NCBI GenBank assembly: GCA_037481775.1
Contig: JBBFKZ010000003.1
Coordinates: forward strand, 32,001 to 96,000
Direction of reading: 5' to 3'
Source: Candidatus Bathyarchaeia archaeon
GTDB taxonomy: Archaea > Thermoproteota > Bathyarchaeia > Bathyarchaeales > Bathycorpusculaceae
Length of the DNA stretch: 64,000 bases
Both the position numbers and the translations under genes were made by a program. Under the pieces are notes generated by a model. The model was not told the origin of the DNA. It ran no database searches and worked only from the letters and a program-made list of their open reading frames with translations. Positions 1-64,000 of this stretch are shown here, one piece after another (positions within the stretch are counted from its first letter, which is position 1; each line of letters starts with the position of its first letter).

Positions 1-1194
1 ACAGTGCGATGCTGGGCAATAAACCTGAAGCCTGGACTTAGAGGCCAAGTAATATTCGACAAGACATGGACGCCGCCATCCGATTGGAATGATGGTTCTC
101 ACACGCTGCACTTCGTAGGAGCAACCAACAATGTTGCGAAAGGTGTCATAGCAATTTGGGACAAAGAATTAAGGCGGCACTACGGCTTCAGCGTGGAAAC
201 TGGCAACTTCATGTGGCAGACAGAAAGCGAAATCTGGCTTGACGCTTATGGCTGGGGCAATGCTGAGCACACGTGGTACTTCGCTTACGGCAAACTATAC
301 TCAGTCGGCGTCGGCGGCATCCTATACGCCTATGATGACCAAACAGGAAAGACAGTATGGACTTACCCGTTAGACGATAAATACGGTGAGCCTGTCACAG
401 GCAATAACTGGTGGGGCTGGATAACGCTTATAGCAGACGGCAAACTCTACGTAGGCCACCTCGAGCACTCTGCTGAGCAGCCTCTGCCTCGTGGCGCGCC
501 GTTCGTGTGCTTGGATGCTGATACTGGCGATGTGATTTGGCGCGTAAACGGCATGTTCCGCGCTACCAGGTGGGGTGGCAACGCTGTTATCGGCGACAGC
601 ATCATCGCCACCATGGACACATATGACCAGCGAGTATACGCCATCGGCAAGGGTCCCACAGCCGTTTCAGTTTCAGCTTCCCCCGACATTGCAGTGCACG
701 GCAGCAAGATCCTCGTAAAGGGCTCAGTCATCGATATTTCACCTGGCACAAAAGACCCAATTTTGGCTATGCGTTTCCCGAATGGCGTGCCCGCTGTTGC
801 TGATGAGTCGATGAGCGACTGGATGCTGTACGTGTATAAGCAGTTTGAGTGCCCCGCGAACGTTAAGGGCGTTGAGGTTGTTGTTGAGGTGCTTGATCCT
901 AACAACAACTACTATGAAGTAGGCAGAACCACAACAGACGGCTCAGGCTTCTACAAACTAACCTTCGAACCACCAGTCCCTGGCGAATACACTGTCATCG
1001 CACGGTTCACTGGCTCTAAGGCGTATTATGGCTCTTACGCCAAAACCGCAGTGTTCGTGGAAGAAGCACCGCCAGCGTCACCTGCATCTACGCCACCGCC
1101 TCAAGCGCCTGTCGAAACCTACTTCGCCATCTCCACAATCGCCATAATCGTTGCTATTGCCGTTGTCGGCGTCTTGCTGTTGAAGAGAAAGTAA
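1..1194 (+). CDS. PQQ-like beta-propeller surface protein, C-terminal part (5' end outside window)
   Basis: Beta-propeller repeats (YAYDDQTGKTVW, CLDADTGDVIW), RFPNGVPA..DE.MS.WM.Y motif, Ig-like domain, Pro-rich linker and C-terminal TM + KRK. Paralog of 5208-7823. Confidence 0.85.
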   Translation, partial: TVRCWAINLKPGLRGQVIFDKTWTPPSDWNDGSHTLHFVGATNNVAKGVIAIWDKELRRHYGFSVETGNFMWQTESEIWLDAYGWGNAEHTWYFAYGKLYSVGVGGILYAYDDQTGKTVWTYPLDDKYGEPVTGNNWWGWITLIADGKLYVGHLEHSAEQPLPRGAPFVCLDADTGDVIWRVNGMFRATRWGGNAVIGDSIIATMDTYDQRVYAIGKGPTAVSVSASPDIAVHGSKILVKGSVIDISPGTKDPILAMRFPNGVPAVADESMSDWMLYVYKQFECPANVKGVEVVVEVLDPNNNYYEVGRTTTDGSGFYKLTFEPPVPGEYTVIARFTGSKAYYGSYAKTAVFVEEAPPASPASTPPPQAPVETYFAISTIAIIVAIAVVGVLLLKRK

Positions 1195-1217
1195 TAGCCA
1201 AAACCTCGCAGTCTAAT

Positions 1218-1238
1218 TTCCCCCATTTTTCCTTTTTG
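1218..1238 (+). terminator. C/T-rich archaeal-type terminator
   Basis: TTTCCCCCATTTTTCCTTTTT just after the stop; a similar CCCC-T tract follows the paralog at 7847-7860. Confidence 0.5.
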
Positions 1239-1368
1239 GAGAATGCAATGCTTATTCAAATTGAAGCAGGGGTCAATTAGGCCTGTTTTTTAATTTCTGC
1301 GTCATTAGCTAGAACGCGTGGGCAGAAGCTCTTTATTGTTGAATGTGTTAATTAATTGTGATGCTGAA

Positions 1369-2292
1369 ATGAGGAAGATAGTGTTAGTAAGCATCATCTT
1401 TATTTTGTTGCTTTCCGTTTCAGCACCGATCGAGCGGGCCGTTTTTCATACGGTTGACGCCAATTTTGTTCCCGGCATACCCTTCATCCGTATTATTTCG
1501 CCAGCAAACAAAACCTACAACACGGATTTGATCCCGCTGAATATATCGATCAGCACGTTCTTTGACTTTTACGGCAATCTCAGAATAGTTGAATATAGTC
1601 TTGACGGAAAAGAAAACGTTACCATAAGCACGGAGTATCAAGGCTTGGGCGAAGACTACTATTCAACAGTGACAGGCTTCGCGCAGTTGCCTGCGCTGTC
1701 TGAGGGAACGCATACAATAGCAGTTTATGCGACTTACCGGTTTCCAGATTACGGCGAATATACCACGTCAGATAGCAAAACCGTTACTTTCACGATCGAT
1801 TTTGCTTCGCCCTACATTACAATTCTTTCGCCTAGAAACTCTGCAAGATACAACACGACCGATGTACCGCTGATTTTCACGGTTGATAGATCCTTTTCAA
1901 CTCTGAGTTACTGCTTGGATAGTAACGCAAACATCTTCATGGAAGGAAACACTACACTAACCGGTTTGCCAGTGGGACTGCATAAACTTGTCGTTTACGC
2001 TACTAATGCAGAAGGCGCTACTGGGATTTCAGAAACTGTTTCCTTCGAGATAGGCGAGGAATTCGCGCCGCCTTCACCGTCACCCTCGCTTACTCCATCA
2101 TTCTCACCTGAAGTTAAGCCCACGGCTGCTCCCGCTGTGACTCCAACATCAACTGCCCCTTCAGAGCCGCTCCCATTAAATCTACTCGCCGCTTCTGTAT
2201 TTACCCTGATTATAGTTGTTTTAGGTCTTAGTTTCAAGAAAATTCGAAAAAAGAATAGAGCTGCTTCCCCCTCATTCACTTCTAAAAACTAG
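1369..2292 (+). CDS. Secreted Ig-like repeat protein with C-terminal membrane anchor
   Basis: Signal peptide (MRKIVLVSIIFILLLS), two I.I.SP.N..YNT...YSLDG..N...L..G.H repeats, Pro/Ser linker, TM and basic tail. ATG 1369 preferred over 1318. Confidence 0.75.
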   Translation: MRKIVLVSIIFILLLSVSAPIERAVFHTVDANFVPGIPFIRIISPANKTYNTDLIPLNISISTFFDFYGNLRIVEYSLDGKENVTISTEYQGLGEDYYSTVTGFAQLPALSEGTHTIAVYATYRFPDYGEYTTSDSKTVTFTIDFASPYITILSPRNSARYNTTDVPLIFTVDRSFSTLSYCLDSNANIFMEGNTTLTGLPVGLHKLVVYATNAEGATGISETVSFEIGEEFAPPSPSPSLTPSFSPEVKPTAAPAVTPTSTAPSEPLPLNLLAASVFTLIIVVLGLSFKKIRKKNRAASPSFTSKN

Positions 2293-2358
2293 CATTTGCG
2301 GATCATTTTAAAGACGGCAAAATCAGACAATTTAAGCAATAATGTGCAATTTTATATT

Positions 2359-2442
2359 GGTTCAATTTAGGCGGGCGGGTTGAGATTTGCATCCTCTGGC
2401 GTGGAGAAATTACCCGCAAATTCTCTTTTTCTATTTTTTAGA
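2359..2442. repeat. att-like repeat A (degenerate tRNA-Arg 3' end plus conserved arms)
   Basis: Core 2372-2389 CGGGCGGGTTGAGATTTG matches 44811-44828 at 16/18. Left GGTTCAATTTAGG and right GCGTGGAGAAATTACCCGCAAA are shared with repeat B. Confidence 0.8.
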
Positions 2443-3618
2443 TTATTTGTTAATTTTTTGGCGTTTTATAAGCAGGATCGCAACAAGTGTAACGAACATT
2501 AATGATGGAAGGATAAACCACGCTGCCGGAAACTCTGAGACGTAAGTAATCGCATAGAGGGCTTGCCAATAACTCCAGATTGCTTTTTCAGTACCATTTT
2601 TGTATTTTAATCCGACAAAATCATTGGGCACAGCTTTGGAATCTGTCTCTTCCTCTACCGTGCGAATGTCATGTAAGCATAACCAGTTGACAATTTCCAG
2701 AGGCATATTTCTTGTGTTTTCCAGAAACCAGAGCAGAAACTCAACTTGTTCTTGTTCAGATCCACCTCTTAACAGCGCAGAACTAGTCCATCCTATCTCA
2801 CTGAAAGCAATTGGCTTATCTCCTGTGTAGTTCATTATGCACGTGTAATAGTCAGACGGCATGTCGCCTGGTTTTTCGTACCGTGCGGGTCCTGGATAAC
2901 CAAGCATATACGGGTATGACGTGAAGCCAAAAAGGTCGATTTTGTCTTTGTTGAACTTTTCTATTAAGAACCACCCGTTATAGGAATCGATTGTATCAAG
3001 TCTAAAAACTATGAAGACTTTGGTTTCTGGAGACACCGCCTTTATTCCATCGTAGGTTTCGTTTACCAAGCTGACGTAATTATCGAAGTCTTCTTGGCTG
3101 CAGTTCCAGTAGTATGTGTCTACTTCATTCCCTATACAGAAGTATCTTGGATGATAATCTCGAGAAATGTTGACGGCTTGCTCGATCCACAGCTGGCGAA
3201 GTTCAGGGGTTCCAAGGTTTGTCGTGATAGAGTTCATGTAAGAGGGGACTTGCAAAATTACTTTCCCGTTTTCTATGGTCCAGAAATTCAGTTCAAATAT
3301 GGGCGTCAGACCGCTTGAGTTTATTAGCCATAAAAGCCCTTGTGTCTGAGGCTTTTTCAAATGTTCAGTTGTATTGTACCATGGTACATTTGCAAACCAA
3401 AGATTCATAACATCTGCAACCGAACCAGCTATGTTATATACTTCAAAAGTTTCATTCAAATTGATTGTGGGCGTGGGGGTTACACCGATTAAAAAGTTTC
3501 TGGAAGTTATGGGAAGAGAAGCCCCTTCACATTTCGCCTTTTTAACAGTAGTTGTATTAACCAAGCTTGCGACAGAAAACAAGAAAATTAGGATGAAAGA
3601 CATAACCTTGTATTTCAT
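2443..3618 (-). CDS. Surface-anchored clan GH-A-like glycoside hydrolase
   Basis: Signal peptide MKYKVMSFILIFLFS, IGNEVD acid/base and FSEIGW nucleophile motifs, C-terminal SEFP+TM+KR (PEF-CTERM-like). The ORF-track start at 3756 runs through the att repeat. Confidence 0.75.
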   Translation of the reverse strand: MKYKVMSFILIFLFSVASLVNTTTVKKAKCEGASLPITSRNFLIGVTPTPTINLNETFEVYNIAGSVADVMNLWFANVPWYNTTEHLKKPQTQGLLWLINSSGLTPIFELNFWTIENGKVILQVPSYMNSITTNLGTPELRQLWIEQAVNISRDYHPRYFCIGNEVDTYYWNCSQEDFDNYVSLVNETYDGIKAVSPETKVFIVFRLDTIDSYNGWFLIEKFNKDKIDLFGFTSYPYMLGYPGPARYEKPGDMPSDYYTCIMNYTGDKPIAFSEIGWTSSALLRGGSEQEQVEFLLWFLENTRNMPLEIVNWLCLHDIRTVEEETDSKAVPNDFVGLKYKNGTEKAIWSYWQALYAITYVSEFPAAWFILPSLMFVTLVAILLIKRQKINK

Positions 3619-3722
3619 GTGACTCTTTCCAACAAGTTGTATAGAGTTTTGTGCATTTAAAAGGTAGACACCGAAGCCTAACACTGAACCATCATCCAAA
3701 CTTCGATACTTCACTGGTGTGA

Positions 3723-3808
3723 AGTTCAACGTAGGCGGGCGGGGTGGGATTTGCACTCGCTGCAGCGTGGAGAAAACACCCGCAAAAACCCCTCTTTTTT
3801 TATTCTAG
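3723..3808. repeat. att-like repeat B; candidate attL of the provirus
   Basis: 3736-3753 CGGGCGGGGTGGGATTTG is identical (18/18) to tRNA-Arg 3' end 44811-44828 in the same orientation. Confidence 0.85.
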
Positions 3809-3891
3809 AAATGGGAATACGATTTGTGAAACAGATAAAATCAAACTTTTTAGAGAACGCAAGTAAAAGCGATGGTATTTCACGCCATTTA

Positions 3892-3965
3892 TGGTGCATT
3901 CGCCGGGATTTGAACCCGAAACAGCAACGGATGGAGATATCCCGCAAAATCCTCCTTTATCTTTT
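3892..3965 (-). repeat. att-like repeat D: 3' end of a different tRNA (Gly-like) plus the same right arm
   Basis: Reverse complement of 3892-3918 is CGGGTTCAAATCCCGGCGAATGCACCA (T-arm, acceptor strand, CCA). It is followed by TGGAGATATCCCGCAAAA as in repeats A and B. Confidence 0.75.
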
Positions 3966-4275
3966 GCCGTTTCTTTTAGCAGCGACTAACAGAAGGTGAT
4001 ACCTAAATTTTCATGATTACTTTACATGGCGTTAACAGAAGAGGAATCGCCGTAAACGTTATTGTCCATCAAATTGTTCCTCGCCACACTGCCCAAGCAA
4101 GCCCAATCACCCTTTATTCGATGAAATGACGCTTCCAGCAGCCCCGGCGCCGAGAAAACCTGATATGCATACAGCCACGGTTGCATGTTACGTAAAAAGA
4201 TTCTACATAGGCACCTGCAAACTTGAACAGCGTGGAAGGCATCTTTCACAAGCGCAAATCCATTTAATTTCCAGC

Positions 4276-5127
4276 TTAACGCTGACCCAGCATTCGCCAT
4301 TTAGTTTCGAAGTAATCTCTCATCAAAGCCACAAACTCCGGCGCATCAGACCATAAAACAGGGCTATCCAGAGAAGCACCTATCCTGCAGAACACCTCCT
4401 TTCCATCAACCAGCAGCACACACGCCTGCTGACCCGACCGCGCAAACCTAACCGCAAAACATCTGCTACTGCACAACTCGGGATGAAGACGAAGCTCCAT
4501 GTCTTCTACGCCATTAATTATAAATTTGAACTGGACCCCGCGCTTCACAGCATCTCGCCAGACGCCCTCATCTAAATCCCTTATCTGGCAGAAAAGACGC
4601 GCAGTAGTAAGGCACATAACACTCTTCTTTGAATCCGCAACCGCCCTGCCCAGCTTATACACCGATTTTGACGGGTCAGTTTCGTTTTTAGCAAGCAGCC
4701 TGAAACCCGCTGAGCTGGGCGCCGCGCCGCCTGCGGCTTGGCAGTCAACTTCAAAGTTTCTAAACTGCGCTGCTGCCTCCTTCTCCAGCTGCGCCATTTC
4801 GCTCTCTTTCCTTTTGAGCAGAAGCTGCAGGGTTGACTGTACGGGGATCGCGTGGAAGGTTGCTGGTTTGGCAAGTGTTTTCTCGACCAGGCCGTCTTCT
4901 TGAAGCTCGGAAAGCGCTTGGTAGACGGGCTGCCGCGGCTTCTTCAGCTGTTTGCAGAGGCTTTTTTCGTCTGAGTCTTGATGGATCAGCAAGGCTAGGT
5001 ACACCTTGGCTTTTATGCTGGATAGGCCGAGCTTTGTTAAAATTTTCACGGGCTCCTCGGGGATCAAGGGTGGCTCTTCCTTTATTATGGAGTGCTCATT
5101 AAGCAGCTTATTTTTGTCTGTCATCAT
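4276..5127 (-). CDS. TrmB-family transcriptional regulator
   Basis: LTKLGLS..KAKVYLALL..RQPVYQALSELQEDGLVEK wHTH and a C-terminal PLD-like effector domain (LLVDGKEV). Confidence 0.85.
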   Translation of the reverse strand: MMTDKNKLLNEHSIIKEEPPLIPEEPVKILTKLGLSSIKAKVYLALLIHQDSDEKSLCKQLKKPRQPVYQALSELQEDGLVEKTLAKPATFHAIPVQSTLQLLLKRKESEMAQLEKEAAAQFRNFEVDCQAAGGAAPSSAGFRLLAKNETDPSKSVYKLGRAVADSKKSVMCLTTARLFCQIRDLDEGVWRDAVKRGVQFKFIINGVEDMELRLHPELCSSRCFAVRFARSGQQACVLLVDGKEVFCRIGASLDSPVLWSDAPEFVALMRDYFETKWRMLGQR

Positions 5128-5142
5128 TCAGCGTTGATGACA
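5119..5142. promoter_or_regulatory. Palindromic operator candidate TGTCATCA-N8-TGATGACA
   Basis: Perfect 8-bp inverted repeat over the TrmB start codon in the divergent intergenic region. Confidence 0.55.
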
Positions 5143-5207
5143 CAGTTTTATTAGAGTCATATCTCATAATTATGTTTTGCGTAAAATAATGAAAGGAGAA
5201 AAGGAAG

Positions 5208-7823
5208 ATGAACAAAAACAAACAAACTGTAATTGTTTTGATTCTGATGTCAATAATGGCTGTTATGCTTGTTGCTTTGCCTCTGGCTAACGCGCACACG
5301 CCGCCATTGCAAATTCCTACATATGCCTACATCAATGTCGCACCTAACCCCGTCGGCGTAGGTCAACAAGTTGCTGTCACAGGCTGGATTGATAAGGTGC
5401 CGCCGGGCGCGTCAGGACCATGGGGCACCCGATGGTACAACATGAAAGTGACAGTCACGAAGCCTGACGGAAGCACCGAAGAACTCGGGCCTTTCACCTC
5501 AGACTCGGTGGGTGGCATTTGGACATGGTATACGCCTACTCAGGTCGGTACATACAAATTTGTGCTTACCTTCCCTGGTCAAGTGGCAAAGGTAGAGAAT
5601 CCAATACCTCCAGGCTATAATCCTATAGTACCTTTGGGAACCCAATTTATCAACGACACATATTTGCCGAGTACTAGTGAACCTTTCTATCTTACGGTGC
5701 AGCAGGAGCCTATAGAGTCGAAGTATCCGCCTAATCCGTTGCCAACTGAATACTGGTCAAGACCGATAAATTCGATGAACAGAGAATGGTACTTGATTGG
5801 CGGCAACTGGCTCGGGCTCGGCGCAACATCATTCGGCACAACTGGCATGTACTCCAGTAAGGACAACTTCGCGCCCTACACTACAGCGCCTAATAGTGCT
5901 CATGTTCTATGGACGGAGCCAATTGCTTTCGGAGGCCAAATAGGAGGCGAGCATGGTCCAGACGAGACAAGCCTTTACGCCACTGGCACGGCTTACGAAG
6001 CCAAATTCAATGCGGTAATACTTTACGGGATACTTTATTACACGGAGTATCCTGGCGCTGGCAACAATCCTGCGGGTTTGAAGGCTGTTGATTTGCGTAC
6101 TGGTGAGACGGTTTGGGAGAAGCCTGTTACTACGCCTTTGCGGGTTGGCATGATCTATAACTTCATTACTGGCGATCAGTATGGTGCGCATGCGTACTTG
6201 TTCTGTGCTCCTGCGACGGTAGGTTTTGTGCCTTATCCGCCGGGCAACACCTGGGAGATGTATGATGCAATGACTGGCGATTGGATATTGAACATTGCTA
6301 ATGCGAGTGCTGGCACGCTTGTGCGTGGCCCGATGGGGGAAATTTTAAGCTATACTCTTGCTGGTGGTATGTTGCGTATGTGGAACATGAGCAAATGCAT
6401 TGCTGAAGGACAACGAAAATACGTTTACAGTTTGATATACACGCCTGAGGAGATTTGGCGGCCGCCAAAAGGAGCGACAATCGACTGGAACGGCGGCTAT
6501 CAATGGAGTGTTCCTGTCGCAACTACTCTTGACGGCAAGCCAATTTCTCCGCCTCTAGCAATTACTGCGATTTCTGACGATGTAGTGCTTATGACTGGTA
6601 TAGAAGGTTTGTATACTGGAGGAGCCCCTGGAGGTGCCTCTTCAGGTTATATGGTACAAGCAGGTTACAGTGCAATCGACGGACGACTACTGTGGGGACC
6701 AGTAAACAGAACATTCGAAGCGTGGACCACTAAAAATATTAATCGATTTCCTGGAGCTTTGGGTGATGGCGTTTATGCCGTATACACTCTGCAGACGTTT
6801 TCATGGGAAGCATATGACATAAAGACTGGCAATAAACTTTGGGGTCCAAAAAGGGTCTTCAACAGTAGCTGGGCATACTACGATTACACAGGTCCAGGAG
6901 TTATTGGCTATGGCAATCTTTACACGTGGGGATTAAGTGGTGAAGTATACTGCCTTGACGCTAAGACAGGTGAAATTAAGTGGAACTTTAATACCGGAAG
7001 CTCAGGCGTCGACAGCCCATTCGGCTCTTGGCCTCTTGGTACATGGTGGAGTCATTATGTTCTCGCTGATGGCAAACTGTATGTGCGGGCTGGACACGAC
7101 TATACGCCGCCAGTGTTCAAAGGTGCGAAGATTTACTGTTTAAATGCGTCTACGGGAAAGTTGATTTGGAGTTCGTTAAGCTTTGATATTGTGGGTTCGC
7201 CTGCTGTGGCTGATGGCATTATGGTTTGGTTCAATGGCTATGATAATCAGATTTATGCTTACGGTAAGGGTCCAAGCAAAACTACTGTGGCTGCGTCTCC
7301 GAAGGTTACGGTGCATGGCGGCAAGGTGCTTGTTGAGGGTATGGTCACTGATGAGTCTCCTGGTGCGAAGAAGTATGCGCAGACTGCTAGGTTCCCGAAT
7401 GGTGTTCCAGCGATAGCGGATGAGGACATGAGTGCTTGGATGGAGTATTTGTATCAGCAGCAGCCGAAGCCTGTGAATGCGAAGGGCGTTGAAGTGACTG
7501 TTACTGTGCTTGATCCGAATGGTAACTGTTATGATGTGGCTAAGGCTACGAGCGACGTGAACGGCTTTTACAGCGCGACGTTTGAGCCGCCTGTTCCTGG
7601 CAAGTACACTGTTATCGCCACGTTCACCGGTTCAGAATCCTACTACGGGTCTGTTGCGGAAACTGCTGTGTTCGTTGAGGAAGCGCCTCCGCCTACTCCT
7701 GAGCCTACGTCGATGCCTGCGTCAGCGGCTGACCTCTACTTGGTTCCGGGAATAATTGGCATAATCGTCGCAATTGCAGTAGTCGGCGCTATCATAGTGC
7801 TGATGCTGAGGAAGCGGCCGTAA
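5208..7823 (+). CDS. PQQ-like beta-propeller surface protein
   Basis: Signal peptide, Ig-like N-terminus (PNPVGVGQ), many D..TG...W propeller repeats, RFPNGVPA motif, C-terminal TM + RKR. Confidence 0.88.
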   Translation: MNKNKQTVIVLILMSIMAVMLVALPLANAHTPPLQIPTYAYINVAPNPVGVGQQVAVTGWIDKVPPGASGPWGTRWYNMKVTVTKPDGSTEELGPFTSDSVGGIWTWYTPTQVGTYKFVLTFPGQVAKVENPIPPGYNPIVPLGTQFINDTYLPSTSEPFYLTVQQEPIESKYPPNPLPTEYWSRPINSMNREWYLIGGNWLGLGATSFGTTGMYSSKDNFAPYTTAPNSAHVLWTEPIAFGGQIGGEHGPDETSLYATGTAYEAKFNAVILYGILYYTEYPGAGNNPAGLKAVDLRTGETVWEKPVTTPLRVGMIYNFITGDQYGAHAYLFCAPATVGFVPYPPGNTWEMYDAMTGDWILNIANASAGTLVRGPMGEILSYTLAGGMLRMWNMSKCIAEGQRKYVYSLIYTPEEIWRPPKGATIDWNGGYQWSVPVATTLDGKPISPPLAITAISDDVVLMTGIEGLYTGGAPGGASSGYMVQAGYSAIDGRLLWGPVNRTFEAWTTKNINRFPGALGDGVYAVYTLQTFSWEAYDIKTGNKLWGPKRVFNSSWAYYDYTGPGVIGYGNLYTWGLSGEVYCLDAKTGEIKWNFNTGSSGVDSPFGSWPLGTWWSHYVLADGKLYVRAGHDYTPPVFKGAKIYCLNASTGKLIWSSLSFDIVGSPAVADGIMVWFNGYDNQIYAYGKGPSKTTVAASPKVTVHGGKVLVEGMVTDESPGAKKYAQTARFPNGVPAIADEDMSAWMEYLYQQQPKPVNAKGVEVTVTVLDPNGNCYDVAKATSDVNGFYSATFEPPVPGKYTVIATFTGSESYYGSVAETAVFVEEAPPPTPEPTSMPASAADLYLVPGIIGIIVAIAVVGAIIVLMLRKRP

Positions 7824-7846
7824 AGGTGCAGTCAACAAAACTTCAC

Positions 7847-7860
7847 TTCCCCCTTTTTTT
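7847..7860 (+). terminator. C/T-rich terminator
   Basis: TTCCCCC followed by a T-run downstream of the stop. Confidence 0.5.
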
Positions 7861-8024
7861 GGGCGTTCAAAGTCAGCTAAGCTCGACGGAGAATAGAACT
7901 GCGGGCTGAATGGGCTTTGGGCTTAAAATGGCGATTGCAGCAGCAGATTGCCATTTTTCTCTTCTCCTTTAGGTTTGGCGCCCAAGGCCCCAGCAAACCC
8001 ATGTTTAGTAATGTTTAACTGAAG

Positions 8025-9473
8025 TTAGGTGTTTTTCCAGAAAAGGTAACCTTTCGTCTGTAGAAGAAAACCGCATACCTTTATTAAGCGTGCAAGCCTT
8101 TCAAGGCTGGCTTTCACCGCTTCTTCTGCGTATGCTTGCTTTTTCCCGAAGGGCATGTGGCAGAAAAAGTATTTCATAAACCGTGCGTGGCAATATTTAA
8201 CAAACGCCTCTCTTATCAACTGTATCTGTTCAGGGCTTAGGCTTTGCAGCTTGCCATAAACGTATTTCTCGCTGCCTAACAATTGAATGTTGAAGCTGAG
8301 CCGCCGAAGAGTTTCAGCTATGGCTAAGGCTTCTTTTGGAGGAGGCTGCTCGGCTATTTTTCGCATTCCAGCCTTTTCCGCGAAAGGGTTGTATTTCGCC
8401 ATGACTGCTGGCATTTCCACATAGGGCGTTCCAGCAAGGGATAGAGTTTCCTTTACAAGCTTAACGCCTAAACCTATAGCGCGGTATTTTGGATGCACGA
8501 CTACACGGCTTATAGTGCTCACTTTCTCGTTTAGCTCTTTCATACCCATTTTAGGCAGAACAAGCCTTCTTCCGAAACATGTTGGTGGCGGATACGCGTA
8601 AACGATTACTCCGCAAAGCTCGTCGCCACGTTTAAGGCTGAAGATTCTGCGAGGCGCAGCTATTTTGTGGCTGCGGTAATGGAAGCCCGCCAGCCTACGC
8701 CAGTCTTCTGTTGTGCCCTGTTCTACTCGCATTTCTTTGACGAGGCTGCATTCTTTAGCCGACTGATTGGGGTAATAGCGGATATCTATTTCTTTGCCGA
8801 ATTTTTTATAGATATAAACTGAAGGGTTAAGGTCCTCAAATAAGTCAGTATGCGTTGTCGCTGCTAGAACAGCTTTGCCCTGCTGCCTCGCCAGCTTCTG
8901 AAGATTGTAAGCCACGATTTTAGCGGTGTCCCTGTCCAATGTTGCCGCAAACTCGTCCAAAATCCAAAACTGCGCTTGGTTTTCTATCATTTTGGCGATT
9001 TTATATCTGTATTTTTGTCCGTCGCTCAGCTGCTCATAACTCCTTAGGAACAGGAATGCGTCGTTCAGGCCTACTCTGCTGAGAAGCTCAAGTGCTTCCT
9101 CAAGACTTTTGCCAACAGTTTCGATTAAAGGCTTGTTTGGTTCAGGCTTGATGTCTGCTATGTTTATGCATTTTAAGCCTAAATCTTGGCGAATATCCTT
9201 CTCCAAAGCCTTGAGCAGAACGGATTTGCCTGAGCCGCTGTCGCCCGTGATGTAGACAATGTCTGTTGGCCCTATCTTCAGCTCTGCGTTGTCGTAGATT
9301 ACGAATTTTTGCCACTGGTCAAGGCCGAGGCCGAAGGCTTCAGCTACGCCTACAACTCTTTCCGTCGGTTCCAGTGCAGCGGTTTCATAGGCTATGTTTA
9401 TGGTGAATTTGCCGGTTTTGCGGTCGTATTTTCTGCTGACTTGACGTATGCGGAAAAATTCTCGGGTTTTCAA
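8025..9473 (-). CDS. ABC-type ATPase fused to GNAT acetyltransferase (COG2401-like)
   Basis: Walker A GDSGSGKS, signature LSDGQK, Walker B ILDEF, H-loop TTH, GNAT motif ISRVVVHPKYRAIGLG. Confidence 0.85.
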   Translation of the reverse strand: MKTREFFRIRQVSRKYDRKTGKFTINIAYETAALEPTERVVGVAEAFGLGLDQWQKFVIYDNAELKIGPTDIVYITGDSGSGKSVLLKALEKDIRQDLGLKCINIADIKPEPNKPLIETVGKSLEEALELLSRVGLNDAFLFLRSYEQLSDGQKYRYKIAKMIENQAQFWILDEFAATLDRDTAKIVAYNLQKLARQQGKAVLAATTHTDLFEDLNPSVYIYKKFGKEIDIRYYPNQSAKECSLVKEMRVEQGTTEDWRRLAGFHYRSHKIAAPRRIFSLKRGDELCGVIVYAYPPPTCFGRRLVLPKMGMKELNEKVSTISRVVVHPKYRAIGLGVKLVKETLSLAGTPYVEMPAVMAKYNPFAEKAGMRKIAEQPPPKEALAIAETLRRLSFNIQLLGSEKYVYGKLQSLSPEQIQLIREAFVKYCHARFMKYFFCHMPFGKKQAYAEEAVKASLERLARLIKVCGFLLQTKGYLFWKNT

Positions 9474-9498
9474 GATGGTCTACGGGCTCCTCGTTTGG

Positions 9499-10170
9499 TT
9501 ATGCGAATGTGAATGTTAATCGCCATTCAACGGTTAATGGCACGCTTGGGTTCACTTGGAAAGCGGTGAAGTCTCCGTCCGCCGCGCTCAATCGGCTGAA
9601 GAGGGCTGTGGCTGCGCCATTAAAGCCTGTCCAGCCGAAGCTCTGCAAGGCTGTCTGCAAATAGAGGTATAGGCCTATTTCTGAAACTGTTATGGCGGTT
9701 AGGGTTCCAGCGTTCCATGTGGCTGTCCAGGCGACGCGGTATGTTCCGCCTCCCGGTGAGCTGGTGGCGCCTGACTGGCTGTCTGGCGGCGTTGAAACAG
9801 GCGTGGTTAGCCCAGTCGTGGTTCCTTGGGTTATGTTGCCTCCTGTGCCCAGCCGCATGTAGCTGTAGGTTTTGCCTGTCCAATCACGGGAAAACAGGTA
9901 GTACGGTCCTGAGCTGCCTGTCTGCGAGGCTGCAAGCGCGTTTATCATGTGGATTAGGCCTTGGTTGACTATGTGTCCTTTGCTTGCAAACTTTAGTTTT
10001 TTGTTTTTGCCTTCGCCCTCATAGACTAATACTTCGTCGGTGACTTTGACTATGTCGCCGAAAGTGTTGCGGCGCTTCAGCAGATCCTTCAGCTTCTGTT
10101 TGGAAAGGCAGATTTGCCGTTTCAAAGCATTGTATTCCACCAATGTCAAAGGTCTTTTTGGCATGTTCAT
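9499..10170 (-). CDS. Putative virion tail/baseplate protein
   Basis: End of the tail operon; Gly/Thr-rich beta protein with ITVSEIGL and LTVEWRLTF motifs resembling tail-fibre/baseplate N-domains. Confidence 0.5.
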   Translation of the reverse strand: MNMPKRPLTLVEYNALKRQICLSKQKLKDLLKRRNTFGDIVKVTDEVLVYEGEGKNKKLKFASKGHIVNQGLIHMINALAASQTGSSGPYYLFSRDWTGKTYSYMRLGTGGNITQGTTTGLTTPVSTPPDSQSGATSSPGGGTYRVAWTATWNAGTLTAITVSEIGLYLYLQTALQSFGWTGFNGAATALFSRLSAADGDFTAFQVNPSVPLTVEWRLTFTFA

Positions 10171-10194
10171 TTTGGCGTTTTCACCTCCCCTTTT

Positions 10195-10446
10195 TTAGCT
10201 GTTTGTGATTGTCCAGGACTCGGAAAGGCTGGGTGTGTCGTCTCCTGTTTTTCCAGTGCCGAGAAGCACCGTTTCCGACCACGCTGGAACATCTTCGAAC
10301 TTTGACGTGTCGCCTAAAACGATCTGTTCTTGAGGCGTTGGCTTGTCGCCTATGCTTCCGCGCATGTAAGCTATGAAGCCGCCTTCCTGTCCCATGTTCC
10401 AGCTGTTGGCTTTTCCCTCAAATCCTCTCACAACTTCAACGGGCAT
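10195..10446 (-). CDS. Hypothetical viral protein
   Basis: Tightly packed in the operon with a GGTGA SD. Confidence 0.6.
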   Translation of the reverse strand: MPVEVVRGFEGKANSWNMGQEGGFIAYMRGSIGDKPTPQEQIVLGDTSKFEDVPAWSETVLLGTGKTGDDTPSLSESWTITNS

Positions 10447-10456
10447 GGTGTCACCT

Positions 10457-12559
10457 TCACGTGTTCATAATTGCCAGATCCTCTTGCAGGCTTGGAGCGT
10501 CTTCTCCAGCGATGTTTTCGTTCATGCTGTAGGCGTGTGTTTCAAGGTAGAGGCAGGTTTCGCCGATTTGTTTTCCTCCGCCATGGTTTAGGTAAACGGA
10601 TTCAACCATGCTGAATTCAAGCTGGCGCCTTTCGCTTATCAGCCAAGCCATGGGCCAACTGTTACTGTAAACCTGATCTTCACAGCGGCTCAGCTCAACA
10701 GGGTTGAAGAAAATGGCGTCTGCCACAAGCATCTGCTCATTGGCGGGTAGAAAGCCATTAGTAATATCCGTTAAAACAAAGCCGTATGGCTCTTCTTGTG
10801 GCTCTTCTGTTTCGCCTGGGCCAACAGCGGGAATGCTGTACGCAGCTTCATGATAGGCGACGAGGGCGTCTGCCAGCTTGAAGCCCCTGTCCTGGAATAG
10901 AACGGTTGTTCTAACGCTTTTAGCTGAGAAGCTCCATTCGACGCTTTTAACTTCGCCGTTGTAATTGTTTAAGCCGACTTCAGTGTTGGTTATGCTTGCG
11001 ATGCAGTAAAGGTCTATGGGCACGATGTGCGGTGTTGTAAGCGCGATTTCCTTTTTCAGCTCCTTGTATTTTTGGAGCAAGCCTTCGGCTTTGGCTTGGG
11101 TAGCCGCTTGGCTGGACAGGCTGATGTCCCGGAAGGTTTTGTCTCTTCGCCAGTAGAGGCTTTCGCTTGACGCGTCATGCGCCGTGTACTCGTAGGGCAC
11201 GCCTGAAACGGTTTTGCCCACTTGGCGCACGTAGTTTATGACTTCGTCGATTTCGCGGTTGCTTATGCTTAGCTGGTCGCTTTTGCCCTTGAACGGTAAG
11301 CTGCTTACGCTGCGGGCTTGGCTAAGCGGAATGAAATAGACGTCTTTGTTATAGTCTACGCCCCAGACGTAGGCGTTTGCGTCTGCCAGTTCCTTTATTA
11401 TTTTTGCTACGCTTACGGCGTGGTATTCTGCGCTTGTGGTTACGCCGTCTGCCACGTTGTCAGCTGTGAACACGTCTTCAAAATAGGTTTCTATGAGGTC
11501 TTTAACTATGCTGCCGCATTTTTTGTTTATGTAAATCTTGTTGTAGGCTTCTCGGAAATCCAGCCTTTTCGCGTAGCCGCTGCTGCTTTCCACTTTAAGC
11601 CTTGAAGGCGGATAAGTGCGCTCAGGCGCCTCAATATAGCCTCTGAAAAGCAGGTAAAGCACCGCTTCGGTTCCAGCCCTTATCTCAATTTCGGTTTTCA
11701 CGCCCAGCTCAGCGTATTTGTTTCCCTCGTTCCGCAGCGTCAGCGAAGCCTGAGGGTGGCTGCCGTCACGCAGCGTTACCTTGAAGTCGATTACGTCGTC
11801 GGTTATGACGCGTTTAACCGTGCCAGTTACAGCCGTGACAACTGCCTTGGCTTTGCGGGATTGGTTTCCGAAGACATAGAAGCCCCTAACGTAAAACTCG
11901 ATTGAGCCTGACGCTTGTGCCATGGCGCTTAAGCAGCAGCGCAGCGTTCCTGAGAGGCTTTGGTCGCACCAGTCGCTAACCTGCCAGACTGTCATGCCGT
12001 TTGAAGCCTGCCTGATTGTTAAGGCTATGTTGAGTTTGCGGGTGTCCGCCGTGTAAGGCGTTACTTCCATCTCGATTAGGTATTCGGTGCCTAAGCTCCA
12101 TGTAGCGTCTGAAGTATGCGTCTTAGGCGCGTAGTCTTGGCTTAAGGCCAGTTTAAACTTGTAGTCGTCTGCTGTGCCGCTGACTATGGCGACCCACATG
12201 CCGTAAATGCTTGTGCCCAAAAAGTGTCCGTCACGCACGTCAGGCGACATGAGGTAAAGGTAAAAGCCGTAGTCCGTAGGCTTTACGGCTACTCGGGTTT
12301 TGAAGGGCACTTTGAACTCGGCTCGGCTCATGAGGTTGACGCCGCCCCAGCCGTTGCTGTCCACGGCAGCAGCGAACAGGCAGCCCTCTTCAGTGGGCGT
12401 TATCACTGCGGTGGAAAACTGTACGCTTGGGTTTTCCCGAGTGTAGAACATGGACCATTTGCCCCTGTCAGGCGGGTAGTCTCCAGAGCCCGTGAACGCG
12501 TCTTTGAAGAGCAGGTTCTTGTATTTCGCCACTTTACTCGTAGCCTCCCATGTCGTCAA
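10457..12559 (-). CDS. Baseplate hub/tail protein with N-terminal lectin-like domain
   Basis: Central hub-like region (LFRGYIE..GSIVKDLI..IIKELADANAYVWGVDYNKDVYF), position after Dit-like and tape measure genes. Confidence 0.65.
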   Translation of the reverse strand: MTTWEATSKVAKYKNLLFKDAFTGSGDYPPDRGKWSMFYTRENPSVQFSTAVITPTEEGCLFAAAVDSNGWGGVNLMSRAEFKVPFKTRVAVKPTDYGFYLYLMSPDVRDGHFLGTSIYGMWVAIVSGTADDYKFKLALSQDYAPKTHTSDATWSLGTEYLIEMEVTPYTADTRKLNIALTIRQASNGMTVWQVSDWCDQSLSGTLRCCLSAMAQASGSIEFYVRGFYVFGNQSRKAKAVVTAVTGTVKRVITDDVIDFKVTLRDGSHPQASLTLRNEGNKYAELGVKTEIEIRAGTEAVLYLLFRGYIEAPERTYPPSRLKVESSSGYAKRLDFREAYNKIYINKKCGSIVKDLIETYFEDVFTADNVADGVTTSAEYHAVSVAKIIKELADANAYVWGVDYNKDVYFIPLSQARSVSSLPFKGKSDQLSISNREIDEVINYVRQVGKTVSGVPYEYTAHDASSESLYWRRDKTFRDISLSSQAATQAKAEGLLQKYKELKKEIALTTPHIVPIDLYCIASITNTEVGLNNYNGEVKSVEWSFSAKSVRTTVLFQDRGFKLADALVAYHEAAYSIPAVGPGETEEPQEEPYGFVLTDITNGFLPANEQMLVADAIFFNPVELSRCEDQVYSNSWPMAWLISERRQLEFSMVESVYLNHGGGKQIGETCLYLETHAYSMNENIAGEDAPSLQEDLAIMNT

Positions 12560-13343
12560 CTGCGAAAAAGTAGCTCCGCGCCTGATTCTTGGTGATGGCG
12601 AATTTGATTTTGCTCAGCTGGCTCCAGTCAACCGCGTCGTAGTCTGCGAATTGGGTTTTGTGGATGCGGATTCTACGCCACTCATCAGCCGCAGCCAACT
12701 CAGCTATAAAATCATAATAAGCTTCGTTCTCGCCTTCTTGGACGGTTACAACCGCGCTGCTGATGGCTGCGACATCGTTTATCAGGAAGGCGAAGCTTAT
12801 CCAGTCAAAGTCTTCAAGGTTGAATGTGTCCACAGGCTCATAAGCCACGTTTAATTCTTCGTCTGCTTCGGCGTCGTGGCTGACTTTAAGGCAGCCTCTA
12901 CCCTCGAAAGGCAATGGCTGGCTTTCGGCTATAGTTACAGACGCGCCTTCCGTGGCGGTGAACCAGCTTGTTATGGCGTCGCATGCGTTAACCTGTTTGA
13001 ACATGCTTTCTTTTAGCGTGAGGCTGTAGCGGAGAAAGTTGAAGCCTGTTTTGGCGAGTTTTACTTCTCGTATGAAAACTACTGTTTGCGCCACGTCACA
13101 GTCCATTTTTAGGCTTTGTCCAAGCTGGCAGACGCGTTGTAGCTGTCTGAAATCGTTGAATCTTGAAGGCCCTGTCAGAACTCCTGAAAGCTGTATTTCT
13201 GTTGCGTGTTCGCCGAGGTCTTGGGTGCTGCTGCCTCTTGCAGCTGGCAAATCCACGTCTTCAAACCGTTTAGAGTTGGAAAAGTTGAAGTCGGCTACTA
13301 TGCCAAGGTTTAGGTTGCCAAGCGTTACAGTCAAAGCTTTCAC
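12534..13343 (-). CDS. Distal tail (Dit/DNA_circ_N-like) protein with C-terminal carbohydrate-binding-like domain
   Basis: DLPAARGSSTQDLGEHATEIQLSG motif; C-terminal DFDWISF..WRRIRI..F..DWSQLSKIKF resembles CBM11-like domains; follows the tape measure gene. Confidence 0.6.
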   Translation of the reverse strand: MKALTVTLGNLNLGIVADFNFSNSKRFEDVDLPAARGSSTQDLGEHATEIQLSGVLTGPSRFNDFRQLQRVCQLGQSLKMDCDVAQTVVFIREVKLAKTGFNFLRYSLTLKESMFKQVNACDAITSWFTATEGASVTIAESQPLPFEGRGCLKVSHDAEADEELNVAYEPVDTFNLEDFDWISFAFLINDVAAISSAVVTVQEGENEAYYDFIAELAAADEWRRIRIHKTQFADYDAVDWSQLSKIKFAITKNQARSYFFAVDDMGGYE

Positions 13344-15025
13344 CTTGCCACAAAGAACGTTTGCGCCCGCAAGTCGCGTCGGACAATTGCGCTTAGCTCG
13401 TTGTAAACTGCCTCTGCGAACTCGCGTGGGTCCTGCGGCGCTATGCTGCCTTCTGGAAAGTTGAATGTGGGCGCTAAAACAAGTGTTTGGCTGCCTGCAG
13501 GTGTGGATCCAACTGCTGCTGGGTTTGGGCCTAAAGCTGGAGCCTTTAATTCTGCTCCGAAGCTTTTAATGGTGCCATAAGCGGTGTTCATGGCTTCTTC
13601 CACGGCGTCGTTGAAAACTGAGAGGCTTTTCCTGCTGGATTCCACTGCGTTTCCAATTGCATGAGCGAAACACACTTTGCCGATGAAGCTGCTTATGCTG
13701 TTCCAGGCATCGCTCATGGCGCCGCCGACGTTGCTTGCGAAATTGTTTAGGGCGTTTCCAGCAGAGTTTACAGCATTTCCAACTGCGCTTGCTATTCCGC
13801 CTGCAGCGTTCTTGATAGTGTTGACTGCTCCGCTGACGGTGTTGACTATGCTGTTCCAGATTTTTCCAGCTGTGTCAGCTAAACCTGAAAAGAAGCCGCC
13901 TATGGTGTTGCAGAAGTCTTTCACCGTGCCTATAAGCGGAGCCACAACCGTGTTCCAAACGCTTACTATGCCCTTGCAAAGGTCTGTCCAGACGCTTCCG
14001 CCGACCAGCCATCCGAACAGGGCTTTGAAGGCGCCGTAAACCGTGTCGCAGAACCATTTAACCGCGTCTACTATTGGCTTGATGAAGGTATTCCAAGCCC
14101 AGCTTACGCCGCTGCATATAGCGTTCCAAACGTCGCCCAACGCCTTAGTGACGTCGCTCCAGTGTTGAATTAGATAGGCTATTGTTGTTATGGGGCCGAA
14201 AAGCGCCGCCAATATAGGGTTGCTCGTGATAGTGTCCCAGAGGGTTTTCAAGACGCCTATGAAAGGCTGCACAACGTTTTGCCAAAGCCAAGTTAAAGCG
14301 CCTACTACAGCGTCAATTGCTGGCTTAAAAAAGTTGTAAATTGCTTGCCCAATAGCGTTTATCGCGTTGCGGAAGGGCTCGCAAGTCTGGTATGCGGTTA
14401 TTAGGGCTCCAACGACAAGACCAATAGCCATAACCACAGCCATCAACGGGTTTGCCGCCAAAAACGCTGTAGCCGAGTTAACAAGGTTTACGGCGCCATG
14501 AAAGTTTTGGAAAACCTTTACTCCACTGTCAACCATTGTTATAACGGTTGGAATGACGGTTAAGGCGCTTTGCACCATAGCCTCGTTCAGGTTTCCCTGA
14601 ATCATGCTGGCGCGTTCAACCGCCACCTGATACCTTTCTTGGGCGACTGTGAGGTCTGCTGCTGCAGCCCGTGCCTGTTCGCTGTCGACGCCATATTTTT
14701 CTACGGCAGCGTTATACCGGCGTTGAGCATCTTCCAAAGCGTTTAGGCTTGTTTTAACTTGCAGGTTTGCCCTGTCAACGCTGACTTGCATGTCGGCTAC
14801 GCGGTCGTAAGCGTTGTAGAGGGCGAAGGCGCCTGTGGCTAATCCGCTGAAGCCTGTTACGAGGCTTCTGACGCTTGCGTTGGTTTTTTCCTGTTCCGCT
14901 GTTACAGTCTTGTTTGCCTCTTCCACTTGCCTCATGCTTTCGGTTATCTGTTTGCCAGCTTCCGCTACGGTTTTGCTTGCCTCATCTGTGGCTCGCAATA
15001 CAACGTTTACGTTTATTTCGCTCAT
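13340..15025 (-). CDS. Tail tape measure protein
   Basis: INVVLRATDEAS start, Ala-rich coiled coil, repeated W-spaced amphipathic segments. Confidence 0.88.
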   Translation of the reverse strand: MSEINVNVVLRATDEASKTVAEAGKQITESMRQVEEANKTVTAEQEKTNASVRSLVTGFSGLATGAFALYNAYDRVADMQVSVDRANLQVKTSLNALEDAQRRYNAAVEKYGVDSEQARAAAADLTVAQERYQVAVERASMIQGNLNEAMVQSALTVIPTVITMVDSGVKVFQNFHGAVNLVNSATAFLAANPLMAVVMAIGLVVGALITAYQTCEPFRNAINAIGQAIYNFFKPAIDAVVGALTWLWQNVVQPFIGVLKTLWDTITSNPILAALFGPITTIAYLIQHWSDVTKALGDVWNAICSGVSWAWNTFIKPIVDAVKWFCDTVYGAFKALFGWLVGGSVWTDLCKGIVSVWNTVVAPLIGTVKDFCNTIGGFFSGLADTAGKIWNSIVNTVSGAVNTIKNAAGGIASAVGNAVNSAGNALNNFASNVGGAMSDAWNSISSFIGKVCFAHAIGNAVESSRKSLSVFNDAVEEAMNTAYGTIKSFGAELKAPALGPNPAAVGSTPAGSQTLVLAPTFNFPEGSIAPQDPREFAEAVYNELSAIVRRDLRAQTFFVAR

Positions 15026-15551
15026 TCACTTTTGCCTCTTGCCCATTCCAGCCAAGCAGCCAAGAAGCCTATTTGGAAAGGCGTTAAACCTGCGATGTAT
15101 TCAAGCGGGTAGCCGTATTCATGGGCTATCAAGCCAATGAGTTGGGCTTCACTGTTGGCGTCGATCCATTCTATGGCGGAGTCTGCTGTTGGGCTAAAAA
15201 ACGCGGAAACACCTGTGACAGGCGAGTGGCAAGTATGGCTTTTACGTGGAAAGGTAAAGCTTCAAATTCTTCCCAGGAAAGGTCTGGCTCTGCTTTCCGC
15301 AGCATGGCATGGATTACGCGGTAAAACTTCTCCTCATTGTCTTCAACGGTTTCAAGATTTAAGGCTTTAAACTCTTTCCACGTTAAGAGCCCATACCTGA
15401 TCTCGCCAAGCTCCTGGTCGTATATTGTGTGGATTTTGCGTGTGTCTTCAGCCAATGCTTTAGGATCGAAACGCTTCGCTTTCTCTGCCTTTTCCGCTTC
15501 GTAGGCTTCAAGCTGCCGCCTGTACTCGGCGATTTTGCCCTGTTCAGCCAA
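15022..15551 (-). CDS. Tail assembly chaperone, long (GT) form via -1 frameshift
   Basis: Slippery T TTT TTA (15201-15195); the -1 frame is open to TGA at 15022 and encodes IAHEYGYPLEYIAGLTPFQIGFL. Confidence 0.75.
15171..15551 (-). CDS. Tail assembly chaperone (G form)
   Basis: Acidic 126-aa ORF between tail tube and tape measure genes. Confidence 0.75.
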   Translation of the reverse strand: MAEQGKIAEYRRQLEAYEAEKAEKAKRFDPKALAEDTRKIHTIYDQELGEIRYGLLTWKEFKALNLETVEDNEEKFYRVIHAMLRKAEPDLSWEEFEALPFHVKAILATRLSQVFPRFLAQQQTPP

Positions 15552-15574
15552 AGCTAACCAGCCCCCTTTTCTGG

Positions 15575-15979
15575 CTATCCTTGTTCTTCTATGGTTTCGA
15601 GCAGCAGGTCGTCGCCTTCGCCTTCCATGCTCTGCATAACTACGCCTGTAGGCTTCTGGTCAAGCTTCCACTTGGTGAAAATCACGTTTTTCACTGTTAT
15701 CTTCGGGTTTCCAGCAACATCGCCAGCAGGGTCCAGCTCAATGTCCACAGGGCTTCCAGCTTTAACGGTTTCCGCGTAAGCGTTGTCCACGTACATGGCT
15801 TCAATGCTGACCTTGTAGCTTTGGTTTCCAATAGCCAAAAACGCGGGTTTCTCGCTGTTTAACGCGTATTCCTTGATCAAGTCTATGTCAATGTTTATGC
15901 CTACGCCTTTAGCGTAGCCAATTTCCGTTTCGCCTTTCTTAACTACGCCTTTTCTGCCCAACACCGGCGTTGAACTCAA
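15575..15979 (-). CDS. Major tail tube protein
   Basis: Beta-rich 134 aa (EIGYAKGVGINID..SMEGEG), canonical position. Confidence 0.7.
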   Translation of the reverse strand: MSSTPVLGRKGVVKKGETEIGYAKGVGINIDIDLIKEYALNSEKPAFLAIGNQSYKVSIEAMYVDNAYAETVKAGSPVDIELDPAGDVAGNPKITVKNVIFTKWKLDQKPTGVVMQSMEGEGDDLLLETIEEQG

Positions 15980-16056
15980 TTTTCCATCTTCACCCCATCT
16001 CTATTTTCGGTTTACAGCACGCCCTCAGCCGAGAAGCGTGTCTGCCCGAAAAGCTT

Positions 16057-16488
16057 CTAAGCCTTAACCGTCACCTCGCAGCGGAGCACAAGCCTTGCTG
16101 CGGCTATTACCTGCGAGACTTTGCCCCAGTCTGTGCCAACCGTCATGGTTTCACCTTCCATGCTTGCCGCTTGGCTGCCGCGGACTAAGCCGCCGAGCGT
16201 TGGGTCCTCAGCTAAAACTTGTTTGGCTCTTTCAATCTTGTCCATGACGCTTTGCAAGGCTACGTTGTCTTCTTGCGCAGTGTCGACTATGATTATGCTC
16301 CAAGTGTGTTGCCAAACCTCGTTGGCGAAGGTTTCCTGCTGCACTGGTCCGCCGTTCCAAACTGCATAGCAGAAAGGCGTCTGGTTTCGCGTGTAAGGCG
16401 GGCCGAAAAAGAAGTTGGCTTCTGGAATGCCCAATTCATTGTCAGCCTTTAAGAGGTTGAGGATTTTCTGGGTGATTTCCTTCAGCAC
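16057..16488 (-). CDS. Tail terminator-like protein
   Basis: L.EDPTLGGLV motif; directly upstream of the tail tube gene. Confidence 0.65.
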   Translation of the reverse strand: MLKEITQKILNLLKADNELGIPEANFFFGPPYTRNQTPFCYAVWNGGPVQQETFANEVWQHTWSIIIVDTAQEDNVALQSVMDKIERAKQVLAEDPTLGGLVRGSQAASMEGETMTVGTDWGKVSQVIAAARLVLRCEVTVKA

Positions 16489-16491
16489 TTT

Positions 16492-16695
16492 TCAATGCCT
16501 CTTGGATTTTTGTATCATTTCCATGATGGCTATGCGGTTGCGCACAGCCGTGTTAATATCGTCCAAAACGATTTCCTGCATCCACAAGGGCATACGCAAA
16601 ATCCTTGTACCAAGCTGCTCCCACATGCGCATCCATTTTTGGCGCAATGCAGACTCTCTGCCCCAACCTTCTAAAACTGTGACTTCAGCCATCAA
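16492..16695 (-). CDS. Hypothetical viral protein
   Basis: ATGA-type coupling to the upstream gene. Confidence 0.6.
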   Translation of the reverse strand: MMAEVTVLEGWGRESALRQKWMRMWEQLGTRILRMPLWMQEIVLDDINTAVRNRIAIMEMIQKSKRH

Positions 16696-17141
16696 ACTTC
16701 ACCGTAGAAAAGTTGACAGTAAAGATTCAACACCAGCTCCTGAAGCTTTGGCAAACATTCTTCACTTGTGCTTTTAACGAAAAATCTTCCTGGAAAGCCT
16801 GGATGTTGCACTCTTTTGGCGAAGACTGCTTGTCCATCTATCTCGAAGGCTAAAATCGAAGCTTGGACAGGCTCGATGATGTGGGGTCTTGTGCCAAACT
16901 CAACGTAAGGTGCATAGGGGGCTGTGGAACCAACTTCGACAGTGTCTCCGCTTTTGTGGATTATTATGCTATCGCGTAGATAGCCTGTGCGGATTGGAGC
17001 TTTCATGCGCATGGTTTCAGCTATTAGGCTGCTGCTTCTGTCCAAAAACTCGTCAAACACTTTGGGCGCTTCACGTTTCACTCGCTCAACCCATTTTTGG
17101 AAGGGGTCCATGTCAAAGTCAACTTCAACCGAAACGGGCAT
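16692..17141 (-). CDS. HK97 gp10-like tail completion protein
   Basis: APIRTGYLRDSI, YAPYVEFGT and HPG..GRFFV motifs. Confidence 0.88.
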   Translation of the reverse strand: MPVSVEVDFDMDPFQKWVERVKREAPKVFDEFLDRSSSLIAETMRMKAPIRTGYLRDSIIIHKSGDTVEVGSTAPYAPYVEFGTRPHIIEPVQASILAFEIDGQAVFAKRVQHPGFPGRFFVKSTSEECLPKLQELVLNLYCQLFYGEV

Positions 17142-17142
17142 T

Positions 17143-17508
17143 TTAGGGGCCCTCCAGCAGGGTTATGCCGGCGCGTTTTCTGCGGTGGATAAAGTCGCGT
17201 ACTTGCTGTTTCAGGAACTCAAGCTGGGCGATTTTCTCCGCCGGCCCGTGAAAGGTTAGCTGTCCAAGGTTTACGCTCCAGCCTGTTGCACCTGAGCCTG
17301 TAACTTTCAAGTAGCAATATACAGCCGCGAGGTTCGCGACAGCGTTGGCTTCAGAAGGCGAACAGTCTTCAGCGTTGATGGTTTCGCCTGTTTCCTCGCT
17401 TAAGAAAGCGGCAGCCTCATCCCTAAACGCGAGGGCATCTTCATCGCTTATGTCCGCAGTTGTCAAGCCTAAACGTTTACGAATTTGGTCTGCTGTAACC
17501 GCCGCCAT
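17143..17508 (-). CDS. Head-tail connector/adaptor-like protein
   Basis: VTADQIRKRLGL..DISDED helical adaptor pattern; first gene of the tail operon. Confidence 0.6.
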   Translation of the reverse strand: MAAVTADQIRKRLGLTTADISDEDALAFRDEAAAFLSEETGETINAEDCSPSEANAVANLAAVYCYLKVTGSGATGWSVNLGQLTFHGPAEKIAQLEFLKQQVRDFIHRRKRAGITLLEGP

Positions 17509-17540
17509 ATGCTTGTTCAACTAAAATAAGCGTTTAAAGT

Positions 17541-17620
17541 GGTTAAAAAGGAAATCTGAAATAGAATTTTAATTAAAATCCAATTTAATTAAATTATAAG
17601 TTCAGATTTGCTTAAAAACC
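17541..17620. promoter_or_regulatory. Dyad-symmetric divergent promoter/operator region
   Basis: AAATCTGAA (17552-60) / TTCAGATTT (17601-09) enclose two TTTAATTAAA palindromes. Confidence 0.6.
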
Positions 17621-17717
17621 TGTTTTTCCGTCTATTTTAATGTATCGTAAAACATCAGATATGGAGAGTTAAACTCTGCCACGTGAAGTCACCTTAAGCT
17701 TACCGTTTCTGGCCATT

Positions 17718-18131
17718 GTGGTTTCCTTAGCGTTTCTGCTGGGTGTAGGCGTTACTCTCGCTGTTACTCAGTTCTCGCTTAGGATTCCAAGCACCGCCGC
17801 TGTTGTTGCTGTAGGTTTAAGCGTTTGGAGAGATGAAGCCTGCACCGTTCCAGTTTCATCTATTGACTGGGGAGTTTTGGCGCCCGACGAATCCAAAAAC
17901 CTTGTGTTGATTTTGCGAAGCGAAAGCAACGTGCCCGTAACGCTTTCCATGAACGCTTCAGGCGGGAATCCGCCGCAAGCCGCCAATTACATCCAACTGT
18001 CATGGAATTACAATGGCGTGCAACTTCAGCCTCAAACCATTATTCCTGTAACATTTACTTTAACAGTGAACCCTTCTGTTTCAGGCATTTCCTCTTTCAG
18101 TTTTGAAATCGTGTTGGTTGCAAGCGGGTGA
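17718..18131 (+). CDS. Secreted/membrane Ig-like protein (start uncertain)
   Basis: Hydrophobic N-terminus, SIDWGVL.P..S motif, beta-rich. Confidence 0.65.
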   Translation: MVSLAFLLGVGVTLAVTQFSLRIPSTAAVVAVGLSVWRDEACTVPVSSIDWGVLAPDESKNLVLILRSESNVPVTLSMNASGGNPPQAANYIQLSWNYNGVQLQPQTIIPVTFTLTVNPSVSGISSFSFEIVLVASG

Positions 18132-18141
18132 ACGCTTCAAG

Positions 18142-18549
18142 ATGAGTAAGAAAGTGCTTAAACAGTTAAGCGAGTTGCAGCTTGGCGACATGGTTGAGGT
18201 TTCGTGGCTGGACGCTTCAAGAGGCAGATTGGAAACGGTTGAGGAGCTTCGCGAAGCTGGAGCAGCTGGAGCAGAAATAGACTTGCCTGTCACAAGTTAT
18301 GGAGTTTACATAGGCTCTTTTGGCAAAAGAGCTCAACACATTGTGCTTGTGGCAAGCCAGTGGCTTTTCGCTCAGGGCTACGGGCAGATTGACTGCACCA
18401 TAATTCCCGTTGGTACAGTTGAGAACATCAGGGTTTTGTTGCCTAAGCTGATGGAGGCGGAGAACGTGCAGGTTTGCCAGCAAGCCTTCATCCATGGAAG
18501 AGCCAGACGCCTCATGCGGAGAATAACGCTTTTCGGGGATGAGCGTTGA
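18142..18549 (+). CDS. Hypothetical viral protein
   Basis: GDMVEVSWLDAS motif (SH3/Sm-like); operon position before the terminase. Confidence 0.7.
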   Translation: MSKKVLKQLSELQLGDMVEVSWLDASRGRLETVEELREAGAAGAEIDLPVTSYGVYIGSFGKRAQHIVLVASQWLFAQGYGQIDCTIIPVGTVENIRVLLPKLMEAENVQVCQQAFIHGRARRLMRRITLFGDER

Positions 18550-18791
18550 GGAATCCTATACGCGAGGCTTTAACAAGAACGGTTCATGTGAAGGCTGGGA
18601 GAAGAGTTGAGGTTCCGCCAAGCCAGAAGCTGCTTTATGCGGTTTACTTCAGCCTTGGAATGGTTGGCTGTTTAACAGCTTTAGAGGCTGTGCACTTGGT
18701 TATATTAGGCAGTTGGAATACTGAAATCTTTACCGTTATTTCGGGGCTTGTTGGCAATATTACGGGCATTTTCTTGACTCAGAAGGCTTAA
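18546..18791 (+). CDS. Small two-TM membrane protein
   Basis: Two hydrophobic helices; overlaps the upstream stop. Confidence 0.65.
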   Translation: MRNPIREALTRTVHVKAGRRVEVPPSQKLLYAVYFSLGMVGCLTALEAVHLVILGSWNTEIFTVISGLVGNITGIFLTQKA

Positions 18792-18795
18792 GCTT

Positions 18796-19236
18796 ATGGC
18801 GAGAGGAAAACCTTGGACTGAAGAGGAGATTGCGGTTTTGGACGAGCTTGCCAGTCAAGGCTTGTCTCCTCAGCAAATTTATGAAAGTGGAAGGCTTCCG
18901 GAAAGAACCGTTGACGCTATAAGGAAACAGCTTAAACTTTGCTCTATAGTTCAAACTAAGCACACGGCAATAGTTCAAACTATTGAGCCAGCAGAAGACG
19001 CTTTAAGCATGGAAATGGTTGTCAAGCTTTTCAGCACAGCTTTTAAGCAAATCTGCGAACTGCAACAGGTTGACAAACTCACGCTTGAAAGGTTTCGCAT
19101 AATTTTCCAAGCCGCCAAGGACTATGGGCCTCTTCTGAGCAGCTTTCAAAAGTGGGAGGAAATTGAAAAGCGTGTGGAAGAGCTTGCTGCTGCTGTTGCG
19201 GAATTACAGGCAGCGAAGAGCGCTAAGAAAGCTTGA
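18796..19236 (+). CDS. Putative terminase small subunit (Myb/HTH N-terminus)
   Basis: KPWTEEE HTH, C-terminal coiled coil, overlaps terL. Confidence 0.55.
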   Translation: MARGKPWTEEEIAVLDELASQGLSPQQIYESGRLPERTVDAIRKQLKLCSIVQTKHTAIVQTIEPAEDALSMEMVVKLFSTAFKQICELQQVDKLTLERFRIIFQAAKDYGPLLSSFQKWEEIEKRVEELAAAVAELQAAKSAKKA

Positions 19237-20554
19237 GGAAACCGAGCACGCTGTTAGGCGAATGCTAAGGGAAGAAGAGGTTGAAGTAAAGGACGCCGTA
19301 GATTTTGCAGTTAAAGTTTTAGGCATAACGCCTTTCGACTATCAGGCACGGCTTTTGTTGGACGATAATAAGCGCATTGTCGCGTGCATGGGAAGGCAGA
19401 CAGGCAAAACCACGACGATAGCCATGAAAGCCATATACTTCGCAGACACAAACCCAAATGTTACTGTTCTGATTACAAGCCCAAGTCTACGCCAAAGCAT
19501 GATAATGTTCGACCGCATAGCCACATTCGTCTATTCCACACCACGCTTAAGAAACAAGATTGTAAGGGCTACAAGAACGCTGATTCATCTTGAAAATGGC
19601 AGCCGCATAATAGCTTTGCCATGCAGCGAAAACCTGTTGAGAGGATATACGGCGCAGATGGTTATTTGTGATGAAGCCTCATTCATGCCTGAAGAGGTTA
19701 TAACGCAAGTGATTTTTCCGATGTTGAGCACAACGGACGGCTACGCCATTTTTCTAAGCACGCCTTGGGGTAAGGACCATTTCTTTTACAGAGCCTTTGT
19801 CAATCCAGCCTACAGCGTGCATAAAGTAAAGTCTGAACAATGCCCATTGATTAAGCCCGAGTTTCTCGAGGAGATGAAAGCCAATATGACTAAAGAAGCC
19901 TACTTGATGGAGTATGAAGCAGAGTTTGTCGAAGCCCTGAACAGCTATTTCCCACAAGATTTAATCCGAAAATGTGTTGAATTAGCCCAAAAATTAGGCG
20001 TTGAGCTTTACGGAAGCCTTGAAGCAACCTTTCCAACAGGAGACTATTATGCCGGAGTGGATTTCGGCAAGCTGCAAGATTATAGCGTTATCACAGTTTT
20101 GAAGCGTGAAGGCGACATCCTCAAACTTGTTTATCTTTACCAGTTTCCACTCGAAACACCGTACACGCAAGTTATAGGACATTTAGTAAGAGCCCATCAG
20201 AAATTCAAATTTAGGAAAGCGCTCGTGGATCAAACAGGCGTAGGCGAGCCTGTTCTCGATGAAATCCGCAACCAAGGCTTAAACAATGTTGAAGGACTAA
20301 AGTTTACGGTTCAAACAAAAGAGGAGCTGCTATCGAATTTGAAGATTGCTATGGAGCAGAATCGCTTGGCGATACCGTATCATAGGCAACTGTGCACGCA
20401 AATAAACGAGCAACAATACGCATACAGCAAAAGCGGACACCTACAATTCAGCCACCCAATAAACAGCCATGACGACATGCTATGGTCATTAGCCTTAAGC
20501 ACTTATGCGTCAAGAGAACCGCCAAGAAAAGAACCAACCTTCACTTTCGGGTAA
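19163..20554 (+). CDS. terL: Terminase large subunit
   Basis: GRQTGKTT Walker A, LRG..ICDEA Walker B, LSTP motif III, nuclease GVDFG..D and HDD motifs. True start may be a few codons downstream. Confidence 0.95.
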   Translation: MKSVWKSLLLLLRNYRQRRALRKLEETEHAVRRMLREEEVEVKDAVDFAVKVLGITPFDYQARLLLDDNKRIVACMGRQTGKTTTIAMKAIYFADTNPNVTVLITSPSLRQSMIMFDRIATFVYSTPRLRNKIVRATRTLIHLENGSRIIALPCSENLLRGYTAQMVICDEASFMPEEVITQVIFPMLSTTDGYAIFLSTPWGKDHFFYRAFVNPAYSVHKVKSEQCPLIKPEFLEEMKANMTKEAYLMEYEAEFVEALNSYFPQDLIRKCVELAQKLGVELYGSLEATFPTGDYYAGVDFGKLQDYSVITVLKREGDILKLVYLYQFPLETPYTQVIGHLVRAHQKFKFRKALVDQTGVGEPVLDEIRNQGLNNVEGLKFTVQTKEELLSNLKIAMEQNRLAIPYHRQLCTQINEQQYAYSKSGHLQFSHPINSHDDMLWSLALSTYASREPPRKEPTFTFG

Positions 20555-20753
20555 AAAGTCCAACGACACTTTATCTTTCCTCCGCAATCAGCGGTTCATG
20601 GGTCTAAATCTAATGCCCGCGCACCATTTTCAAGATATCAAATTTGCCTGATTTTCGCTCTTTTCAGCATAGAATGGCAGAAAATTGACTTCAAATCGTG
20701 GGAGGCTTTTGATTTTGCTTGAGCGTTTAAAACTGTCAACCGTAGAATAATCT

Positions 20754-21731
20754 TCAATCAGGTAGTCGCTGGGGAACCGATTTTTGGAATAACTCGTTCA
20801 ATTTCTCAATTTGTTCATTGCACAATTGTTTTTTGGCAAGATGATTAATCCAGAACTCGTATTTGCACCCATATATTCTTACTATAACTCCATTTAGACA
20901 TTTTGCTTCCTCCTGTGAGAACAATTCATTAACAATTGAGGCAAAACATTCGATGCTAACATCCAATATTTGGCAGTCAATAACCCAAAAGATTGGGCTG
21001 TAAGATTTAAACTGCTTCTGCTTTTTATCGCTAAAGAAGTTCTCGAATACTTTTTTCCGTACAGGTTCCATCAGAATCTTAAATGAGCTTAAGGTTGCGT
21101 CTTCTGTTCTTTTGGTTTTAGCAGATGCGTTCTCTGTTATCTCTATTTTAATGTGATGAGTACCTACGTCGCGTTTTAGCGTGTCTATTGCCTCTTTGTC
21201 AACAGGATATGAATAAGAACCGGTTTCTTTGGCACTAATTTTGCTTTTAATGAATTTTATTAGATTGTCTGCTTCTTTGTCTATCCATTCATAGTCAAGC
21301 GTTCCAAAGTCTATCTTAACAATAAAATCCGATTCTATCTTCCCTATTTCTTTCCATACACGACGTATTGCATCACTTTTCAGTAGCTTCAATAGCGTTT
21401 CTACTTCAAAGAATACGTCTTCACCAACAATGTTTACCTTAATATCTGGGGTTGAAAAACCCTTCCTCTCAATAAGGAACTTGGGATTTAGATTTAGCTT
21501 CTTCAATTTTTCTGCAAATACAAGTTCGGAAAGATAACTTTCCCAATTATTGCCGTCTTTTCTCAATCTGTCAATTTTATTTTTGAAATTTGGTATGCCA
21601 CCAAGCTCAGCAAACAAGTTTTCAACGTAATCCATGGACGCTGGACAGTCATAAAAGTGAACTAATAATGGATGGTTCTTATCAAAAGTGTCCAAATATT
21701 TCTTAAGAAGGGCATGATTCCCAAAGTCCAT
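20754..21731 (-). CDS. AT-rich accessory protein, possible PD-(D/E)XK fold
   Basis: SELVFA..TPDIKV..FFEVET pattern; composition differs from flanks. Confidence 0.55.
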   Translation of the reverse strand: MDFGNHALLKKYLDTFDKNHPLLVHFYDCPASMDYVENLFAELGGIPNFKNKIDRLRKDGNNWESYLSELVFAEKLKKLNLNPKFLIERKGFSTPDIKVNIVGEDVFFEVETLLKLLKSDAIRRVWKEIGKIESDFIVKIDFGTLDYEWIDKEADNLIKFIKSKISAKETGSYSYPVDKEAIDTLKRDVGTHHIKIEITENASAKTKRTEDATLSSFKILMEPVRKKVFENFFSDKKQKQFKSYSPIFWVIDCQILDVSIECFASIVNELFSQEEAKCLNGVIVRIYGCKYEFWINHLAKKQLCNEQIEKLNELFQKSVPQRLPD

Positions 21732-21884
21732 TCGTCTTCTTTGTATAGTTTGTATTAGGAATAAATATTAGTTGTGGTAGGAATAAAAATACTTCAGTAT
21801 AGCCAGAAAAACATGAAGTCTAAACATGGATTCAGACTTCACAAACAATAAGAGTTCTAAAGCGAAAAAGAAGATGAAAGAGCC

Positions 21885-22670
21885 ATGAAAATTTATAAAA
21901 AAATCCTTTTCGCCAACTTCATGGCTTTTCTTACAATAATGTTATATTTCATAAGTATAGGGATTCCACGTTCAACATTTGATACTTATGAATATAACTA
22001 TATTGAACATTCGACAACAACACCTTTATCTAATGAAGCTACAATAACTAAGAAAGACTTTAACCTAACTTATGTTAAATGGATTAGTTTTTGGAAACTC
22101 GAAGGTTCTACATACGGAAGTTTGGGTATTCATTACAACATTACTTTTTTGTGGAATAACCCATTCGGATTTAATGTCAGTGTAGACATTGAAACAAGCT
22201 ATAATCCGCAAAATGGGGCAAGTTATAGCGTGCAACATGGTGTTTATGTTAATGGCACACAGTTAAACCGCTCTTCGCTTATCAATGTTCAGCCACTTGA
22301 AACAATAAAGATTGACTACTATGACGCTGTAGAATGGTTCAATCTGGAATCCCTCAACGATACCGAAACCCTTAACAGGGAATTAAAGGTCTCTGAAGAA
22401 GGTATAATTGAAGGTGCGCAACTACGCTTTATATTTCCAAAAGAAAATTGGCAAACAGTTTTAACAAAATATCCGCAGTCATTTTCAACAAAAACAGATA
22501 CTTGGACCGAAACAGAAAAAGTTTATTTGGGTTGTCTTTTCCATCCCGAAATCTTCATTGAATTCTTAAAGAATGGCTTACTTTATAGCGTCATCGTTAT
22601 TGCTATGATTTGGCTTTCAGCATTCATATACTTTCAAATCAAAACCTTCTATAATTGGGCTAAGAGTTGA
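21885..22670 (+). CDS. Membrane protein with N- and C-terminal TM helices
   Basis: Two TM segments flanking an N-x-S/T-rich extracellular domain; AT-rich. Confidence 0.7.
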   Translation: MKIYKKILFANFMAFLTIMLYFISIGIPRSTFDTYEYNYIEHSTTTPLSNEATITKKDFNLTYVKWISFWKLEGSTYGSLGIHYNITFLWNNPFGFNVSVDIETSYNPQNGASYSVQHGVYVNGTQLNRSSLINVQPLETIKIDYYDAVEWFNLESLNDTETLNRELKVSEEGIIEGAQLRFIFPKENWQTVLTKYPQSFSTKTDTWTETEKVYLGCLFHPEIFIEFLKNGLLYSVIVIAMIWLSAFIYFQIKTFYNWAKS

Positions 22671-22876
22671 GTGAAATGGAGAGAGAAATGATTTGTGATT
22701 GTCAACTTGAAGACAGGACTTGCGAGGATGTAAAAGAGGATAATGAACGAAATGGAAAATATTCTATAAGAATGCAGTTTGGATGCAGGAACGAAAATAA
22801 AAACATCTGTTGTCGCTTTTGCAAAATAGAAGATTGCAAAATTAAATGTATAAAGATTAAACAAAACTTAACATAA
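22667..22876 (+). CDS. Small Cys-rich protein
   Basis: CCRFC..C..C cluster; overlaps the upstream stop. Confidence 0.5.
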   Translation: MSEMEREMICDCQLEDRTCEDVKEDNERNGKYSIRMQFGCRNENKNICCRFCKIEDCKIKCIKIKQNLT

Positions 22877-23293
22877 AAAGGAACCAACTAACGAAAAGGT
22901 TAAGATAGAAATCATTTTGCTCAATCGGGTTTTAACCAATCCCAATAACGTAAGCATTACATTCCATTTTTAATTTCGTCTTCATGTATGATTATTCTTG
23001 TAAAGCTTGTGTGCAATTAAATCCAATCGGTTGAAGTATTTCAAAGTCGATATAGCATGCTTTTTCAACTACTTTTCAAAATGCAACACGCCCACTATGG
23101 TTTTTTCTCCATTCCATTTCTTCTTTCCACTTTTCCCTTTCGAACTTTATTCTACTTCTCGTTGAAAGGTATTGAAAAACTCCAATAATAGTCGAACCTA
23201 ACAAGATAGCTATTTCAACTTCCATTTTTTCACCTCTACTGTCTGCATCATTTATAAGAACGGAAAAAGTTTTCTGTTTTTCTGCTCAGTCCA

Positions 23294-23548
23294 TTAGACT
23301 TGTTTGCTAACTATGTTTTCGCTTATTTCTTCTAAACGTCTTGCTACTTCAACACCTTTGCCGGTTAGCCTGTTTATTCTTCTTGGTGCTATGAATTGGC
23401 TTTCAATCAAGCCTTCCGAATGTAGGGCGTTTATCATTTCGCTGCACCATTGTTCTGTTATGCCTGCTCTTTTGGCTATTTCGCTGTTTTGTAATGGTCC
23501 CTTCTCGAGCAGTATGACCAGAATCTTCTGTTTAACTGTAAGGAACAT
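23294..23548 (-). CDS. Winged-HTH transcriptional regulator (MarR-like)
   Basis: LTVKQKIL..SEIAKRAGIT..LHSEGLI..RLTGKG. Confidence 0.8.
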   Translation of the reverse strand: MFLTVKQKILVILLEKGPLQNSEIAKRAGITEQWCSEMINALHSEGLIESQFIAPRRINRLTGKGVEVARRLEEISENIVSKQV

Positions 23549-23633
23549 GCCTTATCTATGATATTTTTGTTTAGTTTTTAATGATAAACCCTTCTGAAAC
23601 TTTAATTTAAAATAGCGTTTAAGGCATTAGATA

Positions 23634-23933
23634 GTGTTGGGTGTTGGTTTGGAGGATGAAGAGGTTTTCGCGTTAGAGTTTGAGTTGAAGCCGAGGCTTT
23701 TGGCGACGGTGCTTTGGGGGTTAGGCGTTGGAACATGGTTTCTAACAGTTTACGCTATGCTAATTTGGCATGGATGGATCGGCAATGTTGAGGATGCGCT
23801 TTTTGTGCTTGTGAGTTTCATTTGCGGCTTAAACGCCATGGCGATGGGCTTCCTCATAGACATGCATTCGATGGAGTATAAAGGAGTCAGGTTTGGTATT
23901 CGAAGGAGAAAACGGGGAAAGAAAGAGGGATAA
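23634..23933 (+). CDS. Small two-TM membrane protein
   Basis: Two hydrophobic segments and a basic tail; divergent from the wHTH gene. Confidence 0.6.
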   Translation: MLGVGLEDEEVFALEFELKPRLLATVLWGLGVGTWFLTVYAMLIWHGWIGNVEDALFVLVSFICGLNAMAMGFLIDMHSMEYKGVRFGIRRRKRGKKEG

Positions 23934-23958
23934 TGAGGCGTTAAGGCTTTAGGGTTAG

Positions 23959-24843
23959 CTACGTTATGCCTGTGATTTCGCATATGGCTGTTGGTCTCTT
24001 AATGCGGGGAACCACGGCTTCGTAGACCCGAAAGTGGTGGTTCATGTCGACGGTTTGCATATAGAAGGTTTTTAGGTCTTGGGCTACGCACAGGTCTGCG
24101 TTTTCCGCTCCGCTTTTGATTAGTATTGCGCTGTCTGTTCCGCCGTCAGCCGCCTTAAGCTGGCTGCTTATGTAGATGTTGCCTTGAATAAGCTCCTTGA
24201 TTTTCTCGATTTGGCTTATGCCCGTATTCGCTATAAGCGTGTGAGCATCCATGAAGGCGCTTGGCTGCACAATCAAATCGTAAGGAGGCGGATAATACTT
24301 GTCAAGCAGTTTTTTGGCTGCCGCCCGTACATCGTTTAATGCGTTCGGAGCTGTTGCCCATGCGCCGCCGCTTGCCTGCGTCTGCCTTCCCGTGGCGGTT
24401 GTTAATCCTTCTATGCCAAGCATGGGTTCGCCAGAGATTTCGCCGTTAAGGATTAGGCGATCTTCTTTCTGAGCCACAACGAGGGCTGCTGATTCCGCGT
24501 TTGCCGTGTCCAATGGTGTTCCAAACCGCCTTGAAGCTTCCAAGTCTCGCCAGTGTATGCGGAAGTCTTTGTGCAGTATTGGCACTGTGAGGCTTTTGCG
24601 TGTGTAGATTATTGTGTCTTCTGCTGGCGTTTCGCCGTACATGCTGATGTGCGCTGCGCTCATTTCTGATAGCTCGTCCCAATCCACGGTCATGACGCCT
24701 ACGCCTGCAAGCTGTTTAACTGGCAAGACACGACGTCCAACCAAGACTGGCTGAGCAGCTCTGACCACAGCCTCGTCAAGCTGTTTCCACTCCTCTTCAC
24801 GCAATGGTGCCTGTGCTCTTCCAACAAGCGTTAACGGGTCCAT
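23959..24843 (-). CDS. HK97-fold major capsid protein, family-1 encapsulin/Linocin-M18-like
   Basis: APLREEEWKQLDEAVV..LVGRRVL..DFRIHWRDLEAS..PLDT..EDRLILNG..GIEGL; head operon position. Confidence 0.88.
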   Translation of the reverse strand: MDPLTLVGRAQAPLREEEWKQLDEAVVRAAQPVLVGRRVLPVKQLAGVGVMTVDWDELSEMSAAHISMYGETPAEDTIIYTRKSLTVPILHKDFRIHWRDLEASRRFGTPLDTANAESAALVVAQKEDRLILNGEISGEPMLGIEGLTTATGRQTQASGGAWATAPNALNDVRAAAKKLLDKYYPPPYDLIVQPSAFMDAHTLIANTGISQIEKIKELIQGNIYISSQLKAADGGTDSAILIKSGAENADLCVAQDLKTFYMQTVDMNHHFRVYEAVVPRIKRPTAICEITGIT

Positions 24844-24845
24844 TT

Positions 24846-25355
24846 CTAAATCACCAACCTAACCATAATCGACTTGTCAGCAGCAGAGGCATCAACACTT
24901 TCCTCTGCGTAGGCTACGATTGGTCCGTAAGGCGGGATGCTGCCGATTTCCAAGAGGTCTGGCTGAGCAGCGGTAGACGTTACTTGCGTGGCTCCTGAAG
25001 GGACGCTTACGGATATTGTAGCTGCAGCCTTCAATTTTCCGTTTGCAGCACAAACCAGCGATGCACCTTTAACAACGTTGTTTCCGCTTGCCAAAGTGGC
25101 TACCACAACCGCAGGCGCCTTCAACACACGAACTGGATGCTTATCTGGAAAGGCATTTGCAATCGGATATCTTGGGTCTGCGTCCAGAATGCCTAAGGGC
25201 TTTTGTTCTCCGTCGCCTGCAAGCGTTACTTGATGGTCGGCTGTGCCTTTCTTAACGAACAGTCCTGGCTTGCATGATGTGCCTTCGGTTATTAGCTCTT
25301 CAACGATGGGTGAGCCGCCAACCAAAATCTTGTTAGAAGGTTTAACGAACGGCAT
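24846..25355 (-). CDS. Capsid decoration/cement protein
   Basis: Gly/Ala/Val-rich beta protein directly upstream of the MCP. Confidence 0.65.
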   Translation of the reverse strand: MPFVKPSNKILVGGSPIVEELITEGTSCKPGLFVKKGTADHQVTLAGDGEQKPLGILDADPRYPIANAFPDKHPVRVLKAPAVVVATLASGNNVVKGASLVCAANGKLKAAATISVSVPSGATQVTSTAAQPDLLEIGSIPPYGPIVAYAEESVDASAADKSIMVRLVI

Positions 25356-25362
25356 GGCTCAC

Positions 25363-25713
25363 TCACTGCTCCTTCTTGTGGTATAAGCAGCCAACCGTCA
25401 GCCTGTTTTCATCTTCGCTTGTGGTTGCCCCAGCACTGCGAACATTTTTCACCGTGCCTTTAACGCTGTCAACGCCTTTCTGGACGAGCCTAAGCTGTGC
25501 AAGATCCAGCTTCTCAAGTTCATCCTTTGAAAGAATAGTCTTCTCTAAAATGGATTTGATTGCAGCTTCCCTTTCCTTTTCAACATAAGCAGTCAATGTT
25601 TTGGTGGCTTCAGTCATCGTTGTCTTGAGCTTCTCGTTCTCAGCCTCAAGCTCCGCAATCCTCGCCTTTAACGTTTCAACGGTTTCTGTTGGCTTTTCTT
25701 CACTCATATTCAT
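25363..25713 (-). CDS. Scaffold-like coiled-coil protein
   Basis: LKARIAELEAENEKLK coiled coil upstream of decoration and MCP genes. Confidence 0.6.
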   Translation of the reverse strand: MNMSEEKPTETVETLKARIAELEAENEKLKTTMTEATKTLTAYVEKEREAAIKSILEKTILSKDELEKLDLAQLRLVQKGVDSVKGTVKNVRSAGATTSEDENRLTVGCLYHKKEQ

Positions 25714-25935
25714 TCACAAAATAGTCACTCACATCATGCAATATGGGTTCAGCGAAGCGTTGAGCGGTCAGACTGCAATGGATTTTATGGTTCGGTTAAG
25801 TGGAATTTTGATGGGTAAGCGGTTAAGAAGATCGACATATCACTGAATCATTAAGTTGATTGAGTTAGGTAGAAGTGAAGATATATCCAGATTTGAAATA
25901 TGGACTATTAAATCACGGAAGCATCTATAATTACC

Positions 25936-26034
25936 ATGGGGAAAACCGTGGATAAGCGGCAGATTCGCAGAGTACTGAAAAAGAATGGGTATTCCGACAA
26001 AGCTGTTAAGGCAATCCTCAGATGGTACGAATGA
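25936..26034 (+). CDS. Small basic protein (32 aa), below ORF-track cutoff
   Basis: MGKTVDKRQIRRVLKKNGYSDKAVKAILRWYE, amphipathic helical pattern. Confidence 0.45.
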   Translation: MGKTVDKRQIRRVLKKNGYSDKAVKAILRWYE

Positions 26035-26119
26035 ATCTGTCTCGGTCATGATTTATTGACTATTAGGTCAAGGATGATAGAAATATATTCTCGGCTTGTG
26101 TAGAAGATTTTGATGAGAC

Positions 26120-26566
26120 ATGGCTGAAAAAGTTTCTTTAGATTCGGATGAAGTGTTTGAGGCTATCTCGCACCCTTTAAGGATAAAAATATTGAAAGCG
26201 CTCGCTAAGACACCACTCGGTTTTAGTGAGCTCAAGCGGGCAATTAATGTTGAAAGTAGTGGCGCCTTAGATTTTCATCTCAAAAAGATGCAAAGTCTGA
26301 TTGAAACAGACTCAGCTGGTCGATACATTTTAAACGCTAAAGGATCTGCTGCACTGGAAGCCATACGCGTCATCCAGCAATATGGGTGGCAAAGGCGCTC
26401 TTTTTTATTGAACGTTCTCGCTTATGTGCTTGTCAACATCTGGACGCTAATTAACTTCTCTTTAAGCTTAAATTCCATCATCGTGTTTGTCGGATCAACA
26501 CTTTGGATGGCATTCTATTCTTATTGGACGTTTATCTACAGGCGGGTTTCTTTAAGACAAAAGTAA
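26120..26566 (+). CDS. ArsR-like HTH protein with two C-terminal TM helices
   Basis: FEAISHPLRIKILKAL..FSELKR..LDFHLKK, then hydrophobic helices. Confidence 0.8.
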   Translation: MAEKVSLDSDEVFEAISHPLRIKILKALAKTPLGFSELKRAINVESSGALDFHLKKMQSLIETDSAGRYILNAKGSAALEAIRVIQQYGWQRRSFLLNVLAYVLVNIWTLINFSLSLNSIIVFVGSTLWMAFYSYWTFIYRRVSLRQK

Positions 26567-26595
26567 TTGAGTTAAATGGAAAACTTCCTGGTATT

Positions 26596-27819
26596 TTAGG
26601 TTGTTCCCTTTAATTGGCTGACAAGAGCGCTCACGTTTGCTATTAGGCTGTCTGCTGATTCGTAGCCTTCAAGCTGCTTTTTGATGTTTTCTGGTAGGGC
26701 TTTGGCTTCTGGCAGTTCTGGGTTATAGCGAACTGTTATGCCATGTTGGAGTGCACGTTTTACTATGCGTTCGTAGATTGTGTTGCGTTCTGGTTGTGTG
26801 TATTCTTGTCTAAATTGGCTCCAGCGGGCTAAGGCGTTTCTGCATCGGTCTTCTGGCACAAGCGGATAAGCGTAATTCACGGGGTCAGCGTAGTCTTCTT
26901 CATTCTGTGGATAATCTTTCGGCGGAGTTAGATGTCCTTTGTCTTCTCGGAATTTTATGCCGTGCTTCTTTTCTCGCTCTTCTGCAGCCTTACGCAGTTT
27001 TTCTCTTTCGCTCTCTTCTTGCTTCTTCTCGGCTGTGTCGCCTTCTTCTCTTGTTGCTGGTTCAAAGTTTCCGCCGTGGTCTTGGCAGTGTTTGCGGGCT
27101 TCAGCTTCACTCCATGTTTTAACTGGATAGCGGTAGGCTTGCTCAACCGAGCCAGCTTCAAGCTTGTCCTTCGGTTTGCCAAAAATGACGCGGTAGCTTT
27201 TGCCGTTGTGTTCTCGTTCGCCGCTGCCCACTATGTTTAGTTTTTCCGGGTCTTTTAGGCGACAGCTGTGCTCGTTTGGGTAAGGGTCTGCGCCCTTAAG
27301 CGTGTCCACGCCTATTCCACAGAGCGGGTAGCTGCATCTTCCCTGCCAGCTTCCAACAGCCACATGGTCGATGAGAATATCTTTTTTCACATATTCGTAG
27401 TGTTGCCCGTTCCACTCGCCCTGTTGTGGAATGCACTCAAAGAAGAAGCCTATGCTCACGCTTCTCGCTTTGCCAGTTTTAATGTCTTCAAGGTATTGGG
27501 GGCTGCAGCGGTTTTTGAAGAAAGCCAACTCAGCTTTTATGCGGTCCTTCTCGAATTTGGCGTTGCGCACTGTCCCGCGGATAAGCCCGGGCTTAGAAAG
27601 GATTATTTCTGGCGGGTGCTCCTCAACAACCCAAGCGTTCAAAGCTGTGAAAGCTGCCTTCTCAACTTCTTCTGCAGGTTCGTAGATGAGCATGCCATCA
27701 TAATCGTAAACGCCTTCGCGGGTGATCACCGCTGGCACGGTAAGCGTTTCCGCGTCTTCTCTGATTTGGAGGCTGTCGGCTTCAACGCTTTTCACGCCGT
27801 ACTTCAGCATGGCAGTCAC
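26596..27819 (-). CDS. Prohead protease (DUF2213-like) with extra C-terminal domains
   Basis: ITREGVYDY, EEHP, SVSIGF, DHVAV..GRC motifs; C-terminal DYADPVNYAYPL..RNALARWSQ (DUF6582-like). Confidence 0.82.
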   Translation of the reverse strand: MTAMLKYGVKSVEADSLQIREDAETLTVPAVITREGVYDYDGMLIYEPAEEVEKAAFTALNAWVVEEHPPEIILSKPGLIRGTVRNAKFEKDRIKAELAFFKNRCSPQYLEDIKTGKARSVSIGFFFECIPQQGEWNGQHYEYVKKDILIDHVAVGSWQGRCSYPLCGIGVDTLKGADPYPNEHSCRLKDPEKLNIVGSGEREHNGKSYRVIFGKPKDKLEAGSVEQAYRYPVKTWSEAEARKHCQDHGGNFEPATREEGDTAEKKQEESEREKLRKAAEEREKKHGIKFREDKGHLTPPKDYPQNEEDYADPVNYAYPLVPEDRCRNALARWSQFRQEYTQPERNTIYERIVKRALQHGITVRYNPELPEAKALPENIKKQLEGYESADSLIANVSALVSQLKGTT

Positions 27820-27823
27820 CTTG

Positions 27824-28066
27824 CTATGAGGGTTTAGCCGTGTCTACGAGTTTCTGCAGCCAAACCGTAATGGCTGTAGGTCCCACGAGGGCCGTGTAGA
27901 CGTCGAGGGTTATGCCAGCCAAGTCTAAGCCTAGGGCTGAGAATGCGCCTATGGCGATTGTTCTGAGAAACTTGTGCCAGTTGAAGGGTTTGTCCTGTGC
28001 TGCGTAGCCGAGTAAAGCGTAGATTAGGGCTGCAGTCGCTCCTAAACCCACATTTAATGGGTTCAT
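27824..28066 (-). CDS. Small multi-TM (holin-like) protein
   Basis: 80 aa with hydrophobic helices and an FNWHKFLRT motif. Confidence 0.55.
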   Translation of the reverse strand: MNPLNVGLGATAALIYALLGYAAQDKPFNWHKFLRTIAIGAFSALGLDLAGITLDVYTALVGPTAITVWLQKLVDTAKPS

Positions 28067-28170
28067 TTATTCACCTAAAATGGAAAGAATAAGCGTGCCT
28101 TTTAGGTTCAGCGAACAGACCGCAGTAGACATAAAGCTTATGAAAAGGTGATAACTTCAAGTGGCTATGG

Positions 28171-28542
28171 ATGATTATGGGTAGAAGATGGCTTTCAGAG
28201 AGAGCTGATGGAGTTGCTTTTTGGATTATGATGCTGCTTAGCGCTGTTTTTCTAACGTATTCATACGCAACTACGCAAACGGTGGATTGGCTTCTGATTC
28301 TTGTTCCAATAATAGGTATATTATTTATTTTCAGGTTTGTGTGGACAGTGTTCGCATGGCGCAAAATATCCAGCATTGAGATGGAAAAGGTGGAGCATGT
28401 GGCTTTTTTTGGGATTAGCCTAACCTTATTAGTAATGTTAATTGCCGGATATGCAATAGCGAACTTTTTCAACTATTACTTGCTTTATGTTTTTGTTGCG
28501 GGTCTGCTCGTTAAATTTATCCTGCAATTTTTCTCTCACTAA
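28171..28542 (+). CDS. Four-TM membrane protein (moron-like)
   Basis: Highly hydrophobic, antisense within the head operon, own AT-rich upstream region. Confidence 0.65.
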   Translation: MIMGRRWLSERADGVAFWIMMLLSAVFLTYSYATTQTVDWLLILVPIIGILFIFRFVWTVFAWRKISSIEMEKVEHVAFFGISLTLLVMLIAGYAIANFFNYYLLYVFVAGLLVKFILQFFSH

Positions 28543-28591
28543 AGAGGAAAAAGTTTGTATTGAGAATCGTGTCTAACGCCAAATATCTTAA

Positions 28592-30034
28592 TTACCGTTT
28601 TAATCCATATTCTTCAATCCAACTGTAAAAAGTTTGCTTGCCAATACCCAACTCTTTGCATATTGTGTTTACGCTTTTGCCTGTTGCTATTCTGTCTGCT
28701 AATAGTTTGTCTACGGGTTTTCCGAATTTGCGTTCTAACTCCAGTTTCCGCTTTGATGTTGCGGAGCTGATGTTTTGAGGGGTTCCGTTTTGGAGTTGGC
28801 TTAAGCCTAAGACTACGTCGGCGCCTGGAAGTCGCTCTAAACCTTCATGTTGTCTTATCTCGTTGATTGTCATCCAGTTTGTTTTTAGCGTTAGGCTGCG
28901 GGTTTTGTCGAGTTCTGCGGCTGCTTGATCCCTTGGGTTTATTTCGAATCCGCCAAGCCAGTTAATGCGGTAATGCGTGTCTGAGATTTGTTTTGTTTTT
29001 ATTAGGCGGTCGATTAGGTCCATGATGTATGGTTCGTAGCGGCTTTGGCAGTCGCTTATCTGCTTGAAGTATTCGCGTTCGTTTACTTCGCTTCCAGCTA
29101 ATTGTCCGGCTTGTGCTCCGCGTAGAATCGCCATTGGTATGCTTGTGCCTGCGCTTATGTTTTCCATTATGGGCGTGTAGTAGGGTTCTGGGTCTAAGGC
29201 TCTTCCAGCTAAGCCTTTAAACTCGATTGTGGTGTTTTCGTCTGCCCACATGCTCGTCTGAGCCGTTAACGGGCCCCATTGACGCTTGTACGCTTCGATT
29301 TCTTCTCGCGTTGCGCCTTTGACAGTTACAACAGGGAAGCCGCTGCCATAACGGTACATAGTTTGCCCCATACCCCAACGAATATTCCGCAAAACAGTTA
29401 GGTCATCCCAGACGGGTTCGAGAACGCTTATGCCTTTCCATGGATGGTCTAAGAGGCGAGTGGCGAAATGGATGACACGGCTAAAGTGAACCTCAACCTC
29501 TTCATTCTCAGCTATTTTTATCTTGTAAGTTTCTGGCAAGCCAAAGCGTGCACTCTGCCTATTCTTGTCTGTTTGAACGCTTGTTATCATTGTTGGTGCG
29601 TAGGCTTCGAGGCTCACGATTTTCTCAGGCACTAAGACTGGGTCTCTTAATGTGACACCTTTATCCTGATAGCCTAAGACGATTATGCTCCAGCCATAAG
29701 CCCGTTCAAAAACCGCCGCCTGCGTGAAAACGTCTTTAGCGTTAAGCAGAAGCAAGACTTTCTGAACAGCCTCGTTAAACTTTTCCTTGTCAACGCCTTC
29801 CTCAAGAGGCTCAACATTAAACCAGTTGTCAAAAACGTCGTGAGCCACGGCGAAGACGATGCGGTGTGCTACAGGCTCGCGTTTAATTGCAAAAGTGATA
29901 TTGTCATTGGTTAGGGGTTGACCGAACTCGGCGCCTAAACCTGTGTAAACACGCTGAATTTCAGCTTGTGCCTGAGAAGGCGCAGAGTGTATTCCAAAGA
30001 GTTTCTGGGCTAAAAGCTGCCTAACACTAACCAT
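28592..30034 (-). CDS. Portal protein (DUF1073-like) with C-terminal HTH
   Basis: ERAYGWSII, SARFGLPETY, VHFSRVIHF, GISVL, IPMAILRG, TINEIRQ motifs. ATG 30034 preferred over GTG 30064. Confidence 0.88.
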   Translation of the reverse strand: MVSVRQLLAQKLFGIHSAPSQAQAEIQRVYTGLGAEFGQPLTNDNITFAIKREPVAHRIVFAVAHDVFDNWFNVEPLEEGVDKEKFNEAVQKVLLLLNAKDVFTQAAVFERAYGWSIIVLGYQDKGVTLRDPVLVPEKIVSLEAYAPTMITSVQTDKNRQSARFGLPETYKIKIAENEEVEVHFSRVIHFATRLLDHPWKGISVLEPVWDDLTVLRNIRWGMGQTMYRYGSGFPVVTVKGATREEIEAYKRQWGPLTAQTSMWADENTTIEFKGLAGRALDPEPYYTPIMENISAGTSIPMAILRGAQAGQLAGSEVNEREYFKQISDCQSRYEPYIMDLIDRLIKTKQISDTHYRINWLGGFEINPRDQAAAELDKTRSLTLKTNWMTINEIRQHEGLERLPGADVVLGLSQLQNGTPQNISSATSKRKLELERKFGKPVDKLLADRIATGKSVNTICKELGIGKQTFYSWIEEYGLKR

Positions 30035-30173
30035 AGTGCTTTTCAGCCTCCGCTTTGGTTTCACGCAAAACTTGACGGATTACGTCTTGCATGCTTCGAG
30101 CCTTCCGCCTTTTCAGTTCTTTCAAGAGCCACTCGTAAAGCTCAGAATCAACGCTCTGCTGGAAAATAGGCAC
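30027..30173 (-). CDS. Small ribbon-helix-helix protein (48 aa), below ORF-track cutoff
   Basis: MPIFQQSVDSELYEWLLKELKRRKARSMQDVIRQVLRETKAEAEKHYG; GGTG SD; stop overlaps the portal start. Confidence 0.65.
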   Translation of the reverse strand: MPIFQQSVDSELYEWLLKELKRRKARSMQDVIRQVLRETKAEAEKHYG

Positions 30174-30366
30174 GCATTCAACACCAACAACTATGTTAAG
30201 CCAGAAAAATAAAAGAAAATCTGAAATAATACTTGAATTAAACGTTTATTGAATAATCACGCGGAATGATAGAATAAAAACAATGTTTGACCAATCTTAA
30301 ATGCACATAAAATGTGCGCTACGATGCCTCGCTGTTTATTTACGGAAACTGGTTTGCCATCAACTC

Positions 30367-31245
30367 TTATTGTGATGTTGGAGCTTTCACCATCTTTCTC
30401 AAGAAATTGTAGCTCACAGCATTTGCATGTTTCCAGACGACATCAAAAAGCGTTTCGATTTCCTTGACCAGCTTCCCCTTGGCGACAAATCCCAGTTCAA
30501 AGTTGTTATATAAAGAGTTTAGTCTAAATTCCGCTGAACCTACATAACACTTGATTCCATCCACAAGAACTAGTTTTGCATGAGTCGATTCATAATGCAT
30601 AAGTTGAGAATCGCCCAAGCGCAAATTCTCGTGAAAGTCCTTCACTGCAAAATAGCCAGAATTCCCGAAAGCACGATATATATCCCACATCCTTAAAACG
30701 GATTTTATGAGACTCATGTAGTGATAGTCTTTTTTCTGAGGGTCTAACACTTCTCGGGTCAGCAAAAAAACCTTAACTCCTGCTTTAGCTAATCTTTTCA
30801 ATTCCATAGAAAAATGAGTCACAATAGACTCTTCAGGAAAAGGCAGTGAAACTTTAACATATTCGCGAGCAGAGTTTAATAGATGATCAAACGCTATATC
30901 TGTCATAATGATCCTTTCATTTGTTGGAAGATCAGATAAAAGCGATGCAGGAATTGTAGCCACAATTTGTATGTCATCTAACGATTTTGTTTCATAGCTG
31001 AAATATATTCGATCTTTTAATATCGCTTTTTTGCTTCTTATTATTGGTTTTCTCAGTATAACAACATAATCCCGATTTTCTTTTTTGAGCTCGAGATTTT
31101 GAGAGCGAACAAGTGCCATTACCTTGAGTTCTGCAAGCGGTTGTTCTTCAACAGGGAACATCGAGAGAAGAGATCCAAGGTGTAGCTTGCCATTATTTTC
31201 CTTAAGTGTTTGAATTATCTTTGTTGCCATGCTCACGTTTACCAA
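30367..31245 (-). CDS. Phospholipase D-family nuclease (DrmC-like)
   Basis: Single HAKLVLVD (HxKxxxxD) plus GSAEF and NFELG motifs. Confidence 0.85.
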   Translation of the reverse strand: MVNVSMATKIIQTLKENNGKLHLGSLLSMFPVEEQPLAELKVMALVRSQNLELKKENRDYVVILRKPIIRSKKAILKDRIYFSYETKSLDDIQIVATIPASLLSDLPTNERIIMTDIAFDHLLNSAREYVKVSLPFPEESIVTHFSMELKRLAKAGVKVFLLTREVLDPQKKDYHYMSLIKSVLRMWDIYRAFGNSGYFAVKDFHENLRLGDSQLMHYESTHAKLVLVDGIKCYVGSAEFRLNSLYNNFELGFVAKGKLVKEIETLFDVVWKHANAVSYNFLRKMVKAPTSQ

Positions 31246-31265
31246 TCTTCCCTCGAGATTTTTGT

Positions 31266-33005
31266 TTAAATCTCGTTACCTGTTTGTGTTTCATAAGGTG
31301 AAATGGGTATCCCCCAGAACTTGAGTAGCAGAGTGCGACTGAGTAAATAATTCGGGAATATGTATGCATTAGGAACTTCGCTTGGAAAGAATGGATGGCA
31401 GAGGGGATCGCGAATGTAAAGACATGTGACGCAGCCATCATAACATTGATATCGGCAATCTCTCACGCGTTTCATCGATTCGTTAAGCCATCTCGTAAGC
31501 AAATCGTATGCAAGGTACTCAACTCCTCCAGCCTCAACTTGTTCTCTTTCAAATATCAAGAGAGCGCAATCATCTATGAGCACTTTTCCAACGAATGCTG
31601 ATTCCTCTAAGCCCGTTCGCAAAGAAGCTTGATACGTTAATGCATGTTCAATTGAATGTAGTAGTGTAAATAAAGGAACCGAGTACTTAAGTTCGCTTAT
31701 CGGAGCTGAAGTCAAGTATTCTTTTGTCTGATTGCTAATCCACGAGTAGACACTATCAACAGCCAATTTGCTGCCTTCCCTCAAAATTTTCAATTGTGCA
31801 CGTACATCCTTTAGAATTGCTGAACCAGGGTTTGTTCTTTCTAATCTTCTAATAATGTCTTCCAAAACAACTTCAGCTATTCTTTCCTTATCTAACTGAA
31901 CTACAAGACCTTTACCTTGACTTTGAGTCATGTACGCTCTATATTCAAACTGATTTGTGTCGGGGTTTCTTTGCTGGAAAAATCTGACCTGCACGTCTGT
32001 TCCATAAGGTGCGTAGCCATACACCGCTGTATATGAAGTTACATCGTCAATCACATGTATATCAATTATGCCAAAATCATGGATTATTTCTTTTTGCTCT
32101 AAAGTATAATCGTTTGCTTGGCTAAGAGACCATATTGGTTCAATATTCGTCACTTTGATTTCCCTATTTGCGCCTACGTAGACCGCGCTATGAACCATAG
32201 GCTTAAGATATGAAGCGGTGGTGGGAACGAGCTTCATTCTTTTGGGGCTTTTCTTAGACCAATCAGAACAGAAAGGACAGAAATATATAACTTGAGTTTC
32301 ATGCTTTGTTTTTGAACACACCCATCTCGATTGAGTGAGCTTTTTCCTCCTCAAATCGAGAAGCAAGTCTCCAGTACAACCATCATCTTCACATTTGAAT
32401 ACGGGTCCATCTTTTTGAGGATCTGTAAATCGGGGTGTGATTTCATGTTGATATCCGCACTTATCGCAGAAAAAGATCAATGAGATCTGACGCAAGTTTC
32501 CTTTCTTGCAGCTTGGGCACTGCAACGAGGTAAGCTTACTTAAATCCGTAGGTACCATGTAAAAATTACAGTTATCACATTTTAAACCTCTGGGATACAG
32601 TGCAATCTTTGCTTCTCTTGGAGAAACAATTTTTATTTGATTTGGCAAAACGAAGTTTGGATACTTTTCGTTTTGCTCTGCTTCATCAATGCCGCGTACA
32701 GCGTTCTCTAAGCCCCATTTCTCGGCAATTTTTCTTAATACATCGATGCTACCCTGTTCTTGTTCACGTGCAGATTTTGACGATTGCTGAAACGATGAAC
32801 TTGCTGAGCTGGATAATTGCTTTGCCAATATCCGAGAGATTATAGCCGCCAAAGTTTCCTGAAGTTGTTCGTGTGGGAGGGTGTCTCCGTCAAAGTACAA
32901 GACCCTCCAAGACTTTTGATTGGCGTCAAATGTTGAGAAAGGAAATCTCTTTGTTATTGCTTGCCAATCTGTCGCTATGTACTGCGAAGGATGTTCTTCG
33001 GTCAT
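31266..33005 (-). CDS. DUF1998-domain protein (DrmB-like)
   Basis: LLHSIEHAL, GG..YL and C-terminal CRYQCYDGCVTCL Zn site; several CxxC pairs. Confidence 0.8.
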   Translation of the reverse strand: MTEEHPSQYIATDWQAITKRFPFSTFDANQKSWRVLYFDGDTLPHEQLQETLAAIISRILAKQLSSSASSSFQQSSKSAREQEQGSIDVLRKIAEKWGLENAVRGIDEAEQNEKYPNFVLPNQIKIVSPREAKIALYPRGLKCDNCNFYMVPTDLSKLTSLQCPSCKKGNLRQISLIFFCDKCGYQHEITPRFTDPQKDGPVFKCEDDGCTGDLLLDLRRKKLTQSRWVCSKTKHETQVIYFCPFCSDWSKKSPKRMKLVPTTASYLKPMVHSAVYVGANREIKVTNIEPIWSLSQANDYTLEQKEIIHDFGIIDIHVIDDVTSYTAVYGYAPYGTDVQVRFFQQRNPDTNQFEYRAYMTQSQGKGLVVQLDKERIAEVVLEDIIRRLERTNPGSAILKDVRAQLKILREGSKLAVDSVYSWISNQTKEYLTSAPISELKYSVPLFTLLHSIEHALTYQASLRTGLEESAFVGKVLIDDCALLIFEREQVEAGGVEYLAYDLLTRWLNESMKRVRDCRYQCYDGCVTCLYIRDPLCHPFFPSEVPNAYIFPNYLLSRTLLLKFWGIPISPYETQTGNEI

Positions 33006-33009
33006 TTCA

Positions 33010-36000
33010 TTATTCCTCCTCTTCTTGCATTTCCAAAGATTCTTCAAGCACTTCTTCGGCTATTCCGAGCTTGCTTGAAATAGGATAAACCATGATCTCT
33101 CTGTATCGTACTTGTTTTTTCTTTTCGCGTAGTGTTGGTGTCAATATTTGTTTCACTTCAAGATGTTTCGTGGTTTCCAGCCGCGAGTCTTTGAAGTCCA
33201 TAAGCAAATCTCTTACATTTCTAAGAATCAATTCGCGTATTTTGTGTTCCTCTGATTTTGGCATTGAACCTCTTAAATAAACTTTGACCATTTGCTCCAC
33301 TAATTTAACAAGTTCATTAGGCTTGTTGTTAAAATACCGGCTTACATACTGCGCAAAACGCATTTGATGGTCGTTTACTGCTCGAGCTAAGACAAGAGCA
33401 TTAAAGACGTTAGGGATGGAAAGAGAAATGGCATACCTATTTAGCACATTGATTGGAGTGGGCTCAAAAAGTTCTCCTTTATCCATATCCTGAATTGCTT
33501 GTCGAAAGTTTTGGTAAACCCATTGATCCCGTGGAATATTTGGTAATAAATGCAGTAAAACAAGCGAAGGCAATTCTTCGCGACCTGTTCTTCCTACCAC
33601 TTGAGCTAGTTCAATAAAAGTCTTGGGTGTACCAAAAAAGTGAAGTATATTCAGACCTGGAAAGTCTACTCCTTGACCATATATTTGTGTCACCACTAGA
33701 ACGTCAAGTTTATGTTCCCTTACAAGTTTATTTAGAATCGTTAGTTCTTGGCTGGATAAATCTCCGTAGCCAAATTTCACCCATGGTCGACCTAGTTTAA
33801 GCTCCTTTGCCAGGTCTGGTATCCATTTCTCAAGATCTCTTCCCTCATCTTTTCTCAACACGTAAATCGTTTGAGTTTTATAAGCTAAAGTTGCATCGTA
33901 TCCTAATTCCTTTAGTTCTTTGACTATACTTTTGTTCTCATTCAAGGTTTTTTGGAGATAGTCATGAAAAGACGTGGCAATCCAAGATACTGACCATCTG
34001 GTTGTTTTACCAAGTGGTTCCAATAGAATATACCGATGGCGAACCTCATTGACGTTTCTGAAGAAGTAGCCTTCACTTCCGTTAATGGACCAAAAAGATT
34101 TCTCGCTAGGAAAGACTTGCTGTTCAGTATTTGGATAGCCTGTCAAGTTGTAGACCAGTTCTTCTCGATTAACGATAGTGGCTGTTGCACCTAAATACCA
34201 ATATTTTTGTGGTCCCCCATAATGCTCGTTTAGCACCCTTAGTAAGGATAGAAATTGACCAAGTAGATTGCCTTGCGTGCCTACAAGGGTATGAACCTCA
34301 TCAAAAATAACAAGGCAGGGTGTGGATTTGGTCAGATTTTCTGGTCCCATCGCGGAATTGCATACAGGGCAGTGATGAATTTGCTCATTTTGATCCTTTT
34401 TGCACAAGGCGTAATGTCTATGGCATGTTGGGCACTTTTTGCATGGGGCACCAAATATCGTATGCGAATAAACTGATGTCGTTAACGCATTTACAATCTT
34501 GTCGGGAGTGCCCACTATCACGTTGGGGCAAAACGCTTCTGTTTCCATATTGCTTAACATAACGAAGTCTAGCTTTTCCCCACATTTCTCACATACAGGA
34601 AGGATTCTGTAATTATCAGGCTTATGGGCAATAATTTTATCATGCCCACAGGAGGGGCATCTATCGATATTTGGTATTTCCATACCTTCATGAACGTCGG
34701 GAGGCCGAAGACTAGCGACAGCTGTCCAAATAGAGTCATCGAAATTTCTTCCTCCCATATATAGACCCAGAGTTGCTTTGGCTCCGAGTTTGTTCAACTG
34801 GTAAAAGAATCCAACCATTTCACTAAATTGAAGAGAGTTTAATGCACGCGTTGGAAATGTTATAAAAGTTGTTGTGCCACTCATCCCTTCCGTGAGTAAA
34901 AACATTAGGACAGCACAAACATAAAACACTAAAGACTTGCCAGTTGCAGTGGGAGCCACTATTATGAGTGGTCTCGAGTCTTGGCTTAACAGCTTCTTAA
35001 TGAAAACTTGAATTGCGTCCCATTGAAATTGGTACATATACTCAAGCTTTGGATTACTCTGATAAAGAGCCTTCAAAACAATAAAAAGCTTCGACACTTT
35101 ACCACTCGAAATCAAGGTCTCTTTCTCTTTGTTATTTAAGATATGCATGTTGCCAAGCATTGTTGCTTCATTTTTGATCAGATCCACGAATGGTATCTTC
35201 ATGCGAACAGGTTCAACTCTAGGATAATCATAAAGGATTATCGGAGAAGAGAACACCTTGGTCTTTTCATAGGTCGAAATTGTAGGAGAGGTGTTAACAT
35301 TTGCGCATTGCAATGGATCTATTGGCAAAAGTATGTTTCCATCATGTACGTTAATTAGTGAATAAACACCTATAAAAGATCTCTTTATAACCTCTTCCTC
35401 ACTGAAGCGGCGGACAAGCAAAGCACCACGGCTTTCCTTCATGGATTTAGTTGTATTAGAAAAACGTAATTTCACTTTGTAAGAACTTGATTGCCCTGAA
35501 ATTTTTTCGATTGAAAGGCAAATTTTACCTTCTATACTTATCGTTTCGCGAATAAATTGAGCCAGCTCCTTTCCTGTGCTATCCGCAATTGCTTGTAGTG
35601 GGTCTTGTTCGTGTTCAAACTTGAACTGTTGTTCAAATGGCTTAGCCAATAAAGTCTTGATTTTCACTTCTGGAATGTGGACAATTCTTTCAACTGGGTC
35701 ATCAAATCCTTTCTCATAGATTTTCCCTTCAATTTCATATCTGCTTAATGGTACATGTCTTATTTGTTCACCTTCAATCCGAATCTCGCGTAATCTTCTA
35801 ACCTTTGGCTGGAGGAAGTGTATGGTGACCTCGATTCCTGAATTCTCATCACCCTGAAATAAAAATTCAGTTTGATGGAAATATGGAGCTGTGGTATTTC
35901 TGAACATCATCCTTTCTGTATGCCTGGAATAATCTTCGGGATAGAGAATGTCAACAACTCCTATGCCCTTTATTCCCCCAGCGGGGTTGTAAATAGCATT

Positions 36001-36126
36001 TGCAATCAACTTTCCTGAAAGTTCGTCGAGAAGAGTTAAACGACTATCAGAAGTTTGACTCTTCTGATGAAGAATAATATTCCATGCAATTGATTCGGCC
36101 GGACTCTTGTATTTCGCCTCAGACAT
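33010..36126 (-). CDS. SF2 DEAD/DEAH helicase (DrmA-like)
   Basis: YQFQ, APTATGKS, FPTRAL, GTPDK, DEVH, ATAT, GQGVD and QVVGRTGR motifs, with CxxC insertions. Confidence 0.88.
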   Translation of the reverse strand: MSEAKYKSPAESIAWNIILHQKSQTSDSRLTLLDELSGKLIANAIYNPAGGIKGIGVVDILYPEDYSRHTERMMFRNTTAPYFHQTEFLFQGDENSGIEVTIHFLQPKVRRLREIRIEGEQIRHVPLSRYEIEGKIYEKGFDDPVERIVHIPEVKIKTLLAKPFEQQFKFEHEQDPLQAIADSTGKELAQFIRETISIEGKICLSIEKISGQSSSYKVKLRFSNTTKSMKESRGALLVRRFSEEEVIKRSFIGVYSLINVHDGNILLPIDPLQCANVNTSPTISTYEKTKVFSSPIILYDYPRVEPVRMKIPFVDLIKNEATMLGNMHILNNKEKETLISSGKVSKLFIVLKALYQSNPKLEYMYQFQWDAIQVFIKKLLSQDSRPLIIVAPTATGKSLVFYVCAVLMFLLTEGMSGTTTFITFPTRALNSLQFSEMVGFFYQLNKLGAKATLGLYMGGRNFDDSIWTAVASLRPPDVHEGMEIPNIDRCPSCGHDKIIAHKPDNYRILPVCEKCGEKLDFVMLSNMETEAFCPNVIVGTPDKIVNALTTSVYSHTIFGAPCKKCPTCHRHYALCKKDQNEQIHHCPVCNSAMGPENLTKSTPCLVIFDEVHTLVGTQGNLLGQFLSLLRVLNEHYGGPQKYWYLGATATIVNREELVYNLTGYPNTEQQVFPSEKSFWSINGSEGYFFRNVNEVRHRYILLEPLGKTTRWSVSWIATSFHDYLQKTLNENKSIVKELKELGYDATLAYKTQTIYVLRKDEGRDLEKWIPDLAKELKLGRPWVKFGYGDLSSQELTILNKLVREHKLDVLVVTQIYGQGVDFPGLNILHFFGTPKTFIELAQVVGRTGREELPSLVLLHLLPNIPRDQWVYQNFRQAIQDMDKGELFEPTPINVLNRYAISLSIPNVFNALVLARAVNDHQMRFAQYVSRYFNNKPNELVKLVEQMVKVYLRGSMPKSEEHKIRELILRNVRDLLMDFKDSRLETTKHLEVKQILTPTLREKKKQVRYREIMVYPISSKLGIAEEVLEESLEMQEEEE

Positions 36127-36216
36127 CCTTAAACCTCAAGTGAGTTATTGTGACCGATACCTATTTAAGCTTGAGGGTTTAAGTGAATTATTTAGTCATG
36201 ACTAAAAAAGTCACAA

Positions 36217-37185
36217 GTGACAAATCATATGATTCTAGTTTGGGATTCAGCCTCAACTAATGCGTTGAATTATTCTCTAGCAAACTTTCCTGATGAGAAC
36301 GAGGTACTGCTGGTTCATGAATTCCGAACATCATCATTGTTGGAGGCGAAGGAGTTGGGTGATTCAACGAAAAAAATAACAACAGAGACACCAGAAGAGC
36401 TTCTTCAATTTGCACTGCCCTCTTTATTCGAAAGTGAGCAATACCCAGTTGTTTCTATGCTGCATAAACTTTCGCAGACGAAGCTTAAACTTTTTGAAAC
36501 TCACTCCGATGTGTTGGCATATTACATGGGAGATGCGACAGATGCCTTTTTTGCCTCTAGCCAGAGTCACTGGATAAACGGATTCATAAATTGTTTGCAA
36601 AGTTGTATGATCAAGACTAGGGTAAACATTATAGCTCTGACGGGGCGTACATTTGACCCATTTTTATTTTACTTTCAGAACTTGTTGTTATGCTTAGGTG
36701 TCAAGCAAGTTTTCATTAGACTCGTTTATGAGAGAAAAATAGCTGGTTTAGAAAGGTTGACAGATAAGCTATTGCCTGCCTCTGGTGAACCCTTTTTCAG
36801 AGTGAATGACCACGATGCATTGATGCTGTTACTGGTGCATTTTGCAAGTCATCCAGCTATTCGCTCTGAGCAACCTCACAGACCATTGAATGTAGCGGCT
36901 ATCGCAACAAAACTCCTGTCGTCAGAATTGTACAAGCTTTTGCCTCCTAAAAGAGGCGATGACAGATCCTATGATGGCATCTACAAGGCGCTGAAAAAAT
37001 TGAGCGAAGCCATGGTTTATGGTGGTTTATTAGAAAACAGCGGAAGCGGCAGACGTGACTATTACCGACTTACACCACTTGGTCACGCTTATGCAAAGAT
37101 AGCTCTTATGACCAAAGAGTTCTTCGATGAAACATTGCGCAAAATACTTGACAACTTTGAATTAATGAAAAACCAGTATTGGTGA
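36217..37185 (+). CDS. Putative regulator: Rossmann/CARF-like N-domain plus C-terminal wHTH
   Basis: C-terminal IYKALKKL..GGLLE..GRRDYYRLTPLG wHTH; alpha/beta N-terminus with VNIIALTGR. Confidence 0.55.
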   Translation: MTNHMILVWDSASTNALNYSLANFPDENEVLLVHEFRTSSLLEAKELGDSTKKITTETPEELLQFALPSLFESEQYPVVSMLHKLSQTKLKLFETHSDVLAYYMGDATDAFFASSQSHWINGFINCLQSCMIKTRVNIIALTGRTFDPFLFYFQNLLLCLGVKQVFIRLVYERKIAGLERLTDKLLPASGEPFFRVNDHDALMLLLVHFASHPAIRSEQPHRPLNVAAIATKLLSSELYKLLPPKRGDDRSYDGIYKALKKLSEAMVYGGLLENSGSGRRDYYRLTPLGHAYAKIALMTKEFFDETLRKILDNFELMKNQYW

Positions 37186-37190
37186 AATGA

Positions 37191-38525
37191 TTGGACCTAC
37201 TGAGTTTTTGTAAGGGATGTTTTGGTGATGAAGCTCCAGACCTTTGTGAGTTGTATAGGCGTCATTTCATTCTTCTACATCATCTTCGTCCTTCTACATA
37301 TCGTTTGATAAAACAGGTAGTAGAACAAAATGGTAGTCACTTTCGTATTATGGCGGGAAACCGTTGGGGATTTCAAACAACAAAAGACAACCATCAGCAT
37401 ATCTTGAATATGTTGAATATCTGTTCAGTGTCGGTTCATACGCTTGAGGAACATGTCAAAAACCTGGAGTCTAGATACAATGCGGAACCGCTTAAGCTCG
37501 GAAAACAATGCTATGTAAACCAACTAAGCGGTGAAAACTGGCGCGTTTTAAACCCACAGACAAGATCATGGTGTATGCTGCACCCAGTTTATTCAGGCAT
37601 ATTGTTGCGTGAGGGAAGCATATATTGCTGTGAGTTACACGGAGAAAACAAATACTATTGGTTCAAGAATATAAGCGAAGACGGCACCCCTAAAATTATT
37701 GAAATTAAGAAACGGGCAGCATGGAACATTGCTGTAAGATACTTTGAGCCGAAGCTTGCATATTGGATTGAAGACAACGAGCTAGGTATAGGTGTAGTAA
37801 CAACGGACAGTCTTGGCGGTCTGCCAGATGATATATTTGCTACTTTAGTAAAATTCAGACCATTGGAAAAACATCTTCCTGGACTTTTAATTTTCGAAAA
37901 GGACGATTATGAGCTGGTCAAAAAGGTTCTAAGCTGCATTAATACAAAACTAATTAAATCTACAAACGTGACCATGCTTCCTGGAGACCCCGATAAACTA
38001 CATGGCACTCCAATAATCCCGATATCGGAAATGCCTCTGGATCGCGTTAATTCTATCAAAACTATTCTATCAAAAATTTCTGGCAGTGACGTTATTTCTT
38101 CTGATGATTGCATTAAGATAAAATCCGATAAAAAAGAAATGAAGATAATTTTCATAGGCAAGTCTAGAGGGTGTACAGTTAATGGGACATTCTATGTTCC
38201 AATGGGCGCTATTGAAGATGCGCATAGAATTTATGGATTATTTCAAGCGGTTAGTAAGTACTTCAAATCAAATATCGACATTGAAAAGTTTTTTGTTCTG
38301 AATTGGTGCGCAAGAAATGAAGCCGACTTGAGCTACATTCTTGATGCGTTTATCCGTTATCTTGATGACGCTGAATTTGTTGAGGCGTTCCTGAAAGTGC
38401 AAAAGAACTATGAAATAATTCATCAATGGTATGACAGCACTACAAAAGATTACTTAAACGTAAATGTACCGTTTGACATGTTAAAAAAAGTTGGGCGGTA
38501 TCTGACAAAAATGGCCAAAATTTAA
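37191..38525 (+). CDS. Uncharacterised protein of the defence locus
   Basis: 444-aa ORF tightly packed between the regulator and the MTase; no motif recognised. Confidence 0.7.
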   Translation: MDLLSFCKGCFGDEAPDLCELYRRHFILLHHLRPSTYRLIKQVVEQNGSHFRIMAGNRWGFQTTKDNHQHILNMLNICSVSVHTLEEHVKNLESRYNAEPLKLGKQCYVNQLSGENWRVLNPQTRSWCMLHPVYSGILLREGSIYCCELHGENKYYWFKNISEDGTPKIIEIKKRAAWNIAVRYFEPKLAYWIEDNELGIGVVTTDSLGGLPDDIFATLVKFRPLEKHLPGLLIFEKDDYELVKKVLSCINTKLIKSTNVTMLPGDPDKLHGTPIIPISEMPLDRVNSIKTILSKISGSDVISSDDCIKIKSDKKEMKIIFIGKSRGCTVNGTFYVPMGAIEDAHRIYGLFQAVSKYFKSNIDIEKFFVLNWCARNEADLSYILDAFIRYLDDAEFVEAFLKVQKNYEIIHQWYDSTTKDYLNVNVPFDMLKKVGRYLTKMAKI

Positions 38526-38530
38526 TATAT

Positions 38531-39550
38531 GTGAAAGAATTATTTTCTCGCATGAGTGGCTTTGGTAAATTGAAGGTGCTTTCTTTATTTAGTGGCGCTG
38601 GAGGCATGGACCTGGGGTTCATTAGGGCTGGGTACAAGATCATCTGGGCTAATGATGTTAACAAAGATGCGTGCGCAACTTATGCACGAAACCTCGGATT
38701 AACCCCTATCTGCAAAGACGTAAGAAAAATAACCCATTTCCCTTCGGCTGACATTGTAGTTGGATGCAACCCTTGCCAGGGCTTCAGCTTTATAGGATCA
38801 AGAAATCCTGATGACGAAAGGAACTACCTTTATGAAGAAATTATAAGAGTTCTCAAGCAAATAAAACCCAAATTCTTTGTTACTGAAAATGTTAAGGGAT
38901 TGAAATCTCTATATAGAGGGAGATTTTTCAAGCTTATGCTCGATGGCTTTGACGATACTGGGTATAATGTGACTTGGAGCCTTCTTAATGCTAAGGACTA
39001 TGGTGTTCCTCAAGATAGAGAAAGGATTTTTATTGTTGGAGTTAGGAAAGATTTAGACTTTGAATACCAGTTTCCAGAAAAAACTCACGGTTCCGGATAT
39101 CTGCCTTATATTACTCTCAAACAAGCTATAGGCGACCTGCCTCCTCCTCGAAAAGGGGAGTATTGGGATGACAATCGATTCTCGTTTTTTTATATGTCTC
39201 GAAACAGGAGACGAACATGGGATGAAGTCAGCTTTACAATTCAAGCAAGCGGTAGGCATGCGCCATTGCATCCATCGAGCCCACCAATGAAAAAAGTTGG
39301 CAAGGACAAATGGGTTTTCACCGAGGATATAAGGAAATATAGAAGACTTTCTGTTAGAGAATGCGCTCGAATTCAAACTTTTCCGGATAACTACATATTT
39401 ATCGGTGACCTCAAGTCGCAGTACGTTCAGGTGGGAAATGCCGTGCCGCCTTTATTGGCTTCAAAAATTGCATCAGGCTTCAAGCTATCTACTGCAAGCA
39501 AGGAAGCTATGATAGCTGCTTATAGTAAGCGAGCAAAAATAGTCAAATGA
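38531..39550 (+). CDS. dcm: DNA cytosine-5 methyltransferase, HaeIII/BsuRI-like target domain
   Basis: FSGAGG, PCQGFS, ENV, QDRER, RRLSVRECARIQ and GNAV motifs; TRD MSRNR..W...FTIQASGR. Confidence 0.95.
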   Translation: MKELFSRMSGFGKLKVLSLFSGAGGMDLGFIRAGYKIIWANDVNKDACATYARNLGLTPICKDVRKITHFPSADIVVGCNPCQGFSFIGSRNPDDERNYLYEEIIRVLKQIKPKFFVTENVKGLKSLYRGRFFKLMLDGFDDTGYNVTWSLLNAKDYGVPQDRERIFIVGVRKDLDFEYQFPEKTHGSGYLPYITLKQAIGDLPPPRKGEYWDDNRFSFFYMSRNRRRTWDEVSFTIQASGRHAPLHPSSPPMKKVGKDKWVFTEDIRKYRRLSVRECARIQTFPDNYIFIGDLKSQYVQVGNAVPPLLASKIASGFKLSTASKEAMIAAYSKRAKIVK

Positions 39551-39598
39551 AAGATTAATATTGCTTTTTCAACTTTTAATAACCCTTGGGAGTGAAGG

Positions 39599-40000
39599 AT
39601 GGATCGCGTCTCTCGAGAGAAACGTTCAAAAATCATGTCTGCCATACGTTCAGTAAATACAAAACCTGAAATTAGCTTAAGAAAAGCATTATGGGCAAAG
39701 GGGCTACGATTCAGAATACAATATGGCAAAGAAAAAATTGACATAGCCTTTCCGCATAAAAAGCTTGCCGTTTTTATTGATGGCTGCTTTTGGCATGGGT
39801 GCCCGATACACTCCCATATGCCAAAAAGCAACAAGGAATACTGGCTTCCAAAATTGAGGAAGAACATCGAACGAGACAAAGCAAAAAATGAGCGTCTAAG
39901 GAATGAAGGGTGGCGAATTATGCGTTTTTGGGAACATGAGTTAACAGATATCAGCGAGGTTATGGATAGAATCCTAAGCGAACTGAAACGAATAGGCTAA
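39599..40000 (+). CDS. vsr: Very short patch repair endonuclease
   Basis: RSKIMSAIRSVNTKPE, DGCFWHGCP, FWEHE. Confidence 0.95.
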   Translation: MDRVSREKRSKIMSAIRSVNTKPEISLRKALWAKGLRFRIQYGKEKIDIAFPHKKLAVFIDGCFWHGCPIHSHMPKSNKEYWLPKLRKNIERDKAKNERLRNEGWRIMRFWEHELTDISEVMDRILSELKRIG

Positions 40001-40081
40001 TTTCGTTCTTAGCAGCACCCTTCAGGGATTATCCAATCACTCCTTGGATTATGCGCCAATACAGTAACCAAAATAAGCCGT

Positions 40082-40525
40082 TCACCTTCTTCTGGGTTCT
40101 CTTTTTCCTCGCTCTGCCTTTTCTTCCAACTGCGTGTCGTATTCCTCGAATACTTCATCAATTTGTGAGTGGATAAAATCCAAAGCGCCGCGATATGGCG
40201 CTTTCATTTCTCTAACAGCGTTTTCAAGTTTTTCGTATTTGTCTCTTGGAATTTCTACATATTCAGAATTTTCTTTCAGAAACTTGAGTTTCCACCTTGT
40301 TGCGTCACGTACAAACTCCTCTCTTGTTGTAAAGCCCAAGCGCTTGTTCTCAGCAATAAACTTCTCAATCTCAGCAAGCAGCTCAGGAGGCAATATAACC
40401 GACTGGTTCAACATAGCTTCTATAGCATCCTGATACGTCTGCATCTTGCTTGTCTGCGCCATAAGCGTTCCAGGCGTGGCTGTCAGTTTTCTATGGCTGA
40501 CATCTGATATTCTGAGCGTTTTCAT
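40082..40525 (-). CDS. Ribbon-helix-helix repeat protein
   Basis: KTLRISD, SVILPPEL..GFTTREEFVRDA RHH patterns. Confidence 0.75.
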   Translation of the reverse strand: MKTLRISDVSHRKLTATPGTLMAQTSKMQTYQDAIEAMLNQSVILPPELLAEIEKFIAENKRLGFTTREEFVRDATRWKLKFLKENSEYVEIPRDKYEKLENAVREMKAPYRGALDFIHSQIDEVFEEYDTQLEEKAERGKREPRRR

Positions 40526-40527
40526 TT

Positions 40528-40941
40528 TTATGTCTCCTTGATTTTTTTGCTTATTGGCCAGCCTTTTTCAATTAGGATCTTCCGTACTTTCGGTATGTTT
40601 AGGGCGAATTCCACATGGCGGCAGTTGTCTGTGCCGCAGTATTCGCAGAGAACCCTGTCGGGTTTAAAGTAAACATCTATTATCCTTCCTTTTGATACGC
40701 CGTTGTCAAGGCTTCTGTCCAATATTCGCACGCCGTTTTCGCTTATGTTGAAGTGTTCAAGTTGTGGCAATTCCGACGCGGCGCCGAGAATTTTCAATTC
40801 TGAGCATTTTTCGCGGACAGCATCGGTTACGAAGTCCGCTAAGCTTTTGTAGCCCATTTCCGGATGAGCCTTGATGTATTCCTCGATGAGGTTTATGAGT
40901 TCTCTTTGGAGGCTTACGCCGCGGTACTTGTCCATGGGCAT
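40528..40941 (-). CDS. RHH repressor-like protein with SWIM-like Zn finger
   Basis: YRGVSLQREL..GYKSLADFVTDAVR; CEYC....CRHV. Confidence 0.78.
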   Translation of the reverse strand: MPMDKYRGVSLQRELINLIEEYIKAHPEMGYKSLADFVTDAVREKCSELKILGAASELPQLEHFNISENGVRILDRSLDNGVSKGRIIDVYFKPDRVLCEYCGTDNCRHVEFALNIPKVRKILIEKGWPISKKIKET

Positions 40942-41089
40942 TTTACCACACTCTTGCTTTACCTATACGTTAATCAAGTCTTAATAAATTTTCGGTTCTC
41001 CCCAGCGCAGTTTTTAGGCTGTTAAAGCGATAATCCTTAAATCCGCAGCCATACGCATACCACAGAAGTAAAGCCTAAGTGGGGTAAAA
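40941..41089. promoter_or_regulatory. Paired inverted operator-like sites of a divergent RHH switch
   Basis: 40941-40962 TTTTACCACACTCTTGCTTTAC vs reverse complement of 41068-41089 TTTTACCCCACTTAGGCTTTAC (18/22). Confidence 0.65.
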
Positions 41090-41091
41090 AC

Positions 41092-41283
41092 ATGCCTGGA
41101 GCAAACTACAAAAGCATATCCATCAACGACGAACTCATCGAACGAACCAGACAACTCATCAAAAAACTGGGAACATACCACAGCCTGTCAGAATTCATCT
41201 CAGAAGCCGTACGCCTCCGCATAGAAACCCTTGAAAAACAGCCAGAAGCCAAAGGAGAAACAAACCATGATCTTGTCCGCTGA
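41092..41283 (+). CDS. Ribbon-helix-helix protein
   Basis: YKSISINDEL..YHSLSEFISEAVR. Confidence 0.8.
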   Translation: MPGANYKSISINDELIERTRQLIKKLGTYHSLSEFISEAVRLRIETLEKQPEAKGETNHDLVR

Positions 41284-41446
41284 AGAACTCCAAAAAATAG
41301 TCAAACTCCTAAAAGAACTGAACGAAACGTCAGAAACCGCCATAAAAGAGCTTGTAGACCGCAAAATCGCCGAAGCCATAGACCAGCACCTGGAAGACTA
41401 CGAGCATAAGGAAAAACCCGCAACAGAAGAGGCGTACCTGCCATGA
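41267..41446 (+). CDS. Small hypothetical protein
   Basis: GGAG SD and ATGA coupling to the next gene. Confidence 0.6.
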   Translation: MILSAEELQKIVKLLKELNETSETAIKELVDRKIAEAIDQHLEDYEHKEKPATEEAYLP

Positions 41447-41772
41447 CAGAGAAAGAAGACACAGCCGCAATAGCCCTCCTCGAGTTTCTAAACGCAGTTG
41501 AAGCAGGCGTCGCCAGCGCACGACAAATCATAAAAACCGCGAAAATAGGCTGGGACCCGGCGCAGATTAAATGGGCACAGGCTGAAGGCACAAGCGGACC
41601 ATACGAACGCAGCGAAGACACAGACAACCCGGAATTCAAAGCCATGCTTAAAGACCTGCAGGCGCACAACGGATGCCTAACCCGCGAAGGATGGTTCTAC
41701 TGGGCCTTCCAAAACGGCGCCACAGTCGGACGCAAAAAACGAAGCCAAACCCCCTCAGCCAAAACCCAATAG
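41443..41772 (+). CDS. Hypothetical viral protein
   Basis: Operon position; IKW....GT.GPYERS..GWFYWAF. Confidence 0.7.
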   Translation: MTEKEDTAAIALLEFLNAVEAGVASARQIIKTAKIGWDPAQIKWAQAEGTSGPYERSEDTDNPEFKAMLKDLQAHNGCLTREGWFYWAFQNGATVGRKKRSQTPSAKTQ

Positions 41773-41802
41773 CGCAAACGCTTAGTCAGCGAGCCGTCAG
41801 CA

Positions 41803-43575
41803 ATGAGCCTCTTCAACCTTGCAGAGCTAAAGAATCAAGGCGGCTTCAAAGCCGGAGACCCGCTCGCCGTAGACCCACACATATACAGCAAATTCCTCAG
41901 GCACCTGAGCCGAACAGTCCGCCGAGACGTCACCGCGAAAAACATGGTTTTCCTAACCGCGCTAAGCGCCTACACGCCTGAACCCATAAACCTGTTCCTG
42001 CGCGGCGAAAGCAGCATAGGCAAAAGCTACAACGTAGTCCAAGCGCTCAAGTACTTCCCGAAAGACGACGTGTGGCTCCTCGGCGGCTTAAGCCCAACCG
42101 CGCTCATCCACCAGCACGGCTTACTCGTGGACAAAAACGGCAACCTGATACTGCCCTCGCAGAAGCCGGACAAAGACGCGCCAGCCGAAGAGAAAGAAGC
42201 ATGGACACAGCGAATGCACGACGCACGCTACCTCGTCGAGCTGAACAACAGAATCATCGTCTTCCTCGAAGCACCACACTTTGAAACCTTCAACATGCTT
42301 AGACCCATATTAAGCCACGACGCCCACCAAATCAGCTACCGCTTCACCGACAAGTCAGGCAAGGGACAACTGCAGACGCAGCACGTAGTCATCCAAGGCT
42401 GGCCCGCAACAATATTCTGCAGCACACAGGAAAAATACGTGCAAGACCTCGCCACAAGAGGCTTCACCGTAACACCTGAAATGAACAGGAAAAAATACGC
42501 TGCCGCCAACATGCTAACCGCCAGGAAAGCCGCATACCCCTGGAGCTTCAAATCCGACTTCGACCACATGCTCCTCGCAGGCTACATAAGCTCGCTGAAA
42601 ACATCGCTGGAAAACCTCGCCGCAGTAGACCCATACGCCGTCAAATTCGCCCAGGTCTTCCCAAGCCTGTCACCGCGGTCCATGCGCGACTTCAAACACT
42701 TAACAAACCTCGTCAAAGTCTCCGCGCTCTTCCACTACGCCCAGCGCCCACTCGTCATAAGAACCGTCAAGCCAGAACCAGACGCGGCTGCTGAAGCAAA
42801 ACAGGAACGCTACATCATGGTGACACGCCGAGACTACGACTTCATAATGGCTTTGTGGAGCAACATTCAGGAAACCACAGAAACCTCCGCGCCAGGACAC
42901 ATCATAAGGTTTTACCACGAAGCCGTAGAGGAAACAGCCAAAGAAAAAGAGGAATTCACCGTCGAAGACCTGACGGAGAAATGGAACAGCCGCGCAGAAG
43001 AAAAGAAATCAAGCGACGCCATAAGACGCTGGACCGCTTTTCTCTGCAGCATAGGCTACTTGACAAGCACGCCAGACCCGAACGACAAGCGACGCCAACT
43101 CTACAGAACCATCCGCACAAGCGAAAAACCCCGCAACTGCACGAATCCGCAGTTTTCGTCTATTTTCACGCTTGAAACGCTTAACGCTTGGCTTGAAGAA
43201 GCAACAAAAATATTTGCACACAACAGCCTTTCACTCAGAGAAAACATAATCAGCGAACGCGAAGTCACCGTGGAAGAACTGTACGCTAAACACTTTCTAA
43301 GCGAAACAAACCCATGTGCAAATACCGCTTTACGCACAACAACCGCTTCTTCAACCGAAAACACTTCAAGAATAGACGAAAACGGCAAAATCAACAAATT
43401 GCGGAATTTTAAGGCGGTCTACTGGAGCGACGGCTTCTACGGCTGGCATCCATGCGCCGCCTGCGGCTACACCAAGCTGACAAGTTGGCAAGCTGAAACC
43501 TTCAAGAACGAAACCGCCTGGCTTTGCGAAGACTGCAAAGAAGCATGGATGCAACAGCAGGCAGGAGACGCTTAA
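41803..43575 (+). CDS. P-loop ATPase, putative replicative helicase, with C-terminal Zn finger
   Basis: LRGESSIGKS Walker A, DLATR Arg-finger-like and RSMRD motifs, wHTH-like region, CAAC..CEDC. Confidence 0.65.
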   Translation: MSLFNLAELKNQGGFKAGDPLAVDPHIYSKFLRHLSRTVRRDVTAKNMVFLTALSAYTPEPINLFLRGESSIGKSYNVVQALKYFPKDDVWLLGGLSPTALIHQHGLLVDKNGNLILPSQKPDKDAPAEEKEAWTQRMHDARYLVELNNRIIVFLEAPHFETFNMLRPILSHDAHQISYRFTDKSGKGQLQTQHVVIQGWPATIFCSTQEKYVQDLATRGFTVTPEMNRKKYAAANMLTARKAAYPWSFKSDFDHMLLAGYISSLKTSLENLAAVDPYAVKFAQVFPSLSPRSMRDFKHLTNLVKVSALFHYAQRPLVIRTVKPEPDAAAEAKQERYIMVTRRDYDFIMALWSNIQETTETSAPGHIIRFYHEAVEETAKEKEEFTVEDLTEKWNSRAEEKKSSDAIRRWTAFLCSIGYLTSTPDPNDKRRQLYRTIRTSEKPRNCTNPQFSSIFTLETLNAWLEEATKIFAHNSLSLRENIISEREVTVEELYAKHFLSETNPCANTALRTTTASSTENTSRIDENGKINKLRNFKAVYWSDGFYGWHPCAACGYTKLTSWQAETFKNETAWLCEDCKEAWMQQQAGDA

Positions 43576-43579
43576 CCCT

Positions 43580-44767
43580 GTGGCTTCCAGCGATCAACCG
43601 CTGGCATGCCCGCAATGCGGCGGCACCAGACTTTACAGAGACGGCTTACGCTACTTATCCAATGGAGCAGCAGCACAACGTTGGCTATGCAGAAACTGCG
43701 GCTACCGCTTCAGCGAAAGAAAAGCATTACAAAAAAATTTGAGGCAGTCAATAAATACCCGCTTCGCCATACTTTCTAGCTGCCAAGGGAGCTGTGAAGC
43801 GTCAAGCGGAGCACCCTCCGTCACAAAGGCGGCGAAAACCTTGGCCACAGTAGAAAACTCGATTAAAAGCGGGCTGGCGGGAGCCACAAAGCAGACAGCC
43901 GACGTCAAGGGAAAAATCGTGGAATACAGCTTCTGGCTGCTGAAACAAGGATACTCCAAATGCACCATTCAAGGACGAACCAAACTCCTAAAGCGCTTAG
44001 CCAAGCTCGGAGACCTTCTTAATCCAGAGTCGATAAAAGAAGTCATAGCAAAGCAAGAGTGGAGCACAGGCAGAAAAATCAACGCCGTCGACGCCTACAC
44101 AAGCTTCCTCCAAATGCAAAACGCAAGGTGGGATCCACCGCAGTACAGGCGAATTCGGAGACTGCCGTTTATCCCAACAGAAAACGAAGTCGACCAACTA
44201 ATAGGCGGATGCAACAAGCGAATGGCAGCCTTCCTACAACTGCTTAAGGAAACTGGCATACGCTGCGGCGAAGCCTGCAAACTAAAATGGACCGACATCG
44301 ACATGGAAAACCCATCAATAAACGTGACGCCTGAAAAAGGCAGCAACCCAAGGCTGCTTAAAATCTCCGCCAAACTGGCAAGCATGCTCAACGCACTGCC
44401 AAAAAACTCCCAAACCATCTTTCCGCCAAACGCTGACATAATGCGCAAAAGCTTCCAAAGACAACGCAGACAAATCGCCTTCAAACTTCAAAACCCACGA
44501 CTCATCCAAATCAGCTTCCACACACTTCGCCACTGGAAAGCCACAATGGAATACCACAAGACCAAAGACATTCTACACGTCATGCAGCTTCTCGACCACA
44601 GAAACATCAACAACACGCTGGTCTACACGCAGCTCGTCAACTTCAGAGAAGACGACTACATCGCGCGGGTAGCCCACTCTGAACAGGAAGTCTGCCAGCT
44701 AATTGAGGCAGGCTTCGAGTACGTCTGCGACTATAATGGTAACAAAATCTTCCGTAAACGCAAGTAG
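43580..44767 (+). CDS. int: Tyrosine integrase with N-terminal Zn ribbon
   Basis: ETGIR, PEKG, FHTLRH, LLDH....T.VY catalytic set; CPQC..CRNC; adjacent to the tRNA 3' end. Confidence 0.93.
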   Translation: MASSDQPLACPQCGGTRLYRDGLRYLSNGAAAQRWLCRNCGYRFSERKALQKNLRQSINTRFAILSSCQGSCEASSGAPSVTKAAKTLATVENSIKSGLAGATKQTADVKGKIVEYSFWLLKQGYSKCTIQGRTKLLKRLAKLGDLLNPESIKEVIAKQEWSTGRKINAVDAYTSFLQMQNARWDPPQYRRIRRLPFIPTENEVDQLIGGCNKRMAAFLQLLKETGIRCGEACKLKWTDIDMENPSINVTPEKGSNPRLLKISAKLASMLNALPKNSQTIFPPNADIMRKSFQRQRRQIAFKLQNPRLIQISFHTLRHWKATMEYHKTKDILHVMQLLDHRNINNTLVYTQLVNFREDDYIARVAHSEQEVCQLIEAGFEYVCDYNGNKIFRKRK

Positions 44768-44810
44768 AACCCCTAAAAAGTATTTTTTAGCGGGCGGGGT
44801 TCAGCGTAAA

Positions 44811-44885
44811 CGGGCGGGGTGGGATTTGAACCCACGACCCCCACCTTAGGAGGGTGATGCTCTATCCGTCCTGAGCTACCCGCCC
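44811..44885 (-). tRNA. tRNA-Arg(CCT)
   Basis: GGGCGGGTAGCTCAGGACGGATAGAGCATCACC-CTCCTAA-GGTGGGGGTCGTGGGTTCAAATCCCACCCCGCCCG folds as a cloverleaf. Confidence 0.95.
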
Positions 44886-44991
44886 GCGTGCGGTGCTGGC
44901 AGCGAGAAATATTTGGTGGCTTCAGATTTTAACTTGCCGCTTGTGATGCAAAAAACTTAAACGTGTTGAACCGTGAAGTTTAGTGGCTGGT

Positions 44992-45111
44992 GCGGGGGTA
45001 CCCGAGCCAGGTCTAAATAGGCGGCCAGATCTTTGATGCCTAAGACAAGGGGGAGGACTTAAGATCCTCTGGCGCAGGCCTTCGTGGGTTCAAGTCCCAC
45101 CCCCCGCACCA
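44992..45111 (+). tRNA. tRNA-Leu(TAA) with a 32-nt D-loop intron (45017-45048)
   Basis: GAGGA-CTTAAGA-TCCTC anticodon arm, long variable arm, encoded CCA; BHB GTCT-AAA-TAGGC / GCCTA-AGAC-AAG. Confidence 0.92.
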
Positions 45112-45418
45112 TCAGCGAGAACCTAATCTTACTCAATCGTGGATTTTGACGTGCCATGGTCAATTAGCGAAAATGTCTTTTTCAGCACGATATAACAATG
45201 CTCAGCCAGCATATTTGGCGGCTATTAGCCATTCATTGCAGAAACCTATAGAGGGGCTATCACGGCGGCAATAGTTCAGCTTATACAAAAAGGGGAAACC
45301 GCTCAGAAGTGAGCAAATGAAGAACTGCAGCGCGCAATAACCAAAGTAGCGTGCTGACCGTGTAATCCGTGCGATCCCATGCAATATTCTTTTAAACTGC
45401 CAATCCCTAGGCTGTTTT

Positions 45419-45817
45419 ATGCACGAGTGGGCTTTAGCTGAAGCAGTAATTATAGCTGCAGGAAAAATTGCCGAAAAGGAAAAACTGCGCGAAGTTAGAG
45501 AAGTAACCATTAAAGTCGGTGAACTTCAGCAGGTAGAAGAGGATATACTGCGTTTCGCGCTTTCACAGCTAAAGCCAGTCAACTTCAAAAACACGGAGTT
45601 CCATATTACTAAAGCGCGGACGACACTTAGATGCCGAGTTTGCGGAAACAACTGGCTTTTCAAGAGGAACAAACTGGATGAAAACACCGCGGAAGCCATA
45701 CATTTTGTCCCTGAAGTCGCGCATTCCTACATTAAATGCCCAAAATGCGGCAGCCCAGACTTTGAAATCATCGAAGGACGGGGAATATGGCTTGAAAATA
45801 TAAAGGGAGTACGCTAA
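45419..45817 (+). CDS. hypA: Hydrogenase nickel incorporation protein HypA
   Basis: MHEWALA, CRVC and CPKC motifs. Confidence 0.95.
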   Translation: MHEWALAEAVIIAAGKIAEKEKLREVREVTIKVGELQQVEEDILRFALSQLKPVNFKNTEFHITKARTTLRCRVCGNNWLFKRNKLDENTAEAIHFVPEVAHSYIKCPKCGSPDFEIIEGRGIWLENIKGVR

Positions 45818-45819
45818 AG

Positions 45820-46551
45820 GTGATTGACCCGCGAGCAGAAATGATAAACGGAAGACTAAAGGAAATAGGCAGAATCATAGCGGTTTCAAGTGGGAAAGGC
45901 GGAGTCGGCAAAAGTCTCGTGGCAACTAACCTCGCGCTGGCGCTGTCTCAACAAGGCTGCAAAGTGGGACTCTTCGATTTGGACTTCACAAGCCCCTCAA
46001 CACACCTAATTCTAGGCGCCAAAGACGTCAAGCCGAAAGAGGAAAAGGGCATAGTGCCGCCAACCGTTAATGGCTTAGTTTACATGACAATAGTCTACTT
46101 CTCAGGCGACAAAGCAACGCCGCTAAGAGGAGAAGACGTGTCAAACGCACTAATCGAGCTGTTTTCAGTCACACAATGGGGCAAACTCGATTTTCTCATT
46201 ATAGACATGCCTCCCGGCATAAGCGACGCCGTGCTTGATCTAGTAAGGCTTGTTAAAGACATAGAATTCCTGATAGTGACTACTCCTTCGCTTTTGGCTT
46301 TTGAAACCGTAAAAAAGCAGATAAGCTTACTGCGCGACTTGAAGATTCCGATAATTGGTATCGTGGAAAACATGAAAATGAACGAGGCAAACACCATAGA
46401 GCATGAAACGGAAAAGCTCGGCGTAAAATTTCTGACGGGGATCCCCTTTGACCCTAAAGTGGAGGAAGCCATCGGAGACGCAGCAAAACTCGGTGATACC
46501 ATAATCGCCAAGAAGATTAGGCAGGTAGCAGAAACAGAAATTATACTGTGA
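45820..46551 (+). CDS. mrp: Mrp/NBP35-family ATPase
   Basis: SGKGGVGKS, DMPPG, ENM. Confidence 0.92.
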   Translation: MIDPRAEMINGRLKEIGRIIAVSSGKGGVGKSLVATNLALALSQQGCKVGLFDLDFTSPSTHLILGAKDVKPKEEKGIVPPTVNGLVYMTIVYFSGDKATPLRGEDVSNALIELFSVTQWGKLDFLIIDMPPGISDAVLDLVRLVKDIEFLIVTTPSLLAFETVKKQISLLRDLKIPIIGIVENMKMNEANTIEHETEKLGVKFLTGIPFDPKVEEAIGDAAKLGDTIIAKKIRQVAETEIIL

Positions 46552-46594
46552 AAAGGCTATTATCCATAAACAAGCAAGGTAAGAATGCGGATAA

Positions 46595-47344
46595 TTGCAG
46601 GAGCTGCGGAAGGTGGCGCATGCTAAAGCAGTATTAACCGATTATATTGGCACGTTAGTGAACGCCCGCTACTATAGCATGGACGCCTCACGGAGAACGC
46701 TGCACAGAGCTCTAAAAGACGCTGGATTAGAAACAGAATTTGAAAAGTTTCTGGAAGCCTACAAGCGAGCACATGAGAAATATCGCTTAATACGCTACGG
46801 GCAACTTGAAGTGACGAATGCGGTATGGGTCTGCGAGGCTCTCAACGACTTAGGATGCAGAACAAGCACCGAGGATCCACAAATCAAAGCGGCCCTAAAC
46901 GTTTTCTTTAAGGACTACGTTGATTCCCTCGAGCTTAGACCATGCGCCAAGAAATTGCTTAGAAGGATAAAGGAAAACTGCAAGCTTGGTTTAGTATCCA
47001 ACTTCACCTATGCGCCTGTAGTCTACGCTAGCTTGAGAAAACTAGGGATAAGCCAGTTTTTCGATGTAGTTGTGGTTTCAGAGGAAAACGGCTGGAGAAA
47101 ACCGCACACGCAGATCTTCCAATGCGCCTTGGAGAAGCTGCGGGTTAAGGCGGAAGAAGCAATCTTCATCGGCGATAGTCCCTTGGAAGACATTAAAGGC
47201 GCCAAAGAAATTGGAATGAAAACAGTTTTTGTCGCATCCCAGTTTTATTCACTGAAAGACTTGCAGGACAGCGGCGAAGAGCCGAACGTTATCGCTGAAG
47301 ATCTGCGACAAATTCATAAAGACTTTTTGAATATTATAAGCTAA
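46595..47344 (+). CDS. HAD-family hydrolase
   Basis: DYIGTL, VSN, KP, IGDS..DI.GA. Confidence 0.88.
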   Translation: MQELRKVAHAKAVLTDYIGTLVNARYYSMDASRRTLHRALKDAGLETEFEKFLEAYKRAHEKYRLIRYGQLEVTNAVWVCEALNDLGCRTSTEDPQIKAALNVFFKDYVDSLELRPCAKKLLRRIKENCKLGLVSNFTYAPVVYASLRKLGISQFFDVVVVSEENGWRKPHTQIFQCALEKLRVKAEEAIFIGDSPLEDIKGAKEIGMKTVFVASQFYSLKDLQDSGEEPNVIAEDLRQIHKDFLNIIS

Positions 47345-47375
47345 CTAATCAACCAATAGGCATGCGAAAGCGAGG

Positions 47376-47993
47376 CTATTTACCGAGTTTTTCAGCGAGA
47401 AGACGCTCAGCTATTTTCAGCTCTTGCACGGTGTTTATGTTCACCGCAACCTCCTTCAAATCCAGCAAGCAAATTGCTTGTTCTAACTCGCCCTCGTCAA
47501 TCCTGCGCCCGTCAATCAAGTTGATTCCTGCAGGAACTACACGCGTGCCTTCAAAGGTAAACGCATATTCTCCGCTAAACCCCAACCGCTCTTTCGTTTC
47601 AAACGGAACTACAACGCTCAATGCGGGCTTACCGCACCTTTCATAACACTTCACTATAGCGTCGATAACTTCCCCAGTAATCAATGGGAGATCAGCTCCA
47701 ATAGCTAGGACAGCATTCAATCCGAGGCTTTTAAGAGCGTATTGCATGTCAGAAACGTATTCTTTTCCAGGAGTTTTGATAACGGAAACTGGAAACCGCA
47801 GCATCAGCGCCGCCGTTTTAGGTGTATAGTCACTGACAGCAACCACGATGGAGTCAACTTTCTTGGCTGCTCTCAACGCCGTAATGATGTACTCGATAAT
47901 AGGTTTGCCGCCTATGCAGATAAGTGGCTTCTCCTCAGAAAGCGCCATGCGGGTGCCCTTCCCGCCGGCCATGACAAGCGCGGTTACGCCCAC
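47376..47993 (-). CDS. cobY: Adenosylcobinamide-phosphate guanylyltransferase
   Basis: MAGGKGTRM..EKP, ADLP and NINT motifs; follows cobS. Confidence 0.88.
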   Translation of the reverse strand: MGVTALVMAGGKGTRMALSEEKPLICIGGKPIIEYIITALRAAKKVDSIVVAVSDYTPKTAALMLRFPVSVIKTPGKEYVSDMQYALKSLGLNAVLAIGADLPLITGEVIDAIVKCYERCGKPALSVVVPFETKERLGFSGEYAFTFEGTRVVPAGINLIDGRRIDEGELEQAICLLDLKEVAVNINTVQELKIAERLLAEKLGK

Positions 47994-48736
47994 CGCATCA
48001 CCGCCAACAAAGCGACCAGAGAAGTCATTCGGACAATCTCGTTTGTTGCACCCAGCACGTCGCCTGTTACACCCTTAAAGTGTCTATGGGCAATTTCTAC
48101 CATAATGAAGCTTGCCGCTATGGCCGCAAGCAAGGTCAAGGCGCCTGCCAACCGCAGCAGAGGTAAGATTATCGCGAAGGAAATAGCCACAGCCGCGAGT
48201 AGTCGTGTATTGCCGTTTTTGCCATGCATAGCCTCAAGAAAGGCAGAGCTCATTCCCTGATGAACTGCGTTGCCGGCCCAGGCACCGATGACCATGGCTA
48301 ATTTCGCTGCAACCTCAGCCACTATTATGCCCTGGATGATTATGCCTCTGTGCAGTTCAGCTATGGAGAACGCCGTGACTAAGAAGGTAATTATCCCAAG
48401 GGATAATCCGCCCGCGCCAGTTAACTGGTCATGCATGATTTCGATTTTTCTTTCCGCTGAGCCATGAGCCATAATTCCGTCGCCGAAATCCAACAAGCCA
48501 TCGGTGTGATGTAACCCTGTGATTAGCAACAGCACGCCGAGCACTAACGTGCCCACGACTAAGCTGGGGAGAAAATGGGCAGTAATCCAACCGAATAAAC
48601 CAGCCAAAAACCCGATGAACGCGCCTACCAGTGGAAAAAGGAACATAAACTTTGCAGAGTCGGTTAAACAATCTTTGTCCATACTTACTGGAATAATTGT
48701 AAGAAAAGAAAGGAGATTTTTAACTTCTTTAAGCAT
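47984..48736 (-). CDS. cobS: Cobamide synthase
   Basis: TGLHHTDGLLDFGDG, IMHD..GAGG, GVTGDVLGA. Confidence 0.93.
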   Translation of the reverse strand: MLKEVKNLLSFLTIIPVSMDKDCLTDSAKFMFLFPLVGAFIGFLAGLFGWITAHFLPSLVVGTLVLGVLLLITGLHHTDGLLDFGDGIMAHGSAERKIEIMHDQLTGAGGLSLGIITFLVTAFSIAELHRGIIIQGIIVAEVAAKLAMVIGAWAGNAVHQGMSSAFLEAMHGKNGNTRLLAAVAISFAIILPLLRLAGALTLLAAIAASFIMVEIAHRHFKGVTGDVLGATNEIVRMTSLVALLAVMRWA

Positions 48737-48745
48737 TTAGCCGCA

Positions 48746-49846
48746 TCACCGTACGCCCATTAACAACTCATAGTTTCTCTCAATTTCCTTAAGCATCATA
48801 CCCCTTGTTATGGCGCCGCCCGTCTTAGCCATCGCCGCTATGGAAGCACCGCCAGCGCCTACACCTTCCTTTACAATGCCCTTCTCATAAGCCTTTAAAC
48901 CGTCAAATCGAGACGATGCAAAGTCCAGATCAGCTGCTAAAATGGGCACATCTGCAATCTGATCCACAATGCCCTTGATATCGGATGAGCAGTCGCTTAT
49001 AACCCAACGCGTGGTGCCGATAGCCACGTTGCACAAGATGCTTGGCTTCAACGCTTTGGCAACGGCTAATACAGCGGTCATCTGAGTGCCTCCGGCCATT
49101 AGCACTGGAACTTGAGCGGCAGCACCGATAACTAAGCCCGCGAAAGCAGGCATCATAGGGTCGCCTAGGCATGCGATTGCTTTAACGGGGTTTTTTGCCA
49201 AGCCGCCGAACCCTACGCTTGCAGAGGCTAATCCCACGCGGACGGCTTCACTTTTTAAGCTGTGCGGATTTTCTGGCATGCTACTGCTGACTTTCCCTTC
49301 AGCTTTTACGCCCATGGCTGACAGAACACCTAATGCGGTTGTTGTGCCGCCTGGTATGCTCTCGCCGATTACAAGGTAATCAGCCATCTTAGCCAGATGC
49401 TCGCCTGCCAAAGTAGCCCGCTGAATAACCGCCTCAACGTTATCCACTGCGTTTCCAGTTCTTATGTCTCTGCCTGGGCTTCCGCCTAAATCCAAAAACG
49501 GAATCTGCGGCTTCACCTTCAACCCGCCACATGCAACAATCACAGGTATATCCGCAAGCTTCAAAGCTGACAGAGTTATCAACGCCGGCGTTGGAATGCC
49601 ATCAGGAGTAACGGGCACACCTGCAATGCATTTACATTTGCCCAACAGCAGTAGCTCAGCATCCGCGGGTGGTGTGTAATCAGTGAATTCTGGAAATTTC
49701 CCAGCTGCTGATATACCAGGAATCTTGGCTGTTTCTGTTGTGGCTATGGTGCAGACGAAAAGCGGCTTCTTTCCATCCAGCTCTTCTAGGAAGGCTTCTG
49801 CCTTAGGCTCGTTTCGTGCTAATATCACATCAAAGGTTTTTTTCAT
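48746..49846 (-). CDS. cobT: Archaeal NaMN:base phosphoribosyltransferase
   Basis: TETAKIPGISAAG, GESIPGGTTTA, AGGTQM, KEGVGAGG. Confidence 0.92.
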   Translation of the reverse strand: MKKTFDVILARNEPKAEAFLEELDGKKPLFVCTIATTETAKIPGISAAGKFPEFTDYTPPADAELLLLGKCKCIAGVPVTPDGIPTPALITLSALKLADIPVIVACGGLKVKPQIPFLDLGGSPGRDIRTGNAVDNVEAVIQRATLAGEHLAKMADYLVIGESIPGGTTTALGVLSAMGVKAEGKVSSSMPENPHSLKSEAVRVGLASASVGFGGLAKNPVKAIACLGDPMMPAFAGLVIGAAAQVPVLMAGGTQMTAVLAVAKALKPSILCNVAIGTTRWVISDCSSDIKGIVDQIADVPILAADLDFASSRFDGLKAYEKGIVKEGVGAGGASIAAMAKTGGAITRGMMLKEIERNYELLMGVR

Positions 49847-49854
49847 TACCAAAC

Positions 49855-50529
49855 CTACCATTTCTTAGATTTGACTGTGAAACTTTTGATCATCAAGCGC
49901 CCATAACCATTAAGCCTTACCTTCTCGCTTTCAAGAATCTCAAGCCGCTTCCTGAAGATTGGCCCGTCTATTACAAGTGTGTGAAATTCACCATGCTCTC
50001 CACAGGGGTCAACGGTACCAAGCCGGCACAGGTCATCAAAGAACGCTTGGGTTATTTCTCTGCCAAGCCACTCTAGCCCCAGCAATTCGGTTTTTACCCT
50101 AACCAAGACAGCCTTGAAACCCGCGGCTATGAACTCCCGGAGAATCTGGGTGGTATCGCGATGCCACAGAGGCCTAACAGGCACTAAGCCCACTTCTTTG
50201 CAGATACGCTCTAACCAGCCAGCCTCATGCAGAGCCACGTCAAAAACATCCCCAGTCACAATACCTTCCACGCCCTCGGCTTTCAGCTTCAGTAATGCCT
50301 TCTTGAAATCTTGCTCGTAAGTCGCGGGGGTGGTTGTCCATTTTTCTATTGGAATACCGATGGCTTCTGATTGGGCATCAAGCAGGTCTGAGGGGATCAT
50401 GTGGAAATTTGATTTTTGCGGGTCAGACATCATAGTCAACAAATGCGACACAGCGTGCCCTTCCTGGATTGCTTTGTAGCATGCAAAGCAGCTGTCTTTG
50501 CCGCCGCTCCATGAAGCAACAAGTTTCAT
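49855..50529 (-). CDS. Diphthine-ammonia-ligase-like PP-loop ATPase (DUF71)
   Basis: SWSGGKDS and DPCGEHGEFHT motifs. Confidence 0.88.
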   Translation of the reverse strand: MKLVASWSGGKDSCFACYKAIQEGHAVSHLLTMMSDPQKSNFHMIPSDLLDAQSEAIGIPIEKWTTTPATYEQDFKKALLKLKAEGVEGIVTGDVFDVALHEAGWLERICKEVGLVPVRPLWHRDTTQILREFIAAGFKAVLVRVKTELLGLEWLGREITQAFFDDLCRLGTVDPCGEHGEFHTLVIDGPIFRKRLEILESEKVRLNGYGRLMIKSFTVKSKKW

Positions 50530-50546
50530 GCGTTTGATCGCCTCCC

Positions 50547-51884
50547 CTATTTCTCCTCATTTTTGTTATGAATTTCAGGTTTCAGATGGGCAAGGAATCG
50601 GGTTTTTTCTTCCTTAGCTACTTTCAGCTTTTCTGCGGACACATTAAGCAGTGAAAGAAGCTCGGTTTGGTCTTTAACAAAAACGGCGCCCTTATTTTTC
50701 AGCTCGGCAAGCAACGCTTTCGCCTTGCCTTTGGTGAAATCTCGGCTTTCAATGGGCACTTCATCAATGACAAATGTGGGAACCCCGCGCTCTAACGATG
50801 CGAGGGCAGCTTCCAAGTTCTGAAGGTTGCCGAAGCCAAAGGGGACAGAGGTTACCACGACAACGCTGGCTTTTTCAATCATTGCCAGGTTATCTTTATG
50901 AGTCTTTTCAGTGATAGGTGAGAACGGTGCTTCGGACGCCACTGGAATCTTCAGGAATTGGGCTGTTTCAAAATCGGTGTCCAGAACGTTAAGAACGCCT
51001 GCGGTTACACTGTAGCCCTCGTCCAGCAAAGCTTTCATGAGCGCAGTGCCAGTGCCAGCTCCGCATATAAGGTGTATTGCACACTTTCTGGAGGGCGGCG
51101 TCTTCTGCGGCGAAAGCGGAATGACGAAGAGAGAGTTGGTTACAAGATGTTTTTTCACTATGGCGTCAACATCGAAAACACTCTTGATGTTTTCACTTGT
51201 AAGAACCTCTTCCAAGCTTCCAGCAGCAAATATCTTGCCTTTCTTGAGCATAATGGCTGATGTGCAATAGCGCGCGGCCAAGTTCAAATCGTGAAAAACT
51301 GCTAAAACTATCAGCTTCTCATTGTCACAAAGCGACTTAACAAGATCCATGATCTCCAGCTGGTTAATAATATCCAAATGCGTCAGTGGCTCATCCAGCA
51401 GCAATATTTTAGGCTCCTGCGCCAATGCGCGCGCAATTATTACACGCTGCCGTTCACCACCACTGAGCTCATTAACGGGGCGCTCGGCAAACTGCCAAGT
51501 ATTAGTTAAGAGCATAGCCTTCTTCGCGATTGCCATGTCTTTGCTGCTTTCCATCTGAAAGCGGGACATGTGCGGATTTCTTCCCATCAGCACGATGTCG
51601 AGTGCAGCGAAGTTGAAGCCTATGCTGCTATCCTGCGGCACAACGGCTAATTGCCTTGCAACATCCACGCTTTTGAGAGAATAAATATCGGCCTCATTGA
51701 GCAGAATAGTTCCCCTGTAAGGTTTGAGTGTCCGGCTTATGCTCTTGAGCAACGTGGTTTTTCCAGAACCGTTAGGGCCGAGTATCCCAACGAAGTCGCC
51801 TTCTTTTACTGTGAAGCTTACGTTCTCCAAGACTTTAACAGAGCCGTAGCGGCATTCAATTCCGTCAACGTTTAACACAACCAT
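50547..51884 (-). CDS. btuD: Corrinoid ABC transporter ATPase with C-terminal extension
   Basis: GPNGSGKT, LSGGE, LLDEP; extra domain beginning IHLICGAGTG. Confidence 0.88.
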   Translation of the reverse strand: MVVLNVDGIECRYGSVKVLENVSFTVKEGDFVGILGPNGSGKTTLLKSISRTLKPYRGTILLNEADIYSLKSVDVARQLAVVPQDSSIGFNFAALDIVLMGRNPHMSRFQMESSKDMAIAKKAMLLTNTWQFAERPVNELSGGERQRVIIARALAQEPKILLLDEPLTHLDIINQLEIMDLVKSLCDNEKLIVLAVFHDLNLAARYCTSAIMLKKGKIFAAGSLEEVLTSENIKSVFDVDAIVKKHLVTNSLFVIPLSPQKTPPSRKCAIHLICGAGTGTALMKALLDEGYSVTAGVLNVLDTDFETAQFLKIPVASEAPFSPITEKTHKDNLAMIEKASVVVVTSVPFGFGNLQNLEAALASLERGVPTFVIDEVPIESRDFTKGKAKALLAELKNKGAVFVKDQTELLSLLNVSAEKLKVAKEEKTRFLAHLKPEIHNKNEEK

Positions 51885-51896
51885 GGCTCATCAGCC

Positions 51897-52994
51897 TCAT
51901 AACGCGTAGCTTTGCTTCTTTTTTCTAAACAGAATAATGAAGAAGGGCGCACCCGCCAGCATTGTGATTATGCCCACTGGCAACTCGAGAGTTGAAGCAA
52001 ACGGCGTCGCGATGACTCGTGCTATAGCATCGCAGACAACGAGGAATATGGCGCCAACTATTGTGGATGCGGGGAACAGAATGCGGTGGTCAGGCCCAAT
52101 AACTAACCGTGTTATGTGCGGAACCATTAAGCCGACAAAACCGACGAGCCCGCTTAGCGAAACAGCAGCAGCAGTCACCATCGAAGCAAACACGAGCAGA
52201 ATCTGCTTTACGCGCTCTATATTCACGCCCAAGTGCTGAGCAGTTTCTTCACCTAAAGCAAGCAAATTCAAGTCGCGAGCGTAGAAGTAAACGACTACAA
52301 CGCCAACGATTATGAACGGTAGCACTGCCCAAATGTCCGACCAGAGAACGTTGGAGAAGCCGCCGATTAACCAGAACACTATTGCATGAAGCTCATCGCC
52401 GGCTATGACCTCTAAAAGAGCAACAACAGCGTAGAGAAAGAAGTTAACAGCTATACCACAGAGCAATAACGTTGTTACCGGGACTCTTGAGCCTACACGG
52501 GATATATTATAAACAAGAAACATGGCAAATAAAGCGCCGAGAAAAGCCGCTATCTGCACAAGCCTTAAGCCGAAGAGGAGAGTGCCTGAGCCAAAAAGCA
52601 GCGAGAATGATGCGCCAGTAGCCGCGCCAGCGGAGACACCTAAAATGTAGGAGTCTGCCATCGGATTTCTGAATACGCCTTGATATACCACGCCTGAAGC
52701 CGCGAGGGCAGCGCCCACCACCACGCCGGCTATTATTCGTGGCAAGCGTATTTGAAGAATAATAGCAGATTCTCTAGGTAAAACCAGAGAAGAATCTATG
52801 TAGCCATTTAGAAATGGGATCTGTTTACCTAGTGTGGCCAGAATATTTGTAAATGGGATTTGAGCATAACCTACATTTAGCGAAATTAAAACTGTTACAA
52901 ACAAAGCCACCAATAACAAAATTACAATTAGCTTCCATCGGGTAGCACGCCGAAAATATGTCCCTTCAACTTCGCTGGTGCTCATGGCGTTCAC
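51897..52994 (-). CDS. btuC: Corrinoid ABC transporter permease
   Basis: IRLPRI, FRNPMA, FVGLMVPH, LPVGI. Confidence 0.9.
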   Translation of the reverse strand: MNAMSTSEVEGTYFRRATRWKLIVILLLVALFVTVLISLNVGYAQIPFTNILATLGKQIPFLNGYIDSSLVLPRESAIILQIRLPRIIAGVVVGAALAASGVVYQGVFRNPMADSYILGVSAGAATGASFSLLFGSGTLLFGLRLVQIAAFLGALFAMFLVYNISRVGSRVPVTTLLLCGIAVNFFLYAVVALLEVIAGDELHAIVFWLIGGFSNVLWSDIWAVLPFIIVGVVVVYFYARDLNLLALGEETAQHLGVNIERVKQILLVFASMVTAAAVSLSGLVGFVGLMVPHITRLVIGPDHRILFPASTIVGAIFLVVCDAIARVIATPFASTLELPVGIITMLAGAPFFIILFRKKKQSYAL

Positions 52995-53014
52995 ACAGAA
53001 AAAGTGAGAGGAAC

Positions 53015-53980
53015 TTAAAAGAGTTCTGGATGGAATGCCTTAGCTAACTCCTCTATGGCATCTGCAACTCGTGGCCCAGCTCTTGAGATAGTGTTAGAAT
53101 CTACTGTATATATCCTGTTGTTTTGTACAGCGCTTATTGAACTCCAACCAGGCCGCGCCTTAACAGCATCTATACTGACCCAGAAAGGTTCCCCTTTTCC
53201 CATACCTTCTTCGGGCAGAATTATCACGTCAGGATTCCTTTGAATAACCGCTTCAGAACTTGACTGGAAGTATGCTAAATCCTGATCAGCAAATATGTTG
53301 ACGCCGCCAGCTTTTTCTATAAGCTCATTTTGCCATGCTTCCGCACCTGCAGTCCATAAAGACGTGGGATCATACCAGACTTCATAGTACACTGTCGGTT
53401 TGAACGCTGAAACAGCCACCTTATTAACCACAGCGTCGATTCGGCTCTGGACATTATTGATAAGTTCAAGAGCTTCGGTACGTTTACCAGTTGCATTACC
53501 AACTAGCTCAATGTCTCGCAAGACACCAGCGATGTCTGGAGGATCTAACACTAAAACTTTGTAGCCCAAGTTTCGCAATGTAGTCACAGTTTCTCCCTGA
53601 ACTCCCGCAGTAGCCAAGATCAGGTCAGGCTCAAGCGAAGCGATTACCTCCAAATTTGGATTTTTGAAGTCTCCAATACTGGTCATGTTACCCGCGGCAA
53701 TCCATGCTGAAAAGTTGTATGGATAATCGCAGTATTCACTGACACCTACAACCTTATCGTCTAGACCCAAAGCAAACACGATTTCAGTTGTGCTCGGCGC
53801 AAGTGAAACAATCTTATTAGGTAAAGCGTCCATACTTGTAACATAGCCTGTATCGTCCACCAAGTTACGCAATGCCTCAAGTTGCTCGGCACTTGTGCCG
53901 GTCTGATAAACATAAATAAAGGCAGCAACGGCAATTAACGCGACAATTGCTACCACGGCAACAACGATTTTCATGTTCAT
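53015..53980 (-). CDS. btuF: Corrinoid ABC transporter substrate-binding protein
   Basis: IVSLAPSTTEI, CDYP, NLEVI..LEPDL, R.GPR. Confidence 0.9.
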   Translation of the reverse strand: MNMKIVVAVVAIVALIAVAAFIYVYQTGTSAEQLEALRNLVDDTGYVTSMDALPNKIVSLAPSTTEIVFALGLDDKVVGVSEYCDYPYNFSAWIAAGNMTSIGDFKNPNLEVIASLEPDLILATAGVQGETVTTLRNLGYKVLVLDPPDIAGVLRDIELVGNATGKRTEALELINNVQSRIDAVVNKVAVSAFKPTVYYEVWYDPTSLWTAGAEAWQNELIEKAGGVNIFADQDLAYFQSSSEAVIQRNPDVIILPEEGMGKGEPFWVSIDAVKARPGWSSISAVQNNRIYTVDSNTISRAGPRVADAIEELAKAFHPELF

Positions 53981-54112
53981 TTTATTACCTCTTTGGATGG
54001 TTTATCCATGCGTGCTTATAAAACTTTATGGAAATAAGCAAACAATGGAAAGCGAAAAACTTCAAGAAGGCACGCAACACTTAAAATAAACCCCGCAATA
54101 AGACAGAGGCTG

Positions 54113-54592
54113 ATGAACATGAACGCTGAAAATCCGCCATTACTAGATTATCTCGAAAAAAAAGGCATAAAACTGGAAGACCTTATATCTGCAGCGCTTG
54201 AGCTTTTTGTTCCACACCCAGGTATAGAAACAGAAAAGGAGGCGGCGGAACTTCTTCGAGAAGAATTTTACGAAGTTTTGTCCGATGTCAATGTGTCCTG
54301 CCTTATAGTCGCCTGCTTCAGAGCACAAGAAGATGCTGAAAACGGGTTAATCCCAGGCTTATCAAAAGAAAGATTCATGGGGCGCCCTGGACTCGTAGCC
54401 GACGAGTTATTGGGACTTGCAATAGCCAATTACATTGCAGGCGTAAAGGGCGTGTTTGAATTCACAAGATTTGATCAGGCAAAACCAGGAATCTTGAAAA
54501 AGCTCGGTCCACTCACAAACGATGCTATAGGGGGATTAGTTGCTGGCGTATCATCAAACATGTACACACAAGCCTTTAGGCGCATCAAATGA
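54113..54592 (+). CDS. cobZ: Alpha-ribazole phosphatase CobZ / PgpA-like protein
   Basis: LSDVNV, LVADELLG..IA.YIAG..G.FEF.RFD..KPGIL..LGP. Confidence 0.8.
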   Translation: MNMNAENPPLLDYLEKKGIKLEDLISAALELFVPHPGIETEKEAAELLREEFYEVLSDVNVSCLIVACFRAQEDAENGLIPGLSKERFMGRPGLVADELLGLAIANYIAGVKGVFEFTRFDQAKPGILKKLGPLTNDAIGGLVAGVSSNMYTQAFRRIK

Positions 54593-54607
54593 TTTCATCT
54601 GCGCAGA

Positions 54608-55255
54608 CTATATGCGTTTTTGAAATGCGTCTAAAACTCCGTGGCAGTCGCAGGTTGTGGCTACAACGAATTTCTCCCGTTGCCTTGCCCAATTGAAGAA
54701 GTCTAGAAGTTCACTGCCTTTAAGCGCCCCCATGCCCGGCGCCATCGAATGACTGATCAGAATAAACGCGTCTGGACTAGCGAACCTTATCAGCTCGGTC
54801 ATGGTGCATGGCTTTCTCATGTGCGTAGAGGGGCAGATGGGGGGCATTGAACATTTTTCTACACAGCTTTTGTCTCTGTTGAAGCTTGTAACAAGCTTTC
54901 CCTTCCCAGCAGCCAGCACAACAACTTCAGGCAGTTTGGGCAGTATGGCGTTTATGGCTTCAGTCCATGGATCAAGGGCAAACTTGATTTTCGCCAAGTC
55001 GGCAGCTATGTGCACGGGTGCTGTGGGAAATACATACTCGGGTTTAAGCTTTTCAATCAGCTCTAAAACCGTTGAAAGATCACCTTGAACAAAGTGCTCT
55101 CCATTAGACAGAGATTGCCTCGAAGCCGCGAGCCCAAATCTCCTTACGGCAAGACAGTTTGGATAAGTATCAACTACCACAAAGCCTTTGCCTTTCTGCC
55201 TTAGATGCTCAACTGCGTAGCACCCGTATTTCCCGCCGCCAATAATAATATTCAT
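54608..55255 (-). CDS. NAD-binding Rossmann protein with Cys-rich C-terminus
   Basis: IIIGGGKYG; C..C....CP...C and TCDCHG. Confidence 0.7.
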   Translation of the reverse strand: MNIIIGGGKYGCYAVEHLRQKGKGFVVVDTYPNCLAVRRFGLAASRQSLSNGEHFVQGDLSTVLELIEKLKPEYVFPTAPVHIAADLAKIKFALDPWTEAINAILPKLPEVVVLAAGKGKLVTSFNRDKSCVEKCSMPPICPSTHMRKPCTMTELIRFASPDAFILISHSMAPGMGALKGSELLDFFNWARQREKFVVATTCDCHGVLDAFQKRI

Positions 55256-55455
55256 CTTTTATTCACTTTAGTCTGCTAAAGGCGAATGGCTATTCCAAAG
55301 GTATGTTATAAAACTTTAAGCTAAAAAAGGTTCTCGGACCATAAAACGCCAGAAACTGGAAGCTTATTGGCCGCGTTTTAGCTGCATTTTTCCAGAAATT
55401 ACCATAAGACTATAATATTTTGCTTGCTCAGTGAGATGTGCGCAGCGGAAGCATT

Positions 55456-56616
55456 ATGGGCCAAACAAAGCTATGCGTTGTCACCCATACCTTTCTGCCT
55501 CACGTAGGCGGGATAGAGAAGGTTGTTTATGAGCAGTGTAAACGTTTGATGCGGAAGCAGTTTGAGCCTACGGTGGTGACACATAGAAATTACACGGCTA
55601 AAAATTATGTTGTTGATGGAATAGGTGTCAAATGCTACGATGCGGTTAACATCGGATTTAGGCTCGGAATCCCCTACGCTATTCCGCAGATTAGCAGCTT
55701 CAGAACTTTTTTGGAAGCAGTAAAAGCCAGCGACCTCATACATGCACATGGTCATCCATATCCATCTTCTCTTATCGCTGCGAAAATCGCAAAGAAATAT
55801 GGGAAACCGGTGGTGCTCACGCAGCACAACACGTTCATAGAGTATGAAAACAGCCTCTGGGATCATGTGGAATGGCTAAATGACTGCGCCATTGGAAGAG
55901 AAGCCTTGAAAGCTTCTGACAGAATAGTTGTCGTCAGCAATGCAACGCGAAATTACGTTTTGAGTTTAGGAGCAGATCCTAAAAAGGTATGTGTGCTCCA
56001 CAACGGCGTCGACGTAGACCGCTTCAAACCCTTAGCGGGTGTAAGAGATGAAATGAGAAAGAAACTGGGAATCCCTGAAGCATCACGCGTCGTTTTAACA
56101 GTTAGGCGAATAGTTTACAAGAATGGTGTTGACACGCTAATAGATAGCGCAGAAAAGTCGATTCGGAAGAACCCGCGCTTAGTTTTTCTTGTAGTGGGCA
56201 AAGGACCTGACTTTGAGAAGGTAAAAGAAAAAATAGTCCAGCTGGGAATACAGGAAAATTTCAGGCTCACAGGTTTTGTTTCCGACGATGACTTGCCATT
56301 TTATTATAATGCCGCAGACTTCTTTGTCTTGCCCTCAAAGTCTGGAGAAGGCTTGCCACTAGTGGCGCTTGAAGCCATGGCTTGCGGATTGCCAGTTATT
56401 GCGACAAATGTTGGAGGAATCTCTGAAATTATGAAAGAGGAATGCGGGAAGCTCGTGCCGCCTAATTCACCTGACGTTCTCGCAGAGGCAATATTAGAGT
56501 TTTCTAGAAGAGAGTTGGCTTCTCTCAGAAGAGACTTACGCGTAATGGTTGAGCAGGAACATAGTTGGGACAGGAACGTGGAGAAATTAATCGAAATATA
56601 CGAAGAGCTTATTTAA
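55456..56616 (+). CDS. GT4-family glycosyltransferase
   Basis: GGIE, NGVD, EGLPLVALEAMACG. Confidence 0.93.
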   Translation: MGQTKLCVVTHTFLPHVGGIEKVVYEQCKRLMRKQFEPTVVTHRNYTAKNYVVDGIGVKCYDAVNIGFRLGIPYAIPQISSFRTFLEAVKASDLIHAHGHPYPSSLIAAKIAKKYGKPVVLTQHNTFIEYENSLWDHVEWLNDCAIGREALKASDRIVVVSNATRNYVLSLGADPKKVCVLHNGVDVDRFKPLAGVRDEMRKKLGIPEASRVVLTVRRIVYKNGVDTLIDSAEKSIRKNPRLVFLVVGKGPDFEKVKEKIVQLGIQENFRLTGFVSDDDLPFYYNAADFFVLPSKSGEGLPLVALEAMACGLPVIATNVGGISEIMKEECGKLVPPNSPDVLAEAILEFSRRELASLRRDLRVMVEQEHSWDRNVEKLIEIYEELI

Positions 56617-56665
56617 CCAGATTACGGAAACTATATAAAATTTCAGCGCTGGAAGTTGCAAGGCA

Positions 56666-57346
56666 ATGACATTGAAGGTAGACATGATTTCAGTAGTGAT
56701 TCCCACACTCAACGAAGCTGGGAACATCCTTGAGGAATTGACAACAATTGAGAAAGAAGTGAAATACCCGAAAGAGATTATAATTGTAGATGGAGACTCC
56801 ACCGACGGGACTAAGGAGATAGTGAAAAAAGCAAATTGCAAACTAATTGTTGAGCCCAGACGCGGCTATGGACTTGCATTGAGAACAGGCTTTAAGCATG
56901 CAAAAGGCGATGTCATAGTTATGGTTGACGGGGATGGCACTTATGAAGTAAGGCACATCAACCTTCTGGTTGACGCATTGATAAAAAACAATGCTGAATT
57001 ATGCCTTGCAACGCGAATGTACGATCCGAATAAAGCGATGGGGTTTATGAATTTTGTTGGAAACAAAATAATAACGTTCTTTTTCGACTTTTTTTACAGA
57101 CAGTTTATCAGCGATTCACAGTCTGGTTTCCGTGCTATATCACGTGCGGCAATTGAAAAGGTTGATTTAGAACAGACGGATATGGCATTCGCTACGGAGA
57201 TGCTGATACAATTCGCTAAAAAAGGCTTTAAGATGATTGAAGTGCCTTCGACTTATAAGGCAAGGAAATATGGGAAAACTAAGCTGAGAAGGATTAAGTC
57301 TGGAATAGAGATTTTCACCACCATGGTCAGAGGCTTAATAAGGTGA
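56666..57346 (+). CDS. GT2-family (DPM-like) glycosyltransferase
   Basis: IPTLNE, VDGDSTDGT, DGDGTY, DSQSGFR. Confidence 0.93.
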   Translation: MTLKVDMISVVIPTLNEAGNILEELTTIEKEVKYPKEIIIVDGDSTDGTKEIVKKANCKLIVEPRRGYGLALRTGFKHAKGDVIVMVDGDGTYEVRHINLLVDALIKNNAELCLATRMYDPNKAMGFMNFVGNKIITFFFDFFYRQFISDSQSGFRAISRAAIEKVDLEQTDMAFATEMLIQFAKKGFKMIEVPSTYKARKYGKTKLRRIKSGIEIFTTMVRGLIR

Positions 57347-57885
57347 AGACACTTTCGGAACTAAAGAAAAATATTGCCGAAAGCTTAGGCTATAACGACA
57401 GCAAAGGCCACAAAATTGCAGTGGTGCTTGCGCTGATATTTGTTTCTAGTCTTCTTTTAGGCTATTATTTTGTTTCAAGATCTCCGCCGGAAGGGTATAA
57501 CACAATTTATTTGTTGGATTATCAGCATAGAAAAGCTATAGACTATCCTGAACTTTTAGTAATCGCTGGCAACGAAGAAAACAGCACGGTTAGTGTTTGG
57601 GTTGTGGTTGAAAATCACATGGGCAGCAATCAATCTTATCAATTGTTGCAAAAAGTGGTGAGAGGTTCAATTCTTTCCTTTCCAGTTGAAGCTGAAGCAG
57701 AGCAAAGTTACATGAAGACGTTAGGGGATGGCGAAAAATGGGAGATTTTAGCGACTGTTTCCTTAAATGAACCTGGAAGTTACTCGGTGGTTTTTGAGCT
57801 TTGGGTTTATGACGCGGGTACAGAAGCTTTTGTGTTCTCTTACAATTATTGCGTTTTGAACATCGATGCTATAGAACGAACCTAA
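57343..57885 (+). CDS. DUF1616-like membrane-anchored protein
   Basis: TM then EGYNTIYLL..DYP..VENHMG..Y. Confidence 0.7.
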   Translation: MKTLSELKKNIAESLGYNDSKGHKIAVVLALIFVSSLLLGYYFVSRSPPEGYNTIYLLDYQHRKAIDYPELLVIAGNEENSTVSVWVVVENHMGSNQSYQLLQKVVRGSILSFPVEAEAEQSYMKTLGDGEKWEILATVSLNEPGSYSVVFELWVYDAGTEAFVFSYNYCVLNIDAIERT

Positions 57886-57888
57886 AAC

Positions 57889-59355
57889 TCATTGTGTAGC
57901 ATCGTGCTGTGCACAATATTCCTCTTCAGTGGGTATTCTATGAACATTGTTGTATGCGCAGAAGGGTACAATTTTCAAGTCTGGTGTGACATAGTGAACA
58001 ACGCATCTTCTGACGCGGTTTATGTCGAATGTGTATGGGTCCATGAAAGCCATGCAGCCTAGGAGGAAGATTCTTCGCCGCAAATTGGCAAGCGACTGAT
58101 AAGATGGAGAAATATGCATTTTAAGAATGGTCTTTGTAAGGGTGAATATGCCAATTTCTTTGGTAACCAAGAGCCAGTTTAGAGATTGCATAGACGCCAA
58201 AAACAGTGCCGAGAGTATAGAGAAGCGCCCTTTGGTCTTCACCGATTTCGCCGTTTTCTGCAGGACGCGGAAGAAACGCTCAAAATTAACAAAGTGATTA
58301 ATGGGGATAATTTTTCCTTTTTTTGATACGTACATCCAGTTTACGAGGCCGCACTGTGGACTGCAGGAAAACAGGGGCCAGGGCTTTTTCATGAATTTGC
58401 TCATGACTATTATAGGTGAAGTCATAATGGAAAGGGGAAAGAGATCGGTGGTTTTAATTTCGCCGTTGGTTTGCGTTTCAACTTCTTCGGCGAAGCTTGT
58501 ATCTCGCCATTCTTCTCGTAATGGATTATCAACCGCTCGACCAGTAAACGCGATAGGCTGGAAGATTATTCCCCGTATAATGTAGGAGTTCTGCGCCGCG
58601 AATCGTATAATGGCGCCAACTTCAGCGTCATTTACTCCACGCACCAGAGTAGTGACCAGTATTACTTCTATGTCATATTTACGGCAGTTTTCTATGGCTT
58701 TCATCTTGGTTTGCAGTAGCTTCTTACCGCGCAGTTTCTCGTAAATTTCATCGTGAAAACTGTCAAACTGCAAATAAACTATGTTCAAACCTTTTTCCTT
58801 GAGCTTTTTAACAAGCTCTTCGGAACGCGCCAATTTAACACCATTAGTTGCCAAGATAGTCATGAACCGCAGTTTATGCGCAGCAGCAATTATCTCCGGC
58901 ATGTCCTCGCGTTCCAGCGGTTCACCGCCTGAAAACAAGATTGCCGGCGGCTTAGGATTACGGTTGCTTAAGAACTCCAGCATATTCACTATTTTTTCTT
59001 TGCTAGGTTCGTAGTCAACTTCATGTCCGGAAAAAGTGGCAAAGCAAACAGGGCATCTTAAATCGCAGCGTTTTGTAACGTCAATTACGCCGATCACTGT
59101 GCTGGAGGCATGCTTATCACAAAAGCACGTGTAGGGGCAACCATCAGGATTCTTAGGAAAGCTTGCGTCTCCGAAATATTTGAAATAATCATATTCCTCG
59201 GCAAACTTGAAGACACAAGGACTTTCCCAATGCGCAGCGGAAAATGTTCCGTGCTCTTTACAGGTTTTGGTAAGTAAAATTTTACCGTTCACTTCAGTTA
59301 ATTCAGCATCTATTTTTTTATGGCATACTGGGCAGATGCTTTTTGTTTTCCTCAC
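57889..59355 (-). CDS. tes: Radical SAM protein, tetraether synthase (Tes/MJ0619) family
   Basis: SICPVC..CKEHG, GCP..C.C..H, CDLRCPVC, SGGEP, YLQFD, RCVVHY.TPD..VPFCAYN. Confidence 0.8.
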   Translation of the reverse strand: MRKTKSICPVCHKKIDAELTEVNGKILLTKTCKEHGTFSAAHWESPCVFKFAEEYDYFKYFGDASFPKNPDGCPYTCFCDKHASSTVIGVIDVTKRCDLRCPVCFATFSGHEVDYEPSKEKIVNMLEFLSNRNPKPPAILFSGGEPLEREDMPEIIAAAHKLRFMTILATNGVKLARSEELVKKLKEKGLNIVYLQFDSFHDEIYEKLRGKKLLQTKMKAIENCRKYDIEVILVTTLVRGVNDAEVGAIIRFAAQNSYIIRGIIFQPIAFTGRAVDNPLREEWRDTSFAEEVETQTNGEIKTTDLFPLSIMTSPIIVMSKFMKKPWPLFSCSPQCGLVNWMYVSKKGKIIPINHFVNFERFFRVLQKTAKSVKTKGRFSILSALFLASMQSLNWLLVTKEIGIFTLTKTILKMHISPSYQSLANLRRRIFLLGCMAFMDPYTFDINRVRRCVVHYVTPDLKIVPFCAYNNVHRIPTEEEYCAQHDATQ

Positions 59356-60248
59356 AGGAATCCTCCAATCACTGGCAATAGCGCCTCGATTATCAGCGAA
59401 AGCGGAAGCAACATCATGGACATCGTTATCAGCCGCTCGTATTTTCGCACATTCTCAACTATTGATGCGGAAATCACAAGGCGAATTGAAGAGTAAAGAA
59501 GAAGAACACTCCAGAGCAGCATAAGCGGCAAGTAATACAGGGTGAATTGATTTAGAAGGTAAGGCAGCGGCGTAGACAAACTTGTTACAATAAAGAAGAC
59601 AGCCGCGACCCTTACAGCGTTGGCACTGCCGATTTTCTGAGGAAGCGTTGGATACCTCACCTTGGCGTCGCCCTCTATGCTTAAAACATCCCGGAGGACA
59701 TTGCCGCCTATTGTGCCAAACGCGATGGGATACAAACTTAAAGAGGCAAAAGTTAAAGCACCCGGGCTTATCACATCAGCACCCAAGGTAACGGCTTCAC
59801 CATATAGGAAGGCGGTTCCAGTTAATAGACCAACAAGAATGTTAGCGGCGAAACCTGATTTCCGCTTGATAAATGCAGAGTATATCACAAGCAATATGGA
59901 GTCAACTATGAGAATTATGAGGCAGAGCTTGTTTATTAAAGCGGCAAGGCTGAGACCGAGGACGAAAAAGAGAACCGCAATGGTCACAACTTGCTTAAGC
60001 GACAACGCGCCGGACGGAATAGGGCGTTTTGGTTTAATAACCGCGTCGCTTTCTCTGTCAAAATAGTCATTCAGCGCAAAGCCCGCAGAAGTGATAAACG
60101 CCATAGAGAAGAATGTTAACAGCGCAACTTCTGGGTTAAGAAAGCTTTTGGTTATGGCAAAGGCAGTTAGAAGCGCTAAACCGCCTGTCATCATCCAGTA
60201 GGGAATGCGCAAAAGAGCGAAAACACCTTTAACAGCAGATGTGGTCAT
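59352..60248 (-). CDS. UbiA-family prenyltransferase (DGGGP synthase-like)
   Basis: NDYFDRESD..KPKRPIPSG; second motif DVLSIEGD; multi-TM. Confidence 0.85.
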   Translation of the reverse strand: MTTSAVKGVFALLRIPYWMMTGGLALLTAFAITKSFLNPEVALLTFFSMAFITSAGFALNDYFDRESDAVIKPKRPIPSGALSLKQVVTIAVLFFVLGLSLAALINKLCLIILIVDSILLVIYSAFIKRKSGFAANILVGLLTGTAFLYGEAVTLGADVISPGALTFASLSLYPIAFGTIGGNVLRDVLSIEGDAKVRYPTLPQKIGSANAVRVAAVFFIVTSLSTPLPYLLNQFTLYYLPLMLLWSVLLLYSSIRLVISASIVENVRKYERLITMSMMLLPLSLIIEALLPVIGGFL

Positions 60249-61189
60249 GCGAACATTCTCCTTTCCAAGATGAGCTCTCTCAAATTATCTTCAAGGCTTA
60301 TTTTCGGCTGCCAGCCTAAGACCTTCTTCACCTTGCCTATGTCAAACCAGATAGTGTTTATGTCGCCTTTCCAAGGAACATTAGTAGTAGTTATAACCGT
60401 TTTATTAGATAAACCGAGAATTTTCAGGATCATCTTAGCAAGGTCTATTATCTTTATTGTTCTACCATAACCAATGTTGAAGGTTTCTCCTATTGCCGCG
60501 TCGCTTGTAGCCGCAAGAAACAGCGCGTCCACCACATCGAAGACATGGACAAAATCGCGGGACTGCAGACCGCTACCAATTATTTCCAGTTTCTCCGGGT
60601 TTCTGCTAATTTTATTCAAAAAGTCCTCTATGACACCATGGCATCTTGGACCATAAACATTAGCTAAACGTAGAATAGTGATGTCTAGGCCATACTGCTT
60701 TGAATACATATTACAGTACTGCTCACCAACCACTTTAGACAAGCCATAACAGGAGGCTGGGCTGTAACCGTAGCTTTCAGGCGTCGGCAACACAGGAGTA
60801 TTACCGTAAACTGCCGCGCTTGAAGTGAAAACTACTCTTGCATCGTCTTTCCGCGCTTTTTCCAGCACATTTAACGTGCCCCGCGCGTTTGTTTCAAAAT
60901 CTTCTATGGGGTTCTCCATTGAGTAAGGAACAACAACTTGAGCGGCTAAATGGAAAATTACATCAGCTTTCTCTTGAGATTGAAGCTTCTTTAAATCGCG
61001 TATATCCGCCTTCACAAAGCGCACCTGCGGAACATGCTTGACGTTCTCCACTTTCCCGCTTGACAAGTTATCGTAAATTGTTAGGCTGCTGGTTAATTCG
61101 GATAATTTCTTGCAGAGGTGAAAACCTATAAAACCGGCGCCGCCGGTTACAAGTATTCTCGCTTCATTCAGTTTACCCATGAAATTCAC
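60245..61189 (-). CDS. NAD-dependent nucleotide-sugar epimerase/dehydratase
   Basis: TGGAGFIG, SSAAVYG, YGLSK, NVYGPR, RDFVHV. Confidence 0.93.
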   Translation of the reverse strand: MNFMGKLNEARILVTGGAGFIGFHLCKKLSELTSSLTIYDNLSSGKVENVKHVPQVRFVKADIRDLKKLQSQEKADVIFHLAAQVVVPYSMENPIEDFETNARGTLNVLEKARKDDARVVFTSSAAVYGNTPVLPTPESYGYSPASCYGLSKVVGEQYCNMYSKQYGLDITILRLANVYGPRCHGVIEDFLNKISRNPEKLEIIGSGLQSRDFVHVFDVVDALFLAATSDAAIGETFNIGYGRTIKIIDLAKMILKILGLSNKTVITTTNVPWKGDINTIWFDIGKVKKVLGWQPKISLEDNLRELILERRMFA

Positions 61190-61228
61190 GACAAAGTCTA
61201 TATCTTTATTTGGCTCCGTGTAGGCTAT

Positions 61229-62032
61229 ATGTCGAAGATGAAAGCTATAAAAACTTTTAGGGATTTACTTGCTTTCCTAACAATAATTCCATTAGGCAAA
61301 ACTGACGATTTTGTGGTAACCTCCGCTGAAGCCATGTTCCTATTCCCCGTAATAGGCGGATTTATAGGCCTGCTGGCTGCTGCCTACTTTACCGGCTGCA
61401 GCTTCCTAATCACGCATATCTTCTCGTTTATCAGCTCACTCAGCCAATTTCCCACGGAACTCCTGACTCAGATTCTTCCCGCTGTTATGACGCTGGCGCT
61501 TATTCTTGTTTTAACCGGGCTTCAACATTTCGATGGGCTAGTAGACTTGGGCAACGCGGTAGGCGTCGGCGGCATAAAAGAGAGAAGAGCCGCGGCGCAC
61601 GTGTGGACTGTAACGTATAAAGGTGCCTTATTAGCGATTTTTGTTGAGTTTTTGGCTGTCTTAGGACTGTTTTTAATGAAGGCAGAATCCGCGTTTGGCG
61701 TGATAATTGCAGCTGAGGTGGCAGCCAAGCTAGGTATGGTCACAATTGCTTGCCTAGGAAAATCGACACATAGCGGTTTAGGCGCCCTTTTTGTTGAAGC
61801 AGCAAAGCGTAAGCGTAACTTGGCGGCTTACTTTCTCGCAATCTTGATTGTTTATCCACTTTTAGGTTGGCTGGGCTTTTTGGCGATTTTTGTAAGTGTT
61901 CTTTTAGGCGCCTTCATGTGCGGCGTAGCCCATAACGTTTTCGGCGGCGTTTCCGGCGACGCCATAGGAGCAACAAACGAGATCACTAGAGCAACGGTTT
62001 TATTGCTTATAGCATGGGTGCTGATGTCATGA
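61229..62032 (+). CDS. cobS: Divergent CobS paralog
   Basis: AFLTIIP, TGLQHFDGLVD, GGVSGDAIGA. Confidence 0.8.
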   Translation: MSKMKAIKTFRDLLAFLTIIPLGKTDDFVVTSAEAMFLFPVIGGFIGLLAAAYFTGCSFLITHIFSFISSLSQFPTELLTQILPAVMTLALILVLTGLQHFDGLVDLGNAVGVGGIKERRAAAHVWTVTYKGALLAIFVEFLAVLGLFLMKAESAFGVIIAAEVAAKLGMVTIACLGKSTHSGLGALFVEAAKRKRNLAAYFLAILIVYPLLGWLGFLAIFVSVLLGAFMCGVAHNVFGGVSGDAIGATNEITRATVLLLIAWVLMS

Positions 62033-62649
62033 AGATTCCTGCGTTGATAATGGCTGGTGGTAAAGGCAAAAGAATGGGATCGAAAGTTGAGAAGCCAATG
62101 TTGCCTTTCTTCGGCAAACCACTAATCGATTGGGTCGCAGAAGCAGTGGCGTCGGCGGCGAAAGTTTCAGAATTTTACGTGGTCACGAGCACCAATACGC
62201 CGGAAACAGAAAGGCACTGTAAAACCAAGGGCTGGCGTGTTCTGCGAACCGACGCTATGGGTTATCATGAAGATTTGAAGCAGGCTGTTCGCGCTGCCGG
62301 CCTAGAGGGAGCGGTGCTTACTCTGCCCGCGGATCTGCCAGCGTTAACTGGAAAGTTTCTGGACAAGGTTATAAGTGAATTTGAGACATGTGGCAAAGAT
62401 TTTTTGGCGGTTTTTGTACCCATAGAAACGCGTGAATCACTGGGGCTTTCAGTTTCATCCATAGACGAACATAAGGGTGTTTGGTACGCTGTTGCCGGCG
62501 TCAACATTGTGAACGGCTCGAAGATTCAGGGAGAAGGAAAAATTGAGACAAGCGCCATAATAACCGAGGAAGTTGAGGTTCTCTTAAACATTAACACGCT
62601 GAATGATCTGGAAATCGCGGAAAAAATCATACAAAACATGAAGAGATAA
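62029..62649 (+). CDS. cobY: CobY-like NTP transferase paralog
   Basis: MAGGKGKRM..EKP, ADLP, NINT; ATGA-coupled to the cobS paralog. Confidence 0.8.
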   Translation: MKIPALIMAGGKGKRMGSKVEKPMLPFFGKPLIDWVAEAVASAAKVSEFYVVTSTNTPETERHCKTKGWRVLRTDAMGYHEDLKQAVRAAGLEGAVLTLPADLPALTGKFLDKVISEFETCGKDFLAVFVPIETRESLGLSVSSIDEHKGVWYAVAGVNIVNGSKIQGEGKIETSAIITEEVEVLLNINTLNDLEIAEKIIQNMKR

Positions 62650-62808
62650 GCGATAACGCGGCAGTGCAAAATTAAGCGAGAAATGGTTTTCGCGTGGAGC
62701 AGCGCTGTGGCGTGCTGACTGCAGTTTTCCATTAGAAACATGCATTAGCCTTGGAAGGTTTTATATAAGGCAACCGTCCGAGCAATGGAGAAAAGGAGTT
62801 GGAGCAAA

Positions 62809-62922
62809 ATGGTTAGTGCATCAATGTTGGTTTTGCTTGGTGCAGGTTCATCTTCGCTGCTTGTAGCATTTATTGAGTACGCTTATCAGCGTAGAAAGAG
62901 AAAGCAGGCTGGGCTGGCTTAG
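62809..62922 (+). CDS. Small single-TM protein (37 aa)
   Basis: MVSASMLVLLGAGSSSLLVAFIEYAYQRRKRKQAGLA, preceded by TTTTATATAA and GGAG. Confidence 0.5.
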   Translation: MVSASMLVLLGAGSSSLLVAFIEYAYQRRKRKQAGLA

Positions 62923-62930
62923 GCAAGCTT

Positions 62931-64000
62931 TCAGGCTGGCGGTTTTCTCCAGAATAGGTAGATTTTGGTTTGGGCTGTGAAGCTTAGGCGCTTAAGCGTT
63001 AGCGCTAGGTCGTCTATGCTCATGGTGGAGATTTTCGCTAGGAATTCTTCGTGCTTTGGGTAGACGCTTTTTAGTTTGGCTAGGCGTCTGCGTATGGTGG
63101 CGTCGCGTTGGGATAGCGTTTCAAGCACTGTAAGAATCTTGTTACAGCCTATTTGGTTGATTTTTTGTTTGCAGTATTCGGTGTTGGTGAGCAGCGGAGT
63201 GTCGAAGCCGAGTTTTTGCAGTTGTGTTAGCGCGTTTGTTATGTGAGGGCGGGGTTTGCTTTCGGCTATGCGTTGCATGCCGGCTTTTTCGAAGAATGGG
63301 TTGTAGCGTGCCATTACGGCGACTGTTTCTACGCAGGGTGTTCCTGCTTGTGTGAGGGTTTCGGCGACGAGTTTGGCGCCTAGGCCTATGCTGCGGTATT
63401 TTGGGTGTATTATTACTCGGCTGATGGTGCTGATTTCCCGTTGTAACTGTGTGAGTGTGCCTTTCCATGCTTTGCTGCGTCCGAAGCATGTTGGCGGCGG
63501 GTAGCTGTAGACGATTACGCCGATTGTTTCGTTTTTTCGTTTGAGAAGATTTTTAGGTGTGGTGGCAGGTGTGCGGTGCGGTAGTGGAATTGGCTGAGTG
63601 CTTTGTAGTCGTCTATTGTGCCCTGTGTGATGCGTGTTTGTCTTGTTAGGCTGCAGCTTTGGGCTTTTGCGTGTGGGTTGTAGCTTATGTGGATTTCTTT
63701 TCCGTAGCGTTTATGGATGTGTACGTTTGGTGCTAAGTCAGTTTTGATGTCGATGTGTGTGGTTGCTGCGATTACAGCTTTGCCGAGTGTGCGTGCGAGT
63801 TTTTGGAGGTTGTAGGCGATGATTTTGGCGGTGTCGCGGTCCAGTGTGCTGGTGAATTCGTCTATTATCCACCATTGTGCTGGTGTTTCTGCGAGGCGTG
63901 CGATTTGGTAGCGGTGTTTTTGGCCGTCGCTAAGTTGCGTGTATGTGCGGAGGAAGAGGAAGGCGTCGTTTAGGCCGACTTTGCTGAGGAGTTCTAGGGC
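62931..64000 (-). pseudogene. Frameshifted ABC-ATPase/GNAT paralog (5' end outside window)
   Basis: ALELLSKVGLNDAFLFLR..LSDGQK..FHYR in one frame and GVIVYSYPPPTCFG..MARYNPFFEKAGM in another; the shift is near 63545. Confidence 0.8.

Follow-up and report, generated by a model that had tools for sequence, protein, structure and literature searches.

The stacking of elements in two layers at a tRNA gene has precedents in both bacteria and archaea, and its product is a known kind of genome scar. For CIMEs, on the ICESt1/ICESt3 model of Streptococcus thermophilus, the relevant part of PMC5704250 describes an integrase-less, att-flanked unit in tandem with an intact element at a tRNA 3' end, joined to it through a chimeric site. 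The bacterial route given there has three steps: integration, decay to a CIME, and a new integration at attR. In archaea, the portion of PMC6563490 that concerns arrays traces them to the re-use of one site by tyrosine-recombinase elements, with tandem elements, repeated att cores and a preference for tRNA targets; the cases described in that portion are complete elements, at least several kb in size. Type II, pNOB8-like archaeal integrases, in the section of PMC8371274 that deals with them, follow the lambda paradigm, with attP outside the integrase gene, which stays intact after integration.

Here, we analysed a window, that is, the whole stretch of 64,000 nucleotides at positions 32,001 to 96,000 of contig JBBFKZ010000003.1 (assembly GCA_037481775.1), from an uncultured Bathyarchaeia archaeon. 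The tRNA-Arg of this archaeon is a landing site that has been used at least twice. We consider it probable that window positions 2372-44809 form a two-element tandem stack at the 3' end of tRNA-Arg(CCT), in which the unit between sites A and B is a CIME-like remnant. The features of the locus, in window positions, are as follows.

2359-2440, plus strand: site A, outer attL-type unit (nhmmer 2371-2437, E 4.9e-16), made up of the left arm GGTTCAATTTAGG, a tRNA-Arg core at 2373-2389 (2 mismatches) and the conserved arm with T-run at 2399-2438
2443-3618, minus strand: single cargo gene of the A-B unit, encoding a 391-aa glycosidase-like protein, weakly GH53-like (PF07745, E 2.1e-5; PDB 6gpa_A, E 5e-4)
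3723-3805, plus strand: site B, hybrid junction (nhmmer 3735-3804, E 4.7e-21), made up of the element-type left arm AGTTCAACGTAGG, a perfect tRNA-Arg core at 3737-3753 and the provirus arm with T-run
3816-3866, plus strand: integrase pseudogene remnant, the last 16 codons (NTICETDKIKLFRERK) and the stop, recognized with a C-terminal HMM
3880-3965, plus strand: site C, fossil attP-like unit (nhmmer 3905-3964, E 1.2e-7), made up of a left flank, a core resembling the tRNA-Gly(GCC) 3' end, and an arm as at A and B
3806-44767, no strand assigned: body of the head-tail provirus, 41 kb, gene content by domain searches
4276-5127, in the provirus: TrmB
5208-7823, in the provirus: propeller protein
8025-9473, in the provirus: ABC-ATPase/GNAT
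10457-15979, in the provirus: tail genes
19163-20554, in the provirus: TerL
23959-24843, in the provirus: major capsid protein
24846-25355, in the provirus: cement protein
26596-27819, in the provirus: DUF2213
28592-30064, in the provirus: portal
30367-39550, in the provirus: DISARM
43580-44767, plus strand: tyrosine integrase, intact, 395 aa, zinc ribbon at the N-terminus (PF00589, E 5.3e-22, residues 200-352)
44789-44828, plus strand: attR, made up of a direct copy of the tRNA end GCGGGCGGGG, then the left arm GGTTCAGCGTAAA, then the core inside the tRNA
44810-44886, minus strand: target gene tRNA-Arg(CCT), intact (ARAGORN; Rfam RF00005, 63.9 bits)

The arrangement matches the CIME model of PMC5704250 in its tandem of an integrase-less unit with an intact element and in its chimeric joining site, and the three-step origin fits the present stack. 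It departs from what that source describes in that the host is archaeal, the intact partner is a head-tail provirus and not a conjugative element, and the remnant is one 1.2-kb gene. Unlike the arrays described in PMC6563490, the older member is reduced to a single gene, and the integrase family has a conserved arm of ~35 nt. As in the type II integrases of PMC8371274, and unlike the SSV type, the 395-aa ORF is intact and attP lies outside it. This likeness rests on the ORF/attP layout, and the present protein has an N-terminal zinc ribbon; its best NCBIfam match is archaeal XerA (90.2 against a cut-off of 220).

The 17-mer GGGCGGGGTGGGATTTG, which is the tRNA-Arg 3' end, is found at 3737-3753 and, inside tRNA-Arg(CCT), at 44812-44828 with 0 mismatches (17/17), and at 2373-2389 with 2 mismatches (15/17). 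All three copies are direct and on the plus strand, so that co-oriented att cores flank each unit. Among 100 dinucleotide-preserving shuffles the mean expected number was 0.00, and none reached 3 matches. The shared right arm GCGTGGAGAAANNACCCGCAAA matches only at 2399-2420 and 3765-3786, a count of 2 that 0 of 100 shuffles attained. A repeat search placed the three sites in a single family of 39 nt, in which the other two are 82% and 69% identical to copy A, and extended the A/B arm to 40 nt at 75% identity. Moreover, site B is a chimeric junction, with a GTTCA left arm like that of attR on one side and the family arm on its right; the same layout, together with integrase fragments, is found in L017, L019 and L065. 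The layout of attR agrees with the integrase-family pattern. These results reproduce what the preliminary description had reported of the tRNA-end copies, of the left arms common to attR, B and A, which read as quoted there, and of the right arm shared by A and B. Its proposal that one tRNA was used serially is likewise borne out by the hybrid nature of site B. On the other hand, the further copies that it anticipated to the left of the window did not turn up: none lies upstream on the contig, and in the whole 1.82-Mb MAG the core and arm occur together only at A, B and C. Two further arm units in the MAG, on contigs C6 and C14, have other cores.

In the same-genus genome G005 (L021) we found an empty site. 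There, window 1-2170 has its homologue at 3390-5533, and a tRNA-Arg(CCT) follows 175 nt beyond it, at 5709-5786. Therefore, window 2372-44809 is inserted DNA. The host gene to the left of site A is syntenic with the empty site, at a spacing of only 67 nt from site A. Counted by eye, the left arm of site A agrees with that of B at 11/14 positions and with that of attR at 9/14, and it is closer to the element-type arm than to the flank of the empty site in G005. Because its left arm is element-like despite the 67-nt gap to the host gene, site A may itself mark the place where a third element, since lost, was joined. A split-tRNA or tRNA-half identity of the units was ruled out by the presence of an intact tRNA-Arg and by an arm that is constant whatever the core.

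The cargo gene of the A-B unit is antisense to the att units. Its translation, read by eye, has a signal-like stretch at the N-terminus and, at the C-terminus, a hydrophobic stretch resembling an anchor, and its product is predicted to be a surface-anchored glycosidase-like protein. No integrase trace was detected in the unit by tblastn or by the family HMM on six frames. The claim of integrase-less units carrying surface proteins thus holds for A-B, with its one signal/anchor-like protein, and fails for the B-C interval, which consists of 100 nt of integrase debris. The glycosidase gene was not found in five same-genus genomes, and its relatives in three other genera are 76-81% identical. In genome G009, pieces of an integrase pseudogene lie 285 nt upstream of the same gene, fused to an arm remnant and in the right order (HMM positions 256-276 and 316-334, E 0.028 and 2.3e-4). 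Because of this pseudogene, A-B is most simply explained as a decayed integrase-bearing mini-element.

Site C was absent from the text of the preliminary description, although its end coordinate was inside the range covered there. Window 3888-3918, in site C, matches a stretch of genome G003 at 94%, and in the 301 bases around that stretch ARAGORN identifies a tRNA-Gly(GCC); this type of tRNA-Gly end has no other occurrence in the MAG. The neighbouring pseudogene remnant at 3816-3866 scores E 0.023 with the C-terminal HMM against 83,425 six-frame segments of its own genome, where it ranks directly below true integrase C-termini. At least four further integrase C-terminal fragments exist in this genome, and such fragments adjoin units in L017, L019, L065, L130 and L134. 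In X5, a contig from another sequencing run, a loose end at 3923 runs on into a different arm variant and is probably the tRNA-Gly-type site of another organism.

The provirus between B and attR looks intact, since TerL, an HK97-type capsid, cement protein, portal, tail tube and the 395-aa integrase are all present. A gap of 42 nt separates the integrase stop at 44767 from the tRNA end. The defence cluster is a class 2 DISARM, with DrmA (E 0, 1032 bits), DrmB (1e-184) and DrmC (2.8e-61), plus a C5 cytosine methylase that matches DrmMII models (E as low as 2.5e-74); at 36217-38525, DrmE models gave no match. In X6, a contig from a further run, a joint from 934 to 7562 connects two paralogous propeller genes and may originate from another locus.

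The full layout of the att sites emerged from comparison across Bathyarchaeia. The arm, GGAGAnnTCnCCCGCAAA with a T-run behind it, belongs to the attP of a family of tyrosine integrases that is found throughout Bathyarchaeia. After the integrase stop come 30-60 nt with a GGTTC-type left arm, a stretch that often holds a copy of the tRNA's last ~10 nt, then the tRNA 3'-end core and the conserved arm of ~35 nt (consensus GGAGAnnTCnCCCGCAAAAyCCC, with the T-run at its end). In the integrated state, the integrase and left arm are at the tRNA (attR), and the core and arm at the far end (attL). Genome contigs yielded 440 integrase relatives; the 80 loci kept are all from uncultured archaeal MAGs, nearly all labelled Bathyarchaeota/Bathyarchaeia. 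In 71 of these loci, 150 nt or more follow the integrase, and 49 of the 71 show a convergent tRNA no further than 110 nt from it, with 13 anticodon types represented. Among these 49 loci, 28 have GGTT[CT]/GGAT[CT] in the 28 nt that directly precede the tRNA (89 of 980 for random 28-mers), and 23 have a copy of the tRNA terminal 9 nt, with at most 2 mismatches, within the spacer. Arms at the far end of integrase-bearing elements are seen on contig C6 of the MAG (integrase 7147-8358, arm unit 28658-28711) and in L065, L079 and L080, whose elements measure 1.7-4.2 kb. In the viral contig L113, the arm (5314-5353) directly follows the integrase (4001-5230), with replication-type genes on one side and portal and DUF2213 on the other. 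Of two exact arm patterns sought in IMG/VR, one gave 0 contigs and the other 1 contig, L113 itself, so that the attP layout rests on one viral contig.

A strict version of the arm motif has 198 occurrences, spread over 47 of 61 related genomes (10 control matches). Numbers range from 0 to 23 per genome, with 0 in four of the five same-genus genomes and 1 in the fifth. A role of cassettes in the expansion of surface proteins, as had been suggested, finds no support in this distribution: four same-genus genomes are devoid of the strict motif, yet the same-genus genomes each have dozens of propeller paralogue matches. A reading of the arm as an RNA was rejected, since it has no Rfam family other than tRNA at gathering score and folds as single-stranded DNA no better than shuffles. 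No description of a recurring ~35-nt arm was found in the literature searched; the lists of Bathyarchaeia proviruses and att sites in PMC11705971, PMC13573593 and PMC10848311 may include the arm or the provirus.

The integron-like cassette array proposed earlier found no support at this locus. Like integrons, it has short co-oriented units between recombination-site-like repeats, and most units in relatives are without a recombinase. Unlike in integrons, the sites derive from tRNA ends and have no attC-type hairpin, the integrase sits behind the provirus, 41 kb from A-B and pointing away, and the gene orientation is mixed, the A-B cargo being antisense to its units. The present integrase scores 70.4 bits with the integron-integrase model TIGR02249 (cut-off 265) and 49.8 with NF011946 (cut-off 435). 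Folded as single-stranded DNA, sites A and B on both strands and C on the plus strand gave z-scores from -0.74 to +0.89, and between 40 and 163 of the 200 shuffles had folds that were equally good or better. The array also comprises a single gene unit, and in G009 the same gene is accompanied by an integrase pseudogene.

Gene capture by loading in trans, as put forward in the preliminary description, is a rival explanation. One-gene, integrase-less circles with one att site each (core plus arm) would be stacked at tRNA ends by an integrase supplied in trans from the provirus or another element, in the manner of integron cassettes or mobilisable CIMEs. Relatives do have co-oriented arrays of this appearance, such as L009, with 6 units scoring at least 23 and one weak match in 15 kb, and no integrase match even at HMM E <=10. 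Across 22 loci, 29 of 32 inter-unit segments (median 1.29 kb) are free of integrase traces, and neighbouring strict motifs within 10 kb are on the same strand in 17 cases and on opposite strands in 1 (hand count among the 150 of 198 matches listed). In addition, a distance of 115-191 nt separates the glycosidase gene from the 3' end of a tRNA, complete or fragmentary, of six kinds (tRNA-Thr(CGT), Thr(TGT), Ser(GGA) and Arg(CCT)-type fragments, plus Gln(CTG) and Gly(TCC) recognized by eye), never with an integrase in the interval, and homology between these contexts is restricted to the ORF and to flanks no longer than 122 nt (upstream) and 29 nt (downstream). Such a pattern would fit a mobile integrase-less form. 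However, the copies share only 75-85% DNA identity, and thus no recent transfer is shown. The present locus has one gene unit, its outer core at site A carries 2 mismatches, genes are oriented either way relative to the units, and cores inside one array resemble different tRNAs, a diversity not expected if insertion had been serial at a single tRNA. The order ORF2-A-gene-B is also identical in contigs of four runs from four studies (four other assemblies), and none of the contigs X4-X7 from these runs shows an A/B joint against window 1-12000 (assembled contigs drop rare forms); the anticipated variation in cassette order between strains is thus not seen. With the integron features lacking and an integrase pseudogene retained beside the same gene in G009, we regard trans-loading of the present array as unlikely. 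We are similarly doubtful that Bathyarchaeia possess a tyrosine-integrase gene-capture system of their own, in which one-gene modules (tRNA-end-like core plus GGAGAnnTCnCCCGCAAAA arm), A-B included, are inserted, stacked and exchanged at tRNA genes with no recombinase of their own, and are served in trans by integrases of proviruses or mini-elements.

It is very improbable that the arm serves a function of its own, for instance in transcription termination, in protein binding or as the end of a small RNA, and lies beside tRNA fragments by chance without marking the ends of elements. The T-run at its end, a conservation exceeding that of the adjoining cores, and the mevalonate-decarboxylase-like, GMP-synthase-like, HAD and HtrA-like genes that units flank in relatives would suit such a function, but a copy number that falls to 0 in most same-genus genomes is ill suited to a general signal. 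Moreover, all five arm units of the MAG adjoin a tRNA-like or att-like core, the arm follows the integrase directly in L113, its orientation to neighbouring genes is mixed, and neither Rfam nor folding singles it out; on visual inspection, compensation among GGAGA/TCTCC variants is inconsistent. A and B could also have arisen without the insertion of a separate element, through rearrangement or duplication by an integrase acting on att-like sites, and the part of PMC5495485 that concerns Thermococcales reports rearrangements that integrases drive between tRNA genes. In the congeners G019 and G061, synteny breaks within 20-60 nt of units, and the inter-unit segments of G019 have homologues on other G061 contigs, without units and with unrelated flanks; the divergence and fragmentation of these two genomes do not allow insertion to be distinguished from rearrangement. 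At the present locus, the clean empty site in G005, the likeness of A and B of only about 79-82% and the failure to find the intervening gene in five same-genus genomes make an origin by rearrangement most improbable.

Under the preferred reading, tandem accretion followed by decay, both elements would have been inserted by site-specific tyrosine integrases of the Bathyarchaeia-wide family. A tiny, glycosidase-carrying mini-element would have come first and the 41-kb head-tail provirus later. The mini-element would have lost its integrase by deletion, which would leave att sites at both ends and no recombinase; as A-B has no integrase trace, the end of this deletion must be no more than about 100 nt from the left arm. 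Together with the 16-codon remnant, site C may represent a fossil tRNA-Gly-type integrase-attP module carried inside the provirus, displaced when the present Arg-specific module was acquired. Across relatives, debris in only 3 of 32 segments and cores that mimic different tRNAs make a picture more orderly than random decay predicts.

For the present window, our results are mostly a clarification, in that an integron-like appearance gives way to a two-layer stack with integrase debris. Beyond it, the full att layout, consisting of left arm, tRNA-end core and conserved arm, has been obtained for a very common integrase family, and the arm provides a simple motif that flags element ends in Bathyarchaeia. 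Integrase-attP modules would appear to be swapped between tRNA specificities. To our knowledge, Bathyarchaeia have no cultured virus-host system, and the window contains an apparently intact head-tail provirus of this group with a DISARM defence system. If the integrase-poor arrays of relatives are active, they would constitute an archaeal route for shuffling single genes. If the gene-capture reading is true, the system would be the archaeal counterpart, in function, of integron cassettes or CIME arrays, built on sites derived from tRNA ends.

Within the window, which belongs to a MAG of 1.82 Mb in 54 contigs, ARAGORN and Rfam call a single tRNA, tRNA-Arg(CCT). The last 17 bases of this tRNA, read on the plus strand, recur without mismatches at 3737-3753 and with two mismatches at 2373-2389. 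This 17-mer had no match in any of 100 dinucleotide-preserving shuffles of the window. At both sites (B and A, respectively), the core copy is followed after 11-12 nt by an arm consisting of GCGTGGAGAAANNACCCGCAAA and a T-rich tail. The GCGTGGAGAAANNACCCGCAAA arm occurs nowhere else in the window, and its two matches were reached by none of 100 shuffles (repeat families D2, D7 and D10). A weaker third copy, unit C (3905-3964), combines the same arm with a different tRNA-like core.

Features at the tRNA-Arg(CCT) locus
2359-2440, site A
3723-3805, site B
3880-3965, site C
30367-39550, DISARM class 2 inside the provirus (PADLOC)
30367-31245, DrmC (E 2.8e-61)
31266-33047, DrmB (E 1e-184)
33010-36126, DrmA (E 0)
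38531-39550, C5 methylase of the DISARM block
395 aa, stop codon 42 nt before the tRNA, tyrosine integrase (PF00589, E 5.3e-22)
44789-44828, attR
44810-44886, minus strand, tRNA-Arg(CCT)

In G005, a genome of the same genus, tRNA-Arg(CCT) and then the next tRNA come 175 nt after a homologue of window 1-2170 (79% identity). Since the tRNA lies so close to this homologue in G005, the segment 2372-44809, from site A to the tRNA, is an insertion relative to that genome, with A as its outer boundary. In G001, another congener, this tRNA lies at a contig end next to an integrase C-terminus that is 87% identical. Divergent from tRNA-Arg, a probable tRNA-Leu(TAA) with an extra intron-like insert before the anticodon arm was identified by eye at ~44985-45110 (plus strand); neither ARAGORN nor Rfam calls it in the window, and ARAGORN calls its counterpart in three relative loci (L054, L067 and L069). 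Just right of this tRNA pair, a sequence of about 50 nt within 45205-45270 has dozens of copies per genome in all five same-genus genomes (85-96% identity), candidates being a MITE-like repeat or a conserved gene end.

The segment from B to attR (~41 kb) looks like an intact head-tail provirus, judging from its genes for portal, DUF2213, large terminase, HK97-type major capsid, cement protein and tail tube, and from further tail-region genes. Its DISARM block is low in GC (0.38-0.42 vs about 0.46-0.52 in the surroundings), and PADLOC has no model matching the pair of ORFs at 36217-38525, which separate DrmA from the methylase. Downstream of an 871-aa propeller gene, a stretch of about 100 nt (7900-8000) has 75-92% identical copies at many places in same-genus genomes; several adjoin matches of paralogous propeller genes, and the stretch may be a 3' element common to the gene family. 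One contig of sequencing run X6 joins the two paralogous propeller genes, 934 to 7562, skipping 6,627 nt including sites A, B and C; 10 other nucleotides stand at the joint. This contig comes either from a variant produced by recombination or deletion, or from a different locus that holds a third paralogue.

Relatives of the integrase allowed us to describe the att layout of the family. We detected 440 of them in genome contigs; the 80 loci kept come from MAGs of uncultured archaea, almost all with the label Candidatus Bathyarchaeota/Bathyarchaeia. Among the 71 of these 80 with at least 150 nt after the gene, a convergent tRNA lies within 110 nt of the integrase in 49, covering 13 anticodon types, and a co-oriented tRNA in three. 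The last 28 nt before the tRNA contain GGTT[CT]/GGAT[CT] in 28 of these 49 loci, vs 89 of 980 random 28-mers, and the spacer holds a copy of the terminal 9 nt of the tRNA in 23 of 49. Both features recur in the attR of the window, where GCGGGCGGGG precedes GGTTCAGCGTAAA and the tRNA end comes last. The right arm of B has many matches in related genomes (75-85% over ~60 nt). A strict motif, GGAGANNTCNCCCGCAAA with at most one mismatch, matched 198 times across 47 of the 61 genomes, with 0 to 23 copies in each genome; its reversed control matched 10 times. In the IMG/VR contig L113, the arm lies 84 nt after the integrase, flanked by HerA-like, Pol-beta-thumb and wHTH genes on one side and by portal_3 and DUF2213 on the other, the same pair as in our provirus; this integrase-arm region is an undivided attP. 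In integrase-bearing elements (L080, L065, L079 and C6, a contig of the same MAG), the arm sits at the far end, 1.7 to 21.6 kb away. L065, L079 and L080 are mini-elements of 1.7-4.2 kb from arm to tRNA, with the integrase and zero to two other genes. Several outer units and tRNA 3' fragments from different genomes (L004, L006, L147 and L149) have on their left a second conserved flank motif, GAGAATTTAAAC(C/G), which may represent the arm of a different family of elements.

Because the arm follows the integrase in L113 and marks the far ends of integrase-bearing elements, the right arm of B is the attP arm of the provirus, and the left arm of B forms the end of the element lying on that side. 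The preliminary description had suspected such a hybrid junction, and this is borne out; the repeats it claimed are likewise confirmed in the position of the core copies, the left arms, and the right arm common to A and B.

Next to B, 3816-3866 translates as NTICETDKIKLFRERK (16 codons) ending in a stop codon and matches the C-terminus of the integrase family (...KIFRKRK, then the stop). With a C-terminal HMM, this remnant (E 0.023) ranked directly after the true integrase ends among 83,425 six-frame segments of the MAG. Unit C begins 26 nt further on. Part of its core (3888-3918) matches a stretch of the genome G003 at 94%, and ARAGORN calls tRNA-Gly(GCC) within the 301 bases around that stretch. 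On the simplest reading, the provirus would retain at 3816-3965 the fossil of an integrase-attP module with tRNA-Gly specificity, whose place the present Arg-specific module has taken. This suggests a change of tRNA target in the virus through exchange of integrase-attP modules. C-terminal integrase fragments also lie beside units in five other loci (L017, L019, L065, L130 and L134), and at four or more other places in the same MAG.

Integrase family members elsewhere in the MAG
C6 7147-8358, full-length, arm unit 21.6 kb away
C5 59546-60667, full-length, adjoins the 5' end of tRNA-Phe
C6, C5, C14, C19 and C3:137233-137421, all places with members, of which two are full-length (the rows above) and several are C-terminal fragments

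The A-B unit (1,297 nt between units A and B) has a single gene on the minus strand, encoding a weakly GH53-like protein of 391 aa with hydrophobic N- and C-termini (translation read by eye). Neither tblastn nor a six-frame family HMM found an integrase trace in the unit or its flanks. The related genome G009 has a homologue of this glycosidase gene (76% aa identical). Divergent from it and 285 nt upstream lie two pieces of an integrase (E 0.028 and 2.3e-4), correctly ordered and joined to what is left of an arm. An ancestor of the A-B unit is expected to have had just this layout, running arm, gene, integrase, left arm, core. The gene is present in 25 metagenome loci. In our locus, where the neighbour is an Arg-type fragment, and in the L144 (Thr-CGT), L161 (Ser-GGA), L148 and L154 (read by eye as Gln-CTG and Gly-TCC) lineages, it follows the 3' end of a complete tRNA or a tRNA fragment at a distance of 115-191 nt; in the genome G023, it follows tRNA-Thr(TGT) after 176 nt. 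No integrase intervenes in any of these. The small inserts of 0.74-1.05 kb between tRNA and tRNA fragment in L145-L147 also contain none. Homology between the glycosidase contexts is confined to the ORF, at most 122 nt upstream and at most 29 nt downstream (75-85% identity).

The preliminary description had read these repeats as an integron-like array loaded in trans, and most of its own predictions did not hold for this window. A profile search of the whole MAG found no copies upstream and no further unit on the contig, only two elsewhere (C6 and C14). Instead of varying between strains, ORF2-A-gene-B keeps its order across contigs of four runs, each from a different study and one ~6% diverged, and these assembled contigs contain no A/B joint. 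The integrase scores far below the integron-integrase cut-off in a model search, attC-like folding of the units was not found, and the glycosidase gene is antisense to the units. Nor can such units account for the expansion of the propeller proteins, because the strict motif is absent from four of five congeners and occurs once in the fifth, yet each has dozens of propeller paralogue matches. The observation stands, and so does the interpretation in part, retaining the hybrid junction. The A-B unit and the provirus are best read as a tandem accretion with a CIME-like remnant, a known process. The literature describes, for streptococcal ICE/IME systems, integration, decay to an att-flanked integrase-less CIME and new integration at attR (PMC5704250), and for archaea, arrays formed by tyrosine-recombinase elements re-using one site (PMC6563490). 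Integrases that remain whole after integrating make up the classical archaeal type II (PMC8371274). Catalogues of Bathyarchaeia viruses and proviruses exist (PMC10848311, PMC11705971, PMC13573593), and the parts of them that we consulted contain no att-site analysis.

Related genomes carry the units in co-oriented arrays: where two adjacent matches of the strict motif were at most 10 kb apart, they shared a strand in 17 cases and lay on opposite strands in one (hand count among the 150 of 198 matches listed). We found integrase debris in only three of 32 inter-unit segments (median 1.29 kb) from 22 fetched loci, 14 of which were chosen for near unit pairs and carry no information on orientation. 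Cargo of the arrays includes beta-helix/NosD surface proteins as well as mevalonate-decarboxylase-like, GMP-synthase-like, HAD and HtrA-like genes. Within one array, the cores mimic different tRNAs or are degenerate, and the arm stays conserved. Such regularity is not obviously predicted by random decay alone; possible contributors are trans-mobilised modules, rearrangement mediated by integrases, and selection acting on the arm. Altogether, our results provide a usable description of the att sites of this integrase family.
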